Virus record (IMG/VR): IMGVR_UViG_3300011008_000125
Strand: one strand, 5' to 3'
Origin: a virus
DNA: 47,741 nt
Shown here: positions 1 through 47,741 of the stretch, piece by piece
Position numbering within the stretch: position 1 is the stretch's first letter
How the letters are laid out: every line of letters starts with the position of its first letter
The notes under the pieces: generated by a model
What the model saw: the letters and a program-made list of their open reading frames with translations, nothing else
Told to the model about the DNA's origin: nothing
The model's database searches: none
Position numbers and translations under genes: made by a program

Positions 1-99
1 GCAAAGCCGTGGTCAGCCACATAAACGTGTTCAGTACGGTCACCGGCTGCGAACGTTGACGGGTTCTTGATGTTGATGCCGTCAACCCACTTCCAGATG
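1..99. repeat. Terminal direct repeat (copy 1), identical to 47643-47741
   Basis: Compared by eye: gcaaagccgtggtcagccacataaacgtg...cccacttccagatg occurs at both ends. A fixed-length overlap like this is typical of circular assembly closure. Confidence 0.9.
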
Positions 100-1553
100 T
101 TGCCCCACACGTTTTCTTCACCGCGATAGGAAACGGAAGTTTTGCCGTCTGCCGTTTCGGTTGTGGTTTCACCACCCTTTTCGTTGATGGTGGATGCAGC
201 GCGACCGGAAACATTGCCAAGTGAAGCCGTGGAACCGGTCAACGAAGAACAGTTGTAAGAACTGTTGTCCGTAATGGACACAACACCCTGACCAATAGCA
301 GACTGCATGTTCATGGTTCCGTATTCAACCATCATAAGCAGCTGTGAAGCGGAAAGCGTCTGAATGGTCTGCTGCTCCCAACCAGTACCACGGTTCTGTG
401 CAAGCTTGCGGAATCCGGCACGGGTTGCGCCCGTCTGTGACAGACCGGATGTGGGCTTTGCACCGGCAACAGACGCAAGTTTGTCACCCGTGGTGACCGT
501 GAAATCAACCGTCTGTGCGTCATCCAGCACATACGCGTCAGCGGACACGTCATAAGTGCATCCTTCATAAGCGGAAAGGTAAATCAGGTCATTTTCCTTG
601 CCGTTGCGGATGAACGCCGGATGAAGCTTGAACCCGGTTTCAGGCGTTTCACAGATGTAATAACGAAGCTTCCGCGCACAGTAACCCATGCCGTCACCTT
701 CATTGATTTCTTCCAGTTCCAGCGGAACAACCTTGTAATAGAACTTAGGCTGTTCAACCATGACCTGAACCGCCGTGCCAACCGCGTATTCAACGCCGTC
801 CACGGTAACGGCGGTTTCCAGCGCACCAGTTTCCGTGTAACCTTCATCACCGTAATACGCCACCACAACACCGCCGTCCGTCATGATGCAGCGCCGTCTG
901 CCGCCAAAGCAGTGAACCGCATCAAAGTCAGCACCGGCGGTTTTGCCGAATGCCCCACCAAGCCGGGTGAACCGCCGGTTGCTAAAATCGACTTCAAGAC
1001 CAAAGATGTGGGAATCGTTGTAGCCAATGAAGCCCTTGATGTCAGCAATATCAGCCTGTGCCGCTTCCATGTCCGTCTGTGTTGCGATCCCGGCGGCAGC
1101 TGTGTCAATGGTGACCGCTGTAGCGTTTGCCACCGTGATGGGTACACTGTAGGTGATGCTTGACGGGGTAATGCTGTTGTATGCCGGGAACCAGTCAGCT
1201 TTGTCTGTTTCCGTGACATAGATTGCATAAAGGAAATCCGTTCCGTCAGTCCACTTTGCGAACACACCAACTTCAGTGATGTAGAAACCGCCCGTTGTGT
1301 TGTTCTGGTTGGATGCCACAAGCGTCAGCTTTGTGGTTGCCGGATTCACGTATTCAGCGCGGGTGATAGCATACTCACCACGCTGTGACTTCAAAGCGGT
1401 TGCCGCCTGAAGCTGTGCCATAGTAGGCGCGGAACCCCAATCACCATTACCAATCTGGAATTTGGTGAACTGGATGTTGACCAAACCAGCCTGTGCATTT
1501 GCAATCAGCTGTAAGGCTTTAGTTGTTAATACACCCTGTTTAAATTCAGCCAT
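1..1553 (-). CDS. Tail fibre protein, DGR target (5' part; continues across the junction into 47315-47642; about 626 aa in total)
   Basis: Manual translation from the ATG at 1553 gives MAEFKQGVLTTKALQLIANAQAGLVNIQFTKFQIGNG... The frame stays open to base 1 and joins ...EHVYVADHGFADD of ORF 47315..47662. The unique length of 1881 nt equals 627 codons. The RBS AAGAAGGG lies upstream. The N-terminus is paralogous to 2896..4020. Confidence 0.85.
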   Translation of the reverse strand, partial: MAEFKQGVLTTKALQLIANAQAGLVNIQFTKFQIGNGDWGSAPTMAQLQAATALKSQRGEYAITRAEYVNPATTKLTLVASNQNNTTGGFYITEVGVFAKWTDGTDFLYAIYVTETDKADWFPAYNSITPSSITYSVPITVANATAVTIDTAAAGIATQTDMEAAQADIADIKGFIGYNDSHIFGLEVDFSNRRFTRLGGAFGKTAGADFDAVHCFGGRRRCIMTDGGVVVAYYGDEGYTETGALETAVTVDGVEYAVGTAVQVMVEQPKFYYKVVPLELEEINEGDGMGYCARKLRYYICETPETGFKLHPAFIRNGKENDLIYLSAYEGCTYDVSADAYVLDDAQTVDFTVTTGDKLASVAGAKPTSGLSQTGATRAGFRKLAQNRGTGWEQQTIQTLSASQLLMMVEYGTMNMQSAIGQGVVSITDNSSYNCSSLTGSTASLGNVSGRAASTINEKGGETTTETADGKTSVSYRGEENVWGNIWKWVDGINIKNPSTFAAGDRTEHVYVADHGF

Positions 1554-1571
1554 TGTTTTACCCTTCTTTCT

Positions 1572-1606
1572 TTTGAAATTCAAAACCCCGGTTGTTCACC
1601 GGGGTT
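1572..1606 (-). terminator. Rho-independent terminator between fibre gene 1615..2892 and the DGR-target fibre gene
   Basis: The 8-bp GC stem aaccccgg(1584-1591)/ccggggtt(1599-1606) is followed on the minus strand by TTTTGAATTT. Confidence 0.6.
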
Positions 1607-1614
1607 CAGTTACC

Positions 1615-2892
1615 TTAATAAACAATTACCGCCTGAATGCAACACATGGTTGCCGTTCCGCTTGTTGCAGTTGCCTTGACCTTAACCACCTGACCCTTTT
1701 TAGCCGTGAAGGATTTGTCAAACATGTTACTGCGCCAATAAAAATTTTCACCGCCGTTTCTGTGATCTTTTCTTGTACCGTCAAGAAAGATTTCAAGTGT
1801 TGCATTACCGGACGCGTTATAGAAAGCTGAAGCACCACCGTAATACACAATGCCGTCTTCCGGCATGGTAAAAGATGCTTCATTTGACGTTTCCGGTTCT
1901 GAACACCTGAAACCGTATGCAGCAAAAGCGCTAATACAAGCCTTTGTGCCGTAATAGGTTCCGGTCAGACCGGCAACGGTTTCACCCTTCTTCAGCTTTG
2001 CCGCCGTCAGTCCGATCACGCTTGCAACCGTGGATATGGCAACACCAATGATGTCTGATGCTGACCAAAAACCTTCAACCGGGTTCAGGATGCAAAGACG
2101 TTCTGTGTTGTCAGCGTTTTTCACGTCCCACACCCTTGCGTCACCGCTTGATGCTTTGGTTTGCTGGATGACCGCACGGGTGTCCGTACTGGTCAGCGTG
2201 GTCTTTTTACTTGCCGCCGCCTTTTTCATGGTTCCGGTGATCTTTTTACCCTTCACCCATGCAATTAGCCCGGTAATAATGTCCGCTGCCGTGGCTGTGC
2301 CGTCCGTCTGTGACGCAAGGTCTTTTGCCGTGATTTTTCCATCACCATAATAACCGTTGTTGATGGTATAGCTTTCACCGGCGGCAAGGGTCTGTGTGAC
2401 CTTTCCCCTGTTCGCCATAGATCCGGCAACACGTCCGTTCTTGTTGTAAGCAACCTTTCCGGTCAGGATCTGTGCCGCTGTCGCGTCACCGTCTGAACCA
2501 TAGGTTCCGGTTACGCCGCCAACACTCTTACCGTTTGCAATCCGTGCCGGTGTCAGTCCGATGTCTTCCGGCTGACACCCAACATAAGCGGATGCCGCTG
2601 ACGGGTTAGGATAAACACCGTGCGGAACCCGGAACGCAAGCTTCTGGTTGCCGTCCGTGTCCGTGGTGCTGCCGTCATAAATGGCTTGATGAATCGGAAC
2701 GTTTGGTCTGCTGGATGAATACCCCGGCGCACTGTACATGTTGGTCATGTCCGGCAGTGTTCCCGTTTCCGGGTCACCATCAGAATCATGACCAAGGAAT
2801 GTCAGTCCTTCAGGCACATCTGTTTTCTTTGCGGTCAGTTCCTCATAATCAACGGCATCACCGCCGCCGTAAAGAATATTTGCCCTTGCCAT
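1615..2892 (-). CDS. Tail fibre-like structural protein
   Basis: 425-aa ORF. It carries repeated motifs (DATAAQILTGKVAYNKNGRVAGSM, TATAADIITGLIAWVKGKKITGTM, LTAAKLKKGETVAGLTGTY, LTPARIANGKSVGGVTGTY) and lies between two fibre genes. Confidence 0.6.
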   Translation of the reverse strand: MARANILYGGGDAVDYEELTAKKTDVPEGLTFLGHDSDGDPETGTLPDMTNMYSAPGYSSSRPNVPIHQAIYDGSTTDTDGNQKLAFRVPHGVYPNPSAASAYVGCQPEDIGLTPARIANGKSVGGVTGTYGSDGDATAAQILTGKVAYNKNGRVAGSMANRGKVTQTLAAGESYTINNGYYGDGKITAKDLASQTDGTATAADIITGLIAWVKGKKITGTMKKAAASKKTTLTSTDTRAVIQQTKASSGDARVWDVKNADNTERLCILNPVEGFWSASDIIGVAISTVASVIGLTAAKLKKGETVAGLTGTYYGTKACISAFAAYGFRCSEPETSNEASFTMPEDGIVYYGGASAFYNASGNATLEIFLDGTRKDHRNGGENFYWRSNMFDKSFTAKKGQVVKVKATATSGTATMCCIQAVIVY

Positions 2893-2895
2893 GAC

Positions 2896-4020
2896 TTACA
2901 CCCCCGTGAAACCAAGACCAAAGCTGACCGCCGGTTTCTTACGCGGAATGGTCAGCACGATCTTACCGGCGGCAGTGTCCGCAACGCCGCGCCCACAAAA
3001 CAGGTTGGCGGCTTTCTTTTCCGCTTCAATGTTCGGAATGGTGGTTGCCTGTGTCACCGGGTAAACATTGATTTTGGTGTTTGCCGTCATACCGGAAACC
3101 GTGATTTCATTCTTAAACACGGTCACACCGTTCTGTGTTCCCTGTGTCCAGCCGGAAACAGGAACCGTCACCACCGTTTCATGAACAGCTTTTTCAACCG
3201 CAAGCATCCGGGTAACCAGCGCCGCAATGTTGTTTGCGTTTGTGGTAATCTGTGCCTGAAGCGTTTCAGATGCTTCCGCACCCAACGGCAGCTTGAAATA
3301 GCCCATTTCCCCGGTTCCGCTGTCAATCACCGTCCATACATAGATTTCAGAAGATGCCGTGTCAATGTAGACCGCACCCACGCGCCCGGTTTCCGGGAAA
3401 TCAGCCCGTGCCGCCGTGATAACGTTGCTGTCATCCCATTTATAGGCATAATCAGCCGCGCCGGTCTTAATCAGCATCTGACCGGCTGTACCGCCTGTCA
3501 GATGTTCCCGGATTGCATACACGATCTGACGCAAGGCAAGAAAGTCCGTTGCCGATACCACCGCACCATCATAGAAGATGGTGGTTCTGGAAGCGTTCGT
3601 GACTTCCACATAAATACGTTCCGTGATGGTACTGATGCCGCTGTTGTTTTCCGGCGGCATGTACATGGTGCTTGTTTCCGTGACAAGCAGAAGGTAAAGA
3701 ATTTCACCTTCATCCGGGTCATTGGCATACACACCAAGTTCATTCAGGTAATACAGCTGCGTCAGTCCACGGTTGTTCAGCACCGCCGTGATAACCGCAA
3801 CACTGTCATTACCTTCAATGGTTGCAAGGTCTGAAATCCCAAATTCCTGTTCTTCATGAATCAGCGCGTCATACTGTTCAAGGACTTCCGCGCTGATGTC
3901 TTCATGGAAGCCGGAACCGGTCTTGACCTTTGTAATGGTGATCCCGTCCCCGGTTGTTTCACATTTTGCAATCAGGGCTTGCCCCTTTTTTGTCAGCACA
4001 CCCTGTGTAAATATTGCCAT
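2896..4020 (-). CDS. Tail-collar fibre protein (DUF3751-like N-terminus)
   Basis: 374-aa ORF. The N-terminus MAIFTQGVLTKKGQALIAKCE..ITITKVKTGSG is paralogous to the DGR-target fibre N-terminus. It follows the baseplate genes. Confidence 0.65.
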   Translation of the reverse strand: MAIFTQGVLTKKGQALIAKCETTGDGITITKVKTGSGFHEDISAEVLEQYDALIHEEQEFGISDLATIEGNDSVAVITAVLNNRGLTQLYYLNELGVYANDPDEGEILYLLLVTETSTMYMPPENNSGISTITERIYVEVTNASRTTIFYDGAVVSATDFLALRQIVYAIREHLTGGTAGQMLIKTGAADYAYKWDDSNVITAARADFPETGRVGAVYIDTASSEIYVWTVIDSGTGEMGYFKLPLGAEASETLQAQITTNANNIAALVTRMLAVEKAVHETVVTVPVSGWTQGTQNGVTVFKNEITVSGMTANTKINVYPVTQATTIPNIEAEKKAANLFCGRGVADTAAGKIVLTIPRKKPAVSFGLGFTGV

Positions 4021-4039
4021 CTATTCACAACCCCCTTTC

Positions 4040-4849
4040 TTACATGTACAGTGTTGTGGTCATGCAGCATAAGATGCCGGTTGCAACGTAGGATTCCCGT
4101 GTTGTCAACGGTTCATCCCGGTTGCCACCTTCCGACAACACACAATGGTCATCCACACCGACACCAAACGCGACTGAAAGCGGCTGTTCCGGCAACGTGA
4201 CCGGCGTATCCCGTCCAAAGTTACCTTCACAGTTTTCATACACCTCACCCACGGACGCAACCAGTGCTTTGGGGTTAATGTACACGTCTTCTTCATCATG
4301 CACGTCATTGTCAATGTGCTGTTTTGCACCGACCGTGACCACGGTTCCGGCATAAACGATTGCGGCACAGACCTGTGTGATGATGTCATTGACCACATCA
4401 ATAACCATGTTGCACGGCGGCATTCCCAAAACAAGCTGTTTCAGATTGTCCACCTGACCATACCGTGACAGATGGGTTGTCAGACCAAGCCAATAATCTT
4501 CAAGCCGGGTCTTGTCAACGTCATACCCGTTTTCACTGCACAGGTCAGCAATCTTTGCCACAAATGCCCGGATGCTGTACGGCGTTGGATTCCACCAAAG
4601 GGCTTGAACCCTTGACCGCCGTGATTCCAAAGTATCCTGACTTGACGGCAGAATACCAATGATGTCTTCACGGCGGCTGATGCCGTATTCATCTGCATCT
4701 TCAATGAACTGGTTCTTCAGAAGACGGTCAACCTGTTCCCACAACAGTTTGAATTCCGGGTCTTCCGCTTTCAGCGTTTCTGCTATTTCCTTATATCCCT
4801 TTAAATACGGCGGTAAATAGGAATTAAGGTCAACTTCTCTTACACTCAT
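4040..4849 (-). CDS. Baseplate/tail protein, XkdU-like (gpI-like)
   Basis: 269-aa ORF directly downstream of the baseplate J-like gene with an ATGA-type overlap. Its position matches PBSX order. Confidence 0.55.
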   Translation of the reverse strand: MSVREVDLNSYLPPYLKGYKEIAETLKAEDPEFKLLWEQVDRLLKNQFIEDADEYGISRREDIIGILPSSQDTLESRRSRVQALWWNPTPYSIRAFVAKIADLCSENGYDVDKTRLEDYWLGLTTHLSRYGQVDNLKQLVLGMPPCNMVIDVVNDIITQVCAAIVYAGTVVTVGAKQHIDNDVHDEEDVYINPKALVASVGEVYENCEGNFGRDTPVTLPEQPLSVAFGVGVDDHCVLSEGGNRDEPLTTRESYVATGILCCMTTTLYM

Positions 4850-6051
4850 GTGGGTGTCACCGTACCAAGCACCGGCACTTCATCACGTCCCAAAGTCAGG
4901 TTTTCCGTGCTGCCGTTGATTGTGGTATCAGAAACATCAATGATGCCCGTAATGCCAAGAATCCGGTTTTCGATCTGTGCCACCCTGACAATGGTGTTGT
5001 CTTCATCAGCCCAGCTTTGACGCAAGGTCAGAAGATAAGCGGCAATGGCGTTTCTGACGGGATTTTCAAGGGTATCCCATGAATAGTCATTGCCGAACGT
5101 GATATGAACCGTGACGTTGATGCTGACCGATTCCACCGCCACCACATTGACCACGTGTCCGATGGGTGCAAGTCCAAGACCTTCACCGGCGTTCTGTTCC
5201 GGGTCAATGGCGGTCTGAACCGTGTCAACTAACGTGCTTGTTGGAACACTGAAATCAGATGCAATAATGGTCAGCTTAACCGTACCGCCAACGGTCAGCT
5301 TCTTATTCAGCGCGGCTGCATAGACCGTCTGAAGCCACGCTTTCACTTCCGGGTCAGCCACACCAACGATGTATGACGCATACCATGCTTGCACCGCACT
5401 GGAAGGTATCATGTCAGCCGGGTGTATGTCCGAATTCCAGACACGCGTAACCTTCACGTCACCAACGCCTGATATGGCTTTCACCTTGTTCTTGTAGTCC
5501 GTCAGGTTGCCGCCGAACGCCAAATCATTGAATGACGTGTAATACCGCGTTCTGAATTCTTCCGTATCTTCTTCATCTTCACCCGGAATCAGAACTTCCG
5601 TCAGCGTTGCCGTTTCCAGTCCGTCAATGTAATCAATCGGAACCAGTGAACCAAGGTACTGGTTGCCGACTTCACCCGGCGTTTCACACGTGACCTGATA
5701 AACGCCGTCAGAAATCTTTGCCGTGACCACAAAGTTCAGCTTGTCACGGTTGAAGCGCTTACCAAGCACATCAATGGTTGTAGGTGTGAATTCACCGCGT
5801 AACACGGCAGCTGATGCCGGATAAGGTGACAGACCGCGTTCTTTTGCCCTTTTAATCAGGTATTCACGGGATGCCGTATCACCAAAGGTTTCTTTATAAA
5901 TCTGATCCAGTTCTATGTACAAGACCTGAAATTCAATAGCCGTGGGTGAATGGGTGTCCCATATGACCGCGCCCGGTCTTTTGTCCAGCTTGTCAGATAC
6001 CCGGTCAAGCATCCGCTGCAATATCACGTCATATGTAGCTGATTCATACAT
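4846..6051 (-). CDS. Baseplate J-like protein (XkdT-like)
   Basis: 401-aa ORF whose size and position are typical of gpJ/XkdT. It is translationally coupled to its neighbours. Confidence 0.7.
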   Translation of the reverse strand: MYESATYDVILQRMLDRVSDKLDKRPGAVIWDTHSPTAIEFQVLYIELDQIYKETFGDTASREYLIKRAKERGLSPYPASAAVLRGEFTPTTIDVLGKRFNRDKLNFVVTAKISDGVYQVTCETPGEVGNQYLGSLVPIDYIDGLETATLTEVLIPGEDEEDTEEFRTRYYTSFNDLAFGGNLTDYKNKVKAISGVGDVKVTRVWNSDIHPADMIPSSAVQAWYASYIVGVADPEVKAWLQTVYAAALNKKLTVGGTVKLTIIASDFSVPTSTLVDTVQTAIDPEQNAGEGLGLAPIGHVVNVVAVESVSINVTVHITFGNDYSWDTLENPVRNAIAAYLLTLRQSWADEDNTIVRVAQIENRILGITGIIDVSDTTINGSTENLTLGRDEVPVLGTVTPT

Positions 6052-6458
6052 CAGATGTTCACCGTCCTTTCTTCCTCATAATCACCAAAGATGGTGTGAA
6101 CAGTGAACTTTGCCCTGACCACATGCCGCGTGGATGTGTCAAATTCAAAATCCGTCACTTCCGTGTTCCGGGTATCCGTAAGCAGCGCTTCCGTGATCCG
6201 GCGTTCAAGTTCCGGGCAGACATAGCTGACCGGTTCCCCGAACAGGTCATTGACTTCAAAGCCGTATGACCACGGATAGATGACGAATTCATAACGTTCA
6301 GTGTTCAAAATTTTATAGTTGGCTTGCCGCATAGCTTCAAGCCCGTCCGTGTAACCTTTCACCGAATCTTCATTCTGAATGTCCATCCGGTATGTTTTGG
6401 TTGGCTGTTCCGTGACCGTGAAATCCTGTTGAAGGAATCCGGCAGTTGAAGGAATCAT
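6051..6458 (-). CDS. Baseplate wedge protein, XkdS-like (gpW-like)
   Basis: 135-aa ORF assigned by synteny upstream of baseplate J. Confidence 0.55.
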   Translation of the reverse strand: MIPSTAGFLQQDFTVTEQPTKTYRMDIQNEDSVKGYTDGLEAMRQANYKILNTERYEFVIYPWSYGFEVNDLFGEPVSYVCPELERRITEALLTDTRNTEVTDFEFDTSTRHVVRAKFTVHTIFGDYEEERTVNI

Positions 6459-6826
6459 AACCCAACCACCCGGTCAACCACTATGAACCGCTGACCGCCC
6501 TGTTCACGAATCATCCAAACCTTGTCACCAACAGCCAACCCGTTGTTGATGGTCATGGTTTTGGTTCCCTGAACAGGATGGGTGTGACCGTCACCGCTGC
6601 CGGTCACCCAATCAATGGTGACGGACACCGCGTGACTTGTCACGTTCCGGGACAGAATCAGCTGACTTTTGCCCAAAGGCATTTGCTGTTCCGTGGTAAT
6701 GGTCAGCGGATTGGATGCCGTGACCGTACCAATCACCACGTTCACCGGTTTCCGGGCATCCATTGCATCACTTGCCGCCTTTTTGATTGCATTTACCAAT
6801 TCGTTTGCATCAGCCAACAAATTCAC
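6455..6826 (-). CDS. Baseplate spike/plug protein, XkdR-like
   Basis: 123-aa ORF assigned by synteny. Confidence 0.5.
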   Translation of the reverse strand: MNLLADANELVNAIKKAASDAMDARKPVNVVIGTVTASNPLTITTEQQMPLGKSQLILSRNVTSHAVSVTIDWVTGSGDGHTHPVQGTKTMTINNGLAVGDKVWMIREQGGQRFIVVDRVVGL

Positions 6827-7805
6827 CCCCTCTTAACGTCACATCCATCCAGTGTTCACCGTGGTTGAAGGTGTGTTTGACCTGTTCAACCAGCATGAAG
6901 TTCTGCAAGCTGACATCTTCAAGGTTCAGCTTCACAAGAACCAAGGAACCGCCCCTGACGCGGCAGTCACCAAACTGCTTTGTCAGTTTCAGCTTCCGGG
7001 TCTTCTGGTTGTACAGACTTAAAAGCGCGTCAGCTTTTGCCTGACCGTTTTCACCCTTCTTTATGGTGTCAAAATACTGTAGGATGCCCCATTTATTTAT
7101 GTTTGTACCGTCCTGTGTGATATATACGTCACGCTTTCCGGTTTGGTCATTGTCATAGGTCAGTTTGACCTTGTTGTATGTGTTGTCATCAATGGATGAT
7201 TCATAATCAAAGTTTTCACCCGTTTCTTCATCCATCATCAGGTATTGACCGGTTGCCGAATCCCCCACGCGCATGTTTTCAAGGCTTTTCAGGGTCAGCT
7301 TTCCAAAATCGTCATACAGCACATACATTTCTTTGTTGTTCTGCAACGTCATGTCCAGCGCGTTGCCGATCATGTCAAGCAGCGTGGTGTTTTCTTCCAC
7401 CCGTGAAGCAATGACATATTTGGTGTCTTCCAGCGTCCCAACCTGAAGGTTGAAGTCATCCGCAATCATCTGAATGAATTGCGCCGCCGTCTTTCCTTCA
7501 TACACATAAGTATCTTTGTTCTTCAGATACCGTATTTGGTCATAAGCCGTGATGGTAATGATTCCGTTTTTGTCATGCTTCTTTTTGAAGATGAAGCCAT
7601 AAAAGACCGGCGTACCATCAACGGTCAGCCTGACCGCGTTTCCTTCTTCACACTTCAGGATGCCGTCATTGACCGCCTTGAATGTCAGCTTTCCGGGTGA
7701 ACCTTTCCGGTACAGCGTCAGTTCAACGCCGTCCTGAACAGCCGGTTCATAAACCGTGCCGCCGGTATCACCAACGTCTGCCGGGGATATTAAAAGCTGA
7801 ATCAA
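6810..7805 (-). CDS. Baseplate hub protein, XkdQ / late control D-like
   Basis: 331-aa ORF between the LysM protein and the XkdR-like gene. Confidence 0.6.
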   Translation of the reverse strand: MIQLLISPADVGDTGGTVYEPAVQDGVELTLYRKGSPGKLTFKAVNDGILKCEEGNAVRLTVDGTPVFYGFIFKKKHDKNGIITITAYDQIRYLKNKDTYVYEGKTAAQFIQMIADDFNLQVGTLEDTKYVIASRVEENTTLLDMIGNALDMTLQNNKEMYVLYDDFGKLTLKSLENMRVGDSATGQYLMMDEETGENFDYESSIDDNTYNKVKLTYDNDQTGKRDVYITQDGTNINKWGILQYFDTIKKGENGQAKADALLSLYNQKTRKLKLTKQFGDCRVRGGSLVLVKLNLEDVSLQNFMLVEQVKHTFNHGEHWMDVTLRGGEFVG

Positions 7806-7818
7806 ACCAACACCCCCC

Positions 7819-8508
7819 TTATACTGCCGGGATGGTCAAGACCTGTCCCGGATAAATCAGGTTGGGGTTGCTGATCTGGTCACCGTTGGCGTTGAATATC
7901 TTTGGATACTCTGAACCGTTCCCATAAAACTGCTTTGCGATCTTCCACAAACAGTCACCCTTCTGAACCGTGTACGTTTGCGGCTGTGCGGGTGCCGGGG
8001 AATTGTCCGTTTCCCGTGTCGGTTCTTCCGCTGCAACCGTGGTGTCAGGTTCCGGCTGCTTGATGGTCACGGTCTTTGTGCCAAATGCCCGGTACTGTTT
8101 CAGCTTTACCTTGACTGTTACGTCATAACCTTCTTTTACGTCATCAATCACCGTCCAGTCTTCAACGCTGACCTTCAGATTGGTGTTGAACAGGTTCTTG
8201 CCGCCAACCGTCCGGCGGCAGATGATGAACTGAACCTTTCTTTTACCCTTCTTTGCCCTTTCCAGAAAATTCAGGAAGTAGGAAGCACCCACAAACCCGG
8301 ACTTGTAAACGGCAAAAGGATACCGGACTTGCGGTATCATGAATTCAAATTCAACTTCCGTAAGTCCGGCGGTTTTCAACAGGTTCACTTCACCTTCATT
8401 TATCAGGTTCAGCGTCTTGTTCTGGTTCTTGATCTTGACTTGAATTTTTTCAGGTGCAACCGGCAACAAGCACTTGCCAATGTACACATCATAGCCTGTT
8501 CTGCTCAT
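7819..8508 (-). CDS. LysM-domain tail protein (XkdP-like)
   Basis: The C-terminal LysM motif [49 protein letters not shown] is present. The gene lies immediately after the tape measure gene. Confidence 0.8.
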
Positions 8509-11379
8509 TTACTCATGCACCCCTTCCGTTATATTATCAATGGATTCATTGACGGCATCCGTCAGACCGCTAACAACGCCGTCCAAATCCATGCCGTTGT
8601 TTATATTGTTGCTCATGCCCGACATGTCAACATTTACTTCCGCAAGCGTGTAACGGTTCACGGTTTCCATTTCGGCAATGTCGCGCAAATACTTCAGGTC
8701 TTCAGCCGTCTTTGACATTTCCTGTGCCATTTTGCCGGTATTGTCTGCCGTACCACCGGCAGCGCCCGGAACACCGGAAGCATCAAGCCCGGAACCAACG
8801 CCACCGGCAACCGCTGTTGCAAGGTCACCCATGTCAGAAAGTGATTCCGTACCAAACATGTTGTCAAATGACAGTGCGTCACCAATACTTGAAGCAATAC
8901 CGTCACCAACGGCAGCACCCTTTGCAAAGGAATCAGCCGCCCACCCGGATTCAAATGCTGAAAAACCAGCCATCTGTTCCTGAAATGCAGCGCCAATGTC
9001 CTGATATTCCATTTTGGAATCTTGTGCCGCCTGTGCTTTTGCCGCATAGTCACCAGCCATACCAGCAAGACCGGCAGCATCAAATTCCACGAACGGAAGT
9101 GCTGAAAGCGCGGATGCAATCTGACTGATGACGGACATAGCCGTTGACAACAGGTTATAAAAGAAACTCTGAATGTTTGCTATGCTGTTATGGAACGCCG
9201 CCACCATGTTGTTGGCAAGCGCTGAAGCCGCCGCGCCCAACGCCTGAAAAATAGTAACTGCTGCTGACCAAAGCTGTTGGAAGAATCCGATGACCACACC
9301 GATTGCACCGGCAATGACACCCAACCCAGAATTGGCAATCCCGGTGAAGTGTGCAACCGCTGCCGCTGCTGCGTATAGTACAGCAACCAAGGCAATCACA
9401 AGCATCACGATCCACACAATAGGACTTGCATACATAGCCGCGTTCAGTCCTTCCTGTGCCGCGATCTGTGCCGCCGTTGCCGCCGTAAGTGTTCCGGTCA
9501 TTGCGGCGTGTGCCATCTGTGCCGCCGCCATAGCCATATGAATACCCGTGCTAATAGCTGAAATGGTATTTGCGGCAAGCTGTGCGCCGTAATAAACCAT
9601 CAGCGCACCGGCAACACCCATGACGATGGGTTCAATGATTGACCAATTATCAATGATGACGGACGCGACCTGAAACGCCACATCCATCAGACCGGCAAGC
9701 ACACCCATGACAAACTGTAATGCCGTGGTGAAGCCGTCCAACACACTTTGAATTACACCGGAATTTGCAAGAATGCTGTCAACAAACAGCATCACATACG
9801 GGTACAGCTGACTGCCAATGACTTCTTTCATGTCACCAAAGGCGTTGGTCATCTGCTGAATTCTGCCTTGCGGCGTGTCGGACATGGTTTCATACAGTCC
9901 AGCCCAAGATTCATTGATGATGTCTGCAATGACCGTTGCTGACCGCATGTCTTCCGACATGTTCACGTATTCTTCACCCAGCGCTTCAATGTACTGCTGT
10001 TCTGTTGCGCTGCCGTCAATAACCGCTTTTTGGGCATCCGTGAATTCAAAGCCCTTTTTGGTCATCGCGTCATAAGCGCCGGTCATGATCTTGCCCAGAT
10101 TCGTGGCATAATCCACCATTGTGGTGGTGTCAATCTCACCGCCGCCTGACATACCGGCTGCATAGTTGGTCAGCGTGTCCATCATCGTGCCGATTGCTTC
10201 AACGTCAGACATGTACGTTGCGAATTCACCGGCGGCTGCAATCATAGCTTCATCACCATACATGCCACGGCTTTGAATCTCTGATGCCTTTGCAGTGATG
10301 CTGTCAAACTGGTCAAGCAGATAGTCAGTTTTCATTTCCGGCGTAATGTCAACCGTCATGCCGTCAATGGTGCTTATCAGTTCACCGGCTTCCGACAGGG
10401 CAAGGGTGTCATCAATTCCAACGATAAATTCAGGAACTTCAGCATAATCAACCATGTTTCCAAGCACGGTCATCAGCTGTGTTTCCGCATTCCGCTGGAT
10501 GTTGAACGCTTCAGTTGTGTCCTGAATCCATCCCCACGCTTTACGGATTCCAGCCATACCAGCGAACGCACCGACCACACCGGCAATGGTGCGCTGAAGC
10601 TGTGCGGCAATCCCGGTTCCGTCCTGAATGGCGGCATTGAACCGCCCCTGTTCATCAACGTTGTCACGGATGTACTGTTCTGTGTGGCTTACGGTCTGTG
10701 ACAGCTGAATGTACGCTTCATTTGCGCCGCGCACATCCATGTTTTCAAGCGCGTCATCAAGCGCTTCCTGTGCCTGTTGTGCCTGATAAAGCTGTGACCG
10801 CAATTCTTCAAGACCGTCATTTGCAGCATCAACACCCATGTTCATGGGATTGGCTTCAATCATCTGAATCCGCTGTTGTACCGCCTGAAGCCTTGCCTGA
10901 ACTGACTGAATATCCTGAACAGCGCCGTCCGGCATAATATCCAGTCCGGCGGCAGTCTGTGCCGTGCGCTGAAGGTTTTCATTCAGCCCGTTAATCAATG
11001 CGTCCGTACTCTGAACTTCCTGTTCAAAGCGTTCAATTCCCGTATCCGTGAAGACCTCTAACCCGTCATGCCACCAATCCGGCGGCGCACGTGTCTGTGA
11101 CGTGTCATCCGGCGCGGACACCGGCGCGGGTGTTGGGGTTTCCGGTAATGGGTTGGTGTTGTGCAACTGATCCATCAGACCAATCAGTTCAGCCACGGCA
11201 GCGGCGGCATTGTTCACGCCGTCCTGAACAGAATCAATCCCAGCCGTGGACACATTTGCGTTCATGGTCTGTTGTAACTGTTCCATGCCGGACACGGCAG
11301 CTGTGACGGCGTTCACCAAGCCGTATATGACCTGTGTGAACTCATCATTCAGTTCTATGCCTGTCTGAATACCAGCCAT
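8509..11379 (-). CDS. Tail tape measure protein
   Basis: 956-aa ORF, Ala/Gly/Gln-rich and helical, with hydrophobic central segments. It follows the chaperone/frameshift pair. Confidence 0.9.
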   Translation of the reverse strand: MAGIQTGIELNDEFTQVIYGLVNAVTAAVSGMEQLQQTMNANVSTAGIDSVQDGVNNAAAAVAELIGLMDQLHNTNPLPETPTPAPVSAPDDTSQTRAPPDWWHDGLEVFTDTGIERFEQEVQSTDALINGLNENLQRTAQTAAGLDIMPDGAVQDIQSVQARLQAVQQRIQMIEANPMNMGVDAANDGLEELRSQLYQAQQAQEALDDALENMDVRGANEAYIQLSQTVSHTEQYIRDNVDEQGRFNAAIQDGTGIAAQLQRTIAGVVGAFAGMAGIRKAWGWIQDTTEAFNIQRNAETQLMTVLGNMVDYAEVPEFIVGIDDTLALSEAGELISTIDGMTVDITPEMKTDYLLDQFDSITAKASEIQSRGMYGDEAMIAAAGEFATYMSDVEAIGTMMDTLTNYAAGMSGGGEIDTTTMVDYATNLGKIMTGAYDAMTKKGFEFTDAQKAVIDGSATEQQYIEALGEEYVNMSEDMRSATVIADIINESWAGLYETMSDTPQGRIQQMTNAFGDMKEVIGSQLYPYVMLFVDSILANSGVIQSVLDGFTTALQFVMGVLAGLMDVAFQVASVIIDNWSIIEPIVMGVAGALMVYYGAQLAANTISAISTGIHMAMAAAQMAHAAMTGTLTAATAAQIAAQEGLNAAMYASPIVWIVMLVIALVAVLYAAAAAVAHFTGIANSGLGVIAGAIGVVIGFFQQLWSAAVTIFQALGAAASALANNMVAAFHNSIANIQSFFYNLLSTAMSVISQIASALSALPFVEFDAAGLAGMAGDYAAKAQAAQDSKMEYQDIGAAFQEQMAGFSAFESGWAADSFAKGAAVGDGIASSIGDALSFDNMFGTESLSDMGDLATAVAGGVGSGLDASGVPGAAGGTADNTGKMAQEMSKTAEDLKYLRDIAEMETVNRYTLAEVNVDMSGMSNNINNGMDLDGVVSGLTDAVNESIDNITEGVHE

Positions 11380-11399
11380 GTTCTGACCCCCTTTCCCGG

Positions 11400-11603
11400 T
11401 TAATGCTTTCTTTTGCTCTTGCTTTCTATCTTCTTCTTTTCTTCCTTGTCATGCTTCAGCTTGATGTCAATGGCGGCGCACACAAACGCCTTTTCCTGTG
11501 CTTCAAGCGCAAGGAACTGTGACGGCAGCATATGCAGCTTGTGAAGCGCATAGTATGCATAATTGGCTTCCCAATCTTCACCGTCACCTTCAATTAGTTT
11601 TTT
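11400..11603 (-). CDS. -1 frameshift extension of the tail assembly chaperone (G/GT-type fusion product)
   Basis: From the slippery site, the -1 frame reads KKLIEGDGEDWEANYAYYALHKLHMLPSQFLALEAQEKAFVCAAIDIKLKHDKEEKKKIESKSKRKH*. It has no credible start of its own, and its 204 nt equal 68 codons. Confidence 0.65.
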   Translation of the reverse strand, partial: KKLIEGDGEDWEANYAYYALHKLHMLPSQFLALEAQEKAFVCAAIDIKLKHDKEEKKKIESKSKRKH

Positions 11604-12046
11604 GCTTCTTCCACCTGTTCATCAAAGGATTTTGTGAAACCCTGAAATTTCTGCATCCACACGCCAAACTGCTGGTATTCACCCGCGTCATCAACCAGTG
11701 CATACAGAAGGTCTTCCGGCTTGTTCACACCGTAAGAATCCTGTAATTCCGCGTCCAAAAGGTCAGGAAAGACGGTTGCAGCCACAATGACGGATGCCAT
11801 GTACTTATTAGCAATAACCTTTGGTCTGAATACACCGGGCTTGCCGGTCACGGGTACTTCAATGGTTGCGGCTTCACGCAAAGCGTCATTTTCCTTTGAC
11901 GTGATGTGCCTGAATTCCCATTCAACCGGTTTTCCGTTTTCATCCTTCAGTGTGGTTGTGGGCGCGTATTTTTCATTGTTTTTCTGTTCTTTGTTCTGCT
12001 TCATGAAAAGCGCAAATTTAGACATTTTTTTTATCCATCCTTTCAA
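11594..12046 (-). CDS. Tail assembly chaperone (XkdN-like)
   Basis: 150-aa ORF between the tube and tape measure genes. It ends in the slippery site. Confidence 0.75.
   Translation of the reverse strand: MKGWIKKMSKFALFMKQNKEQKNNEKYAPTTTLKDENGKPVEWEFRHITSKENDALREAATIEVPVTGKPGVFRPKVIANKYMASVIVAATVFPDLLDAELQDSYGVNKPEDLLYALVDDAGEYQQFGVWMQKFQGFTKSFDEQVEEAKN
11597..11603 (-). promoter_or_regulatory. Programmed -1 ribosomal frameshift slippery heptamer A_AAA_AAC
   Basis: The minus strand reads GAA GCA AAA AAC TAA at the end of the chaperone ORF, matching the canonical X_XXY_YYZ pattern in the zero frame. Confidence 0.65.
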
Positions 12047-12062
12047 TTATCCATTAACGCGG

Positions 12063-12104
12063 AAAAAGCCCCTATATGACCTTATATGAAAGTCAGATAG
12101 GGGC
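12063..12104 (-). terminator. Rho-independent terminator/attenuator after the tube gene
   Basis: The stem gcccctat(12068-12075)/ataggggc(12097-12104) is followed by a T5 run on the minus strand. Confidence 0.55.
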
Positions 12105-12111
12105 ATTTTGC

Positions 12112-12594
12112 TTAGTTCGTCAGAAATCCTGTCAGATTGGTGAAACCTTCCGGGATGCTGAAGTCCTCAAAGGTTCCTTCAATCTCTTCATCCAGATATT
12201 CACCATCTGCATCAAACTTTGCAAGAATACCGCCGTCCGTATTGCAGTCATACAGAACCACGGTCTGCCGTCCGGCGGCAGATGTTGGGTCATCGTTCGT
12301 GATCTGCATTTCAAAATACGTGTCTTCACCGGTATTCTTGTAGTCCACAAGCAGCTGACGCATGACAGACTGGTTGTAATGGGCTGTACCGGAAAACGTA
12401 CCTTCCATACCGCAAGTCTTGTGACCCACCATAGCGTGACCAAGACGCGGAACCTGTGCTTTGGTCTTCTCAAGCTTCACTTCCATGTCAACCATCTGCA
12501 TGAAGTTGTACCGGCGTGAACCAATCGTGATAAAGCATTCCGCAAGCTTTGCCGCAATGGTATCACGCGCTTTCATTACCACATTGTTAGGCAT
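12112..12594 (-). CDS. Tail tube protein (XkdM-like)
   Basis: 160-aa ORF directly downstream of the sheath gene. Confidence 0.8.
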   Translation of the reverse strand: MPNNVVMKARDTIAAKLAECFITIGSRRYNFMQMVDMEVKLEKTKAQVPRLGHAMVGHKTCGMEGTFSGTAHYNQSVMRQLLVDYKNTGEDTYFEMQITNDDPTSAAGRQTVVLYDCNTDGGILAKFDADGEYLDEEIEGTFEDFSIPEGFTNLTGFLTN

Positions 12595-12613
12595 TTATTC
12601 CACCATCCTTTCA

Positions 12614-13966
12614 TCAGACAACCACAACGGTCATGTACAGTTTGGACATGGTGTTGACCACCTGAATTGCGCTGTTGGCGCGTACAGACTTCTTAGAATC
12701 ACCCTGTGCAATGGTAACGTCCGTGTCAACGAAGTTTTCAATGGCACGAAGGTCATTCAGGTTCTGTCTGATCTTCACAAGGTCAGCCCAAAGGCTGATT
12801 CTGCCGGGGTTGTCATTCGGAACGTGACCATTGTACTTGTCATTGAAGATTGTTGCGTCATCAATGGCAATCTGGTCAATCACACGGATAGTCTGGTTGT
12901 CCTTGAACACTTCACCCATAACGTCAGTGACGGTTACGAAGGTGTTGATGTCTTCCAGCACACAGACCTTGTTATTGTTGTTGTGGAAGATGAACTTACC
13001 CGCTTCAAGCGCCTGTTCAAGTTCCGTCTGTGAATAGTCCGTGGAAATCGTGAATTCACCATCATAAACAGTGTTCTGAATGGATTCATTCACGTTTGCA
13101 CCGGCTTCCTTACCGGCAACCCAATACACGGCAGCGGATACCGGGTAACCAGTATCAACGTTGGTATTGTCAATGTCATTTTCAACCGAAATCACGCCCA
13201 TGTAATCAGGGGCGCAAGCGTCAACCGCCTTATGCAGCACAAGCTGATACTTGATGCCGCGTTCATCACGCATCCGGTTGACCATGCTGATGAACAGATT
13301 CTTGATTGCGGTTTCCGTGGACAGGATGCCCATGACATTGAAGCTGTAACCGGAAATCAGGTCAGAATAACGCTGATATGCAGCGCTGTTGACCGCACCA
13401 TTTGCACCGCCGGTCAGGGCAAGTCCGGCATTTGCCGCAAGCGTTGCCGATGTCTTGAAGTCAACATAGTCATTGCTGACAAGCCCGGAAGCCGCCGCAA
13501 CGGTCTGAACATCAACTTCAATGAACGCGCCGCCCACGCTGATAAGCGTGGTAACATCCCACTTGCTGTCATCGTCCACGTTTTTGGCAACCTTGATCTT
13601 GATGTCATTGCCACGTGTACCTTTGTACTTTGCCGTTGCAAAAGTGTTTGTTGCTTTCGCAGCACCTTCTGCAAGGCTGGTCAACTTATAGGTGTGAAGG
13701 GTCTTAGCGCCCTTGAACAGGTCACGAAGACCTTTCATCTTGTCATCATCATAAGCATAACCAAAGATTTTCAGGCTGTTGGTCTGGAAATCCTCATTGG
13801 TGACGGTAAAGATTGCGTCATCAACGCCCCAATCCAGTTCAAGCGGAACGGTCACAGTGCCGCGTTCAGCCATTGAAGCCGTTGCGCCAGCCTGTGAAAC
13901 CACGTTCAGGTAATAGCCGGGTAAAATCTTATTTTCTGTCAGAAAAGTTCCACCGCCTAAAGCCAT
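12614..13966 (-). CDS. Contractile tail sheath protein (XkdK-like)
   Basis: 450-aa ORF. The N-terminus MALGGGTFLTENKILPGYYLNV is typical of sheath proteins. Confidence 0.85.
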   Translation of the reverse strand: MALGGGTFLTENKILPGYYLNVVSQAGATASMAERGTVTVPLELDWGVDDAIFTVTNEDFQTNSLKIFGYAYDDDKMKGLRDLFKGAKTLHTYKLTSLAEGAAKATNTFATAKYKGTRGNDIKIKVAKNVDDDSKWDVTTLISVGGAFIEVDVQTVAAASGLVSNDYVDFKTSATLAANAGLALTGGANGAVNSAAYQRYSDLISGYSFNVMGILSTETAIKNLFISMVNRMRDERGIKYQLVLHKAVDACAPDYMGVISVENDIDNTNVDTGYPVSAAVYWVAGKEAGANVNESIQNTVYDGEFTISTDYSQTELEQALEAGKFIFHNNNNKVCVLEDINTFVTVTDVMGEVFKDNQTIRVIDQIAIDDATIFNDKYNGHVPNDNPGRISLWADLVKIRQNLNDLRAIENFVDTDVTIAQGDSKKSVRANSAIQVVNTMSKLYMTVVVV

Positions 13967-13977
13967 AGCTTTTCACC

Positions 13978-14163
13978 TTATCCTTTCTTCTTCATAAAAT
14001 CTTCAAGCGCCTTATCAACATCAGCGTGGCTGTATTCCTTGTCATCGGCAAGGATTGCATACAGCGCGTCACGCCGGTTTGCGTACCGCTTTGATGCAAG
14101 CAGCTGTGCCTTGCTGAAGGTTGCAGCTGCTTCTTTCTTTGTGTCAGCCATAGTTTTCACCAT
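13978..14163 (-). CDS. Small hypothetical structural-module protein
   Basis: 61-aa ORF in an operon context. The true start may be the internal MADTKKE. Confidence 0.4.
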   Translation of the reverse strand: MVKTMADTKKEAAATFSKAQLLASKRYANRRDALYAILADDKEYSHADVDKALEDFMKKKG

Positions 14164-14166
14164 CCT

Positions 14167-14613
14167 TTAATCAACGTCCAAAGTTGATGTCAGGGTTTCC
14201 ATCAGTTCCGTGTCATCCGCTTTCAGCACAAAGCCGTCATAGTTAACAAAGAAATTCAGCACCCGGTCAACAACTTCAGAATGCATCTGTGTACCCCTGA
14301 TAGGCTTGTCATCACCAACACATGTGACATATTCCAGACACCACGTCAGGCGTTCAGCCACCGTGTTGCATTCAGCTTCATAATCCGTGGATGATTCCGG
14401 GAAATACTGGATGACAAACGGCAGCTGACGGAAGTACCGCCTACCAAGGAACTGTGTGTGTCCCGGATTGATGCACTGAATGTAAAAGCACGGTTCCTGA
14501 AGGTTCTGCTTGATTTCTTCAGCCGTCACTTCATACCGTGCTTCTTCACCATCCGGGTTAAATTCCGCATTCAGGGCAATGCTGATTGCGGCAATGATGT
14601 CATTCACAATCAT
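14167..14613 (-). CDS. Tail completion/terminator-like protein
   Basis: 148-aa ORF assigned by synteny between the HK97 gp10-like gene and the sheath gene. Confidence 0.5.
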   Translation of the reverse strand: MIVNDIIAAISIALNAEFNPDGEEARYEVTAEEIKQNLQEPCFYIQCINPGHTQFLGRRYFRQLPFVIQYFPESSTDYEAECNTVAERLTWCLEYVTCVGDDKPIRGTQMHSEVVDRVLNFFVNYDGFVLKADDTELMETLTSTLDVD

Positions 14614-15080
14614 GTAAACGCACCCCCTAAATACTTTTTCAGTTTTGCTTCCAGCACTTTAGGCGCGATCCGGGCAACTTCCTGTTCTGATATGGTCATC
14701 ATGAATTGACCCTTCACCCATCCTTTACCGCCGCGTGTCCTGTGTCCGTATTCGACATAGGAAGCGTATTCAACCGGGTTTACCAGTTCAATCACATACT
14801 TACTTCCTTCTTTCCTGACCGTCAGCGTGTCCAGATAAGCCATTGCAGACTGTTGTTTTCCGGCAGTCCATCCGCGTCTAAGTGTGCCGCCTTTCTTACC
14901 TGTTTCTTTTGGGTAATCCCCGACCGGCGTTCTTTTAATGACCTTTGCAAGCAGACGTGCGGCAAGTTCCTTTGCACACGCTTCAGCAAACTGTTCCGGG
15001 TCTTGCAGTTTTTGCAGATTCTTCTGCAATTCCTTCATGCCGCGTAAGTCAAACTTGCCAAACCGCGCCATTATGCCCAC
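14610..15080 (-). CDS. HK97 gp10-family head-tail joining protein
   Basis: 156-aa ORF. The N-terminus MARFGKFDLRGMKELQKNLQKL is typical of the family. Confidence 0.65.
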   Translation of the reverse strand: MGIMARFGKFDLRGMKELQKNLQKLQDPEQFAEACAKELAARLLAKVIKRTPVGDYPKETGKKGGTLRRGWTAGKQQSAMAYLDTLTVRKEGSKYVIELVNPVEYASYVEYGHRTRGGKGWVKGQFMMTISEQEVARIAPKVLEAKLKKYLGGAFT

Positions 15081-15466
15081 CCGTCAAACACATCAAGCAC
15101 AATTTCCTGATGTGACACATACACCGCCGGGATGCCGCTGCTTTTATATGCTTTGGTCACCCCGGCTTGCGTTACCGTGATCTTTGATCCCGGATTGATA
15201 GTCACATCCGGCTGCGTGAACAGCTTTGTGGTCTGTACCACGGAAGCCGCTGATGCTGACTGTGCTGCCGCCGTCTTGCTTTCAATGGATAGATGACAGG
15301 GAATGTCAACTAACCCCGGAACAGCCTGTTCCCCCTGTGTGGTCAACCCTGTGACTTGATCTTTTACCTTCTGATAAACACTGACAGTAAACAGCCCGTC
15401 ATAATGATTGGCTTCATGAATTGCCCTTGCCGCCTGTCTTGCAGCAAGCACTGCCGCGCTTACCAT
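15071..15466 (-). CDS. Head closure / head-tail adaptor protein
   Basis: 131-aa ORF assigned by synteny. Confidence 0.5.
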   Translation of the reverse strand: MVSAAVLAARQAARAIHEANHYDGLFTVSVYQKVKDQVTGLTTQGEQAVPGLVDIPCHLSIESKTAAAQSASAASVVQTTKLFTQPDVTINPGSKITVTQAGVTKAYKSSGIPAVYVSHQEIVLDVFDGWA

Positions 15467-15885
15467 CTCAAACGCCTGAAACAGGAATACTGTTCCTTTC
15501 CGTAAGATAGAAGGTAATTGATAAAAGAATTCAGTCTTTGTTCAGGGGTCTGTGAACCATCACCAACGGCAAACACCGTTGTGGTGTCACCGTCAGTGAT
15601 CTGTTTCACAGCTGTGTCAAGGTCAAGCCCGGATAAGTCACCGGGCGCAAAGGTCAGTTTAGCGTTCAGGAATTCACCACACGCCATGTCAACCGCAAAG
15701 TGTTCCAGACCTTCAGGAACGTCCGTCCAGTTCACTTCATTCTTGATGGTGCTTCTGACCTTTTCCATGCAGAAATCAAGCGCGAACGCATCCGATTCCG
15801 TAACGGTATAGCCAAAAGACGCAAGACGTGCGGTCACGTTTTCAGGCGTGAAAACTGTAAGTTCCCTGTCAGCCATCGTTATCAC
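15460..15885 (-). CDS. Head-tail connector protein (gp6-like)
   Basis: 141-aa ORF immediately after the capsid gene. Confidence 0.55.
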   Translation of the reverse strand: MITMADRELTVFTPENVTARLASFGYTVTESDAFALDFCMEKVRSTIKNEVNWTDVPEGLEHFAVDMACGEFLNAKLTFAPGDLSGLDLDTAVKQITDGDTTTVFAVGDGSQTPEQRLNSFINYLLSYGKEQYSCFRRLRW

Positions 15886-16916
15886 CCCTTAGAAACAAGC
15901 TTGACCATAGCAATGTTCTTTGCGTTGGCAATGATGTCCCAGTTCGCCGTTGCAGCAAGCTGTGCTTCAGACGGGGAACCAGCATAGCCAACCGGCTTAG
16001 TGAAGCTGAAGCCGTTCGGATGGATGGTTTCACGAAGACGGGTAACCAGATACTCACGACCACCATACTTCAGCGGGTCACGTCCGCTTTCAACCGGCTT
16101 GTCACAGTTCGCCGGGGCGGTCAGGAACGCACCATTGCCGAACAGATAGGTGGTGTACTTAGTGCTGGAACCTGTTCCGGTCACCGGGCAACCGTCATCA
16201 ATGACAACGGTCATGCCGTTGATGTCCGCAATACGAAGTAACCGCTGAATGCCCTGTGCATCAGTATACTTACGGTATTCAAGGATTTCCAGACCGGCAA
16301 GGTTGGTTGCCACTTTGGAATGCATGACCGCAAGGCTAAATTCATCAGCCGCGTCACCAACGGCGTACTGGATTGCTTCACCAATGGTGGTTGCAGCGAT
16401 CTTGTTGGAAGTGTGCGAAACCGGCGGCGTGGAAGTAATATCCACAACATGCTTTGCCCATGCATCATAATTGTCACCGGTTCCAGTGATAGCAAAGATT
16501 GCTTCAGCAAGGTTGATAAGCCGGGTCTGCTTCTGCTTTGCCCAGAACTTTGCCACCTGTGAAGTAATCTGCTTCATGGGGTCAGCGCCGCTGTTATAAT
16601 CAATGATAAAGTCACGTGCGCCCCATGCGTGTGCGCGACCGTAAACAATACCACTCTGCGACCCACCTTCAGTTTCAGTGATGGTGATGTCCGTTGCACC
16701 GTCATAGTTTTCCGGGGTTCCACCAATGGTCTTATAGAACGGGATGGTGTAGTTATCACTGCCGTTCTGAATCAGCCCCTTGATGGTTGCATCCTCACGC
16801 ACCGCGCCGGAATCCAGCATTGCGGTCAGGATGGGGTCTTTTTCGTTCTGCCAGTTATACAGAAATAATTCCGGGTCATATGGAAAATTAAGATATGTTG
16901 CCATAGCTTTATTCAT
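15882..16916 (-). CDS. Major capsid protein
   Basis: 344-aa ORF after the scaffold gene, with a strong RBS context and typical size. Confidence 0.8.
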   Translation of the reverse strand: MNKAMATYLNFPYDPELFLYNWQNEKDPILTAMLDSGAVREDATIKGLIQNGSDNYTIPFYKTIGGTPENYDGATDITITETEGGSQSGIVYGRAHAWGARDFIIDYNSGADPMKQITSQVAKFWAKQKQTRLINLAEAIFAITGTGDNYDAWAKHVVDITSTPPVSHTSNKIAATTIGEAIQYAVGDAADEFSLAVMHSKVATNLAGLEILEYRKYTDAQGIQRLLRIADINGMTVVIDDGCPVTGTGSSTKYTTYLFGNGAFLTAPANCDKPVESGRDPLKYGGREYLVTRLRETIHPNGFSFTKPVGYAGSPSEAQLAATANWDIIANAKNIAMVKLVSKG

Positions 16917-16931
16917 CCTTTCTTGTGATTT

Positions 16932-17519
16932 TTACTTTAATTCCGTCTGCCAGTTCGGATGATCCTTGATATAGTTCATCTGATCCTGTGTGGAAAGTTT
17001 GCTGAAGTCTGCTTTGGTCATCGTGGTGGGCTTGTCATCAGCGCCGTCTGCCGGGGTTGCACCTTTAGGTGTTGCCGGTTTCGCCGGTTCTTCAAACAGG
17101 AACTTGCTGTCTTCAGCGGTCTGAAGCTTCTTAATCTGATCTGACAGACCCTTGATAGAACCGTCATCCGCAAATTCAGCCTTGTCCAGTCCTTCCAGAA
17201 GCGCACGGACGGCTTTGACGTTCTTTGCCTTTGCCACGGTCAGCGCAAGCTGCACAGCCGCGTCAACTTTTGCAGCCTTGTTTTCAGCCTGAAGCTGTTC
17301 AATCTGTTTGGTCAGTTCAGCGTTGTCACCGGCAGTCTTTTTCAGGTTTTCAATCTGTGTATCCCGGTCTTTCAGCTGTTCCTTCAGGTTGTCACGTTCC
17401 GTGGTGATGCTGGTCACGTCTGCCTTTGCCGCGTTGATGTCATTCCCGTTTTCCTTCATGATGGAATCAATCTGTTCAGCGGATAACACACCCATGTCTT
17501 CAAGAAACTTTCTTTTCAT
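16932..17519 (-). CDS. Scaffolding protein (GP20-like)
   Basis: 195-aa coiled-coil, charged protein: MKRKFLEDMGVLSAEQIDSIMKENGNDINAAKADV... Confidence 0.75.
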   Translation of the reverse strand: MKRKFLEDMGVLSAEQIDSIMKENGNDINAAKADVTSITTERDNLKEQLKDRDTQIENLKKTAGDNAELTKQIEQLQAENKAAKVDAAVQLALTVAKAKNVKAVRALLEGLDKAEFADDGSIKGLSDQIKKLQTAEDSKFLFEEPAKPATPKGATPADGADDKPTTMTKADFSKLSTQDQMNYIKDHPNWQTELK

Positions 17520-17611
17520 AGTTACCTACCGTCCTTTCTTACGCTTTTTACGGGGTTGCGTCCCATTGATTAGTTGGTCACCGGCTTTTTACGTCATCCG
17601 GGTCAGGACAA

Positions 17612-17637
17612 TTAAAAAAGCACCCGTTCAGGTGCTT
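17612..17637 (-). terminator. Rho-independent terminator after the MuF/small-gene pair
   Basis: The stem aagcacc/ggtgctt is followed by a T6 run on the minus strand (plus-strand aaaaaa at 17614-17619). Confidence 0.55.
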
Positions 17638-17640
17638 TGT

Positions 17641-17868
17641 TTAATCCCAATGCGTACCCTTTTCCGGGTACAGTTCCAAAATATCATAAAACTTTGGAAT
17701 GTCTTTAATCTGCTTTCCTTCCTTCAGTGCTTCCAGCACTTCAATCTTTTCATCAAGCAGATTATCAGATTCCAAATCAAAGAACTGTGCAAAACCGGGT
17801 GGAAAATCCACCTGAAACAGCAAGTCCGTAATCTTGACCTTCTTTTCAATCAATTCCTGTTCTGTCAT
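17641..17868 (-). CDS. Small acidic protein coupled to the MuF gene (candidate immunity/partner protein)
   Basis: 75-aa ORF whose start overlaps the MuF stop in an ATGA arrangement. No recognisable domain. Confidence 0.6.
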   Translation of the reverse strand: MTEQELIEKKVKITDLLFQVDFPPGFAQFFDLESDNLLDEKIEVLEALKEGKQIKDIPKFYDILELYPEKGTHWD

Positions 17869-19898
17869 TTTGTACCCCTTGCTTTTTGAAGCAGTTCAAC
17901 AATGGTTGCGTCCAGTTCTTTCACAAGTTCCGGTTTGTCAGCCCGTAACATGTCAATCAGGTCAGGTCTTGTGATACTCAATGCCGCATAGTTTGCAATG
18001 GTTTCATGTATCCGGCTTTGTCTGTCACCATAATACCGGGAGCCATGACCATACAGCACAACGCTTCTGTCACGGAACTTACCACCTGAAAGCGCGTCAT
18101 AAATATCTTCAAGGTTTCCAACACCGCCACCCATCAGGTTTCTGCATTCATAATCAATTTCAGCGTTCATTGCTGACTGAAGCTTTTTAGCTTCCTTTTC
18201 ATACCTTCTGTATTTGGAAAGGTCAGAAAAGATTGATGTACCGTTTGGAAAATATGAATCCCGTAACGCCTGTGTCTGTTGGTAATACTTCTGACTGATT
18301 GCCTGACGCGTTGCTTCATAGGCTTTCCGGTGATCTTCAAACAACTTCTTGACTTCATCACTCATTTCATCAGAAGTGTCTTTGAAGACATCCACCAAGC
18401 TGGTTCTGCTGGTACTGAACCAACTGCCGGGTTTCTTCAAGTCAGTTCTGCCGTATAAATCCATCAGGTGCATTTCTTCATGCAGCGTGGTGTTCACCTG
18501 ACCAACAAGATTGTCACCCTGAAGCTTTGGAATGGTCAACTTGACTTCCACCAAGTCACCGTTCCACATTCTTTCTGTGGTTGTAACGGCGTGGTTCTGA
18601 CCATGGGAAATCTTGAACGGAAGCCCCTGACTTTCAATGGTTTCCAAATTGCCCATCTGGTTGTAAAGCGCCACCACATTGGCATCAGCACCTTCACAAC
18701 CGTTCACAAAGTCAACCAAAGCTTGTGTGTTCTTCAGTTCAGTTTTTGCCCTGAATGCATCCGGGAACGCATCAACCTTCAATTCTTCCGCTTTGGGTTT
18801 CGGTTTAGGCTTATCTTTAACTGTACCAGAATCAGGAACCGGCTGTAAACCGGATTTGTCACCGTCCACGAATGCCTTTGACCATTCTTTGTATGTGGTA
18901 TTGGCTGGAACCATGTATGTCTTTCCATCCGCACCCCTTGCAGCACGTTCACCCAGTTCACCAAAGTCATCTTCAAAATAGGGAACCGTGGTTGACCTAC
19001 ACCAAACATGGAACGGCGGCGCTGTGATCCCGGTTTCCCATTCGGACATCTTGAAGTGTTTGCCGTCCATTTCCTGACAGATTTCTGACGTGTGTGAATC
19101 CAGTGTTGCCACAATTTCATATTTTTCAACGTCCAAATCCTTGAAGCAGTCATGCTGTGCCGCTGAACAGAACGCCGCCTGTTCAGTCATGACCAAGCGT
19201 CCGGCATTGTGCTTTGACACGTTCAGCCGCTTTGCCATCACGTCAATAGCCTTTTGCGGGTCTTGTCCCAACACAATGTTCTGTGTCAGCGTGGTGTTCA
19301 GTTCATTCACAAGCTTCTGCTTGTTCGACCATACCCGGTCAGAAAAGTTCCGTCCGTCTTGCGCCCACGGTTTATTGATGATCTTATCAATCCGGCGCTG
19401 ATCCAGCGTCCCAAAGTCCCAACCGAAACCAATTCCCTTGTGGACTTCATACGCCGTCCGGTAATAGCCGTCAAGGTAGATGCCGCGCATAGCCGCGTCA
19501 ATGGTGTCCAGCTGACCGCCAAACAGCACTTCAACCTGTTGCTGCATCTGAATCTTCATAGCTTCCAGCCGGGAAATGTGGACACGCGCTGAAGCGTTTT
19601 CCAGTTCCTTCACCCACTGGCCATTCAGGGCATTTTCTTCACCATATCGGATATAATCATTGACATCCCACTTGAATTCTTTCAGGTCACGTCCCGCAAG
19701 CATCTTTTTGGCTTCCGTCATGCTGACCTGATTGTTCTGTGCAAAGCGCCTATACCAAGCATCAAGCTTTGCTTCAAGCTGCCGCTGTGCTTCACGGTAC
19801 TGCTTTTCAATATCGGAAACGGCAGCTGTACCACGGTTGTGTTCAGCCTGTTCAATCAGCTTGAACCGTTCAGCCCAATATTTTGCGTCCCGTTTCAT
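17865..19898 (-). CDS. Minor head protein, MuF/SPP1 gp7 family, with about 310-aa C-terminal extension containing HExxH
   Basis: The MuF signature ATLDSHTSEICQEMDGKHFKMSEWETGITAPPFHVWCRSTTVPY is present. A Lys/Pro linker KDKPKPKPKAEE follows. A C-terminal domain then carries HEEMH at aa 473-477 (nt 18468-18482). Confidence 0.8.
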   Translation of the reverse strand: MKRDAKYWAERFKLIEQAEHNRGTAAVSDIEKQYREAQRQLEAKLDAWYRRFAQNNQVSMTEAKKMLAGRDLKEFKWDVNDYIRYGEENALNGQWVKELENASARVHISRLEAMKIQMQQQVEVLFGGQLDTIDAAMRGIYLDGYYRTAYEVHKGIGFGWDFGTLDQRRIDKIINKPWAQDGRNFSDRVWSNKQKLVNELNTTLTQNIVLGQDPQKAIDVMAKRLNVSKHNAGRLVMTEQAAFCSAAQHDCFKDLDVEKYEIVATLDSHTSEICQEMDGKHFKMSEWETGITAPPFHVWCRSTTVPYFEDDFGELGERAARGADGKTYMVPANTTYKEWSKAFVDGDKSGLQPVPDSGTVKDKPKPKPKAEELKVDAFPDAFRAKTELKNTQALVDFVNGCEGADANVVALYNQMGNLETIESQGLPFKISHGQNHAVTTTERMWNGDLVEVKLTIPKLQGDNLVGQVNTTLHEEMHLMDLYGRTDLKKPGSWFSTSRTSLVDVFKDTSDEMSDEVKKLFEDHRKAYEATRQAISQKYYQQTQALRDSYFPNGTSIFSDLSKYRRYEKEAKKLQSAMNAEIDYECRNLMGGGVGNLEDIYDALSGGKFRDRSVVLYGHGSRYYGDRQSRIHETIANYAALSITRPDLIDMLRADKPELVKELDATIVELLQKARGTK

Positions 19899-21397
19899 TC
19901 ATCATCACCGTCACCTTCCGGCGGTTCATTTCCTTCAGCCGGGTTTGTGCCGCCTGTGCCGAACGGGTCATATTGCTGTGCAATCCTTTCCTGTTCTTCA
20001 GCTTCTTCCTGTTCCAGCTGTTCAAGTTCCGCGTCAAGGTCAGTGACCCACGGATGATGTGCGGTAATTGTCCGCTTGCTGATGATGCCGGTGCTGTTCT
20101 GTGCGTTCTGGATGACAACTGTTTCATCCATCGGCATGGATGTGTTGAACGTAATCCGGGCTTCCACCGTGCTGAAGTCACCCTGACCGGCGTTCTGAAG
20201 GTGAAGGTCAACGAAGTAAAGCAGCGTATCAAACGCCGCCTGAAATTCTGTTTCCATGTCGGACGCATCAAGGTCAATATCATTGTACATGCTCTGAATG
20301 TTCATCTGGTTGGGTGATCCACCCAAACGTTCATCTTTCGCATCATAGCCCATGCAGTTTTCAATGATTGCCCGTTTGAAGATGTACGAAATGGCTTTGT
20401 AGTTTTCGCTATTCACTTCCACCTGAAGTGTACGAACGTCACCGCTTGCCCCTTCCGCTGACCTGATCTTGACCGCGCCATATGTGGCAAGGTTGCGCCG
20501 GAATTCACCAAGGTTTTCACCGTCATAATTCACCAACACCAGAATGGTGTTCCGGCTGTCTTCATTCATGTTGTCATCGAAGTTTGACAGAATCAGGTTC
20601 AGACCGTCCTGAAGTGACTTGCAGTTCACAATCAGCGGCTGTTCTTCATCATTGTACTTGAACGGGATGAACGGCAGCTTGTCCCAATTATAGCCAACAC
20701 CGTCAAATTCCATATATGATCTGTGGAACGGTTCAACCGCCACAATGTGACCGTCCGTCCTGTCCATCTGGAAGAAATCAATGCCCTGTGGCGTGTAGTA
20801 TTCCACCTTTGTGATTTTCGTGTCCCGCTGACCGTCATAATAGTCTATTTCATAGAACCGGATGACGGAATCAAGTTCCGTGTGGTCAACGTCCTTCCAT
20901 TCCGGTATGATTTCAAAGGGTCTGAACCGCTTGAACTGGAATTCACCCTGTTCATCATAATAGCAGTACAACCAGCCAATACCGCAATTCAGGCAGTCTT
21001 TGCCCACGCTTTTCAGCTTCCGCATGAATGCCTTGTCAAAGAACCACGTCAGCGTTTCTGTATAAAGGTCATCATCAGAATCCACCGTGAACGGCTTGCC
21101 CAGCAGATAATTGGTTTTCTGCTTCACCATGCGCTTATACACATTGTCAACCAGTTTGGCGTTCGGAAGGTTCTTCACTTCAATCAGGTTGCCGTCATCA
21201 CCTATGGCGGTTCTGACCTTCTTCAGAACGTCATGCCGTCCACGGTAATAGTCATCACCGGTCAGCATCCAGTTCCATTCTTTGGACTGCTTCACACGCC
21301 GGATTTCGTGTTCAATGAATCGTTCATTAGTCAGGGGCTTTCCCCCTTCCTGAATGATCCTGATTGCCCTGTCTTGCATAGCATAATCAAGAAACAT
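19895..21397 (-). CDS. Portal protein (SPP1 gp6-like)
   Basis: 500-aa ORF downstream of TerL with an acidic C-terminus. Confidence 0.85.
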   Translation of the reverse strand: MFLDYAMQDRAIRIIQEGGKPLTNERFIEHEIRRVKQSKEWNWMLTGDDYYRGRHDVLKKVRTAIGDDGNLIEVKNLPNAKLVDNVYKRMVKQKTNYLLGKPFTVDSDDDLYTETLTWFFDKAFMRKLKSVGKDCLNCGIGWLYCYYDEQGEFQFKRFRPFEIIPEWKDVDHTELDSVIRFYEIDYYDGQRDTKITKVEYYTPQGIDFFQMDRTDGHIVAVEPFHRSYMEFDGVGYNWDKLPFIPFKYNDEEQPLIVNCKSLQDGLNLILSNFDDNMNEDSRNTILVLVNYDGENLGEFRRNLATYGAVKIRSAEGASGDVRTLQVEVNSENYKAISYIFKRAIIENCMGYDAKDERLGGSPNQMNIQSMYNDIDLDASDMETEFQAAFDTLLYFVDLHLQNAGQGDFSTVEARITFNTSMPMDETVVIQNAQNSTGIISKRTITAHHPWVTDLDAELEQLEQEEAEEQERIAQQYDPFGTGGTNPAEGNEPPEGDGDDE

Positions 21398-21436
21398 GTC
21401 TTTATCACCCCTAACGTTTTATTGCACAACAAAACC

Positions 21437-21472
21437 AAAAACCGCCTGTTCTGGTTCTGTCAGGCGGTTTTT
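21437..21472. terminator. Bidirectional-type hairpin terminator between terL and portal
   Basis: The arms aaaaaccgcctg(21437-21448)/caggcggttttt(21461-21472) pair, with A/T runs on both sides. Confidence 0.5.
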
Positions 21473-21491
21473 GTTACTAATTTGTTTCTAA

Positions 21492-22820
21492 TCAATCAAA
21501 ACTGAATGTTTCACCCTTGCTGTCAGATTCATGCGCGTACCGCATAGCGTCCATCAGGTGGTTGAAATCATCAATAGGCACGTTCAGCTTTTTGCCGGTC
21601 TTTGAATCCGTGTCCCATGTGTAATTGCTGATTTCCGTCAGGAAGTTCACGCACCGTGGATGAACCACAATGTGGAAGTCCTGAAGGTAATCAATGCCGT
21701 ACTTGATGGAATCGCGTCCCTTCCGTGCTTTCCTGATGTGCTGCATACCAAGGTCACGCAAGCGGTCAATGCTTTTCGGTTCAGCGGAATCAGCCGTGAT
21801 CCGTTCCTTTGCGTACCCCATCCGGGCAACTTCCGCATATATGGCTTCATTGCTCATTCCGGGCTTATACATTTCATCAAAGACCCAAATGGTTTTACCG
21901 GGAATGTCCACCATGCCGCAATACAGCGCTGACGGGTCATTGGTATAACCAAAGTCCAGACCAAACCGGGTTTTGGCAACCTTTTTGACTTCATCAATGT
22001 CAAACAGCTTTTCTTCCCAATTTTCATAAATCAGACCTTCAACAATGCCCCACTCACCAAGACCGGCAACGCGGTAACGCCGTGGGTTCTGTTCTTTCAT
22101 GGTTTCAAACACCCGGCGGTCAGCATCATCCAGCCATTCATTACATGTGTAATTGGTGGTCAGCGCCATGATGTCAGGGTCAGTCCGGTCAAAGAACCGC
22201 GCCTTTATCCAATGGTGTTCATTCCACGGGTTGAAGGTCATGGTGATCTGCTTGAACAGCCCGTCAGGGACTTCACCACGGATGGATTCATCAAGCATGT
22301 CAAAATCAGATTCATGACTGATTTCATATGCTTCTTCAATCCACATCCAGCACAGCGCACCGTGTTCAACCGTGATGGATGTGACTTTTAACGGGTCATC
22401 CAGTCCCCGGAACAGGATTTTCTGACCGGTTGGTTTATAGGTGATTTCCAACGGGCTTTCTTTTGCATCCCACCATGCGTCAACCTGAAGCCTGTGAATT
22501 GCCCACTTCAGGTCAGTAAAACAGGAATCCTTCAACGTTCGGAAGACCTTACGCACAACCAGCGTGTTGGCTTCCGGGTACTTCATCATGTTCACGATGA
22601 TCCAAAGCGCCATTGTCTTTGACTTCTTTGAAGCACGGGAACCCTTACACACCCGGTAACGTCCTTTGAACCGCCAAAATGAACCGTAACCCTTGCCCAC
22701 ATAATCAGCAAGGTTGATGTCTATACGGTTACGCGTTCCAATACGTTGTGATTCTGGAAGGTAAAGATGCCGCTGATAATCAAAGACATATTGACTGCTA
22801 ATCCGCAAGTTGTTCTTCAC
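21492..22820 (-). CDS. terL: Terminase large subunit (PBSX/XtmB-like)
   Basis: 442-aa ORF. An N-terminal ATPase region (GSRASKKSKTMALW) and a C-terminal nuclease region are present. It overlaps terS. Confidence 0.85.
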   Translation of the reverse strand: MKNNLRISSQYVFDYQRHLYLPESQRIGTRNRIDINLADYVGKGYGSFWRFKGRYRVCKGSRASKKSKTMALWIIVNMMKYPEANTLVVRKVFRTLKDSCFTDLKWAIHRLQVDAWWDAKESPLEITYKPTGQKILFRGLDDPLKVTSITVEHGALCWMWIEEAYEISHESDFDMLDESIRGEVPDGLFKQITMTFNPWNEHHWIKARFFDRTDPDIMALTTNYTCNEWLDDADRRVFETMKEQNPRRYRVAGLGEWGIVEGLIYENWEEKLFDIDEVKKVAKTRFGLDFGYTNDPSALYCGMVDIPGKTIWVFDEMYKPGMSNEAIYAEVARMGYAKERITADSAEPKSIDRLRDLGMQHIRKARKGRDSIKYGIDYLQDFHIVVHPRCVNFLTEISNYTWDTDSKTGKKLNVPIDDFNHLMDAMRYAHESDSKGETFSFD

Positions 22821-23289
22821 CGGAAATCACCACCGGAATATTGACATTGACATCAAGTTTGTCATTCCACATACCTAAGTGTTTACCAAGCAGTTCAAGG
22901 GCTTTCAGTTTCGGTTCAAGTTTCACTTCACGTTCAATGCCGTCACCGTCTTTGGTTGGGAATGTCTTCACACGGACAGATTGAATTGCAGCCACGTCAT
23001 CAGTAGCAGCGTCTTCTTTCACCGTTGCTTCATCCATGTTGATAACGTCACCCGCATTCACAAAGGCAATTTTTGCCAATTCCAAAACAATGCGATCCTG
23101 ATTGACCCCGGTACGTTTTGACCGTTCAGCCATAGCCTTTGAAATTGCGGTCTGAATGCTAACATTCGCTAACATCCTTGAACCTTGTTCATTCGCAGTC
23201 TTTACAGAAAAACCGGCACGAATGGCTGCTTGTGTCGCATTCAAATCAATCAGATATTCTTCAACAAATCTTTTTTGTTTTTCAGTCAT
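22798..23289 (-). CDS. terS: Terminase small subunit (P27/Terminase_4-like)
   Basis: MTEKQKRFVEEYLIDLNATQAAIRAGFSVKTANEQGSRMLANVSIQ. The start was moved to the ATG at 23289, which has the RBS AGAAAGGGG. The longer track ORF runs through a 5' UTR hairpin. Confidence 0.85.
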   Translation of the reverse strand: MTEKQKRFVEEYLIDLNATQAAIRAGFSVKTANEQGSRMLANVSIQTAISKAMAERSKRTGVNQDRIVLELAKIAFVNAGDVINMDEATVKEDAATDDVAAIQSVRVKTFPTKDGDGIEREVKLEPKLKALELLGKHLGMWNDKLDVNVNIPVVISGEEQLAD

Positions 23290-23326
23290 TCCGCACCCCT
23301 TTCTGTAGATTTCCCCACAACGAAAC

Positions 23327-23364
23327 GCCGCCGGAAGGTGGGAGGATGCCACCAATCCGGCGGC
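23327..23364 (-). promoter_or_regulatory. GC-rich hairpin in the terS leader (possible attenuator)
   Basis: A 9-bp stem gccgccgga/tccggcggc encloses an inner ggtgg/ccacc stem, followed by a weak U-rich tail. Confidence 0.4.
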
Positions 23365-23386
23365 AGACATAAGCTGTTCCTTCAGA

Positions 23387-23415
23387 TTGATATAAAAACT
23401 TTGTTTTTATATCAA
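23387..23415. promoter_or_regulatory. 29-bp perfect AT-rich palindrome TTGATATAAAAAC-TTT-GTTTTTATATCAA
   Basis: Read directly: 13-bp arms with a 3-bp centre. It lies between the late regulator gene and terS. Confidence 0.5.
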
Positions 23416-23478
23416 CTTTAACACTACACGATTGCACACATATTTGCAACAATGATGAACTATGATGAACAACAATCA

Positions 23479-23916
23479 TCACTTAAGATAACCCAGCGGC
23501 GCATACTTTTCAGAAAACGCTTCAAGGGCTTCACCGTGCTTCAGCAAAATGGTACTGTAAGAATACCCGACTTCCGGCGCGGATTCTTTCAGCGTCTTAT
23601 ACTGCACATACACCTTAAAAAGAATCTGGATATACGCCGGGTCATCTAACCCTTGAATCTGTTCAATCACATGGTTCTTCAAGTCAACAAACCTGTCTAT
23701 TTCAGCGTTGATCTTCTCATCTAAATCAACGTACCGGGCAACGGCAGCGCCTAACCGGTCAGATGGTGACACCTGAACCTTATCCGAATCATACGTTATA
23801 GCCCTTTGCCCTGACGCGCTGTACTTCAGTTCTTCAAGTCGTTCAAGGTCTTGCTGTATCCGCACGTCAATGGCTTTCAGCTGTTCTAAATATTCCTTTG
23901 CAGTAAATTCCGTCAT
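23479..23916 (-). CDS. Putative late-gene transcriptional regulator (sigma-70 region 4-like / RinA-ArpU-type)
   Basis: 145 aa. It has an N-terminal coiled coil and a C-terminal HTH-like segment (YIQILFKVYVQYKTLKESAPEVGYSYSTILLKHGEALEAF). It is the first gene of the late operon. Confidence 0.45.
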   Translation of the reverse strand: MTEFTAKEYLEQLKAIDVRIQQDLERLEELKYSASGQRAITYDSDKVQVSPSDRLGAAVARYVDLDEKINAEIDRFVDLKNHVIEQIQGLDDPAYIQILFKVYVQYKTLKESAPEVGYSYSTILLKHGEALEAFSEKYAPLGYLK

Positions 23917-23934
23917 TCTTTCTTACCCCCCCCA

Positions 23935-24220
23935 CCGGGAACATGGTAGACGTTAGGTAGCTGTAAGGTAGACGTTAAAAAATTTTTGCCGCTACCCTGT
24001 TTCAGCCTTATTTCATGCGGGTTTGCGGCTTCAAGGTAGACGTGGTAGACGTTAGTAGCCCTATACTACTATATATTATTCTTTTTATATCTCATTTTCT
24101 TAATAATACTAATTACAAAAACTATATTATTAAGAACTTATGATTTACCGTCTACCACGTCTACCAACCGCATAAAATAAGGATTTTTTACCGCTACCGC
24201 AACCGCTACCACCGTCTACC
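23935..24220. repeat. Iteron locus 1: GGTAGACG octamers, AT-rich core, inverted CGTCTACC/CGCTACC octamers
   Basis: Forward copies lie at 23935, 23946 (degenerate), 23957, 24025 and 24034. The AT-rich core spans 24051-24138. Inverted copies lie at 24139, 24148, 24182, 24194, 24203 and 24213. Confidence 0.8.
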
Positions 24221-24366
24221 TACGTCTACCAAACCACCGTTTCAACCACGTCACCACCGAAATTCTGTACTGGAAGCAGCGCCCTGACCGCATCAGCTGA
24301 TAGATTCCAGTATTGCACGGATGGTCAAAGGGTGTTTTGTTCCTGTGTCTGCATGTTGCACACTGT

Positions 24367-25008
24367 TCATTCATCCCTGTCACCGTCCTTCTGGTTCAAC
24401 AGTATGAACATAAGCGGCAGATGCTTCAGCATGTCCACAAATTCATTCCATTCATCCAGCTTATGACCGGAACGCTGCTCAATCATGGTCACGGCGTTTT
24501 CATAGCTGAAGGTAACCGTGCGCTTCTGGTTGTAGGATGACGGCAGCAGCTGAATCATCTGCCACCAATGAACTTTCTTAATAGCCGCATCAGTTTCAGT
24601 GTTATATGCTTCTCTGTGTTCATTCAGTGAATCAATGATGTCCAGCAACAGCTGATAGCAATGTGCATCTGTCATGTGGTCATGGCTGAAGTCATCCGGT
24701 TCAAAGGGCTTTGCATGAATCTTGTGCATGGTGCTGCAACTGTTTGCCACGGTTCCAACCTTGTAGGTGTCAAATTCCTTCCACCAGTACAGCGGCGCTG
24801 TGATGTCACATGACACGAACACCTGACGTAAATACTTCCTGTGAACCGCGCCGCCGTTATACAGACGGCGCATCAGGTCACGGTCATTCTTTCCGATCTT
24901 GAAAATATCCGGGTCACTGTCTGACCGATCCCATGAATTCATAGGGTTCCGCATTCCCCTAAGTGCATGTTTCCATCCCCACACTTCACCAAGTTCAACT
25001 TTAATCAT
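24367..25008 (-). CDS. ThyX-like (flavin-dependent thymidylate synthase-like) protein
   Basis: 213 aa with WKHALRGMRNPMNSWDRSD...ITAPLYWWKEFDTYKVGTVANSCSTMH. It resembles phage Thy1-like proteins, but the canonical RHR motif is not seen. Confidence 0.45.
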   Translation of the reverse strand: MIKVELGEVWGWKHALRGMRNPMNSWDRSDSDPDIFKIGKNDRDLMRRLYNGGAVHRKYLRQVFVSCDITAPLYWWKEFDTYKVGTVANSCSTMHKIHAKPFEPDDFSHDHMTDAHCYQLLLDIIDSLNEHREAYNTETDAAIKKVHWWQMIQLLPSSYNQKRTVTFSYENAVTMIEQRSGHKLDEWNEFVDMLKHLPLMFILLNQKDGDRDE

Positions 25009-25013
25009 CTTGT

Positions 25014-25325
25014 TTACTCCTTCCTGAACAGCTTTTTGTTTGTTCTCATGATCTTTTCCAGCATCACCGCGTCAACCAAGCCTTTGTCAAAACACAAAAG
25101 GTATGACAGTTCAGCCATCATGATTGACACGTCAACGGTTTCTTCCATCAGGTTTGTCAGCGCTTCACCCGGTTCCGTGTCCGTTGGCTGACCCTTGCCG
25201 GATGCACGAAGCAGCTTGTTACACGCCTGAATCAGTTCAGCGCATTCTTCCATGCACTGTGTCAGTACATTTTCCACGCCCATCACTTTGGCGTTCTGTT
25301 CCAGCATTCTGTATAAATCCATCAT
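25014..25325 (-). CDS. MazG-like nucleotide pyrophosphohydrolase
   Basis: 103 aa. A CMEECAELIQA...EETVDV helical EExxE-type pattern is present. Confidence 0.5.
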   Translation of the reverse strand: MMDLYRMLEQNAKVMGVENVLTQCMEECAELIQACNKLLRASGKGQPTDTEPGEALTNLMEETVDVSIMMAELSYLLCFDKGLVDAVMLEKIMRTNKKLFRKE

Positions 25326-25543
25326 TTGAACACCCTTCCTGTTTCCCTGTCCTTCAGCTGAATCCGTCCAACCAGTTCAAACCCTGACTGACGTATGATG
25401 AACTTCAGTACCTTAATCAGGAACGCAACCTTTCCTTCAAGGTCAACCGTTGTCTGCATACCCTTGTACGCTGTCGGGTCTTGATACCCTTCACCGTTCT
25501 TCCGCAAATCATCCATCCTGACCACCGCTTTCTGCTTCCACAT
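25322..25543 (-). CDS. Hypothetical small protein
   Basis: 73-aa ORF in the operon with an EGYQDPTAYKG motif. Confidence 0.5.
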   Translation of the reverse strand: MWKQKAVVRMDDLRKNGEGYQDPTAYKGMQTTVDLEGKVAFLIKVLKFIIRQSGFELVGRIQLKDRETGRVFK

Positions 25544-25754
25544 TGAAGGTATATGTTCCGTCCCTGTTGGGTGTAGCTTTCATTTTCCCCTTCATGGTAA
25601 TAGGGTAATGCGCCACCACCACAATAATCTTTCTGTGAACCAAGAGCTTCAGTACACCCTTCCAGTCAAGATGAATCGTGAACCTACTAAGGTTTTCTTT
25701 TGTTTCCCGGTTCACCTTCACCAACAGAACCGGTTCATTCTTCAACCACTTCAT
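25509..25754 (-). CDS. Hypothetical small protein
   Basis: 81-aa ORF immediately after the primase gene. Confidence 0.5.
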   Translation of the reverse strand: MKWLKNEPVLLVKVNRETKENLSRFTIHLDWKGVLKLLVHRKIIVVVAHYPITMKGKMKATPNRDGTYTFNVEAESGGQDG

Positions 25755-25756
25755 GC

Positions 25757-27649
25757 TTACCCCCTTATGAACACTTTCAAGTTCTTGCCGTTCACTTTCC
25801 GCTGAACCGACCTGAAGCCGGTTCTTTTGTTCAGCTGCTTGCTGAACACCGTGTTTGACATTGGCTGCATACCGTTGTCAGCACAGAATATCTGATACCG
25901 CCGGTACACTTCAGCCGTTGGCTGATTCAGGATGGTTCCGGCTTCATTTTCCTTCAGGAACCCAACCAGCGGGTTGTTTTCTTCTTCATATTCATCAAGC
26001 TGTTCCTGAACCTTACCTGACTGTGTGAATTCCTGATTTTCAATGACGCGCTGCAACCCGGCAACACCAAGCCTTATCAGGTATTCTGCCGCGTCCTGTT
26101 CCACAAGCTTATACTTAATCATTGCGTCATAGTCCGGGTCAGCCTTGCTGAAGGTGTGGTTGAACGGGATGATGACCAACCGCCTAAGTACAGCGCCGGT
26201 CTTGTCCCGCATCCGGGGTATATCGTTGGCGCTGAACAGCATCTTGACATACGGGTTGAATTCAAACGGGGTCATGCCCTTGTATTCACCCTTGATCCGG
26301 TTGCCGGTTGCCACCTTCTTGAACATTGCCACCTGTGACCCTTGCAAGAAATCATCACCGATGTCATCACCGATGTTGGCAAGCTTTCCAAAAATCATTG
26401 CTGTGTTGAAGCGGTCACCAAGTTCCTTCAGGTCAAGCGCGGCAATGTTCCGTTCACCAAGCACATTCTTCACCATGTCAAGGAACGTTGACTTGCCGTT
26501 TGCCCGGTCACCTGTCAGAATGAACGCCTTGCCCAATTCGTTGCGGCGGTAAAAGCAGTATCCAATGCATTCTTCCAGAAGTGACCGGATTGCTTCATCA
26601 CCGCAAGCAAGCTTGTTCAGCGTTTTGTCAGCAAGTTCACAGTACGCATCCGGCACATAGTCCCACGGTATCAGGTTGGTCAGCACCGTTTCCGGGCTGT
26701 ATGGCTGCATGGTTCCGGTTGTGATGTCCAGCACACCGTTCCTGAATCCGATGTACCGCGCATCTGACGGTTGCAGTTCATCAGCAATCAGCCGTAAATA
26801 CTTCATGACTTCATTGCGCTGTGTCTGCTTTAAGAATGGGATGGTCTGAATCATTTCAGCTTCAATCCGTTCCGGGTCTGAATCATACACGCCGTCACGG
26901 TATATATGCAGCTGGTCATTGATCTTCACCACATGACTGTTCTGCTTCATCCAGTGTGCGAACTTGTCAAACTGGAAGGTGCTGCCGATGAAGAACACCG
27001 GCTTTTGAAACGCGTCATCCCTAAGAATGGTTTCAAGTTCAGATTCTTCAAGCGGTTCCTTCAGCACATATTGGTTCATCAGCCGGATGCATTCACGGGT
27101 TTCTTCCACCGTCATGCCGTTGCCGGTCAGGGTTAAAATGTACTTAAACAGCGCGTCATTCCGTCCGTCCCCGGCTTCCATATCCACAAAATCAGCGGAT
27201 GTCTTGACCGGAATCAACCACTTTGGAAGTTCCTGATATTCCGCACCCGGTTCAATGTCCCATTCTATGAAGCGTTCCACGCCGCCAATCTTGATGACTT
27301 CATAGCTGGTTTTTGATCCCAGCTTAATGTCAGCCGTCAGACCGACCGCAAGCGGAACGTGCGTCCTGTTCCGGGTGACCGCGCCGGTCTTGTTCTTAAA
27401 CAGGAAGTGCTTTCCGCGTGTGGTCTGGTAGACGCGGCAGTTCAGCTGAAGCTGTTCAACAATGTTCATCAGTTTTTCAGCCTGTTCACCGTCATCTACG
27501 TCAATCAGGATGGTGTCATCAGCAAGCATCCCGGCATAACCGTCATAACCTTGCACCTGTTCAAGGGTACTGAACTGTGTACGCCCTCTAAGGGTTTCCA
27601 TGCTTCTTTTATCTTTAGTTCTGATATAACCTTTATACAGTGTTGTCAT
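25757..27649 (-). CDS. Primase-helicase (prim-pol N-terminus plus P4/D5-type SF3 helicase)
   Basis: ILIDVDD is in the N-terminal domain and the Walker A motif is LTGDRANGKST. The start was set at the ATG at 27649 (MTTLYKGY), which has a poly-G RBS. Confidence 0.8.
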   Translation of the reverse strand: MTTLYKGYIRTKDKRSMETLRGRTQFSTLEQVQGYDGYAGMLADDTILIDVDDGEQAEKLMNIVEQLQLNCRVYQTTRGKHFLFKNKTGAVTRNRTHVPLAVGLTADIKLGSKTSYEVIKIGGVERFIEWDIEPGAEYQELPKWLIPVKTSADFVDMEAGDGRNDALFKYILTLTGNGMTVEETRECIRLMNQYVLKEPLEESELETILRDDAFQKPVFFIGSTFQFDKFAHWMKQNSHVVKINDQLHIYRDGVYDSDPERIEAEMIQTIPFLKQTQRNEVMKYLRLIADELQPSDARYIGFRNGVLDITTGTMQPYSPETVLTNLIPWDYVPDAYCELADKTLNKLACGDEAIRSLLEECIGYCFYRRNELGKAFILTGDRANGKSTFLDMVKNVLGERNIAALDLKELGDRFNTAMIFGKLANIGDDIGDDFLQGSQVAMFKKVATGNRIKGEYKGMTPFEFNPYVKMLFSANDIPRMRDKTGAVLRRLVIIPFNHTFSKADPDYDAMIKYKLVEQDAAEYLIRLGVAGLQRVIENQEFTQSGKVQEQLDEYEEENNPLVGFLKENEAGTILNQPTAEVYRRYQIFCADNGMQPMSNTVFSKQLNKRTGFRSVQRKVNGKNLKVFIRG

Positions 27650-27669
27650 GGGTGTTACCCCCCCCACGG

Positions 27670-28167
27670 TTACAACAGCACCGCGAAGCGGTCAATTCTG
27701 TCTTTCATCCGTTTCCGGGATTCAAAATCATTCTTAGCATCACGCATTTCACGCTTCATGCGGTTCAGTTCTTCCTTAAATTCTTTCAATTCTTCATTGC
27801 GCTGTTCCAGCTGATTGCCTATGACCGCCCATTGCGGGTTGTTGCGCTTCAGCTTCTTTCTGTAGGCTTTCAGCTTGATGATGTAAGCAACAAGTTCATC
27901 CTTCTGCCGTTTGGCAAGGTTCACTTTGCTTTCCAGCGCCACATAGATGTTTGCTGCTTCCTTCTGTTTCGGTTTGTAGTCATCATTGAATTCTTCAAAG
28001 TATGCCTGAATCTGTTCAATGACTTCATCAACCTGTTCACTTTCCCTGACGCACTTAACCAGTTTCTTGAACTGTGCCGCTGTACAGTCTTTAAAAAACT
28101 GATCCAGATGCACCGTCATTTCACCCTTGCTTTCATGGTTCCATGAAAATTTAATTTCATCTGTCAT
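27670..28167 (-). CDS. Hypothetical coiled-coil protein
   Basis: The ORF was trimmed to MTDEIKFSWNHE, giving an ATGA overlap with the polymerase stop. Confidence 0.55.
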   Translation of the reverse strand: MTDEIKFSWNHESKGEMTVHLDQFFKDCTAAQFKKLVKCVRESEQVDEVIEQIQAYFEEFNDDYKPKQKEAANIYVALESKVNLAKRQKDELVAYIIKLKAYRKKLKRNNPQWAVIGNQLEQRNEELKEFKEELNRMKREMRDAKNDFESRKRMKDRIDRFAVLL

Positions 28168-30089
28168 ACACTCACCCCGAACGCCTTTAAGCGTTTTTTC
28201 ACCATATCTATGTACCATCCACGGTCAAGCCATGCCGGAACCTTTACCCCGTCCATTTTTTCATTCACCACCTTGCAGTGATCCGGGGTATTGCCGAACT
28301 TTTCAGGCTTTCCGCGCTTGCCACCGGCACGAAGCAGCCGCCCGTCATGAAGGTCATTGGAAGCAAACACCCGGTATGACTTATATGTGTACCTGTGCGT
28401 TTCCGGGTATTCATACCAATACTTGATGACCCTGACACCCTTCTGCCGCCGGACGGGTTCACACTGTTCATGTTCCACCCACTTGTAATTGTCTGACAAC
28501 TTGACCACCTTCTGAAACTGAATCAGGTCTTCACATTCATTGATGGTCTTTTCAACCGGCACACCGTGCGCCATGTATTCAACAAGCGCATTCCTGACTA
28601 TGGGCAAATCATTGTCCGTCCGGCTGGTTTCCTTCACATAGTCACCGCACCGTTCAATACCGCCGTCAATGTCCACCCAAAGGTAATTGTTCACGTCCTT
28701 CTGATAAATCTTTGCTATGCAGTCCAGCGCAAGCAGTATTTCACACTTGTCCGTGCTGCAACGGCATTCCCATTCATAACAGATGTCATCCAGCTGCCGG
28801 AACGCTTCATCAGTGTTTGGGACTTTGACAATCAGTCCGTCCGTGTTTGACTGAATCAGGATGAATCCGGGTATGGCTTCCAGATGTTCAATCAGGTCAA
28901 GCAGCATAAGCTGACCGTTGATGCACATACAGTTATTGTTCCGTGGGTCATATGCCGGGTTGGTTGCGTCCTTCATTGCCCCTGACAAGGCGTTCAGCAT
29001 CTTCTTATACGGCAGCTGTGCCTTTTTCCAATGCTTCTTTTCAGCCTTGTCCTGTGCCGCCTGTTGTTTCAGCTTCAGGGCTTTCCGGGTCTGGTACACC
29101 TTGTCATAATTCGTGTTGGTTGCCGATCTGGTTACCAAGTCCCACGCAAGCAGCATGGAAGGATAGTAGTTATTCACATCAACGTGGTATATAGCCCCTT
29201 CATAATGAACCGGCGTTGCAGCCGCACCGTGAAGACCGCCAAAACCAAAGGTGTGCGGGATACCGGCAACGTCCACGGTCAAAGACTGGTTGTAAAAATC
29301 CCTTTTTATCTGGAAGTCATCAACCGCAATCCCACGGTCACGCATGTCATAAATCGGCTGCATGGTGTACTGCATTTCCGTCCGCTTCTGTGCGAACCAT
29401 TCCACCACATGCTTATACTTTTTGATCCGCAAGCACGGAAGGAAAAAGAAATCAAATTCATCCGTGTACTTCTGCCGCTGACAACCCAGCACACGCGCCG
29501 TAATCCGGGCTTCAGAATCACCGATGTTGGAAAGGTTCACCTGATCCGGGAACGCCTGAACAATGCCTTGCATAGCGTTGAAATCATCTATCTTTTCCAT
29601 GAACACCTTTATGGTTTCTTCCACATCATGGGTGCAATAGAAGATGGTTTGTTCAATTTCTTCCGGGGTCAGCTTCCTGTCAATGTCAAAAGGCACTTCC
29701 GTTTCCCGGATGTCCGAACCAAGGAACGCTTCAAGGGTCTTCAGTCCAACCGGCGGGTTTGGCATGACATCATAGTTAATCATGGGTATCTGATTGAAAG
29801 CACTACTGAATTGCCACCCTTCACCGCCAAGAACAATGATGTAATCATTTATTTCTTTGGGATTCATCCCCAACAGGATGCCCTTGAAAATGTATTGGTC
29901 ATAGTGCTTGTTGTTGAAGCCCACCCAAATGCCTTTGCTGTTGGCTTCATAAAGTGCTTTCAGCCTTTCAGGGTCATTGACAATCACGTGCTTTTCTTCC
30001 TTGATAGGGTCAATGCCGACCGTCAGCCAATCGTATTTGAAAACTTCAAAATCATAAAATATCACGCCGTCACCGCCCTTCAGAAACAC
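28164..30089 (-). CDS. Family B DNA polymerase (phage type)
   Basis: The motif A-like sequence is HVDVNNYYPSML and the motif C-like sequence is QSNTDGLIV. An N-terminal exonuclease-like FYDFEV is present. The start is uncertain: either the GTG at 30089 or the GTG near 30068. Confidence 0.7.
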   Translation of the reverse strand: MFLKGGDGVIFYDFEVFKYDWLTVGIDPIKEEKHVIVNDPERLKALYEANSKGIWVGFNNKHYDQYIFKGILLGMNPKEINDYIIVLGGEGWQFSSAFNQIPMINYDVMPNPPVGLKTLEAFLGSDIRETEVPFDIDRKLTPEEIEQTIFYCTHDVEETIKVFMEKIDDFNAMQGIVQAFPDQVNLSNIGDSEARITARVLGCQRQKYTDEFDFFFLPCLRIKKYKHVVEWFAQKRTEMQYTMQPIYDMRDRGIAVDDFQIKRDFYNQSLTVDVAGIPHTFGFGGLHGAAATPVHYEGAIYHVDVNNYYPSMLLAWDLVTRSATNTNYDKVYQTRKALKLKQQAAQDKAEKKHWKKAQLPYKKMLNALSGAMKDATNPAYDPRNNNCMCINGQLMLLDLIEHLEAIPGFILIQSNTDGLIVKVPNTDEAFRQLDDICYEWECRCSTDKCEILLALDCIAKIYQKDVNNYLWVDIDGGIERCGDYVKETSRTDNDLPIVRNALVEYMAHGVPVEKTINECEDLIQFQKVVKLSDNYKWVEHEQCEPVRRQKGVRVIKYWYEYPETHRYTYKSYRVFASNDLHDGRLLRAGGKRGKPEKFGNTPDHCKVVNEKMDGVKVPAWLDRGWYIDMVKKRLKAFGVSV

Positions 30090-30129
30090 GGCGGTCAGCC
30101 CGATCTGACCGACCGCCGCGCCGAATCAC

Positions 30130-30654
30130 TTACATGTCATAGACTTCTTCAATGCTGAACCACCGGTTTGCCTTATACGGCTGGTTGGTTGCCGGGTTGA
30201 TTTTGGTCTGTTCCTGAACCGTGTAATTCAGGTCATAGCACAGCTTTCCCTGAATCGCCTGAAACAGGTCAATCACGTAGTCAGCTGCAACGGACAAATC
30301 CTGTGTCAGGTTATAAAGGATGCTGTTTTCATCAACTTCACCGTCCGTCATCTGTGACAACAGCTGTGCGGATGCCCGGTAACCGGAATCAATCTTGTTG
30401 TTGAAGGTTCCGTTATAGAAGATGTGCTGACCCTTGTGGTCACCGTCCGTGATCTTGAAATCAATGTTCAGCCGGTCAAAATCACCGAACTTGCCGCCGG
30501 TCACGTGGCTAACTTCCATCTTTACCACTTCAACCGGGTATGTCCCGGAAGGAACGTCCGTAAACTGACCGTTACCGGCAACATAGTCCTTTTCCATCTG
30601 TTCAATCTGCTTTGTGTTCAGAGTTTCCTTGAATGCGCTGAAATCAATAGCCAT
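30130..30654 (-). CDS. DUF669-like phage ssDNA-binding-type protein
   Basis: 174 aa. It sits between the AAA ATPase and the polymerase, which is the typical arrangement. Confidence 0.5.
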   Translation of the reverse strand: MAIDFSAFKETLNTKQIEQMEKDYVAGNGQFTDVPSGTYPVEVVKMEVSHVTGGKFGDFDRLNIDFKITDGDHKGQHIFYNGTFNNKIDSGYRASAQLLSQMTDGEVDENSILYNLTQDLSVAADYVIDLFQAIQGKLCYDLNYTVQEQTKINPATNQPYKANRWFSIEEVYDM

Positions 30655-30678
30655 GTTTTATTACCTTCCTTTCACTTG

Positions 30679-31902
30679 TTAGACATTTCTTACACGTCTG
30701 GTTCTGACACGCTGTTCCGGCGGGTTCATAGCACCTTCCACCGGGTTCTGACCTTCCTGTGCAATGCGCTTGATTCCTTCACCAAATTCCTGTTCAGAAA
30801 TCACCTGTGCGCCGTCCGGGATGGGGTCACCGGCGTGTTTCTTCACATAGTTGTCTGTTGCCGGGATGTAAAAATAGGTATCCACTTCACAGATGTTGGA
30901 CGGTTCCGGCGGCGTGACGGCACGTTCACGGCGTGTTCGGCGCGGCACGGGTTCCAGTTCCGGCGCTGGTACAGCGTCCATTGCCTTTTCAGCTTCTTCA
31001 AACGGTACACTGTCCCGGTCACCGGCAATTTCAGCAACCGCGTCCATCTGTGCGTGTGTGTATGCATCAACCTTTGCCTTGTTGTCAGCAATGATCTGTT
31101 CACGGGTCTTTTCCTGTGGCGGGTCACCGACTATTGCGCCGGTTCCCGTGTCCACTTCCGCAACCGTGTCCTTCTTCTTCTTTGACCGGGAACGTCTGCC
31201 GCTTTCAGCCGGTTTTTCAACCTGTGCGGCAGATGCAGCCGCGTCTTCAGCTTCCATTTCAGCATCAGACTTGAAGTCACCGACTTCATAATAATTGCGG
31301 ATCTTGTTAGCCACATAATTCAGGTCATTGTCAATGGCGTATGTGGGGAACATGCCCAAAGGTGACTTCACAGTGTCCTTGCCGCTGTTCTGTGTCAGGA
31401 AGTAGTATTTTCCTTCACTGACGGAAGTACGAAGCACCACCGTAAACAGTCCTTCAATGGTGATCTTTTCACGAAGCAGCTTACCAATCAGCTTCACCGT
31501 GGTCAGTCCGTTGTCAAGCGTTTCCAGATGGGTCATATAGGCAACAACCACGTCTTCCGGGATTTCCTTGCAGACTTCAATGATGTCAAAATAGTTTGCG
31601 CCAAAATCGTTGTACTTGTCCCATCCTGATTCTTTGATACGGTTCATGTACGGAACAGCAAGGATATACTGGACGTCATCAACCACAATCAGCTTCTTTC
31701 CGGCAGCTGCCTGTTCTTTCATGAACTTTGTGATGCTTCTGGAATCCGTCACGCTGTTCAGCATGGTGAACTTGCCTGAACCCTTGAACGGCAGCGCTTT
31801 CCCAACCGGGTTGACCACGGCGGTCTTTGCCGGGTCACAGTTCCGAAGTGACGTTGATTTCCCTGTTCCAGATTCACCCATAATCAAAAGTTTCTGTGCC
31901 AT
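30679..31902 (-). CDS. P-loop ATPase (AAA_24/Sak4-like) with charged C-terminal extension
   Basis: The Walker A motif is MGESGTGKST, and VVDD is Walker B-like. Confidence 0.65.
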   Translation of the reverse strand: MAQKLLIMGESGTGKSTSLRNCDPAKTAVVNPVGKALPFKGSGKFTMLNSVTDSRSITKFMKEQAAAGKKLIVVDDVQYILAVPYMNRIKESGWDKYNDFGANYFDIIEVCKEIPEDVVVAYMTHLETLDNGLTTVKLIGKLLREKITIEGLFTVVLRTSVSEGKYYFLTQNSGKDTVKSPLGMFPTYAIDNDLNYVANKIRNYYEVGDFKSDAEMEAEDAAASAAQVEKPAESGRRSRSKKKKDTVAEVDTGTGAIVGDPPQEKTREQIIADNKAKVDAYTHAQMDAVAEIAGDRDSVPFEEAEKAMDAVPAPELEPVPRRTRRERAVTPPEPSNICEVDTYFYIPATDNYVKKHAGDPIPDGAQVISEQEFGEGIKRIAQEGQNPVEGAMNPPEQRVRTRRVRNV

Positions 31903-32103
31903 TTATTTCACCCTGTCCTTTCTTAATCTTTCAAAGTTTGCCGCCATCTGTGCGCTGACGTTGCTGTGTCCGAACTTTGCAGCGCACTGGTTTCGCATGA
32001 CTTCACGCACAAGCCGCCTGTTGTAGACGGGAACCGGCTTGTACACCTTGCCCTTGTTTTCATTCACCATCTGTTTCACCACCTTCCTGTGTGCCGCCTT
32101 CAA
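31903..32103 (-). CDS. Small basic hypothetical protein
   Basis: 66-aa ORF in an operon context. Confidence 0.45.
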   Translation of the reverse strand: MKAAHRKVVKQMVNENKGKVYKPVPVYNRRLVREVMRNQCAAKFGHSNVSAQMAANFERLRKDRVK

Positions 32104-32986
32104 TCACGTGGGATGACCACATGTCAGCCATGTGAATAATCAGGTACAGCGGCGTTTCATGTCCCTTGATGCCATAATTGGCGGTCACATACAGCCCGTC
32201 ATGGAATCTGACGGCGTGTCTTTCTTCTTCCGTCAGGTCAATGAAGCGGTTGATGATTTCCAGTGACCTAACCGCGTGGTCATCCGGGTCAAGCAGTTCC
32301 TTGTTGTGCTTCCACGGCTTTGCTTCAGACACCTTGCCGGACTTCAGCACGTTGGGAATGTACATCTGCTTTCCACGGTCACCGCACTTGCCCACATCGT
32401 GAAGCAGCGCCGCGATAACCACTGAATCATGAATCTTGTTGTAATCAGCACCGCCATACAGCGCCACGCCAATCTTTTCAGCCGTGAACATGACGTTCAG
32501 GCTGTGTTCCGCAAGCCCACCTTCACCATTGCTATGGTTTGCGCCTGATGCCGGGGCTGTGAAAAACCCGATCTGTTCAAGGTAGTCACACAGAATGTCC
32601 ACACCTTCACGCTTTGTGCGCTTCAGGGCTTCCACAATCGTGCCTTTCACGTCATGCTTAACTTCCTGTGTCTGTTCCGCTGCAACGGTTTCAGCCTTTT
32701 TCTTTGTTGCCATAGTTTTGTTCATCCTTTCCTTGTGTTTATTCCAGATTGCGACCGCTTCATACATGAAGGTGGTTGCAATAAGTTCCTTGCCATCAAT
32801 CCACACGTGGTATACCGGCGCTTTATAGTAGGTGTGACCGCCTTGTTCATACGGCGTGGTGGTCACATACATTGCCGTGTCAGCTTCACCTTCCAGCCGC
32901 TTCACTTCCGTATGGAATTCTTCACAGCTTTTCACCCATAGTTCAAACTGTTCAGATGTACGCTGACTGAAAGTTTCTGTTCCCAT
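32060..32986 (-). CDS. HD-domain phosphohydrolase with N-terminal unknown domain
   Basis: LLHDVGKCGD is present, and HMADMW appears later. The start is uncertain because of a 55-nt overlap with the upstream gene. Confidence 0.6.
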   Translation of the reverse strand: MGTETFSQRTSEQFELWVKSCEEFHTEVKRLEGEADTAMYVTTTPYEQGGHTYYKAPVYHVWIDGKELIATTFMYEAVAIWNKHKERMNKTMATKKKAETVAAEQTQEVKHDVKGTIVEALKRTKREGVDILCDYLEQIGFFTAPASGANHSNGEGGLAEHSLNVMFTAEKIGVALYGGADYNKIHDSVVIAALLHDVGKCGDRGKQMYIPNVLKSGKVSEAKPWKHNKELLDPDDHAVRSLEIINRFIDLTEEERHAVRFHDGLYVTANYGIKGHETPLYLIIHMADMWSSHVIEGGTQEGGETDGE

Positions 32987-33339
32987 TCCTTACGCACCTT
33001 TCTGAAATGCTCATATTCCGGTAAATCAGCGGGTGAAATGCGCTCATACAGCGTCAGCTTGTGAATCAGCGCCGCGAAGATGTTGATGTCATCCGGGTAA
33101 AGCAGTATACCCACACCCCCGGCTTCATCCAGTTTCCGCAAGCTGTACAGCTGCAATTCTGCCGGTCTGCCGGTCTTACCCTTCAGTTCAACCCCGATGA
33201 AGCGCCCACGGCAGCACACCAACAGGTCAGGAATCCCGGCTTTTGTGTATGATCCACCGCCCCAATACTTGATGAACCAGCATCCTTCAGCATGAAGGAA
33301 TTTCTTCACCCGGTTTTCAAAATTCTTTTCATCAGCCAT
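32932..33339 (-). CDS. VRR-NUC domain nuclease
   Basis: GIPDLLVCCRGRFIGVELKGKTGRPAELQ matches the PD-(D/E)xK pattern. Confidence 0.7.
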   Translation of the reverse strand: MADEKNFENRVKKFLHAEGCWFIKYWGGGSYTKAGIPDLLVCCRGRFIGVELKGKTGRPAELQLYSLRKLDEAGGVGILLYPDDINIFAALIHKLTLYERISPADLPEYEHFRKVRKEWEQKLSVSVHLNSLNYG

Positions 33340-33544
33340 AACCGTCCACCTCTAAATCACTGACTTTTACGGTCTTCCGCAACTTCATGTATTCCTTCAG
33401 CGGCAGTCCCATTGAATCAGCCGCACATTTCAGCGCGTGTTTCTTGTTACCGAATGACCCCATGACCGGAACATACGGATAACCAGCCATGTGACAGTAA
33501 TACTGACCGCCTTTTTCTTTGCTGACCACATACGATAATTTCAT
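33332..33544 (-). CDS. Hypothetical small protein
   Basis: 70-aa ORF, translationally coupled. Confidence 0.5.
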   Translation of the reverse strand: MKLSYVVSKEKGGQYYCHMAGYPYVPVMGSFGNKKHALKCAADSMGLPLKEYMKLRKTVKVSDLEVDGYG

Positions 33545-34194
33545 GATTTCTTCCTTGCCCTTGAAAACTGATGGTTGCCAATCTTGATAAAATCGGTTCC
33601 GTTTACCTTGCCACGGCTGAAGAACACATAACCTTCCGGCAGAATAGTGTTCTGGTTGCCGTTTGCAATCACTTCCGCAATGGCATCCGTCTGTGTCTGG
33701 TTTGGTGTGTTATATGGTTTGTTCCGATACTCCCACGTTGCAAACTGATTTTTCTGTGACAGCACGTCATACACCGTGTCAGGGAAATCAGGTGACAGCA
33801 CCCGGTTAAATATGACTTCAACCACGGCTTTCTGACCGTCATACGGTTCATCCTGTGCTTCCATTGCAAGAATCAGACCAAGCAGCCTGAATTCTTCTGA
33901 AGTCATTTCCATTGCAATGTGTTCATAAAGGTTGAACGTTTCCCGTTCCGGTTCAGCGGCGGTTTCTTCCAACGTTTCCAACGCGTTGTGTGTGTTGGAT
34001 TCCGTTTCGCTTTCTATCTGGATGAAGAACGGCGGCGGTTCAACTTCCAGCGCATCAGCCTGTGACGGCACGTCCGTGGTTCCGGCGGCAGACTTACCGC
34101 AAAGGAAACCGATCATAAACACGATCATGCAAACGATGAACACAAAGAACTGAAACTTCAGCCGCCTTTTCACCCTAATTCTTGAATAAGTCAT
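33541..34194 (-). CDS. Membrane-anchored SleB-like cell wall hydrolase
   Basis: An N-terminal TM segment FQFFVFIVCMIVFMIGFLCG is present. The Hydrolase_2-like sequence is AMEAQDEPYDGQKAVVEVIFNRVLSPDFPDTVYDVLSQKNQFATW. Confidence 0.65.
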   Translation of the reverse strand: MTYSRIRVKRRLKFQFFVFIVCMIVFMIGFLCGKSAAGTTDVPSQADALEVEPPPFFIQIESETESNTHNALETLEETAAEPERETFNLYEHIAMEMTSEEFRLLGLILAMEAQDEPYDGQKAVVEVIFNRVLSPDFPDTVYDVLSQKNQFATWEYRNKPYNTPNQTQTDAIAEVIANGNQNTILPEGYVFFSRGKVNGTDFIKIGNHQFSRARKKS

Positions 34195-35533
34195 CTGTTA
34201 AATCCCTTCCTTCCTTCAATGCTTTTAGGTTCTTTACTTCAATACTGTTCTGTACCAGCGGATAGTAATAAAAACATGTCTGATCCTGACCAATCCTGTG
34301 CGTCCGCTTCTTTGACTGTTCCCATAGGTCACAGCTGCCTTTACCAAGCGGAAGCGTGAAATACACTGTGCGCCGTGCTTTCTGGAAGTTGCCGCCCATA
34401 GCACCCGCCTGATACTGAATGAAGGTGATGCTGTTGGATTCCTGTTCATAGGCGTTCAGGTCTTTGGTGCTGCCGTTCAGGATGCTGACCGGTCTGCCGA
34501 TTTCAGCGGCAATCCGCTTCAGGGCTTCCATTTCTGCCGTGAAGTTGTAGAAGACAATCAGCCGGTCTTCCGTGCTTTCAAAGATGTCCCGCATAGCTTT
34601 CAGCTTATCCTTGTGATACTGACCACACAGCTGCCGCGCATAAAGCGTTTTGGTCAGGTTGTTGTCACCTACCAGTTCCACCCGTGGTGTCACATCTTTA
34701 CCAAAGAAATCTGAATCATCATGGAATTCCTGAAAATTCATGGTGTCCAACATCAGGTATCCGCTGTCAATGAACCGCTTGTATTCTTTGGTAGGTTTCA
34801 ACATGATTTTCTGTTCAACCTGATCCGGCAGTGTCAGCACTTCTTCCGTTTTCTTGAACAGCGCACCATGTTCCGCAAGCTTCCGCTTCAGGTGGTCAAC
34901 GTTCTTATACCCGGTCACCACTTCCTGAAGGAACCCGGTTCCGTAATCCACCCAATCCGTGATGATGTATGACCCATAGAAAGCACGTTTTGAAATCTTC
35001 CAGCCCAACAGGTTGCACTGTGACCAAAGCTTTTCATATTTTCCGGCTGTTGGTGTGCCGGATAGAAGTATCACGCTTTCAGGCTTCATCTTCAGCACGT
35101 ACCGTGACCGCTTTGCCCGTTCATTGCTTATCAGTGAAGATTCATCCAGCATCAGGGTGAAGCCGGTCATATGACCGTAATATGAACGCCTGAACAACAA
35201 GTCATAATTGATAACCCCCACAATCATGCCGTCCGTGGTGATGCCTGATTCAGCGTGATTCTTGAATTCCATTGCTGACCGCTTCTTTGTCAGGTCAAAC
35301 GCCTGAATGTCAGGGTAATGGTCTGTGAAGTGCTGCAACCAGTCATCAATTTTGGATTTCTGACAGACAACCAGATTCACATAGTTGTTAAGCAGCCACA
35401 TCTTTTCAGACCCCATGAAGGTTTTCCCAAGACCCATATCATAAAAATATGCAACGTGGTTCTTGTCAGCTGTCAGGTCAAGCGCTTCAGCCTGATGGGG
35501 CATAAGCTTCAGCATATCCTGATTCCGGTACAT
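34175..35533 (-). CDS. SNF2-family helicase
   Basis: Motif I is DMGLGKT and motif II is MLDESS. A C-terminal helicase domain (HRIGQ) is present. Confidence 0.8.
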   Translation of the reverse strand: MYRNQDMLKLMPHQAEALDLTADKNHVAYFYDMGLGKTFMGSEKMWLLNNYVNLVVCQKSKIDDWLQHFTDHYPDIQAFDLTKKRSAMEFKNHAESGITTDGMIVGVINYDLLFRRSYYGHMTGFTLMLDESSLISNERAKRSRYVLKMKPESVILLSGTPTAGKYEKLWSQCNLLGWKISKRAFYGSYIITDWVDYGTGFLQEVVTGYKNVDHLKRKLAEHGALFKKTEEVLTLPDQVEQKIMLKPTKEYKRFIDSGYLMLDTMNFQEFHDDSDFFGKDVTPRVELVGDNNLTKTLYARQLCGQYHKDKLKAMRDIFESTEDRLIVFYNFTAEMEALKRIAAEIGRPVSILNGSTKDLNAYEQESNSITFIQYQAGAMGGNFQKARRTVYFTLPLGKGSCDLWEQSKKRTHRIGQDQTCFYYYPLVQNSIEVKNLKALKEGRDLTDDLFKN

Positions 35534-36708
35534 TCCCGGAAGATTTCAGCGTCAAAATTCGGCAGCGCCTTGATTTCATCACGGTCTTCATCATTCAGGC
35601 TGTCCCACCAAAGTTGTGCATTCTCTGATTCATCCAGCACTTTCATGTAACCTTCCGTGGTCTTATATTCCGGGTGTGCGTTCTTTTCATCATCCGTCAT
35701 TCTATAATCAGGAACCCATTCAACTACTTTTTTAGGAATCTTATTCATCAGGTAATATGCGCGGCTGTTCCACCAATCACGCAAAGTCCAGTCAGACGGT
35801 TTGTTGAACATGCTGATCTTTGGTTCAACAGTCATGAAGCATCCGTTATTAAAAGATGATTTGTTCCAGTCCCCGGTGTTCCTGTTCCCGGTGTTGCAGT
35901 TCCCGGTGTTGCAGTCCCCGGTGTTCCTGTTCCCGGTGTTCCAGTTCCCGGTGTTCCTGTTCCCGGTGTTGCAGTCCCCGGTGTTCCTGTTCCCGGTGTT
36001 GCAGTTCCCGGTGTTGCAGTTCCCGGTGTTCCTGTTCCCGGTGTTCCAGTTCCCGGTGTTCCTGTTCCCGGTGTTGCAGTTCCCGGTGTTGCAGTCCCCG
36101 GTGTTGCAGTTCCCGGTGTTCCAGTCCCCGGTGTTCCTGTTCCCGGTGTTGCAGTTCCCGGTGTTGCAGTCCCCGGTGTTCCTGTTCCCGGTGTTGCAGT
36201 CCCCGGTGTTCCTGTTCCCGGTGTTGCAGTTCCCGGTGTTCCTGTTCCCGGTGTTCCTGTTCCCGGTGTTGCAGTTCCCGGTGTTCCTGTTCCCGGTGTT
36301 CCAGTTCCCGGTGTTCCAGTCCCCGGTGTTCCTGTTCCCGGTGTTGCAGTCCCCGGTGTTCCTGTTCCCGGTGTTCCTGTTCCCGGTGTTCCAGTCCCCG
36401 GTGTTGCAGTCCCCGGTGTTGCAGCCTTTTTGTACTTCATCCCACGGGATTTCACGGATGATATGCAGCTTGTTGGTGCAATATTTAATGTTGTCATCTG
36501 TCACCACATCACCCAGCGCTTCAACTTCAGCAACCACCGTTTCATTCGGGTCATACGGATAAAAGTTGAACACTTGCGGCAGATGTTCACAAAAATGCAT
36601 TCCACGTTCACACACCCTTAAATCAACATCTTCAGTGAAGGTTTCACCCACCTGATACTGCTTATCACGGCATGTCCAATCTTTTTTAAATGCTTTATAT
36701 CCCTTCAT
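35509..36708 (-). CDS. Repeat protein: globular N-terminal domain plus 37 NTG(N/D)(R/C/W) pentapeptide repeats plus C-terminal domain
   Basis: 399-aa ORF. The N-terminus MKGYKAFKKDWTCRDKQYQVGETF resembles a widespread phage domain. The repeat block is encoded by the 15-bp array at 35866-36420. Confidence 0.8.
   Translation of the reverse strand: MKGYKAFKKDWTCRDKQYQVGETFTEDVDLRVCERGMHFCEHLPQVFNFYPYDPNETVVAEVEALGDVVTDDNIKYCTNKLHIIREIPWDEVQKGCNTGDCNTGDWNTGNRNTGNRNTGDCNTGNRNTGDWNTGNWNTGNRNTGNCNTGNRNTGNRNTGNCNTGNRNTGDCNTGNRNTGDCNTGNCNTGNRNTGDWNTGNCNTGDCNTGNCNTGNRNTGNWNTGNRNTGNCNTGNCNTGNRNTGDCNTGNRNTGNWNTGNRNTGDCNTGNCNTGNRNTGDWNKSSFNNGCFMTVEPKISMFNKPSDWTLRDWWNSRAYYLMNKIPKKVVEWVPDYRMTDDEKNAHPEYKTTEGYMKVLDESENAQLWWDSLNDEDRDEIKALPNFDAEIFRECTGIRIC
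35866..36420 (-). repeat. 37 x 15-bp in-frame tandem repeat array
   Basis: The plus-strand units are (cct|gca|cca)gt(t|c)cccggtgtt. The 555 nt divide into exactly 37 units. Confidence 0.95.
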
Positions 36709-36871
36709 GCTTTTCCCTCATTTTCTTATATTCATCTTCAAGGACTTCCACGGTATAAAACCATTTCCGGCAGTCCTTGCATGACCGCGCCCTTCTGGTT
36801 GTGCCGTTCACCTTCCGTGAATCAGCAACTTCCGTTCTAAGTGATCCGCACCGTGGGCATTTCATACCCAT
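36695..36871 (-). CDS. NrdR-like zinc-ribbon protein (no ATP-cone)
   Basis: MGMKCPRCGSLRTEVADSRKVNGTTRRARSCKDCRKWFYTVEV has a CxxC...CxxC pattern. The RBS is GGGGTGA. The start was trimmed from the track ORF. Confidence 0.55.
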   Translation of the reverse strand: MGMKCPRCGSLRTEVADSRKVNGTTRRARSCKDCRKWFYTVEVLEDEYKKMREKHEGI

Positions 36872-36872
36872 T

Positions 36873-37570
<698 letters not shown>

Positions 37571-37574
<4 letters not shown>

Positions 37575-38014
37575 ACCGCCACCCCTTCAATTTCAGCGAA
37601 CCGCCGCGCATTGATGAAATACACCCATGTGTTTTTAGCCGGGTTCTTGATTGCATACCCCCACGGAAACACGCCCTGTTGCAGTCCGCGCCTGACTGTG
37701 TTGTGGTTCATGTGCATCAGTTTGGCGACGGTATTTACATCAAGCGTCTGAATTCCGTCTTTGGCTGCGATCTTACGCGGCTGTGCGTCATCCCACCGGA
37801 AGTAATCAGGGTCAACACCAAGGGCTTCAGCAATTTCACGCTGCTTCTGTTCTGACGGCGTATTCTTGCCGGACAAATACTGACTGATAGATGCCTTACT
37901 GCAACCGGTCATCCCAACCACCTGTGTCTGTGTCAGGTTCAGTTCACACATAATGTTCAATAACGCGTCTTTGAATTTCATCATCCATTCCTTTCTTGTG
38001 GTCATTCTGCCCAC
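37571..38014 (-). CDS. HTH (XRE-type) DNA-binding protein with second C-terminal DNA-binding-like domain
   Basis: LTQTQVVGMTGCSKASISQYLSGKNTPS is the HTH segment. The likely true start is MMKFKD near 37984, which has the RBS AAAGGAA. Confidence 0.65.
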
Positions 38015-38017
38015 ATA

Positions 38018-38233
38018 TCAGTCAAAAAAAATTAGCTGTTGTTCTTCCGGCGTAAGGTTAAGCAGCCGGGTCAGCACCGCAATTTCAGATGCTACAAACT
38101 GCCGTTCACCTTTCAGTTTCGGAAGAAAACCCTGATAGGTCAGACCGCACTTTTCCGCGATATACTGAAGCTTATACCCGGAATCATCAATCTTCTTCCG
38201 TAAAAGTTCCATGCCTTTCATCTTGCCCGTCAT
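38018..38233 (-). CDS. Small HTH protein (XRE/Cro-like)
   Basis: 71 aa. The HTH-like segment is GYKLQYIAEKCGLTYQGFLPKLKGERQF. Confidence 0.5.
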   Translation of the reverse strand: MTGKMKGMELLRKKIDDSGYKLQYIAEKCGLTYQGFLPKLKGERQFVASEIAVLTRLLNLTPEEQQLIFFD

Positions 38234-38242
38234 CCCCTTTCT

Positions 38243-38437
38243 TTATTCTGGAAAATAGTTCTGATTGTACTGTACCCTGACCGTCATGTAACACTTACCG
38301 GCTGCATCTGTCTGCATTGCCTTGATTTTAAATTGCTGCTTTCCGGCTTCAAGAAAGTGCTTGTAACCTTCCGCTTCACCTTCACTGTCAAACTGAATGA
38401 CCTTTTCAATGAACGCTGTCAGAATATGCTTTGCCAT
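38243..38437 (-). CDS. Hypothetical small protein
   Basis: 64-aa ORF. Confidence 0.45.
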   Translation of the reverse strand: MAKHILTAFIEKVIQFDSEGEAEGYKHFLEAGKQQFKIKAMQTDAAGKCYMTVRVQYNQNYFPE

Positions 38438-38455
38438 GCCTTTTCACCATCCCTT

Positions 38456-38677
38456 TCAGTTAAACGGCAATGCCGCGTCAGGGTTGTCCGGGTCAGGTTC
38501 CAGTTCATAGGCGGCAATTTCAGCATCCGTCAGCGGTTCCGAATACTTCAGCCATGACCATGCAGCCACACCCGGCAGCACCGTGGTCTTGCGGTCATAA
38601 TCACCGTGGTCAACCAGATTCTTCATGGGCTGTGCGCCGATGGAAAAACCGCGCTGTGTCATATAATACTTGTACAT
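38456..38677 (-). CDS. Hypothetical small protein
   Basis: 73-aa ORF: MYKYYMTQRGFSIGAQP... Confidence 0.45.
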   Translation of the reverse strand: MYKYYMTQRGFSIGAQPMKNLVDHGDYDRKTTVLPGVAAWSWLKYSEPLTDAEIAAYELEPDPDNPDAALPFN

Positions 38678-39090
38678 CTTTCAGCATCTTCCTTTCTTTG
38701 TAGTTCTTCCAGTTCCTTATATGTCAGCACCCGACTGTGATAACCAATAGCCCGGTAATACTTTGCATACCGCTGTGCATCTTCCACATCACAGCTTGTG
38801 CATGTCTTTATGTGTCCGGCGGTATCCAGCGCCACCACGCAAACGGTCAGGTTGTCCCGGTCTTGCAGTTCTTCACGGAAGCGCTGTAACCACCCTTCAG
38901 TGATGTCATCATGTCTGCCTTGCAGCATCCTGATACAGTTCAGAATGTGGTTCACGGTCATGTCATGCACACTGATCTGTTTACCGTTTTTCTGTGTCCA
39001 TAACCCTTTCATCAGCCGGGTCATGTGCTGATGATAGGCAACATCAGCATCTATTTCCATTTCAAGGGCTGCTTCACGTCCCAAACTCAT
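38659..39090 (-). CDS. Hypothetical protein
   Basis: 143-aa ORF. Confidence 0.5.
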   Translation of the reverse strand: MSLGREAALEMEIDADVAYHQHMTRLMKGLWTQKNGKQISVHDMTVNHILNCIRMLQGRHDDITEGWLQRFREELQDRDNLTVCVVALDTAGHIKTCTSCDVEDAQRYAKYYRAIGYHSRVLTYKELEELQRKEDAERCTSII

Positions 39091-39368
39091 TCAGCGTCAA
39101 CCCCTTTCACGGCAATTTCACCGCCACACGCCGCGTAACCAATCAGGTCAACCCAGCTGTCAACGCTTTGGTATCCGCTGCCCTTCAGCCTTGCGACCTT
39201 GAACAGCACCATCATGATTGCAACGTCTTCAGCGCCAATTTCTTCATCAAGGTATGCTGACCACAACTTTGCTATGTTGGTAAAATTGTCTTCCGGTTCA
39301 CCATACTGCTGGTTGCGGTCTGAACAGACACACTGTTCAGCGCCCTTCAGAAAATCACCCCTTGTCAT
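39087..39368 (-). CDS. Hypothetical protein (DUF6378-like)
   Basis: The ORF was trimmed to MTRGDFLKGAEQ. The motifs DRNQQYGEPEDNF...DVAIMMVLFKVARL...DSWVDLIGYAA are present. Confidence 0.5.
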   Translation of the reverse strand: MTRGDFLKGAEQCVCSDRNQQYGEPEDNFTNIAKLWSAYLDEEIGAEDVAIMMVLFKVARLKGSGYQSVDSWVDLIGYAACGGEIAVKGVDAE

Positions 39369-39378
39369 ATCACACCCC

Positions 39379-40311
39379 CTACATTGATACAGCATACTTT
39401 TTTTCACGTTGTAAAATGCTATTACTCATAAGTTCAACATATTGGTCACCAACATATATTGAATAGTGTCTATCACCTATACAATAATCGTTACCATCAT
39501 CTGGTTTTGTGGTTGATCTATAATGCGGCTGAACACTTTTTCCGTTTCTGTTATGCTTTTTTACTATTGTCGGTATTGGTGCTTTCCTTATTCCTGATGT
39601 ATTACGGCTTTTCATGATGTTTTTTAATGAATCATGGTTCATCGGAAAAATAAAACGCACCCCATTCCATTCATAACACAGCCCCCATGCGTTTTTAGCA
39701 TCATATGCAGCGCATACACCCATGTGATAATTCATTTTTAATTCTTCAATCGCCTTTGGCGCTGTAATGGTGCTATTCTTAGAAATACGCTTATTCAACT
39801 CTAAGAAATCAAAAGCATTATTATAAATAGTTTCATATTCCTGATTTTTTGCATTCTGCTCAAACAACATTTGACATTGTTCATGGATGTATCTTTCTTT
39901 ATGAAGTAATGCATATGTATTATGCAATGTGCGAAAACCAAGCTTCAAATCATAACACTGTATGAACATTTCTCCAACTACCGCGTTCGGCGGTGTAAAT
40001 TTTAATCTATCTCTAAATTCTGTTCTATGTGGTTTTCTAAAACCCATAACCGTTAAATTTCCAGCTTTGTCAAACGGCATACAAAGCCAATAAAAGTGAT
40101 CTATTCCAAGTTTGTTTAAATCTTGTACCGTTGTATTCATAAATGTTACATCTGTAGCATCGTCTACAACGGTTGGTAATAAAACAAAAATCGTTTTCCC
40201 ATTTAACTGCTTTTCAGGTTTCGGAAATTGCTTTTCAATTTCATTCACAACCGCTTCAACCTTATCAATAGTTATGGCGGTTGGAAGTAAATTTAATTTC
40301 TCATATGACAT
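39379..40311 (-). CDS. Hypothetical 310-aa protein on a low-GC island
   Basis: Single long ORF. The local sequence is visibly AT-rich compared with its flanks. No recognisable motif. Confidence 0.7.
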   Translation of the reverse strand: MSYEKLNLLPTAITIDKVEAVVNEIEKQFPKPEKQLNGKTIFVLLPTVVDDATDVTFMNTTVQDLNKLGIDHFYWLCMPFDKAGNLTVMGFRKPHRTEFRDRLKFTPPNAVVGEMFIQCYDLKLGFRTLHNTYALLHKERYIHEQCQMLFEQNAKNQEYETIYNNAFDFLELNKRISKNSTITAPKAIEELKMNYHMGVCAAYDAKNAWGLCYEWNGVRFIFPMNHDSLKNIMKSRNTSGIRKAPIPTIVKKHNRNGKSVQPHYRSTTKPDDGNDYCIGDRHYSIYVGDQYVELMSNSILQREKKYAVSM

Positions 40312-40314
40312 ACT

Positions 40315-40527
40315 TCACACCCCCAAATTGTTCATGATGTCACGAATCATAGCAGTGCCGGAATCACAAGCCACGTTCACCACGCGCTTGCCGCCGGATT
40401 CAAACAGAACCGTGGCGGTTTCCGCATTCGGGTCATACTGGATGTCAGTGACATCTGCCGCGCCGCGTGTATAATGCAGCGTCCGGCAAAGCAAGTCACA
40501 TATCATCTGCTTGTTTTCTTCATACAT
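40315..40527 (-). CDS. Hypothetical small protein
   Basis: 70-aa ORF with the RBS GAAAGGAAGG. Confidence 0.55.
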   Translation of the reverse strand: MYEENKQMICDLLCRTLHYTRGAADVTDIQYDPNAETATVLFESGGKRVVNVACDSGTAMIRDIMNNLGV

Positions 40528-40683
40528 AGTCCAAACCTTCCTTTCTGGAAGCCCTGACCGGGTACACCGGGGTAGTGTTGTCAGGGCTGTGTTCCCCTTG
40601 CGGTTCAGGCTGATCCGGTTGCCGCCAATTATATGCCCATTGTGGTATTTTTTAAGGTGGTTCCGGTTCCACCATGAATCACA

Positions 40684-40860
40684 TCAGTCCACAAATGTGT
40701 GCTTGATGAAATCATAGATACCAATGACTGAACTGGAACAAACCACTTCAACCCGGTCATCATCAATGATGTTGATACGAATCCGGTTCACCATGAACGC
40801 CGGGTAACCCAGCTTAATCATTGCTTCCTGAACTTCTGTCAGCATTTCTTCAACCGTCAT
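40684..40860 (-). CDS. First early-operon protein, hypothetical
   Basis: The ORF was trimmed to MTVEEMLTEVQ (RBS AAGGA, 10 nt upstream). The track start at 40911 would overlap the promoter. Confidence 0.5.
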   Translation of the reverse strand: MTVEEMLTEVQEAMIKLGYPAFMVNRIRINIIDDDRVEVVCSSSVIGIYDFIKHTFVD

Positions 40861-40915
40861 TTCATCCATTCCTTGCAACGGTCTGTTCCTGTGTGGACAT
40901 ACTGCCCACACGCCT

Positions 40916-40944
40916 ATACTACAACTATGTGGTCATAATGTCAA
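40916..40944 (-). promoter_or_regulatory. Early promoter: TTGACA - 17 nt - TAGTAT
   Basis: The minus strand reads ttgacattatgaccacatagttgtagtat. The -35 box is at 40939-40944 and the -10 box at 40916-40921. Confidence 0.6.
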
Positions 40945-40959
40945 CAAAAATTTAGAAAA

Positions 40960-40974
40960 AACTTTGTAAAAGTT
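40960..40974. promoter_or_regulatory. Candidate operator: inverted repeat AACTTT-GTA-AAAGTT between the divergent promoters
   Basis: Read directly: a 6-3-6 inverted repeat overlapping the -35 box of the repressor promoter. Confidence 0.3.
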
Positions 40975-41001
40975 GATTATGCGCCCACAAACTGGTATAT
41001 T
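40973..41001 (+). promoter_or_regulatory. Repressor promoter: TTGATT - 17 nt - (TGg)TATATT
   Basis: The -35 box is at 40973-40978 and the extended -10 box at 40993-41001. It is divergent from the early promoter. Confidence 0.55.
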
Positions 41002-41033
41002 AGTAACAAAAACAGAAAGGGGGGGGGAACGCC

Positions 41034-41462
41034 GTGAAACAAACTGATGAAACAAGGGAATTTCTATCTGCTTTAGGCAAAACAATACAGAAGTACCGGA
41101 AAGCCAAAGGATTGACACAAGAAAAGCTTGCAATTCTGGTTGGGTCTGAATCGGAAAATGACCAAAGGTCTTTGATTTCAAAGATAGAATCAGGGAAACG
41201 AAACCCGGACGCTTTTTTATTGTCCCGTATCGCGTCCGTTCTGGATGTTCCAGCAACAACGCTGATGAATGAAGCGATGCATGTTCAGGATGAAACCAAG
41301 GTGTGTGAACTGTTTGAACGTTGCTATGGTAAAGACGCGTTCAAAGCTGTTCAGCTTTTCCTGAAGCTGGATGTTGATGACCGTGCTGATATTACTGATC
41401 TGATGATTAGTAAATTACGCCGTGAAAAATATTCAACACAAGACGGGTCAAAAATCGGATAG
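41034..41462 (+). CDS. CI-like repressor (XRE-family HTH)
   Basis: The ORF has a GTG start after a poly-G RBS. The HTH segment is GLTQEKLAILVGSESENDQRSLISKIESGKRNP. It is divergent from the early operon. Confidence 0.75.
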   Translation: MKQTDETREFLSALGKTIQKYRKAKGLTQEKLAILVGSESENDQRSLISKIESGKRNPDAFLLSRIASVLDVPATTLMNEAMHVQDETKVCELFERCYGKDAFKAVQLFLKLDVDDRADITDLMISKLRREKYSTQDGSKIG

Positions 41463-41490
41463 GGAATATCATCTATGTGGATTTTGAACC

Positions 41491-41660
41491 GGTAGACGGT
41501 AGACGGTAGACGTTGCTTTTTCTGATAAGCTTTCCATAATCAACTAAAAAAAGTATTTATTAAGAACCTGACTGTTTACATCTACCAACCGATACCGCCG
41601 CATGGTGTAAGGGTTTCAACGTCTACCTGAACCGCTACCTTACATCTACTAACCGATACC
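41491..41660. repeat. Iteron locus 2: 3 tandem GGTAGACG octamers, AT-rich core, inverted (C/A)(G/T)TCTACC / CGCTACC copies
   Basis: Forward copies lie at 41491, 41499 and 41507. Inverted copies lie at 41579, 41620 and 41633, with degenerate ones at 41643 and 41654. It shares the TTATTAAGAAC core and CTACCAACCG with locus 1. Confidence 0.75.
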
Positions 41661-41675
41661 AGAAAGGCAATAATC

Positions 41676-41951
41676 ATGAAAGAATATCAGACAAATGAAG
41701 ATGAAAGAAAATTCTTCACGGCTTTTTATTCCCTACTGACACCAAAACAACAGCAATCCATTCAGTTATACCGGATGTCAAACGGGGCTTATGAAGTAAC
41801 CTGTCATAAGGGCTATATTGGAAAGATCAAGCTTCAAGGTAGAAAACATTGGATTCAGGTGATGAAAAACACATATGATGCCGATGTGATAGAAGGTTGT
41901 GTTGATGATCTGATAAAAGAATTACCAAGGTGGGTCAAAACCATGAAATAA
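41676..41951 (+). CDS. Hypothetical 91-aa protein in the lysogeny module
   Basis: The ORF has the RBS GAAAGG and lies upstream of int on the same strand. Confidence 0.6.
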   Translation: MKEYQTNEDERKFFTAFYSLLTPKQQQSIQLYRMSNGAYEVTCHKGYIGKIKLQGRKHWIQVMKNTYDADVIEGCVDDLIKELPRWVKTMK

Positions 41952-41988
41952 AAAAAAAGACCCCGGCATGTTGCAGCATGTCAGGGTC
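41950..41988 (-). terminator. Hairpin with a T8/9 run on the minus strand (insulator for antisense read-through into the lysogeny module)
   Basis: gaccccggcatg/catgtcagggtc form an imperfect stem. Plus-strand a9 at 41950-41958 gives a U-run on the minus strand. Confidence 0.4.
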
Positions 41989-42094
41989 AGGTGCAACCAA
42001 ATAACCAGTCAAGGAATGGATGAAAGGAATATTTGGACTATGCAGAAAGTATTATATCATTCCTTCCTTGAAATCTCAATGAAAGGAATGAACC

Positions 42095-43114
42095 ATGTCA
42101 CGAAGAAACCCGAACGGTTACGGATGTGTGACCAAGCTGAAGGGCAACCGGTCACGTCCGTGGGTGGTCAAGGTCACCGTCTATGACAGTGAAGGGAACG
42201 CCCATCAGCAAAATGTTGGATATGCGGCAGATGAAGCGGCAGCGCGTCAGATGCTTGCCGCCTACAACAATAACCCGTGGGACGCGAAACGCGAAACCAT
42301 CACGCTGGTTGAAGTGTTCAACCAATGGAAGGAACTAAAGCTTCCAAAAATGGAAAAAGGGTCACAACGCGCAATGCGTTCAGCGTTCAAGTATTGTTCA
42401 AAGTATTACGGCATGAAATACCGCGCACTGAAAACATTTCAGATGCAAGACACCATTGACAGCTGTGGTCACGGGTACAGCACCCAGCGCCAAATAAAAG
42501 CAATGTGGGGTCACCTTGACCGGTTTGCCTTTGAAATGGACATTGTTGACAAGATGTACAGCCAGCTGACCACAACAGACCCAATCACCGAATCAGGAAG
42601 AACACCCTTCACCCAAGAACAGATTGACGCGCTTTGGAAGCTGGAAGCCGCCGCCCCTGATCCGTGGGTTGAATCCGTCCTGATTTACATTTATACCGGC
42701 TTCAGGCTGTCAGAAATTCTTCAGCTTCCAATGGAACGGGTGAACTTTCAGGAATGGTACATCACAGCCGGGATTAAAACGGCAAACGGAAAGAACCGGA
42801 TTGTTCCGATCCATGACCGCATCAAGCCGTTCTTCACCGCCCGGAAAGATGACCCTTACCTTTTCACCCTGAATGGAAGGAAAATAGTGAAGTCCCAATA
42901 TTATGCGTTTTGGTATGAAGCGCTGAAAAAGATAGGTGCTGACAAGACACCGCATGAAGCGCGTCACACTTTTGAAACCCTGTTGGACAACGCCAACGGG
43001 AACCGGAAGTGTATTGATATGCTAATGGGTCACAAGTCCACGGACACCGGGAACCGGGTTTATAACCACAAAACCATTCAGCAATTACGGGATACCATAG
43101 CACTGTTAAAATGA
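42095..43114 (+). CDS. int: Tyrosine integrase
   Basis: TGFRLSEIL carries the catalytic R. The C-terminus HEARHTFETLL...LMGHKSTDTGNRVYNH matches the HxxR...H...Y pattern. Confidence 0.85.
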   Translation: MSRRNPNGYGCVTKLKGNRSRPWVVKVTVYDSEGNAHQQNVGYAADEAAARQMLAAYNNNPWDAKRETITLVEVFNQWKELKLPKMEKGSQRAMRSAFKYCSKYYGMKYRALKTFQMQDTIDSCGHGYSTQRQIKAMWGHLDRFAFEMDIVDKMYSQLTTTDPITESGRTPFTQEQIDALWKLEAAAPDPWVESVLIYIYTGFRLSEILQLPMERVNFQEWYITAGIKTANGKNRIVPIHDRIKPFFTARKDDPYLFTLNGRKIVKSQYYAFWYEALKKIGADKTPHEARHTFETLLDNANGNRKCIDMLMGHKSTDTGNRVYNHKTIQQLRDTIALLK

Positions 43115-43132
43115 TAAAATCAGCACTGAACA

Positions 43133-43323
43133 AGTAACAATTTAGTAACAAAGAAAGCCGGGAACGCCCATTTTACAAGCATTCCCGGCATTTATGATTG
43201 TATCATACCATAAATTTTTAGCAAAAATCTACCCTTTCATGGCTTGAAAAACCGCGTAAATTCAACATTTCGCGCCTTTACACGCTTGTGTTATCCTGTG
43301 CATTTAGTAACAAATTAGTAACA
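43133..43323 (+). promoter_or_regulatory. Putative attP region with two phased pairs of AGTAACAA repeats
   Basis: AGTAACAA occurs at 43133 and 43144, 11 bp apart. It occurs again at 43306 and 43317 (the last copy is AGTAACAc), also 11 bp apart. All copies have the same orientation and lie between int and the endolysin. Confidence 0.4.
43157..43189 (+). terminator. Possible int terminator hairpin
   Basis: The stem gccgggaa/ttcccggc has a 17-nt loop and a weak T-rich tail. Confidence 0.35.
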
Positions 43324-43326
43324 CGG

Positions 43327-44796
43327 TCAGTTGGGGAATTCGCCCACATCCTGAACACCGTTTTCATCCGTTACATACAGTCCGCATTCCAGCGGATGAC
43401 CGGCACGGGGTTCAAAGTAATACCACTTACCGTCAATCTGTTGCCACCCTGTGACGGCATATCCGTCCTTATTGAAATAGTACCTGTGACCGTTTATGTC
43501 CTTCCAGCACTTTGCAAGGTATGTGGTTTCAGAATCCGCATACCACCACCCGTTGCTGTCATGGTTCCATCCGGGTGTATATTTCTGACCAACAATGTCA
43601 TAGTCCGGCGCACCATACCCGGCAATGTCCGCATGGTCAAAAGAATATGCTTTCTTGCAGACCGCGCCGCCATTGGCAATGACAGCGTTTCCGCTGGAAG
43701 TGTTACCTTCAATAGTGTAAAAGATTCTCTGTTTTGTGTCCACCTGATAAATCAGCGCAATGTGGTGGATCCGCGTTGAATTCTTGAAGAATACCAGCCA
43801 ACCGGCTTCAGGAACGGAACCGGGATCATGCCAACGTCCGGCGGTCTTGAACCGTGCCGCCTGTGTGGGTGTATAGAAAGTCCACCCATCAGTTACCGCG
43901 TACAACAGCCTTTTGGCTGTTTCTTTGGTAAAAGCCCGGATGAAGCACCATACAAGGAAGCACAGACACCACGCCTGACCTTGAAATGCAGTCTTGATTT
44001 CATCCCAATACTTTGTGTAGTTGTTGCTTCCGGCGTTTGCCGTCTTGTCATACAGCGCCGGTTTGCTTCCGTCCTTCTTTTCAAGGTATCCTTCTTCTGC
44101 AAGCGCAATCTTTACAAGTGTGTTTTCCGCGCTCATATCATCACCGTTCCCTTCTTCAACCGCATGTTCTTCAATGAACTGCTTACATTTCAGATGCCGT
44201 CCCCAATATCGTGTGTCACCAACCTGATTGTCAGATGACGTGTCTTTCTGATCCGTGACCAAAGCAGCCATGATGTGGTCAAGGTCATAGTTGCCGCCCG
44301 TCCGGTCAAATATCCGTTCAGCGGCTTTCTTGCCGCCTAAGTGCCTGATTTCACAGTACATCATCTGTGCTTTCACGTCATCTGTGTACTTTTCCGCGCA
44401 ATCTTCAACAAATTCGACCATCAGCATTTGAAACAGCGCGTCCTGACATTGCCGTCCAATACTGGAAGAAATCAGTGTCAGCAGTGTTGCCCTTTGTTCA
44501 TCGGTTGGGTTCCAGCGTTCTTTTTCCCAATCATGACCAAGCATTTCAACAATGCTTCCGTCCGTGTCCACTTGCCACACAATTTCAGGCGCAACGTCAA
44601 AAATCATCTGAATAAGCCGTTTTGCTTCCGCGCCATAGTTTTGCGCCCAACCCAGCGTGATGGTGTGTTCCTTTTCGCTGTTGGTGTAAGGGGTCGCATA
44701 GGCGGCGTAATCACGCCGCCCATACACCTGACCGCCTGATTCAACAGCACCAATGACGTTTGTCAGAACGTCCATGTTCTGTTGATTCATGGTCAC
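43327..44796 (-). CDS. Multidomain endolysin (lysozyme/SLT-like N-terminus, CHAP, cell-wall-binding repeats)
   Basis: The N-terminus has GAVESGG. The CHAP-like region has GQAWCLCFLVWCF...HIALIY. The C-terminal repeats are WKDINGHRYYFNKDGYAVTGWQQIDGKWYYFEP. Confidence 0.8.
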   Translation of the reverse strand: MTMNQQNMDVLTNVIGAVESGGQVYGRRDYAAYATPYTNSEKEHTITLGWAQNYGAEAKRLIQMIFDVAPEIVWQVDTDGSIVEMLGHDWEKERWNPTDEQRATLLTLISSSIGRQCQDALFQMLMVEFVEDCAEKYTDDVKAQMMYCEIRHLGGKKAAERIFDRTGGNYDLDHIMAALVTDQKDTSSDNQVGDTRYWGRHLKCKQFIEEHAVEEGNGDDMSAENTLVKIALAEEGYLEKKDGSKPALYDKTANAGSNNYTKYWDEIKTAFQGQAWCLCFLVWCFIRAFTKETAKRLLYAVTDGWTFYTPTQAARFKTAGRWHDPGSVPEAGWLVFFKNSTRIHHIALIYQVDTKQRIFYTIEGNTSSGNAVIANGGAVCKKAYSFDHADIAGYGAPDYDIVGQKYTPGWNHDSNGWWYADSETTYLAKCWKDINGHRYYFNKDGYAVTGWQQIDGKWYYFEPRAGHPLECGLYVTDENGVQDVGEFPN

Positions 44797-45221
44797 CCTT
44801 CTTTCTGTTCGTTGTTTGCCTTTGTGGTCAGAAGGTCAATAGCCTTTGTGATGATAGGCGGCATGGGTATACCCATAAGACCGGCGTTTTCCACAATGCT
44901 GATGACCTCATTTGTGAAGAATCCTATAATCACCGCATCCTTCACATAGTCAATACCAAGGTAAACGTCAACACCCCGTGCAATCACCACGAACGCCAAA
45001 GTGAAGACCTTTCTGCAAAGTCCTTTCCACCCGGCGCGGCTTTCAAGCGCACCGTGCTGTGATTTTTTGGAAGCATGGAATACCCCGGCAACCACAAGAC
45101 CGCTGATGTAATCAGTAATCATTGCCATTACTAAGTATTGCAAAGCTGCCGACCAACCACCCAACAGTGACGCGACCGCACCACCAACAACTCCGATGAT
45201 GGTACAAATTTTCTGTTTCAT
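44793..45221 (-). CDS. Holin (Phage_holin_4/TcdE-like)
   Basis: 142 aa with several TM segments. ITDYISGLVVAG...NEVISIVENAGLMGIPMP is present. It overlaps the endolysin start. Confidence 0.8.
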   Translation of the reverse strand: MKQKICTIIGVVGGAVASLLGGWSAALQYLVMAMITDYISGLVVAGVFHASKKSQHGALESRAGWKGLCRKVFTLAFVVIARGVDVYLGIDYVKDAVIIGFFTNEVISIVENAGLMGIPMPPIITKAIDLLTTKANNEQKEG

Positions 45222-45262
45222 GGTCTTTATCCTTTCTTCAAAATTTTCCCTGTGTGGCTTTC

Positions 45263-45329
45263 ATATAAGCTTATATAGCCGCTTTAAATGGTCAGACGGT
45301 AAATTGACCGCCTAAGAATTAAAGCGGCT
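45263..45329. promoter_or_regulatory. Nested palindromes upstream of the holin gene
   Basis: A 14-bp perfect palindrome atataagcttatat lies at 45263-45276. An 11-bp inverted repeat agccgctttaa/ttaaagcggct (45277-45287/45319-45329) encloses ggtca...tgacc. Confidence 0.4.
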
Positions 45330-45338
45330 TATATGGGC

Positions 45339-45467
45339 TTATTCGTCAATCAGGTCTTCATGCCCGGAAGCAATCAGAATTTCCCTGACTGCCGGTTTCA
45401 GTTCTGCCGGGATTTCGTGAAACGCTTTCTTTCCCTTGATGATAAGACTTGCATACACTTTTGCCAT
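45339..45467 (-). CDS. XkdX-like small phage protein (42 aa, below the ORF-track cutoff)
   Basis: Manual translation gives MAKVYASLIIKGKKAFHEIPAELKPAVREILIASGHEDLIDE*. The RBS GAAAGGACGG is present and the gene sits just before the holin. Confidence 0.6.
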   Translation of the reverse strand: MAKVYASLIIKGKKAFHEIPAELKPAVREILIASGHEDLIDE

Positions 45468-45485
45468 AATGGTCACCGTCCTTTC

Positions 45486-45755
45486 TTACGACATGGATTC
45501 ATACAGTTCCGCAAGGGCAAGCTGTGTGTCAGTCAGGTCTGCTTCCAGCGCCGCGTTCCTGTCATCCATCATCTTGATGTATTCATCCTTGTCATACTGT
45601 GTCAGGGTGTATTCATAGCCGTCAAAACCGCCATCCTGATCTTCCGCACCGGCTTCATGCACCGGCTGGATGTCAGACGCAATCCAAACTGAATATTCAT
45701 CAATGATCTTCTGTTCAGGCTGCGTGTTGCTGCGTGTGTTCGGATACACTTTCAT
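45486..45755 (-). CDS. Small acidic phage protein (XkdW position)
   Basis: The ORF was trimmed to MKVYPNTRSN with the RBS AAAGGTGGGA. The C-terminus is ALEADLTDTQLALAELYE. It overlaps the RT 3' end by 41 nt. Confidence 0.55.
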   Translation of the reverse strand: MKVYPNTRSNTQPEQKIIDEYSVWIASDIQPVHEAGAEDQDGGFDGYEYTLTQYDKDEYIKMMDDRNAALEADLTDTQLALAELYESMS

Positions 45756-46911
45756 TTTGTTTCCCACCTTTCTTTTTCTTGATGTGGTCAAGATAGTATT
45801 TGTCAGCGTATGGCTGAACAGGTGCTATGTACTTTTCAGTCAGCCGGAAGCTGTCACAGTGTATGACCCACCCTTTGTATGACGCGACAGAACACCATTC
45901 TGAATAATTCATTTCCTTGCCGGATTCCACCTTGACGCGTAAGGCGGTCATTTTCCGCTTCAGGGAATCACACGTTGATTTCCTCAACAGGGTGTAATTC
46001 CTGAAAATGCGGTAACCAACAAAGTCAACACCACGGATGAATGACGGGAAAATCTGGTAATTGTCCTTGATCCGTAAGTTCAGGTTGGTCTTCAGGTACA
46101 AATTCATGGATTCAAGCAGCTGTTGCAAGCGTTCCTTGCTGTCTGCAAATACACAAATGTCATCCATATAACGGTAATAATGCTTTACGTGCATTTCTTC
46201 CTTCATCCAATGGTCAAAGCCTGTCAGGTAAAGGTTCCCGTCATACTGTGAAAAATAATTGCCTATGGGAATGCCCAAGCCGTCAATGAACTGTTCACCG
46301 TTGCGCTGAACAATGGTGATGGGCTTTCCGCATGACTTGTAAAACGCAATGTTTTCTTCTGTTGCCGGACATGTGCTGATGCTGTCAATGATTTCATCAA
46401 TCACGGAAAGCAACGCCGGGTCTTTATACTTGCGCCTGAACTGCTTCTTCAGGATGTCATGGTCAATGGAAGGATAGAACTTCTTACAGTCTATCTTCAG
46501 GCAATAAAGCATTTCTTCCGGGCTGTGATCCACGGCGCGGCGTAACTTCCTGAATGCGTCATGTATGCCCTTGTTAGGAATCGCACTGTAAGAATCTTCT
46601 GTGAAGTAATCAAGCAGTGTCGGTTCAATGACCTGAAGGATTGCCCATTGCGCGATACGGTCAGGAAAGAACGGAAGCTTGTATATTTCACGTTCCTTCT
46701 TACCTTCCACCTTTTTGAACATGCCATATTCTGACGTGCGGTAATACCCGGTTTGCAGCATCCATTGCAATGCCGCAAGGTAATATGCCGGTCTTTTCTC
46801 AATCAGTTTTACTTCCGCATACCAGCCTTTGCCTTTCTTAGCGTTTTTATATGCAAGCATAAGGTTGTCCATGCTGCATATCTTTTCAAATAAGAACCCA
46901 TAGCGTTTCAT
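45715..46911 (-). CDS. DGR reverse transcriptase
   Basis: The N-terminus is MKRYGFLFEKICSMDNLMLAYKNAKKGK. PIGNYFSQ is the DGR-type [I/L]GxxxSQ motif. YRYMDDICVFADS is the YxDD active site. A cognate TR/VR pair lies upstream. A GTG at 46923 is an alternative start. Confidence 0.9.
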   Translation of the reverse strand: MKRYGFLFEKICSMDNLMLAYKNAKKGKGWYAEVKLIEKRPAYYLAALQWMLQTGYYRTSEYGMFKKVEGKKEREIYKLPFFPDRIAQWAILQVIEPTLLDYFTEDSYSAIPNKGIHDAFRKLRRAVDHSPEEMLYCLKIDCKKFYPSIDHDILKKQFRRKYKDPALLSVIDEIIDSISTCPATEENIAFYKSCGKPITIVQRNGEQFIDGLGIPIGNYFSQYDGNLYLTGFDHWMKEEMHVKHYYRYMDDICVFADSKERLQQLLESMNLYLKTNLNLRIKDNYQIFPSFIRGVDFVGYRIFRNYTLLRKSTCDSLKRKMTALRVKVESGKEMNYSEWCSVASYKGWVIHCDSFRLTEKYIAPVQPYADKYYLDHIKKKKGGKQNESVSEHTQQHAA

Positions 46912-46923
46912 TTTTGTATGCAC

Positions 46924-47217
46924 TTCACCGAATCTTCAACAAGTCAGCCCTACGTGCTGACAACCTACAAACACAGTTTAGTAATTCAACCCGAAGGTCT
47001 TAATGTATTGGCAAGCGCCACGGCAACAGTTCCGGCAGTATATTTTAAACCGCCCACGTTTTCAGGTAGGTCTTACCGTGTAGGCGGTTTTGTGCATGTA
47101 CTAAGTGCCTGCTGATATTCCGATTACGATTACCCGAACTGTTATTCAAATTCAGATAGAACGTGCCTGATTTCGTGCCATTATTCCAATTCGTGCTACA
47201 TTTAACAACGTGCTATT
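46924..47217 (-). ncRNA. DGR template RNA (TR plus structured spacer up to the RT start)
   Basis: The TR is followed on the minus strand by aaaccgcc...ggcggttt/cacg...cgtg nested stems (47047-47090). A UUCG-loop hairpin (gaccTTCGggtt) and a gtcagc/gctgac hairpin follow. Confidence 0.6.
47099..47217 (-). repeat. DGR template repeat (TR)
   Basis: It gives a gap-free 119-nt alignment to the VR at an offset of 246. It is non-coding (TAG in the VR frame) and rich in AAY codons. Confidence 0.9.
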
Positions 47218-47269
47218 GGTTTACTGGTTGCCGTCAAGCCTTGAATCTTATAGCATGGAACCATTACCT

Positions 47270-47302
47270 TCAAAAAACATCAGGCGGCATCAAGCCGCCT
47301 GA
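47270..47302 (-). terminator. Hairpin 3' of VR: fibre-gene terminator and DGR target-recognition-type hairpin
   Basis: A 9-bp stem tcaggcggc/gccgcctga has a 5-nt loop. On the minus strand it is followed by TGTTTTTTG. Confidence 0.65.
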
Positions 47303-47314
47303 TATAAGCAGTGT

Positions 47315-47741
47315 TTACGCGGCGGCAGCGTCTGACGGGAAATACACCAAGCGCCCGCCGATATACCGATAACGAATACCCGAACCGTAATACAAAGCCA
47401 GATAGAACGCGCCCGACTCCGCGCCACTATTCCAACGCGCGCCACACTTAACAACGCGCCAACCTGTGTTCTGGTTGTAATGGTAGTCACCAACCGGAAC
47501 GGAAGAACTTGCGCCGTTTCCGACTTCTGCCGGGATGAACAGCCAATCAAAGTCTTCCGAATAGGCAAACGCATTGATGTATGCGCCGCCCGTGTACGGC
47601 GGGTGAATACCAGTGTCTTCATAGTTGGTGGCGGTATCGTCCGCAAAGCCGTGGTCAGCCACATAAACGTGTTCAGTACGGTCACCGGCTGCGAACGTTG
47701 ACGGGTTCTTGATGTTGATGCCGTCAACCCACTTCCAGATG
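47315..47741 (-). CDS. Tail fibre protein, DGR target (3' part, C-type-lectin/FGE-like variable domain)
   Basis: ...NVWGNIWKWVDGINI...VADHGFADD...GWRVVKCGARWNSGAESGAFYLALYYGSGIRYRYIGGRLVYFPSDAAAA*. The stop is at 47315-47317. The ORF continues in frame from 1..1553. Confidence 0.85.
   Translation of the reverse strand, partial: IWKWVDGINIKNPSTFAAGDRTEHVYVADHGFADDTATNYEDTGIHPPYTGGAYINAFAYSEDFDWLFIPAEVGNGASSSVPVGDYHYNQNTGWRVVKCGARWNSGAESGAFYLALYYGSGIRYRYIGGRLVYFPSDAAAA
47318..47344 (-). promoter_or_regulatory. IMH-like GC-rich element at the 3' end of VR (absent from TR)
   Basis: The minus strand reads TTCCCGTCAGACGCTGCCGCCGCG between the end of TR homology and the stop codon. TR diverges here. 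Confidence 0.45.
47345..47463 (-). repeat. DGR variable repeat (VR)
   Basis: It has 28 mismatches to TR, all at TR adenines on the coding strand. The 78 non-adenine positions are identical. Confidence 0.9.
47643..47741. repeat. Terminal direct repeat (copy 2), identical to 1-99
   Basis: See copy 1. Confidence 0.9.

Follow-up and report, generated by a model that had tools for sequence, protein, structure and literature searches.

The window, by which we mean the whole stretch of 47,741 nucleotides that was analysed, corresponds to a complete circular phage genome of 47,641 bp, with a 100-nt terminal direct repeat (1-100 is the same as 47642-47741). The phage is most likely a temperate, Lachnospiraceae-associated gut phage. 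No close match to isolated phages was found at the DNA level, and the best protein match to an isolated phage has 46% identity (Paenibacillus phage Wanderer); its relatives are integrated prophages in Lachnospiraceae genomes. These relatives were retrieved by means of the primase-helicase (80 viral contigs and 49 genome contigs) and by exact-protein look-ups, and single ones are denoted by handles such as L001 below.

Nearly all genes of the window are carried by the minus strand. The early, or replication, genes run on this strand from about 41,259 down to 24,367, and they encode an SSB-like protein, a Sak4-like annealase, an SNF2 helicase, a DNA polymerase (28164-30089) and a primase-helicase of 636 amino acids (25757-27667). 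The last early gene is the phrog_6721 gene (24367-25008), which is followed by a gap of 450 bp and then by the late operon, with a transcriptional regulator (23479-23916, phrog_36), TerS, TerL, a portal gene and others. Locus 1, the feature under study, is located in this gap; read on the minus strand, it comes after the phrog_6721 gene and before the genes of the late regulator and the terminase (from 23916 down). The gene context given in the initial annotation of this DNA, a 450-bp gap from the end of the early operon to the start of the late operon, is thus confirmed. The plus strand carries the genes of an XRE repressor (41034-41462), a 91-aa cargo ORF and a tyrosine integrase (int, 42095-43114). 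A second locus, called locus 2, lies between the repressor gene and int, and the divergent early and repressor promoters are found outside of it, at 40916-41001. The prophage contigs stop just past int, which places attP in 43115-43326. The features at and next to locus 1 are the following.

22798-23370, minus strand: TerS gene (Terminase_2), 0.5 kb from locus 1.
23945-23974, plus strand: left outer iterons, GGTAGACG at 23945, GGTAGCTG at 23956 and GGTAGACG at 23967, with 11-nt spacing and directed toward the centre.
23989-23996, minus strand: iteron in reversed orientation, reading GGTAGCGG on this strand; with it the left arm has six sites.
24006-24020, minus strand: left-arm spacer motif CCGCATGAAATAAGG, between the outer and inner iterons, kept in L001.
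24035-24051, plus strand: left inner iteron pair, GGTAGACG at 24035 and 24044, with 9-nt spacing.
24052-24148, no strand: AT-rich centre, candidate DNA-unwinding element, with TTATTAAGAAC at 24127-24137 beside the right arm.
24149-24165, minus strand: right inner iteron pair, CGTCTACC at 24149 and 24158.
24168-24182, plus strand: right-arm spacer motif CCGCATAAAATAAGG.
24191-24230, minus strand: right outer iterons, CCGCTACC at 24191 and 24203, CGTCTACC at 24213 and 24223.

Locus 1 as a whole (23945-24230) is a large imperfect inverted repeat with six iterons per arm, all of them aimed inward at the centre except for the one reversed site in the left arm. Each arm is composed of two inner iterons, a spacer with the motif CCGCAT-N4-TAAGG, and four outer sites. 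The inner pairs constitute an inverted repeat with 20-nt arms that are 95% complementary and 91 nt apart. The reversed iteron adjoins an A6T5 tract, and an equivalent reversed copy is present in L001. The motifs had been recognized correctly in the initial annotation but placed about 10 nt too low, and its count of five forward and six inverted copies is right as far as it goes, the reversed copy at 23989-23996 being an extra one in the left arm.

The k-mer count, which had been proposed as a check, shows that the octamers exist and are far more frequent than by chance. There are 13 exact matches to GGTAGACG on the two strands of the window, compared to 0.55 +/- 0.69 expected, and none of 100 shuffles reaches 13. 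Locus 1 holds eight of these matches and locus 2 another four, the remaining one being at 27427, while the relaxed form GGTAGMBG gives 20 matches compared to 3.2 expected, 18 of them inside the two loci. The copy at 27427, inside the primase gene, had been noticed before and is indeed present; it is coincidental, since L001 retains it unchanged even though all L001 iterons are a different octamer.

The spacer motif CCGCAT-N4-TAAGG occurs three times in the window, once per paralogous arm, compared to zero expected. It is unchanged in L001 despite the iteron switch described below, and AAGG..TTTCAA-like versions of the spacer are found in relatives down to 51% primase identity (L078, L013, L196). 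A host bending protein could bind it, or the initiator through another of its parts.

The centre of locus 1 is about 97 bp long and has an A+T content of 80-89% (85% for 24061-24141). Prediction of DNA unwinding, which had been put forward as a check, singles out this centre (24047-24147) as the least stable duplex of the whole genome, with a z value of 5.2-5.7 compared to 3.6-3.8 for the runner-up, i.e. as the strongest candidate in the genome. The cumulative GC skew, another proposed check for an origin, is monotonic and uninformative, because it follows the coding strand only. DnaA boxes are absent from both loci and not enriched in the window, the Rfam and tRNA scans gave nothing in locus 1 or locus 2, and a terminator scan of the gaps gave nothing convincing.

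Other repeats and elements are found nearby and elsewhere in the window. Immediately before the ribosome binding site of the late regulator there is a homopolymer at 23929-23936 (C8 on the plus and G8 on the coding strand; G9 in L001), which may be slippage-prone or assembly noise. The early region contains a (GT)17 dinucleotide microsatellite (37366-37399) and also a 15-nt tandem repeat of about 37 units (35862-36424) inside the minus-strand gene 35509-36708 (phrog_14105). This repeat encodes pentapeptides of the form N-T-G-x-x (Pentapeptide_2/DUF7666 in a relative), and such pentapeptide-coding repeats, which are also present in relatives (L196, 1452-2393), are able to mimic an iteron cluster in k-mer scans. 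In the late region, an Rfam GP20-b RNA motif (17540-17610, minus strand, 48.6 bits with a gathering score of 36.2) is situated directly upstream of the scaffolding protein gene (16932-17519, Phage_scaffold). A diversity-generating retroelement has its reverse transcriptase at 45715-46923 on the minus strand (RVT_1, E = 2e-17), and a pair of 114-nt repeats, 79% identical, adjoins this gene (47100-47213 and 47346-47459). The pair is likely to represent the template and variable repeats, of which the variable one would fall in the 3' portion of a tail-fibre-like gene at the end of the window. Around int, finally, AAGGAATG is present in three direct copies and one inverted copy just upstream (42010-42095), and TTAGTAACA in three copies in the downstream gap (43115-43326) where the prophage contigs stop; these repeats mark candidate integrase regulatory or arm-type sites and the attP region.

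We now turn to the primase-helicase, for which the relevant features are as follows.

25757-27667, minus strand: primase-helicase gene, proposed initiator; PriCT_1, D5_N, DUF5906 (SF3 NTPase) and a Pox_D5 C-terminus in Pfam.
25760-26011, minus strand: C-terminal domain, predicted winged helix, residues about 553-636, numbered from the GTG at 27667.

This protein had been described as being of the P4-alpha type, an assignment that is not upheld for the primase part. Pfam finds no Toprim domain in the primase-helicase, with PriCT_1 in its place, and we infer that the primase part is AEP-type. The sole solved homologue detected by sequence, and the closest solved relative, is SaPI5 PriRep5 (7OLA, E = 6.6e-39). 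The C-terminal domain alone matches the C-terminal domain of PriRep5 (E = 0.0023), and in the PDB sequence search the P4 origin-binding domain was matched neither by the full protein nor by the C-terminal domain alone.

The assignment of the C-terminal domain as a winged helix is a prediction to which several comparisons point. Sub-threshold RFX and Cdc6 winged-helix matches are obtained in Pfam for residues 583-628. A single-sequence AF2 model of residues 532-636 has a mean pLDDT of 74, and of 84-90 over the last 60 residues, and it displays a helix at 605-616 followed by a beta-hairpin (618-625 and 628-635). In Foldseek, this model is matched best by DNA-bound structures, the RFX DNA-binding domain and, on origin DNA, winged helices of Orc1/Cdc6; these matches are weak, with a best E of 0.05 and no match at E <= 0.001. 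The hairpin is exactly the patch that varies among relatives. That is, the last approximately 20 residues (25760-25828) are predicted to form the beta-hairpin wing, and they covary with the iterons.

This covariation is seen most directly in near-identical phages. Over window positions 27567 to 22700, the DNA of L001 and that of the window agree at about 99%, with the exception of three patches. The first one comprises the last approximately 54 nt of the primase-helicase gene, the second the middle of the phrog_6721 gene, and the third locus 1, where GGTTACGG stands in place of every GGTAGACG and the layout of the arms, the spacer motif and the centre are kept. The change in the primase-helicase protein is limited to the C-terminal approximately 20 residues, which read …NKRTGFRSVQRKVNGKNLKVFIRG in the window and …NKRLRTDVKVVKINGKVCRVFIRG in L001, and the two types of C-terminal domain end in …TGFRSVQRKVNGKNLKVFIRG and …LRTDVKVVKINGKVCRVFIRG, respectively. 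In the late regulator and TerS, L001 differs from the window by two residues each. Wing type and iteron type are concordant in 9/9 near-identical contigs that hold both, a number that represents few independent switching events, possibly a single one. The wing and ori patches in L001 could derive from one recombination tract, with a donor in which the intervening genes were identical.

The reverse situation is provided by L002, which has the wing and iterons of the window, yet shows only 61% identity in the late regulator and only 36% in TerS. In an exact-pattern search of viral contigs with GGTAGACGTGGTAGACG, the L002 contig was the only relevant match, the others being due to chance. The protein encoded by the phrog_6721 gene was considered as another covarying partner and rejected, as L002 has a third variant of its middle together with window iterons, and a 216-aa variant is also found with window-type iterons (L227, L228). 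This protein has a hypervariable middle (24526-24753) and is almost invariant in the rest, and its three versions (window, L001 and L002) are independent of the iteron type.

In the wider family, an equivalent of locus 1 is found throughout, just upstream of the late regulator, and the relatives have 9-14 iteron copies. The repeat unit varies by lineage (GGTAACGGTT, GGTTACGGTT, GGTAGCGGTT, GGTATCGGTT, TGTCTACGGT and others). Over 63 loci, nine of the 15 primase alignment columns most tied to the iteron class fall in residues 619-634, with AMI values of 0.48-0.63 compared to a protein mean of 0.09. The weakest column association is that of TerS, with a maximum AMI of 0.32. Clusters of the C-terminal 76 residues give an AMI of 0.67 and a homogeneity of 0.93 relative to the iteron class, while the values for 11 other protein segments, one of which comprises primase residues 1-560, are 0.32-0.55 and 0.49-0.87, respectively. 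Across about 65 relatives, the iteron class follows the primase C-terminus best among the proteins tested, a result that is supportive rather than decisive because lineage structure alone gives AMI values of 0.3-0.55 for unrelated proteins. Each of the more distant homologues in Clostridia genomes (43-70% identity) has an iteron array of its own, which in some follows the primase gene directly and in others precedes the late regulator. In one distant relative, L196, what looked like a second iteron cluster was discarded, being the coding pentapeptide tandem repeat mentioned above.

The cassette of locus 2 (41491-41660) is paralogous to locus 1, has the same orientation in the genome and is 17 kb away from it. 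It consists of the following elements.

41491-41512, plus strand: left arm, three overlapping GGTAGACG with 7-nt spacing.
41513-41578, no strand: AT-rich centre, predicted to unwind less readily than that of locus 1 (z about 3, rank 3-7).
41579-41660, minus strand: right arm, paralogous to the locus 1 arms and aligning with them, including the spacer motif.
Sites in the right arm: GGTAGATG at 41579, GGTAGACG at 41620, GGTAGCGG at 41632 and AGTAGATG at 41643, plus copies of CCGATACC.
41598-41612, plus strand: spacer motif of the right arm, CCGCATGGTGTAAGG.

Here the initial annotation was accurate, both in the coordinates and in the architecture common to the two loci. The asymmetric core and the flank that it had reported for both loci, in the same orientation, were also recovered. 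The core, TTATTAAGAAC, is present only at 24127 and at 41557 (to 41567) in the window, compared to zero expected, and is located beside the right arm at both loci in the same genome orientation; the flank, CTACCAACCG, is at 24161 and 41582.

A cassette of the same layout follows the repressor or cargo gene in 57 of 64 integrase-linked loci, and in all 11 genomes in which both loci are readable the iteron class is identical at locus 1 and locus 2. Among 25 distinct relatives of the GGTAAC type, the noncoding locus 2 cassette, including its AT centre, is more conserved than the flanking coding DNA. Contigs with a 100% identical repressor carry either GGTAGACG (L217, L236) or GGTTACGG (L216, L218-L222) at locus 2. 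In one of them, L220, the integrase is 99.7% identical and the iterons are GGTTACGG, only 41484-41947 of the window being replaced. The repressor and the integrase are excluded as specificity partners, since the identical repressor and the 99.7% identical integrase occur with both iteron types. Judged by these natural variants, all four of TerS, the late regulator, the repressor and the integrase are dissociated from the iteron type. In contig pairs from the same sample, wing and locus 1 of the L001 type go together with GGTTACGG at locus 2, and a wing of the window type with GGTAGACG at locus 2; the members of these pairs are separate contigs and not one molecule, and the link between wing, locus 1 and locus 2 types that they provide is suggestive.

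The segment 41484-41947, i.e. locus 2 with the cargo gene, is seen to be exchanged as a cassette between identical repressor and near-identical integrase genes (L216, L220, L236). The cargo is a 91-aa ORF, an ORF of 112-114 aa, or a pair of ORFs of 87 and 112 aa, and the 112-aa cargo occurs with either iteron type.

On the basis of these comparisons, we consider it probable that locus 1 is a replication origin of the type used by SF3 self-loading primase-helicases (SaPI Rep/PriRep, P4 alpha), and that locus 2 is a cassette for the same protein. The proposal in the initial annotation that the primase-helicase binds the octamers at two separated origin-type loci is therefore favoured on comparative grounds, namely the wing/iteron co-switch, the 11/11 matched classes and the unwinding centre. 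More broadly, the comparisons that argue for it concern architecture, enrichment, paralogy, low duplex stability, protein homology, wing/iteron covariation at both loci, and dissociation from the other DNA-binding proteins. The weaker unwinding element and degenerate right arm of locus 2 suggest that this locus has an auxiliary role, as a secondary origin or a crr-like partner.

Among the other explanations, the one that survives best, although we regard it as unlikely, is that the arrays are mainly transcriptional control sites, for the late operon to the left of locus 1 and for the cargo/int operon to the right of locus 2. Both loci are indeed directly upstream of operons, and the AT centre of locus 1 contains weak sigma-70-like matches (4 compared to 1.4 expected). 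However, the shared asymmetric core has one and the same genome orientation in locus 1 and locus 2, and the operons next to them point opposite ways, which disfavours the core as a promoter of these operons. In addition, the late regulator remains unchanged when the iterons change, the lysis/lysogeny promoters are elsewhere (40916-41001), and the architecture fits an origin and not an operator. The binder of such control sites would possibly be the primase-helicase itself, for example in a coupling of late transcription to replication, a scenario that is compatible with origin function.

Less probable is a function as centromere-like or handcuffing sites by which an extrachromosomal prophage would be maintained, or its copy number controlled, in the manner of a plasmid. 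Plasmids are known to use iteron handcuffing, and two clusters of short repeats around a core do resemble centromeres of the parC/tubC type. Against this, the scan of early and lysogeny proteins, which took in part of the small ORFs, yielded no partition NTPase or centromere-binding adaptor, i.e. nothing like ParA, ParM, TubZ or ParB; the phage has an integrase and its relatives are integrated prophages in Lachnospiraceae; and the iteron specificity tracks the C-terminal domain of the helicase. Pairing of locus 1 and locus 2 mediated by the initiator, on the other hand, would be compatible with the origin explanation.

A packaging site (cos/pac) for the small terminase at locus 1 is more improbable still. 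Repeated boxes around a bendable AT-rich segment resemble cosB/pac sites, a likeness that locus 1 shares, and the TerS gene is 0.5 kb downstream. However, TerS is 98% identical in L001, with its two substitutions, where every iteron is different, and 36% identical in L002, where the iterons are kept; its column association with the iteron class is the weakest, as given above, and a second copy of the array is present 17 kb away in the lysogeny module.

The least credible explanation is that the arrays are XRE repressor operators or arm-type (attP-like) sites of the tyrosine integrase, which the position of locus 2 between the repressor gene and int could suggest, but which is contradicted by the 100% identical repressor with GGTAGACG or GGTTACGG at locus 2, by the 99.7% identical integrase of L220 with GGTTACGG, by two repressor classes that share one iteron class, and by an attP at 43115-43326 with its own TTAGTAACA repeats. 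The alternatives named in the initial annotation, a regulator array for the late and int operons (taken as bound by the late regulator or the integrase) or recombination sites, are in this way each dissociated from the iteron type by natural variants.

Returning to locus 1 as an origin of the primase-helicase, the events that we infer from the comparisons, i.e. binding, melting, the hexamer stoichiometry and initiation, along with a role of locus 2, would proceed as follows. The winged-helix C-terminal domain would recognize the iterons of 8-10 nt (tGGTAGACGt), with the beta-hairpin wing fixing the specificity. By analogy with SaPI Rep, one hexamer would assemble on each arm, the fit to the six sites per arm being our own suggestion. 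Upon binding of the arms, the AT-rich centre of about 95 bp would melt, the helicase would load itself, the N-terminal primase would prime, and the phage DNA polymerase (28164-30089) would extend. Locus 2 would be bound by the same protein and would most likely act in cis in replication, as a second, weaker origin or as a partner similar to P4 crr.

It is also possible, although we hold this only tentatively and with more doubt than belief, that this widespread family of temperate Lachnospiraceae phages carries two complete, co-evolving origin cassettes in direct orientation that bracket the early region, that the second one is functional, and that the different types have been made by exchange of the approximately 20-residue wing and of the iteron patches at both loci. 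If this is true, the second cassette might be an origin for another mode of replication (e.g. in-situ prophage replication), a crr-like looping partner, or a replication-coupled switch for cargo and int, and the patch exchange of the wing and all iterons would constitute a natural, readable code for wing-to-DNA recognition.

For a large uncultivated group of Lachnospiraceae prophages of the gut, represented here by hundreds of contigs and about 50 genomes, the analysis provides an origin prediction and a named candidate initiator. The swap pairs on backbones that are about 99% identical make the recognition rule of an SF3 self-loading initiator testable with two proteins and two DNAs. The duplicated, co-evolving cassette conserved in the family also bears on the question of why there are two sites per initiator, which has so far been studied mainly in P4.

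It is instructive to compare the proposed origin with known systems, the closest of which is that of the SaPIs. SaPI Reps are self-loading helicases with a C-terminal winged helix that recognizes the iterons (PMC9371898). Their origins, for example those of SaPI1, SaPIbov1 and SaPI5 (Ubeda et al. 2007, 2012, cited in PMC9371898), have an AT-rich centre flanked by 6-12 iterons, of which two or more lie on either side, in opposite orientation (PMC9371898). Binding and melting by the SaPI Rep are ATP-independent, and two hexamers have been proposed to load, one on each side (PMC9371898). The phage shares with SaPI Rep/PriRep a putative initiator that is an SF3 helicase-primase fusion with a predicted C-terminal winged helix, about 12 short iterons in two opposed arms around an AT-rich centre (12 sites in locus 1, six per arm), an iteron specificity that, by the comparative evidence, is matched to the C-terminal domain, and an origin downstream of the initiator gene on the same strand. 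There are also differences. The phage iterons are 8-10 nt long compared to 5-6 nt in SaPI, and between the primase gene and the array, which lies 1.5 kb further downstream, there are four small genes, while the SaPI origin follows immediately; in several distant relatives of the phage the distance is +0 to +400 nt. The phage arms are bipartite, with two inner and four outer sites separated by the conserved spacer motif, a second complete cassette is present 17 kb away, and the element is a full temperate Lachnospiraceae phage rather than a satellite. Apart from the distance to the gene, locus 1 fits the SaPI description, and as judged by sequence it is a predicted origin of the SaPI/P4 type.

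In phage P4, the alpha protein is reportedly a multifunctional primase-helicase with a C-terminal winged helix that works on octamer repeats at ori and crr, as Ziegelin and Lanka in 1995 and Yeo et al. are said to have described. The occurrence of the same octamer iterons at two loci kilobases apart, with one primase-helicase that has a (predicted) winged helix, is common to both phages. However, the primase of P4 alpha is of the Toprim type while the present protein has PriCT_1, and P4 crr is a pair of direct 120-bp repeats, whereas locus 2 is an inverted-arm cassette with an AT-rich centre of its own. By its layout, locus 2 resembles a second, full origin cassette more than a direct-repeat pair of the crr type.

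In iteron plasmids such as R6K, where the gamma origin operates with alpha and beta, one initiator acts on separated sites that communicate by looping. The phage resembles them in having iterons at separated sites and one putative initiator. The initiator family is unrelated, however (Rep/pi compared to an SF3 helicase), the phage loci have no DnaA boxes, and a host helicase loader is not implied. The kind of origin proposed here is already known, and it comes with a conserved duplicated cassette and clear natural swaps of wing and iterons.

Follow-up and report, generated by a model that had tools for sequence, protein, structure and literature searches.

What kind of protein segment is encoded by a gap-free array of 15-bp repeats in the early region of a phage genome, and what does it do there? 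The question is raised by the stretch of DNA analyzed here (47,741 nucleotides, hereafter the window), which represents the whole genome, circular and 47.6 kb long, of a temperate phage of gut Clostridia. The contig is circular and short-read in style, with a 99-bp terminal overlap that implies assembly at k=99, and has no nucleotide match among deposited phages. The original prediction, drawn from the letters alone, took the array for a beta-helix of the Qnr/MfpA pentapeptide type and proposed for it a role in DNA mimicry and anti-restriction.

The array occupies positions 35866-36420 on the minus strand and encodes residues 97-281, with the pattern NTG(N/D)(R/C/W). Its 555 nt comprise 37 units of 15 bp (a count that is as assembled, without read-level verification) with zero indels, as found by direct reading, by TRF, which called the repeat at 35862-36424 with 0% indels, and by a script. 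Five DNA unit types make up the whole array with no synonymous variation: AACACCGGGAACAGG (NTGNR, 15 copies), AACACCGGGAACTGC (NTGNC, 8 copies), AACACCGGGGACTGC (NTGDC, 7 copies), AACACCGGGGACTGG (NTGDW, 4 copies), and AACACCGGGAACTGG (NTGNW, 3 copies). The extent and unit counts first reported were thus reproduced, as were the lack of stop codons in any of the six frames across the array and the absence of the combination D-R. For the latter, the hypergeometric probability of 0.0008 assumes independent units, and the units of the array are copies of one another; better evidence is therefore provided by the best 120 of more than 7,800 homologues, in which D-R units do occur but are depleted (152 observed versus 390 expected) and N-R units are enriched (700 versus 380). 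The array has a GC content of 62% versus 48% in the window, and it writes Gly as GGG and Arg as AGG, codons chosen for only 12% of Gly and 13% of Arg residues in the rest of the window's genes. Neither the 75-bp super-period reported by TRF nor a 17-unit offset exceeded a unit-shuffling null (p = 0.08). A link between the array and the phage's reverse transcriptase (a DGR) was rejected: the DGR has a TR/VR pair of its own, at 47100-47213 and 47346-47459, and adenine mutagenesis does not fit an array with invariant AAC codons and G/C variation.

The array forms the middle of a 399-aa protein (35509..36708, minus strand) that matches the PHROG 14105 profile (E = 4.5e-148, 493 bits), a family annotated as of unknown function. 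Profile searches against pentapeptide and DUF families, which had been suggested as a check, identified two further families. The beta-rich N-terminal domain (residues 1-96; 36421..36708, minus strand), delimited by Pfam, AlphaFold2, and conservation, belongs to PF24703 (DUF7666), with an E-value of 7.9e-29 and a score of 100.4 bits (cut-off 27) over residues 1-93 of the 95-position profile. DUF7666 is N-terminal in nearly all of 150 cluster representatives, among which K5 and H38 are invariant and conservation reaches at least 90% at C13, C33, G36, and C40. The array itself matches PF01469 (Pentapeptide_2) in 9 stretches (1.8e-53, 178.6 bits; cut-off 26.4), a family whose consensus is NxGxG, with Gly also at position 5. 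The C-terminal alpha/beta domain (118 aa, residues 282-399 plus the stop codon; 35509..35865, minus strand), recognized from AlphaFold2 and conservation, opens with the degenerate units NKSSF NNGCF and closes with a conserved PNFDxxIFxxxTGI motif; it matches no Pfam family. Homology of both flanking domains fixes the coding frame, which had been deduced from them. More than 7,800 homologues were found in databases, and all 120 of those listed carry the PF24703 plus PF01469 architecture. The window protein adds a member to a known but uncharacterized family, which is common in prophages of human and animal gut Clostridia and is also found in marine phages; a literature search found nothing on DUF7666, PF24703, PHROG 14105, or the unit sequences.

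In evolution the array and the C-terminal domain stay linked, and DUF7666 is an independent module. The C-terminal domain invariably comes after the array, even where DUF7666 is missing, as in Roseobacter phage CRP-811 gp20, L086, and L106. DUF7666, for its part, is also found without the array: the family comprises 3,682 clusters at 50% identity in a representative library, and among the best 150 representatives 76 carry Pentapeptide_2 and others have LRR_5, LRR_8, HEAT, LRV, MORN_2, FNIP, DUF4116, or hydrophobic tails. In BFVD, the structural matches are DUF7666 proteins from a wide range of phages and giant viruses, and those from giant viruses include proteins named as ankyrin-repeat proteins without a DUF7666 annotation of their own. 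Given that LRR, HEAT, MORN, and ankyrin repeats take its place in other DUF7666 fusions, the array most likely serves as an interchangeable repeat scaffold. We hold with moderate confidence, as the best explanation, that it is the middle module of a cytoplasmic DUF7666-Pentapeptide_2 phage protein and that it is an ordered, elongated scaffold, probably of the non-canonical PF01469 solenoid type rather than a Qnr/MfpA quadrilateral helix. Such a scaffold would either space the two end domains or display, at positions 4 and 5, a surface that changes quickly and on which N-R or D-W/C might face a host or phage partner.

Placement of the gene in an early operon close to an SNF2 helicase and a methyltransferase was borne out. 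An SNF2-family helicase gene (34175..35533, minus strand; Pfam SNF2-rel_dom, PHROG 62 DNA helicase) lies immediately downstream, its first ATG giving a 25-bp overlap with the 3' end of the array gene. Immediately upstream is a small NrdR-like zinc-ribbon gene (36695..36871, minus strand; Pfam Zn_ribbon_NrdR, PHROG 10675), the 3' end of which overlaps the ATG of the array gene by 14 bp, so that stop and start codons overlap between the array gene and both neighbors. A start at the internal ATG, position 36871, would give the zinc-ribbon product a length of about 58 aa; the PHROG 10675 match is to this 58-aa version, and the Pfam match covers residues 44-83 of a 99-aa ORF. A DNA methyltransferase gene (PHROG 757) lies two genes upstream of the array gene, which is part of a co-directional early/replication block, and no minus-strand terminator-like site was found from 38264 to 33000; the protein would thus be produced along with the early/replication genes. 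The neighborhood is, however, only partly conserved in the family: an SNF2 homologue lies downstream in 21 of 86 related loci, and the NrdR-like gene is absent from a syntenic relative (L078).

That the repeat number would expand and contract was anticipated from the sequence, and comparison with relatives agrees. Unit numbers range from 7 to 42 across relatives, with 8-39 and no bias toward even or odd counts in the best 120 of more than 7,800 homologues. Between near-identical phages, array length changes in whole 15-bp steps. A syntenic phage with 77-97% DNA identity has 20 units versus 37 in the window, two prophages that are 94-98.7% identical in their flanks have 7 and 35, and seven Rheinheimera isolates have 25, 26, or 27 units while their C-terminal domains are identical in all seven and their N-terminal domains in six of the seven. 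DNA is homogenized inside each close-relative array, and length probably drifts through replication slippage or unequal recombination. At the peptide level, phages of Clostridia, Gammaproteobacteria, and Alphaproteobacteria all retain the NTG(N/D)x motif, although they encode it with differing codons. The NTGNR, NTGNW, and NTGDW units of Rheinheimera phage gp041 are written AAT-ACT-GGT with CGG or CGA for Arg, whereas the window uses AAC-ACC-GGG and AGG; that distant phages encode NTG(N/D)(R/W) units with other codons indicates that the peptide is under selection. Position 5 is R, W, C, Y, or F in the best 120 of more than 7,800 homologues. A metal-binding array of Cys residues is unlikely, as the Cys at this position is swapped for W, Y, F, or S in many relatives.

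AlphaFold2 was run both with a 57-sequence alignment and in single-sequence mode. In accord with the globular domains predicted on either side of the array, the alignment-based model was confident for residues 1-98 (pLDDT 91-97) and about 285-399 (pLDDT about 77-96); the single-sequence model was of too low a quality to be used in fold searches. The array itself had a pLDDT of 23-37 in both runs, with no secondary structure, strands, or solenoid. Structure prediction had been proposed as a check on the solenoid, and, as far as AlphaFold2 goes, the outcome was the one named as refuting it, a disordered or non-solenoid repeat. These models favor a reading in which the array is a disordered Asn/Gly/Thr-rich linker that only tethers the end domains, its sequence being kept mainly by DNA homogenization. 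The same is true of its composition, since the array is strongly hydrophilic and offers no position for a hydrophobic core, its hydropathy being very low at 0.298 (normalized Kyte-Doolittle); a charge-hydropathy plot was not discriminating, because the folded end domains also land on its "unfolded" side. The broad tolerance of length also fits a linker, as does unit order, which looks random: no lag-2 or lag-4 periodicity was detected across 173 arrays, and together with the lack of even/odd bias this means that no face-specific solenoid pattern is seen.

Several observations nevertheless argue against a simple linker. The same N-T-G-(N/D)-(R/W) units recur in phages whose hosts belong to different phyla, although the codons differ, and in diverged arrays of 21-30 units, whose DNA units are nearly all distinct and hence not homogenized, N1 and G3 persist in an unbroken five-residue register. 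Positions 4 and 5 covary in the homologues examined, the other fusion partners of DUF7666 are ordered solenoid repeats, and the degenerate units with which the C-terminal domain begins are cap-like. In favor of the scaffold, four methods predict a beta-solenoid of non-canonical type for PF01469 repeats (PMC11795689). Against it, AlphaFold2 left the array without order despite a documented tendency to over-predict solenoids for perfect repeats (PMC11795689), and the published prediction concerns mycobacterial NxGxG units, in which the fifth residue is Gly and not R, W, or C. We therefore regard a disordered linker as unlikely, though as an alternative to be taken seriously beside the ordered scaffold.

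A further possibility is that the N/D and R/W/C/Y positions constitute a combinatorial binding code directed against a host protein or nucleic acid in an arms race, with DUF7666 as the effector. Only positions 4 and 5 vary, they do so together, and they differ between near-identical phages; tandem or multiple paralogues are found within single phage genomes, and many kinds of binding repeats are paired with DUF7666. One globular domain also bears a weak resemblance to the ADP-ribosyltransferase fold. In a Foldseek search of the AlphaFold2 model against the PDB, the best match was Arr (9iaf; E = 0.028, prob 0.96, TM 0.38, rmsd 7.6, with the aligned domain unspecified by the tool), and matches to PARP13 had E-values of at least 1. 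This likeness is below significance, as nothing was returned at E <= 0.001, and it has no counterpart in sequence: profile searches of the N- or C-terminal domain against PDB sequences gave no ADP-ribosyltransferase, and their matches to glutaminase and to the Brr2 Sec63 helix-loop-helix (E about 1) were rejected. Moreover, unit order has no conserved pattern even among close relatives, and neutral slippage explains the variation equally well, leaving a binding code improbable. Similarly doubtful is a broader proposal, in which DUF7666 would be a compact catalytic or metal-binding effector that viruses, phages and giant viruses alike, aim at targets in the cell via interchangeable scaffolds, the array being a minimal solenoid whose two variable residues per unit would make up an arms-race recognition surface. 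The leads behind it are the invariant K5 and H38, the near-invariant C13, C33, and C40, and the same faint ADP-ribosyltransferase-like signal.

The reading first put forward, a Qnr/MfpA-like pentapeptide beta-helix that mimics DNA and so blocks restriction or other DNA-targeting defenses, fared worse. In its favor are the strict five-residue period, the early location near SNF2 helicase and DNA methyltransferase genes, and a weak sequence likeness to designed pentapeptide proteins of the PDB, which was rejected as non-significant (E = 0.028-0.48). However, no PF00805-type family matched at E <= 1 and PF01469 matched instead; the unit centers on Gly rather than Leu or Phe, and its consensus departs, as had been recognized, from the canonical A(D/N)LXX. 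DNA mimics are known as strongly acidic proteins, whereas the array has a net charge of +4 and a pI of 8.4 (mean charge -1.5, range -14 to +9, in the best 120 of more than 7,800 homologues). Since AlphaFold2 gives no solenoid and the net charge is +4, DNA mimicry is unsupported and we consider it unlikely. Foldseek returned no pentapeptide protein and none of the PADLOC model families matched the array protein, and a role inferred from SNF2 adjacency is weakened by the small share of loci in which it occurs. Finally, the coil of the predicted PF01469 solenoid has ten residues (PMC9663297), in contrast to the 20-residue quadrilateral coil. A Qnr/MfpA-type mimic is accordingly very improbable. 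Least credible is an assembly artefact (a mis-resolved repeat or chimera): the contig is of short-read style with its 99-bp overlap, several relatives' contigs break inside their own arrays, and the exact 399-aa protein was not found in a collection of 5.8 billion proteins, but the array could be resolved by k=99 assembly because each of its 99-mers is unique and its longest exact internal repeat is 79 bp, the reading frame is preserved, and independent relatives, isolate genomes among them, also have arrays of 35-42 units.

The locus itself is ordinary, since Pfam, PHROGs, and NCBI already list its family. It is the family that merits attention, being very large and common in prophages of gut Clostridia, with no functional study found. 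Domain swapping, in which DUF7666 is joined to Pentapeptide_2, LRR, HEAT, or MORN repeats and the array always to its own C-terminal cap, gives rise to a testable hypothesis. The array further lends itself to testing two things: whether the "shortest possible" beta-solenoid is really formed by PF01469-type pentapeptides, and how AlphaFold2 behaves on near-perfect repeats. Such arrays are also of practical concern, since they break short-read assemblies and are a source of annotation errors; as they differ between near-identical phages, they could be used as strain markers.

Comparison with known systems places the array among phage proteins of its own architecture. The DNA mimics Ocr and ArdA are products of early phage genes, as here, and ArdA is an elongated repeat-like protein, but both are strongly acidic, in contrast to the neutral-to-basic array, and share no sequence or fold similarity with it. 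Canonical PF00805 proteins (Qnr, MfpA, and AlbG), which form a right-handed quadrilateral beta-helix, have in common with the array a five-residue period and Asn/Asp-rich units; the array lacks their HMM match, central hydrophobic residue, acidic surface, and predicted helix. In Rheinheimera phages, a PF00805 gene of its own lies next to the PF01469 gene, and the two kinds are therefore distinct. The mycobacterial PPE-MPTR proteins (PF01469, NxGxGNxG) are like the array in their five-residue period, Asn1, Gly3, and strong HMM match. Yet position 5 of the array is R, W, or C rather than Gly, its flanks are unrelated and include no PPE domain, and the window protein is a cytoplasmic phage protein, without a solenoid in AlphaFold2, whereas the mycobacterial proteins are secreted; the likeness may be convergent. 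Coding minisatellites in microbial genes resemble the array in gaining and losing whole units, in homogenization of DNA within arrays, and in keeping the frame, but here the peptide is conserved across phyla, and the protein that contains it is a cytoplasmic one of phages, not a surface antigen. Closest are the DUF7666-Pentapeptide_2 proteins of phages and prophages, named "pentapeptide repeat-containing protein" by NCBI (for instance those of Velocimicrobium porci, Clostridium butyricum, and Agathobacter rectalis, and gp041 of Rheinheimera phage Barba). They share with the window protein the same three modules, the NTG(N/D)x units, and the PNFD motif, are 45-80% identical to it in the flanking domains, and differ only in unit number (typically 15-25 versus 37 here) and in the mix of unit types.

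The repeat array of the target gene, a minus-strand ORF of 399 aa (35509-36708), consists of 37 head-to-tail 15-bp units at 35866-36420 on the minus strand, a result on which direct reading, Tandem Repeats Finder (span 35862-36424, 0% indels) and a script agree. Only five DNA unit types occur, namely AACACCGGGAACAGG (15 copies, NTGNR), AACACCGGGAACTGC (8, NTGNC), AACACCGGGGACTGC (7, NTGDC), AACACCGGGGACTGG (4, NTGDW) and AACACCGGGAACTGG (3, NTGNW), with zero synonymous variation; a D-R unit is missing, and none of the six frames contains a stop within the array. The original prediction had described each of these features, unit counts included, and all were reproduced. GC content is 62% in the array versus 48% in the window, and the array uses GGG for Gly and AGG for Arg, codons that account for just 12% and 13%, respectively, of those for the two residues in the other genes of the phage. 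With exact internal repeats that reach 79 bp at most and no 99-mer occurring twice, the array is resolvable at k=99 and could have been assembled at that setting, 37 being the count in the assembled contig rather than one confirmed by reads. A candidate 75-bp super-repeat fell within the shuffling null (p = 0.08).

In Pfam, residues 1-93 match DUF7666 (PF24703; 100.4 bits, cut-off 27) and the array matches Pentapeptide_2 (PF01469; 178.6 bits, cut-off 26.4), while canonical pentapeptide families of the PF00805 type gave no match even at E <= 1. These HMM searches against pentapeptide and DUF families bear out the earlier view that the consensus is not the canonical one. The C-terminal 118 residues matched no Pfam family, and NCBIfam and PADLOC returned nothing meaningful for the protein. 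It falls in PHROG 14105 (E = 4.5e-148), annotated as of unknown function, and a search of 5.8 billion proteins (E <= 1e-5) returned more than 7,800 homologues, of which the best 120 all carry PF24703 and PF01469; those of the 120 that bear a name go by 'pentapeptide repeat-containing protein' or by 'DUF7666 domain-containing protein'. At least 447 IMG/VR loci encode the family, and relatives of the target gene are found in gut Clostridia (Lachnospiraceae, Oscillospiraceae, Faecalibacterium, Roseburia, Bariatricus and Acetatifactor). No mention of DUF7666, PF24703, PHROG 14105 or the unit sequences was found in the literature. Judged by its Pfam, PHROG and homologue matches, the locus is thus a member of a known, catalogued and functionally uncharacterised family.

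With bases 1-99 repeated identically at 47643-47741, the window represents a complete phage genome of 47,642 bp from a k=99 assembly, its contig being circular or else terminally redundant. Of the long ORFs with a PHROG or Pfam assignment, only the integrase (42095-43114) is on the plus strand. The others, all on the minus strand, encode a tape measure (8509-11379), a minor head or head morphogenesis protein (17865-19898), portal (19895-21397), large terminase (21492-22820), primase (25757-27667), DNA polymerase (28164-30089), a Sak4-like annealing protein (30679-31902), an HD-domain protein (32060-32986), an endonuclease (32932-33339; PHROG 93, with the VRR-NUC label given by eye from the sequence and by no tool), a cell-wall hydrolase-like protein (33541-34194; Pfam Hydrolase_2, SleB type), an SNF2 helicase (34175-35533), the target, an NrdR-like zinc ribbon (36695-36871), a DNA methyltransferase (36873-37574; PHROG 757, E = 7e-53), an HTH regulator (37571-38014), a CHAP/choline-binding endolysin (43327-44796), a holin (44793-45221) and a reverse transcriptase (45715-46923); a small minus-strand ORF at 38018-38233 is a putative HTH protein by inspection of its sequence only. 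The phage is temperate and siphovirus-like. The start of the target gene overlaps the end of its upstream neighbour by 14 bp, its 3' end runs past the first ATG of the SNF2 gene, and no minus-strand terminator-like site was found from 38264 to 33000; 'early/replication operon' is therefore apt, and the early-operon placement originally proposed was a fair description.

The methyltransferase gene contains a perfect (GT)17 run (37366-37399), translated as Thr-His (THTHTH...), and since one GT more or less would shift the frame, it looks like a phage methyltransferase that is phase-variable by strand slippage. Both it and the zinc-ribbon gene are absent from L078, a syntenic relative of the window. 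The zinc ribbon starts at residue 44 of a 99-aa minus-strand ORF (36695-36994) that overlaps the methyltransferase gene by 122 bp; its own start is probably the ATG at 36871 (58 aa), overlapping the methyltransferase stop codon. The SleB-type hydrolase has a hydrophobic N-terminal segment and is encoded among the replication genes, a long way from the lysis cassette; it had no homologue among 77 IMG/VR loci, and at the same position 12 related loci hold another gene of 229 aa, putatively hydrolase-like. A diversity-generating retroelement, unrelated to the pentapeptide array, comprises the reverse transcriptase, TR (47100-47213) and VR (47346-47459), the two latter being 114-nt repeats, 79% identical, whose mismatches all fall at adenines of the copy beside the reverse transcriptase. 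A minus-strand gene spanning the contig origin carries VR at its 3' end and is a probable tail-fibre-like target.

Of 86 dereplicated related loci, 27 have a second family member in tandem within 3.5 kb. Downstream of the family gene, 21 loci have an SNF2 helicase and 13 a homologue of the 135-aa endonuclease encoded in the window; upstream, 19 have a Dcm-type methyltransferase and 18 the same HTH regulator. Lytic phages have the family gene amid small early hypothetical genes. Such surroundings are consistent with early expression and indicate no specific function. Some phage genomes carry two to three DUF7666-pentapeptide paralogues (loci L014, L030 and L077 on one 57-kb contig; L013, L041 and L061).

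Unit number differs widely among relatives, the longest uninterrupted run being 8 to 39 units in the best 120 homologues, with arrays of up to 42 units in IMG/VR loci. L078, in which the holin, endolysin, integrase, HTH, DUF6378, HTH, target and SNF2 genes follow in the same order as in the window (DNA identity 77-97%), has 20 units against 37. L081 and L095, prophages of different mouse-gut bacteria with about 9 kb of flanks at 94-98.7% identity, have 35 and 7. In seven Rheinheimera phage isolates the C-domains are identical in all seven and the N-domains in six, and the arrays count 25, 26 or 27 units (gene lengths 963, 978 and 993 bp), differing by single-unit indels and single-unit substitutions. 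In each of these three sets of close relatives, change is faster in the array than in the sequence on either side, in line with the expansion and contraction that had been expected. Contigs from isolate genomes and MAGs start or stop inside the array (L089, L091, L102, L104, L105 and L107); arrays therefore break short-read assemblies, unit counts from short reads need care, and those in databases may be under-estimates.

Arrays of close relatives hold 3-8 DNA unit types each, with fixed codons. Among distant relatives nearly all DNA units are distinct, and Asn-1 and Gly-3 keep an unbroken 5-residue register over 21-30 units. Rheinheimera phage gp041, from a gammaproteobacterial host, has the same architecture and the same NTGNR, NTGNW and NTGDW units, encoded as AAT-ACT-GGT with Arg CGG/CGA rather than the window's AAC-ACC-GGG with Arg AGG. 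The peptide is thus under selection, and the DNA is subject to homogenisation. Across the best 120 homologues DR was observed 152 times versus 390 expected and NR 700 versus 380, Asn at position 4 pairing with Arg and Asp with Trp, Cys or Tyr, and the window's lack of D-R reflects this trend. Cysteine is dispensable, because many relatives are almost without it. The order of unit types had no periodicity at any lag in 173 arrays. Five DUF7666 cluster representatives (P0130, P0131, P0158, P0160 and P0264) have a normal DUF7666 followed by the array in another frame (QDITTQDITT, AVIATAVIGT and IRAIAIRAIS being examples), and P0131 regains the normal C-domain frame; with every frame of such arrays open, a frameshift or sequencing error leads to a long product in an alternative frame, not to a truncation.

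Searched alone against 1.84 billion cluster representatives (E <= 0.001), the N-domain matched 3,682 DUF7666 clusters, in which it is almost always N-terminal. Pentapeptide_2 follows in 76 of the best 150 representatives; the remainder have LRR_5, LRR_8, HEAT, LRV, MORN_2, FNIP, DUF4116 or DUF6273, or in some cases hydrophobic tails or nothing recognisable. Structural matches in BFVD included phage DUF7666 proteins (Pseudomonas, Rheinheimera and Lactobacillus phages) and giant-virus proteins named only as ankyrin-repeat proteins. Within the 150 representatives K5 and H38 of DUF7666 are invariant and C13, C33, G36 and C40 at least 90% conserved (C33 is absent in the Rheinheimera protein), which suggests a metal site or active site. 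In the PDB fold search the whole model matched best to the rifampin ADP-ribosyltransferase Arr (E = 0.028, probability 0.96, TM 0.38), followed by the inactive PARP domain of PARP13, and profile searches of the N- and C-domains against PDB sequences returned no ART; this likeness, below significance and with the aligned domain unassigned, may serve as a lead only. A match of the C-domain tail to the Brr2 Sec63 helix-loop-helix (E ~1) was not significant.

The array and C-domain occur without DUF7666 in Roseobacter phage CRP-811 (with NTGxx units) and in L086 and L106, Levilactobacillus phage ENFP1 has DUF7666 and no array, and the C-domain opens, in the manner of a cap, with degenerate units (NKSSF NNGCF); array and C-domain are thus one evolutionary unit, which fills the slot of the ordered solenoid repeats in other DUF7666 proteins. 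We favour, at roughly even confidence, a reading in which the array would be an ordered repeat scaffold, capped by its own C-terminal domain and attached to a conserved N-terminal effector-like module (DUF7666), its length and surface drifting through whole-unit slippage. It is mainly the shared slot that makes a scaffold or binding surface preferable to a random linker. A disordered spacer, the main rival and in our estimation rather unlikely, would account for the AlphaFold2 models, in which residues 1-98 and ~285-399 mostly exceed pLDDT 90 with a 57-sequence alignment and residues 99-279 have pLDDT 25-37 without secondary structure (array ~24 in a single-sequence run), but it fits poorly with an Asn-1/Gly-3 register and units conserved in relatives with different codons, a pattern that argues against a mere linker, or with the position of array and C-domain in a solenoid slot. 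The unfolded model is notable because AlphaFold2 is documented to assign confident beta-solenoids too readily to perfect repeats (PMC11795689), and as far as AlphaFold2 goes it counts against the solenoid first proposed, on that proposal's own terms. That the array is a DNA mimic is very improbable, given its 15 Arg and 11 Asp (net +4, pI 8.4; whole protein pI 5.2, unremarkable) and a mean net charge of -1.5 (range -14 to +9) over the best 120 homologue arrays, a pattern that does not look like that of a mimic.

Of the original prediction, the coding pentapeptide array between globular domains, its non-canonical consensus and its variable length stand; the Qnr/MfpA fold, DNA mimicry and an anti-restriction role are unsupported or wrong. 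Functional work could reasonably be directed at the family as a whole. Whether the array is ordered or not, the Qnr/MfpA quadrilateral helix is unsupported: the array has no HMM match to the PF00805 type, no central hydrophobic residue and no lag-4 periodicity, and the PDB fold search returned no pentapeptide protein. Rheinheimera phages have a canonical PF00805 gene of their own, such as gp043 of phage Barba28A (L079, 5672-6121), placed two genes downstream of their DUF7666-PF01469 gene. For PF01469 itself four predictors concur on a solenoid (PMC11795689), with a coil of 10 residues (PMC9663297); these predictions concern mycobacterial NxGxG units, whereas the units of the present array are NTG(N/D)(R/C/W).

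Follow-up and report, generated by a model that had tools for sequence, protein, structure and literature searches.

In phage BPP-1, whose DGR is arranged mtd - avd - TR - brt, cDNA synthesis requires Avd, a protein of 128 aa encoded between mtd and TR; among the DGRs cited here, this is also the only one whose reverse transcription was reconstituted in vitro. Wu et al. 2018 found avd in 74% of 372 DGRs and described an Architecture A with no accessory gene, comprising 29% of curated DGRs; overall, about a quarter of catalogued DGRs are devoid of accessory genes. In the same study, lineage 3 was without avd, a search with an Avd profile found none elsewhere in the genomes of avd-less cassettes, and an "Avd-independent" mechanism was proposed (PMC5758913). 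The DGR of crAssphage LMMB, TG-VR-TR-RT without avd, has an RT published as lineage 3 (PMC7290462), and the Bacteroides lineage-3a DGRs (Architecture E) are flanked by genes for CH1 proteins, which are conserved together with the DGR, acidic (pI 4.7) and 160–169 aa long (PMC5758913). The mechanism of Avd-less DGRs has been a standing question since Wu et al. (PMC5758913), and the mechanistic studies cited use the Avd-dependent BPP-1 system.

The viral DNA analysed here (the window, 47,741 nt) carries an exact terminal overlap of 99 nt and therefore represents a complete circular genome of 47,642 bp. The 47.6-kb genome is that of a temperate, PBSX-like myovirus of Clostridia, the PBSX-like tail module of which includes an XkdN-like tail assembly chaperone, a DUF2001 tube protein, a sheath protein, a YqbQ-like protein and baseplate J. 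All features described below lie on the minus strand, in the order fibre gene (with VR), hairpin, TR, structured spacer, RT, 89-aa protein, 42-aa protein, holin and endolysin. The target fibre gene wraps around the circular junction, with its 5′ part at positions 1–1583 (start codon near 1583), its 3′ part at 47315–47741 (stop codon 47315–47317) and in-frame translation across the junction. Its product is a tail-collar-type fibre of 636 aa with an N-terminal Phage_tail_fib domain (Pfam PF12571, 1.5e-11).

VR (core 47346–47459) and TR (core 47100–47213) share 79% identity over a core of 114 nt. All 24 mismatches fall at adenines of TR, which has 37 of them, and there is no other drift. Weaker homology continues for a few nt beyond either end of the VR core and reaches ~47231 on the TR side. 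As is diagnostic of a DGR, the pair differs at adenines only and VR lies at the 3′ end of a coding target gene, ending ~30 nt ahead of the fibre stop codon. The gap between VR and TR amounts to ~100–130 nt, according to how the repeats are delimited. A search of the whole genome yielded no further copy of either repeat, leaving a single VR and a single TR. Just past the fibre stop codon, a terminator scan located a terminator-like, GC-rich 12-bp hairpin with a T-run (47277–47305; predicted fold, −24.7 kcal/mol). It occupies the position of the BPP-1 target-recognition hairpin; when relatives were compared, most did not conserve it. The mapping of repeats and hairpin confirms the minus-strand order VR - stop - hairpin - TR - spacer - RT given in the first-pass annotation, which had been made from the sequence without database searches.

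The RT gene (45715–46911) encodes 398 aa from a likely ATG at 46911, in a frame that is open to a GTG at 46923. The intact ORF matches PF00078 (2e-17) and phrog_1423 (2e-119) and contains the catalytic YMDD together with IGNYFSQ; the latter is the [ILV]GxxxSQ motif of a DGR-type RT, which here stands beside TR. The top PDB match is BPP-1 bRT (8ub7; phmmer, 1.8e-30), and comparison of the AlphaFold2 model (pLDDT 82.5) with 8ub7_A by Foldseek gave 8.5e-18 and a target-normalised TM of 0.83. The predicted fold consists of a bRT-like core and two confident extra segments. Between motifs 3 and 4, at ~residues 162–209, the model contains an additional structured subdomain of ~45 aa, and the predicted thumb has four helices, two more than that of bRT. 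The tail, encoded by the part that overlaps the 89-aa gene, is predicted to be disordered (pLDDT ~30). We found 5885 homologues of the RT at E ≤ 1e-10. Host groups of the phages in this clade include Lachnospiraceae, Faecalibacterium, other Clostridia and MAGs with the labels Bacilli, Thomasclavelia and Cloacimonadota; more distant members come from crAss-like phages of Bacteroidota.

TR and RT are separated by a spacer of ~176–188 nt. Directly upstream of the RT, positions 46914–47025 match the full-length model of Rfam family RF03020 (RT-17 RNA) with 38.9 bits (E 7e-6), 1.5 bits below the gathering threshold of 40.4. Six relatives have RT-17 matches of 46–74 bits directly upstream of their RTs, and the BPP-1 spacer, used as a control, matches Phage_DGR RNA. 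In Weinberg et al. 2017, RT-10 was the one RT motif assigned to a DGR, the others being without assignment (PMC5737381); here, RT-17 RNA is found in a DGR context. The spacer RNA folds into a P1 hairpin (47009–47020) and a long-range helix (46965–46979/46927–46939) around a variable hairpin (46940–46964), to which the window copy adds a UUCG hairpin. RNAalifold analysis of the relatives predicted 19 pairs; compensatory changes occur in 15 of these and lend support to the helices. Directly downstream of TR, alignment and minimum-free-energy folding identified a stem-loop, CCGCC...GGGCGG (47050–47087), the sequence of which varies among relatives while a hairpin is kept at this position.

The segment CAUGCAC at the 3′ end of TR (47092–47098) is predicted to pair with GUGCAUA at 46917–46923, and RNAduplex ranks this partner first in nearly all relatives whose anchoring was correct. 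Compensatory variants of the duplex include CACUAAA/UUUAGUG, CACGAAA/UUUCGUG, CAUAU/AUAUG, GUGUGUGA/UCACACA and UACAC/GUGUA. The duplex core is nearly invariant; the covariation comes from helix extensions and from more distant relatives. Judged from these sequence comparisons, CAUGCAC/GUGCAUA is a candidate template:primer-type duplex.

The first-pass annotation had noted no recognisable Avd or HRDC accessory gene, and with the family models used this held for the phage as a whole. No six-frame ORF of 65 aa or more in the complete genome matched PF05635 (Avd), HRDC or MutS_I in Pfam, with thresholds of E ≤ 0.1 for ORFs up to 300 aa and E ≤ 0.01 for 19 large proteins. With BPP-1 Avd as the phmmer query, the top match in the six-frame translation had an E of 0.69. 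NCBIfam DivGenRetAVD (NF033474) and phrog_3206, both of which recognised BPP-1 Avd as a positive control, had no match among the window proteins with listed results (in NCBIfam, 25 of 101 families for the 58 main ORFs, and complete results for the alternative ORFs and 13 single proteins; in PHROGs, 13 window proteins). The precomputed Pfam annotation likewise contained no PF05635 within the 10-kb flanks of an RT with 74% identity that occurs in three places. Sequence conservation among Avd proteins is very low, which means that a divergent member could escape HMM searches, and the fold-level check covered part of the phage proteins. In 70 distinct DGR-positive relatives, the interval between fibre stop and RT start measures 314–439 nt, which leaves no room for both TR and an avd gene.

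These results place the cassette outside the Avd-containing class (Architecture B, BPP-1 type) and, by Pfam over all ORFs of 65 aa or more, outside the HRDC and MSL classes (Architectures C and D). As in Architecture A1, TR and RT follow an adjacent upstream target on one strand with no accessory gene found. The absence of Avd is already known for this published and very common 'target gene - TR - RT' class, and the rarity that the first-pass annotation had implied for an Avd-less DGR is at odds with the published Architecture A1 and lineage 3 systems (PMC5758913; PMC7290462). By RT identity, as opposed to a tree or the CLec3 VR class, the DGR appears lineage-3-like. Like Architecture A1/lineage 3 systems such as crAssphage LMMB, it has a target(VR)-TR-RT layout confined to one strand, with one adjoining target gene, and has no avd, HRDC or MSL gene and probably no CH1 gene; with LMMB it also shares a tail-collar-type fibre target and a cassette positioned where the structural gene block ends. 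The window RT is 37–44% identical to crAss-like DGR RTs (38% for LMMB, E 2e-63), which is higher than its ~27–30% identity to bRT. The two phages differ in type, LMMB being a crAss-like podovirus and the window a PBSX-like temperate myovirus of Clostridia, and the LMMB spacer, in contrast to that of the window, has no RT-17 match.

As in BPP-1, mutagenesis from TR to VR is specific to adenines and acts on a fibre tip, the cassette is located after the fibre gene, the RT has a bRT-like fold, and TR and RT are separated by a structured spacer RNA. The pairing predicted here between the 3′ end of TR and the spacer resembles the TR:Sp template:primer duplex of BPP-1. Unlike BPP-1, the window has no Avd, its spacer RNA matches RT-17 rather than Phage_DGR/RT-10, and its RT is ~70 aa longer than bRT, with the inserted subdomain and the longer thumb.

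Immediately downstream of the RT lies the gene of an acidic 89-aa protein (45486–45755; pI 4.05; phrog_18126, 9e-33), which overlaps the 3′ end of the RT gene by 41 nt, as the ORF coordinates confirm. The overlap (~38–41 nt) and the immediate downstream position are kept across DGR-positive relatives. Such a conserved overlap also fits translational coupling of a partner protein and, to that extent, speaks against Avd-independence. At E ≤ 1, neither Pfam nor NCBIfam assigned the protein to a family, XkdW included. Its AlphaFold2 model (pLDDT 85.6) shows a beta-sheet and one long helix. We rejected the protein as an Avd, since an acidic protein of this predicted fold contrasts with a basic four-helix bundle. 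The first-pass annotation was right to regard the small genes as conserved phage neighbours distinct from Avd, and its grouping of the 89-aa gene with the lysis cassette can be refined, as this gene travels with the fibre gene. Most likely, the protein acts in association with the fibre or as an assembly factor.

In at least 12 DGR-less relatives (nine among 101 distinct loci and three shorter loci), the fibre gene, the 89-aa gene and the CD1375-family gene are retained in unchanged order, with the 89-aa gene mostly 20–50 nt past the fibre stop codon. Both small genes hence persist without the DGR and are phage-backbone genes, not DGR accessories. The closest relative, a DGR-less prophage of Oribacterium sp. 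C9, has its 89-aa gene directly after the fibre gene, and its homology to the window ends at 47334 and resumes at 45780. A near-isogenic pair, L081 (with DGR) and L082 (without), is 94–97% identical outside a clean 1.3-kb TR+RT indel. The direct succession of fibre gene and 89-aa gene in DGR-less relatives indicates that TR and RT form a clean indel of 1.3–1.55 kb, which contains nothing besides TR, spacer and RT. The Avd-less layout is common to all related DGR-positive loci, whose RTs are 46%–76% identical to that of the window. Two of these loci, L193 and L194, have the layout of the window, to which they are 88% identical. Their TRs do not differ, and comparison over 4612 nt gave 99.85% identity between the two; of the seven differences, three fall inside VR (114 nt), each of them at a site where TR has an adenine. 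This confinement of the VR differences to TR-adenine sites suggests that the lineage is active; we regard it as a sign of mutagenic activity in nature.

Of the explanations offered in the first-pass annotation for the lack of an accessory gene, namely an RT that works without Avd, co-option of a small protein, or a factor supplied in trans, the first is favoured by our data: the cassette is probably a minimal DGR that operates independently of Avd and conforms to the published target-TR-RT type (Architecture A1; lineage-3-like). Co-option would make the 89-aa protein, translationally coupled to the RT, a non-Avd accessory like the CH1 proposed for Bacteroides lineage-3a. Its gene always adjoins the RT in DGR-positive loci with the conserved overlap, and the protein is acidic like CH1 (pI 4.05 versus 4.7) and has no Pfam family. 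However, it is retained in the DGR-less relatives, including the L082 member of the near-isogenic pair and the closest relative, and its adjacency to the RT follows from the insertion of the TR-RT module at this site. Disorder is predicted for the RT tail encoded in the overlap, and conservation of the overlap coincides with the ribosome-binding site of the neighbour. Compared with the published description of CH1 (160–169 aa), the protein is also much shorter; its size and the retention of its gene without a DGR argue against equivalence, and we consider co-option quite improbable.

A factor in trans, either an Avd-like or nucleic-acid-binding protein of the host or one from another prophage, is suggested by the strict need of BPP-1 bRT for Avd in cDNA synthesis, an observation that also weighs against Avd-independence of this cassette. 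Set against this, the Avd profile detected none elsewhere in genomes with avd-less cassettes (PMC5758913), and the RT clade is very large (5885 homologues); its spread over phages of many host groups makes a specific host partner unlikely, and we judge this explanation as a whole unlikely too. Finally, the cassette might be a decaying, non-functional remnant that has lost avd. Its RT-17 match falls short of the gathering score, and the TR-RT module has evidently been lost at times (L081/L082; the Oribacterium sp. C9 prophage). Against decay stand an intact RT ORF bearing YMDD and IGNYFSQ, 24 of 24 TR/VR differences at adenines, adenine-site VR differences between the 99.85%-identical relatives, and a layout kept across RTs down to 46% identity, and we regard it as highly improbable.

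For the favoured Avd-independent reading, the following mechanism can be proposed. The 1.55-kb module between the fibre stop and the next backbone gene comprises only TR, the structured spacer RNA that matches RT-17, and the RT gene; the RT presumably binds its own RNA directly. The 3′ end of TR would pair with the 3′ end of the spacer, just upstream of the RT start codon, to give a template:primer-type duplex, and by likeness to the TR:Sp duplex of BPP-1 cDNA synthesis may be cis-primed. On the basis of the structural model, the lineage-specific additions to the RT, namely the subdomain of ~45 aa that separates motif 3 from motif 4 and the two extra thumb helices, might assume the RNA-holding role that Avd has for bRT. 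Adenine-mutagenised cDNA would then replace VR and diversify the fibre tip; neither the 89-aa nor the CD1375-family protein would be needed for mutagenesis. We tentatively extend this, as a plausible but less secure idea, to a self-sufficient two-part DGR, in which RT-17 RNA would set the 3′ end of TR against the 3′ end of the spacer for cis-priming and the additions to the RT would serve as an RNA 'grapple' in place of Avd, the whole being a 1.3–1.55-kb plug-in module that is gained and lost precisely at the boundary of the fibre gene and the gene after it in phages of many gut bacteria.

The details new here are the RT-17 match of the spacer, the pairing of TR end and spacer end with covariation, and the VR-adenine differences in near-identical relatives. 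With thousands of RT homologues, great abundance in gut metagenomes, a compact RNA that matches a catalogued Rfam family, a predicted template:primer-type duplex, natural near-isogenic phage pairs with and without the DGR and signs of activity in nature, the lineage provides a well-defined test case. Current DGR mutagenesis tools express bRT together with Avd; a single-protein DGR, if true, would simplify such tools for targeted mutagenesis.

The late operon of PBSX-type phages ends in XkdV fibre - XkdW - XkdX - holin - lysin, and the window likewise has two small genes between fibre gene and holin. The second of these (45339–45467), upstream of the holin gene, encodes 42 aa and had been labelled XkdX-like. 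We rejected this candidate: the Pfam and NCBIfam matches listed at E ≤ 1 were PF23792 (CD1375-like) and NF040910 (CD1375) and no other, and so included no XkdX model (which we take to be PF09693 and TIGR01669). In the absence of XkdW and XkdX matches for the 89-aa and 42-aa proteins, the resemblance to PBSX is positional only. The 42-aa protein belongs instead to the CD1375 family (NF040910, 2e-9, 37.1 bits versus a cutoff of 22.5; phrog_1382, 9e-13), and we infer that it belongs with the lysis region. There it is followed by the holin (44793–45221; PF05105, 6.9e-32) and the endolysin (43327–44796), in which Pfam identified a CHAP domain and choline-binding repeats.

The ends of the window (1-99 and 47643-47741) are identical over exactly 99 nt, which marks it as a circular assembly of a complete temperate phage of 47,642 bp. 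The minus strand carries almost all phage genes. Pfam scans assigned head genes (terminase, SPP1-type portal and Mu-F-like head protein), a PBSX-like contractile tail (sheath, DUF2001 tube, XkdN-like chaperone and YqbQ-like protein, together with sheath initiator, baseplate J and a Mu gp48-like protein), two fibre proteins with a tail-collar N-terminal domain, a replication module, repressors and a tyrosine integrase (42095-43114). The target of the diversity-generating retroelement (DGR) is the second fibre gene, which starts at 1583, crosses the circular junction and stops at 47315; the variable repeat (VR) sits in its last ~140 nt. The template repeat (TR) contains 37 adenines, and the 24 mismatches between its core (47100-47213) and the VR core (47346-47459) all fall on TR adenines (24/24). 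No second VR was found across the genome. The cassette is ordered VR, hairpin, TR, a spacer of ~180 nt and the reverse transcriptase (RT) gene. The GC hairpin (12 bp followed by a T-run, 47277-47305), located 3' of the fibre stop codon, was dropped as a DGR element because most relatives do not keep it. The RT matches PF00078 and phrog_1423, contains the IGNYFSQ and YMDD motifs, and has the RT of Bordetella phage BPP-1 (bRT) as its best PDB sequence match (E 1.8e-30). It probably starts at the ATG at 46911, since AGTGCATACA just upstream is kept as RNA in all relatives. Its end is overlapped by 41 nt by the gene of an acidic 89-aa protein (45486-45755, minus strand; pI 4.05), which is followed by a 42-aa protein (45339-45467, minus strand), a holin and a CHAP/choline-binding endolysin. 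All coordinates of the first-pass annotation hold; its description of the 42-aa protein as XkdX-like is without model support, and the protein instead belongs to the CD1375 family (NF040910, above cutoff).

Because the genome is complete, the presence of Avd, the usual DGR accessory protein, could be tested over the whole phage. Four sets were searched with Pfam: 43 non-overlapping ORFs up to 300 aa (E ≤ 0.1), the local genes and, further, 123 six-frame ORFs of at least 65 aa and 19 large proteins (E ≤ 0.01). None of them yielded a match to PF05635 (Avd), HRDC or MutS_I, so that the absence of Avd and HRDC noticed at first reading also stands in an HMM search of six-frame ORFs of at least 65 aa within the complete genome. 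As positive controls, BPP-1 Avd was recognized by NF033474 (DivGenRetAVD; 5.7e-31) and by phrog_3206 (8.8e-29), labelled "Avd protein of DGR" in PHROGs. Neither model matched among the window proteins with listed results; the PHROGs search covered 13 window proteins, and the NCBIfam search covered the 58 main ORFs, with 25 of 101 families among the matches listed, supplemented by a direct scan of the unannotated small proteins. With BPP-1 Avd as a phmmer query, the best hit in the six-frame translation had an E value of 0.69. The sole small all-helical candidate, a 103-aa protein (25014-25325), was rejected as a hidden four-helix-bundle Avd: it falls among NTP pyrophosphohydrolases in PHROGs and matches no Avd model. 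A 34-aa basic ORF in the spacer (47045-47149) was likewise discarded, as the region is kept as RNA with compensatory pairs and not as a reading frame. Avd is poorly conserved (PMC5758913), and a very divergent Avd could therefore escape sequence searches.

Covariation indicates that the spacer is a real structured RNA. In an alignment of 52 distinct spacers, 15 of the 19 consensus pairs showed compensatory changes. The window spacer (46914-47025, minus strand) matches the Rfam family RF03020 (RT-17) over its full length, scoring 38.9 bits where the threshold is 40.4 (E 7e-6); in six related loci (L005, L161, L076, L171, L081 and L169) the corresponding segment, immediately ahead of the RT gene, reaches 46-74 bits. 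A weaker RT-17 match precedes the RT of the crAss-like phage cr52_1 (L200, 2923-3007), whereas the BPP-1 control matches its own family, Phage_DGR/RT-10 (RF03022). Weinberg et al. (2017; PMC5737381) tied only RT-10 to DGRs and speculated upon the other RT motifs; the matches presented here identify RT-17, left unassigned in that description, as the apparent spacer RNA of an Avd-less DGR clade. On the minus strand, the 3' end of TR (..AUGCAC.., 47092-47098) has its complement in the last spacer nucleotides, immediately ahead of the RT start (..GUGCAU.., 46917-46923). In relatives the two segments co-vary, in helix extensions and even in the core (CACUAAA/UUUAGUG, CACGAAA/UUUCGUG, CAUAU/AUAUG, GUGUGUGA/UCACACA, UACAC/GUGUA and UAUGCAA/UUGCAUA). 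This putative pairing looks like the TR:Sp duplex of BPP-1, which there serves as template:primer for cis-priming.

In BPP-1, Avd contacts the N-terminal extension of bRT and holds a spacer stem-loop. The structure onto which the model of the window RT (pLDDT 82.5) superimposes most closely is bRT (8ub7_A; target-normalised TM 0.83). Between motifs 3 and 4 (~residues 162-209) the model carries an extra, confidently predicted subdomain made up of two helices plus a hairpin, and its thumb comprises four helices. Our inference is that, in combination with the RT-17 RNA, these extra elements may make Avd dispensable.

The same compact arrangement recurs widely. In 70 distinct DGR-positive relatives, among them loci of Clostridia, and of MAGs labelled Bacilli and Cloacimonadota, whose RTs share just 46-55% identity, the interval from fibre stop to RT start measures 314-439 nt, which leaves no room for both a TR and an avd gene. 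According to precomputed Pfam annotation, PF05635 is also absent within 10 kb on either side of a very widespread RT that is 74% identical to that of the window. RT homologues at E ≤ 1e-10 number 5885, with one cluster of 3594 members. The best match among annotated phages, Psychrobacillus phage Perkons (46.6%), shares the layout of the window (ORF176, 381 nt, RT, overlapping ORF174); RTs of crAss-like phages are 37-44% identical (crAssphage LMMB, 38%). Of 372 curated DGRs, 74% carried avd in the work of Wu et al. (PMC5758913), who described an Architecture A (29%) with a TR-RT core and no accessory gene, reported that lineage 3 is without avd, with none found elsewhere in those genomes, and proposed an Avd-independent mechanism. 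The LMMB cassette, TG-VR-TR-RT, has no avd; its RT is of lineage 3 and its target is a tail-collar fibre (PMC7290462). The window DGR thus belongs to a published kind and is not a new one: the facts of the first-pass annotation and its reading of the small genes were right, but the rarity that it implied for an Avd-less DGR is at odds with these published layouts.

The 89-aa and CD1375-family genes are not parts of the DGR. The gene order is invariant over 80 IMG/VR loci whose RTs are 57-76% identical: after the fibre gene come ~380 nt and then the RT, an 89-aa homologue that overlaps the end of the RT, a CD1375-family gene and the holin. With the 89-aa family as query, RT-less relatives emerged that have the fibre gene directly next to the 89-aa gene. 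Among 101 distinct loci that extend far enough upstream, 9 have no DGR, and this direct adjacency recurs in three shorter loci. Outside a clean 1.3-kb indel that comprises TR and RT, two near-isogenic loci, one DGR-positive (L081) and one DGR-negative (L082), have 94-97% nucleotide identity. The closest relative of the window, a prophage of Oribacterium sp. C9 (L083/L154; amino-acid identities of 76% for the fibre, 69% for the 89-aa protein and 79% for the holin), also lacks the DGR. Homology to it breaks off at 47334 and picks up again at 45780, which makes the intervening 1.55 kb, with hairpin, TR, spacer and RT, an indel. The position of the indel implies that the last ~20 RT codons coincide with DNA that serves DGR-less phages as the ribosome-binding site and beginning of the 89-aa gene; this RT tail is predicted to be disordered. 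The fibre C-terminus is homologous in the DGR-less relatives, and the presence or absence of TR and RT (1.3-1.55 kb) is clean, confined to the stretch from the fibre stop codon to the following gene. Co-option of the 89-aa protein as an accessory factor, for which its constant place beside the RT might speak, is improbable: the gene is kept where the DGR is missing, in line with the earlier view of both small genes as conserved neighbours rather than Avd. AlphaFold2, run on a 94-sequence alignment, predicted a four-stranded sheet with one long C-terminal helix (pLDDT 85.6) and no four-helix bundle. The protein had no significant Foldseek match in PDB or BFVD and no Pfam or NCBIfam family, and neither the region nor the protein, used as queries in near and protein-level searches, retrieved anything from annotated phages. 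Its position suggests that its most likely role is in fibre association or assembly.

Taken together, the best explanation, and in our view a probable one, is an Avd-independent minimal DGR of Architecture A1, similar to lineage 3. We consider an accessory factor supplied in trans unlikely. A decayed cassette is very unlikely in view of two metagenome contigs (L193 and L194) that share the layout of the window at 88% identity. Over 4612 nt the two share 99.85% identity. Of their seven differences, three fall within the VR of 114 nt, in every case where TR has an adenine, and their TRs are identical. This pattern appears to be the mark of recent mutagenic retrohoming and argues against a dead cassette, on evidence from relatives rather than from the window's exact genome. 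The pair was found by a metagenome scan; an exact-pattern scan of viral contigs gave no match. As a compact, abundant and well-delimited system, the Avd-less cassette makes Avd-independent retrohoming testable.

Contigs encoding an identical 89-aa protein (L186-L192, independent metagenome assemblies) break within or just upstream of TR, as would happen if assembly stalls at the TR/VR repeat or at a heterogeneous VR; these breaks blocked a VR comparison for the exact phage, and the 88%-identical pair was used instead. Beyond its endolysin, the prophage with the 74%-identical RT (L195-L197) borders on three different sets of host genes, so the lysis cassette marks the prophage end in differing host contexts. 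Among the 123 alternative six-frame ORFs, one matches DarA_C (2.7e-16) and one an NrdR-type zinc ribbon (1.6e-10), both outside the ten longest; non-overlapping gene picking had thus dropped some real small genes. Within the gene at 35509-36708, whose product is a pentapeptide-repeat protein that begins with a DUF7666 domain, lies a tandem array of a 30-nt unit (35862-36424; 18.8 copies, 90% matches). A perfect (GT)17 dinucleotide repeat (37366-37399), encoding THTHTH..., lies inside a minus-strand ORF without a Pfam family (36873-37574), where slippage could shift the reading frame and possibly cause phase variation of a phage gene.
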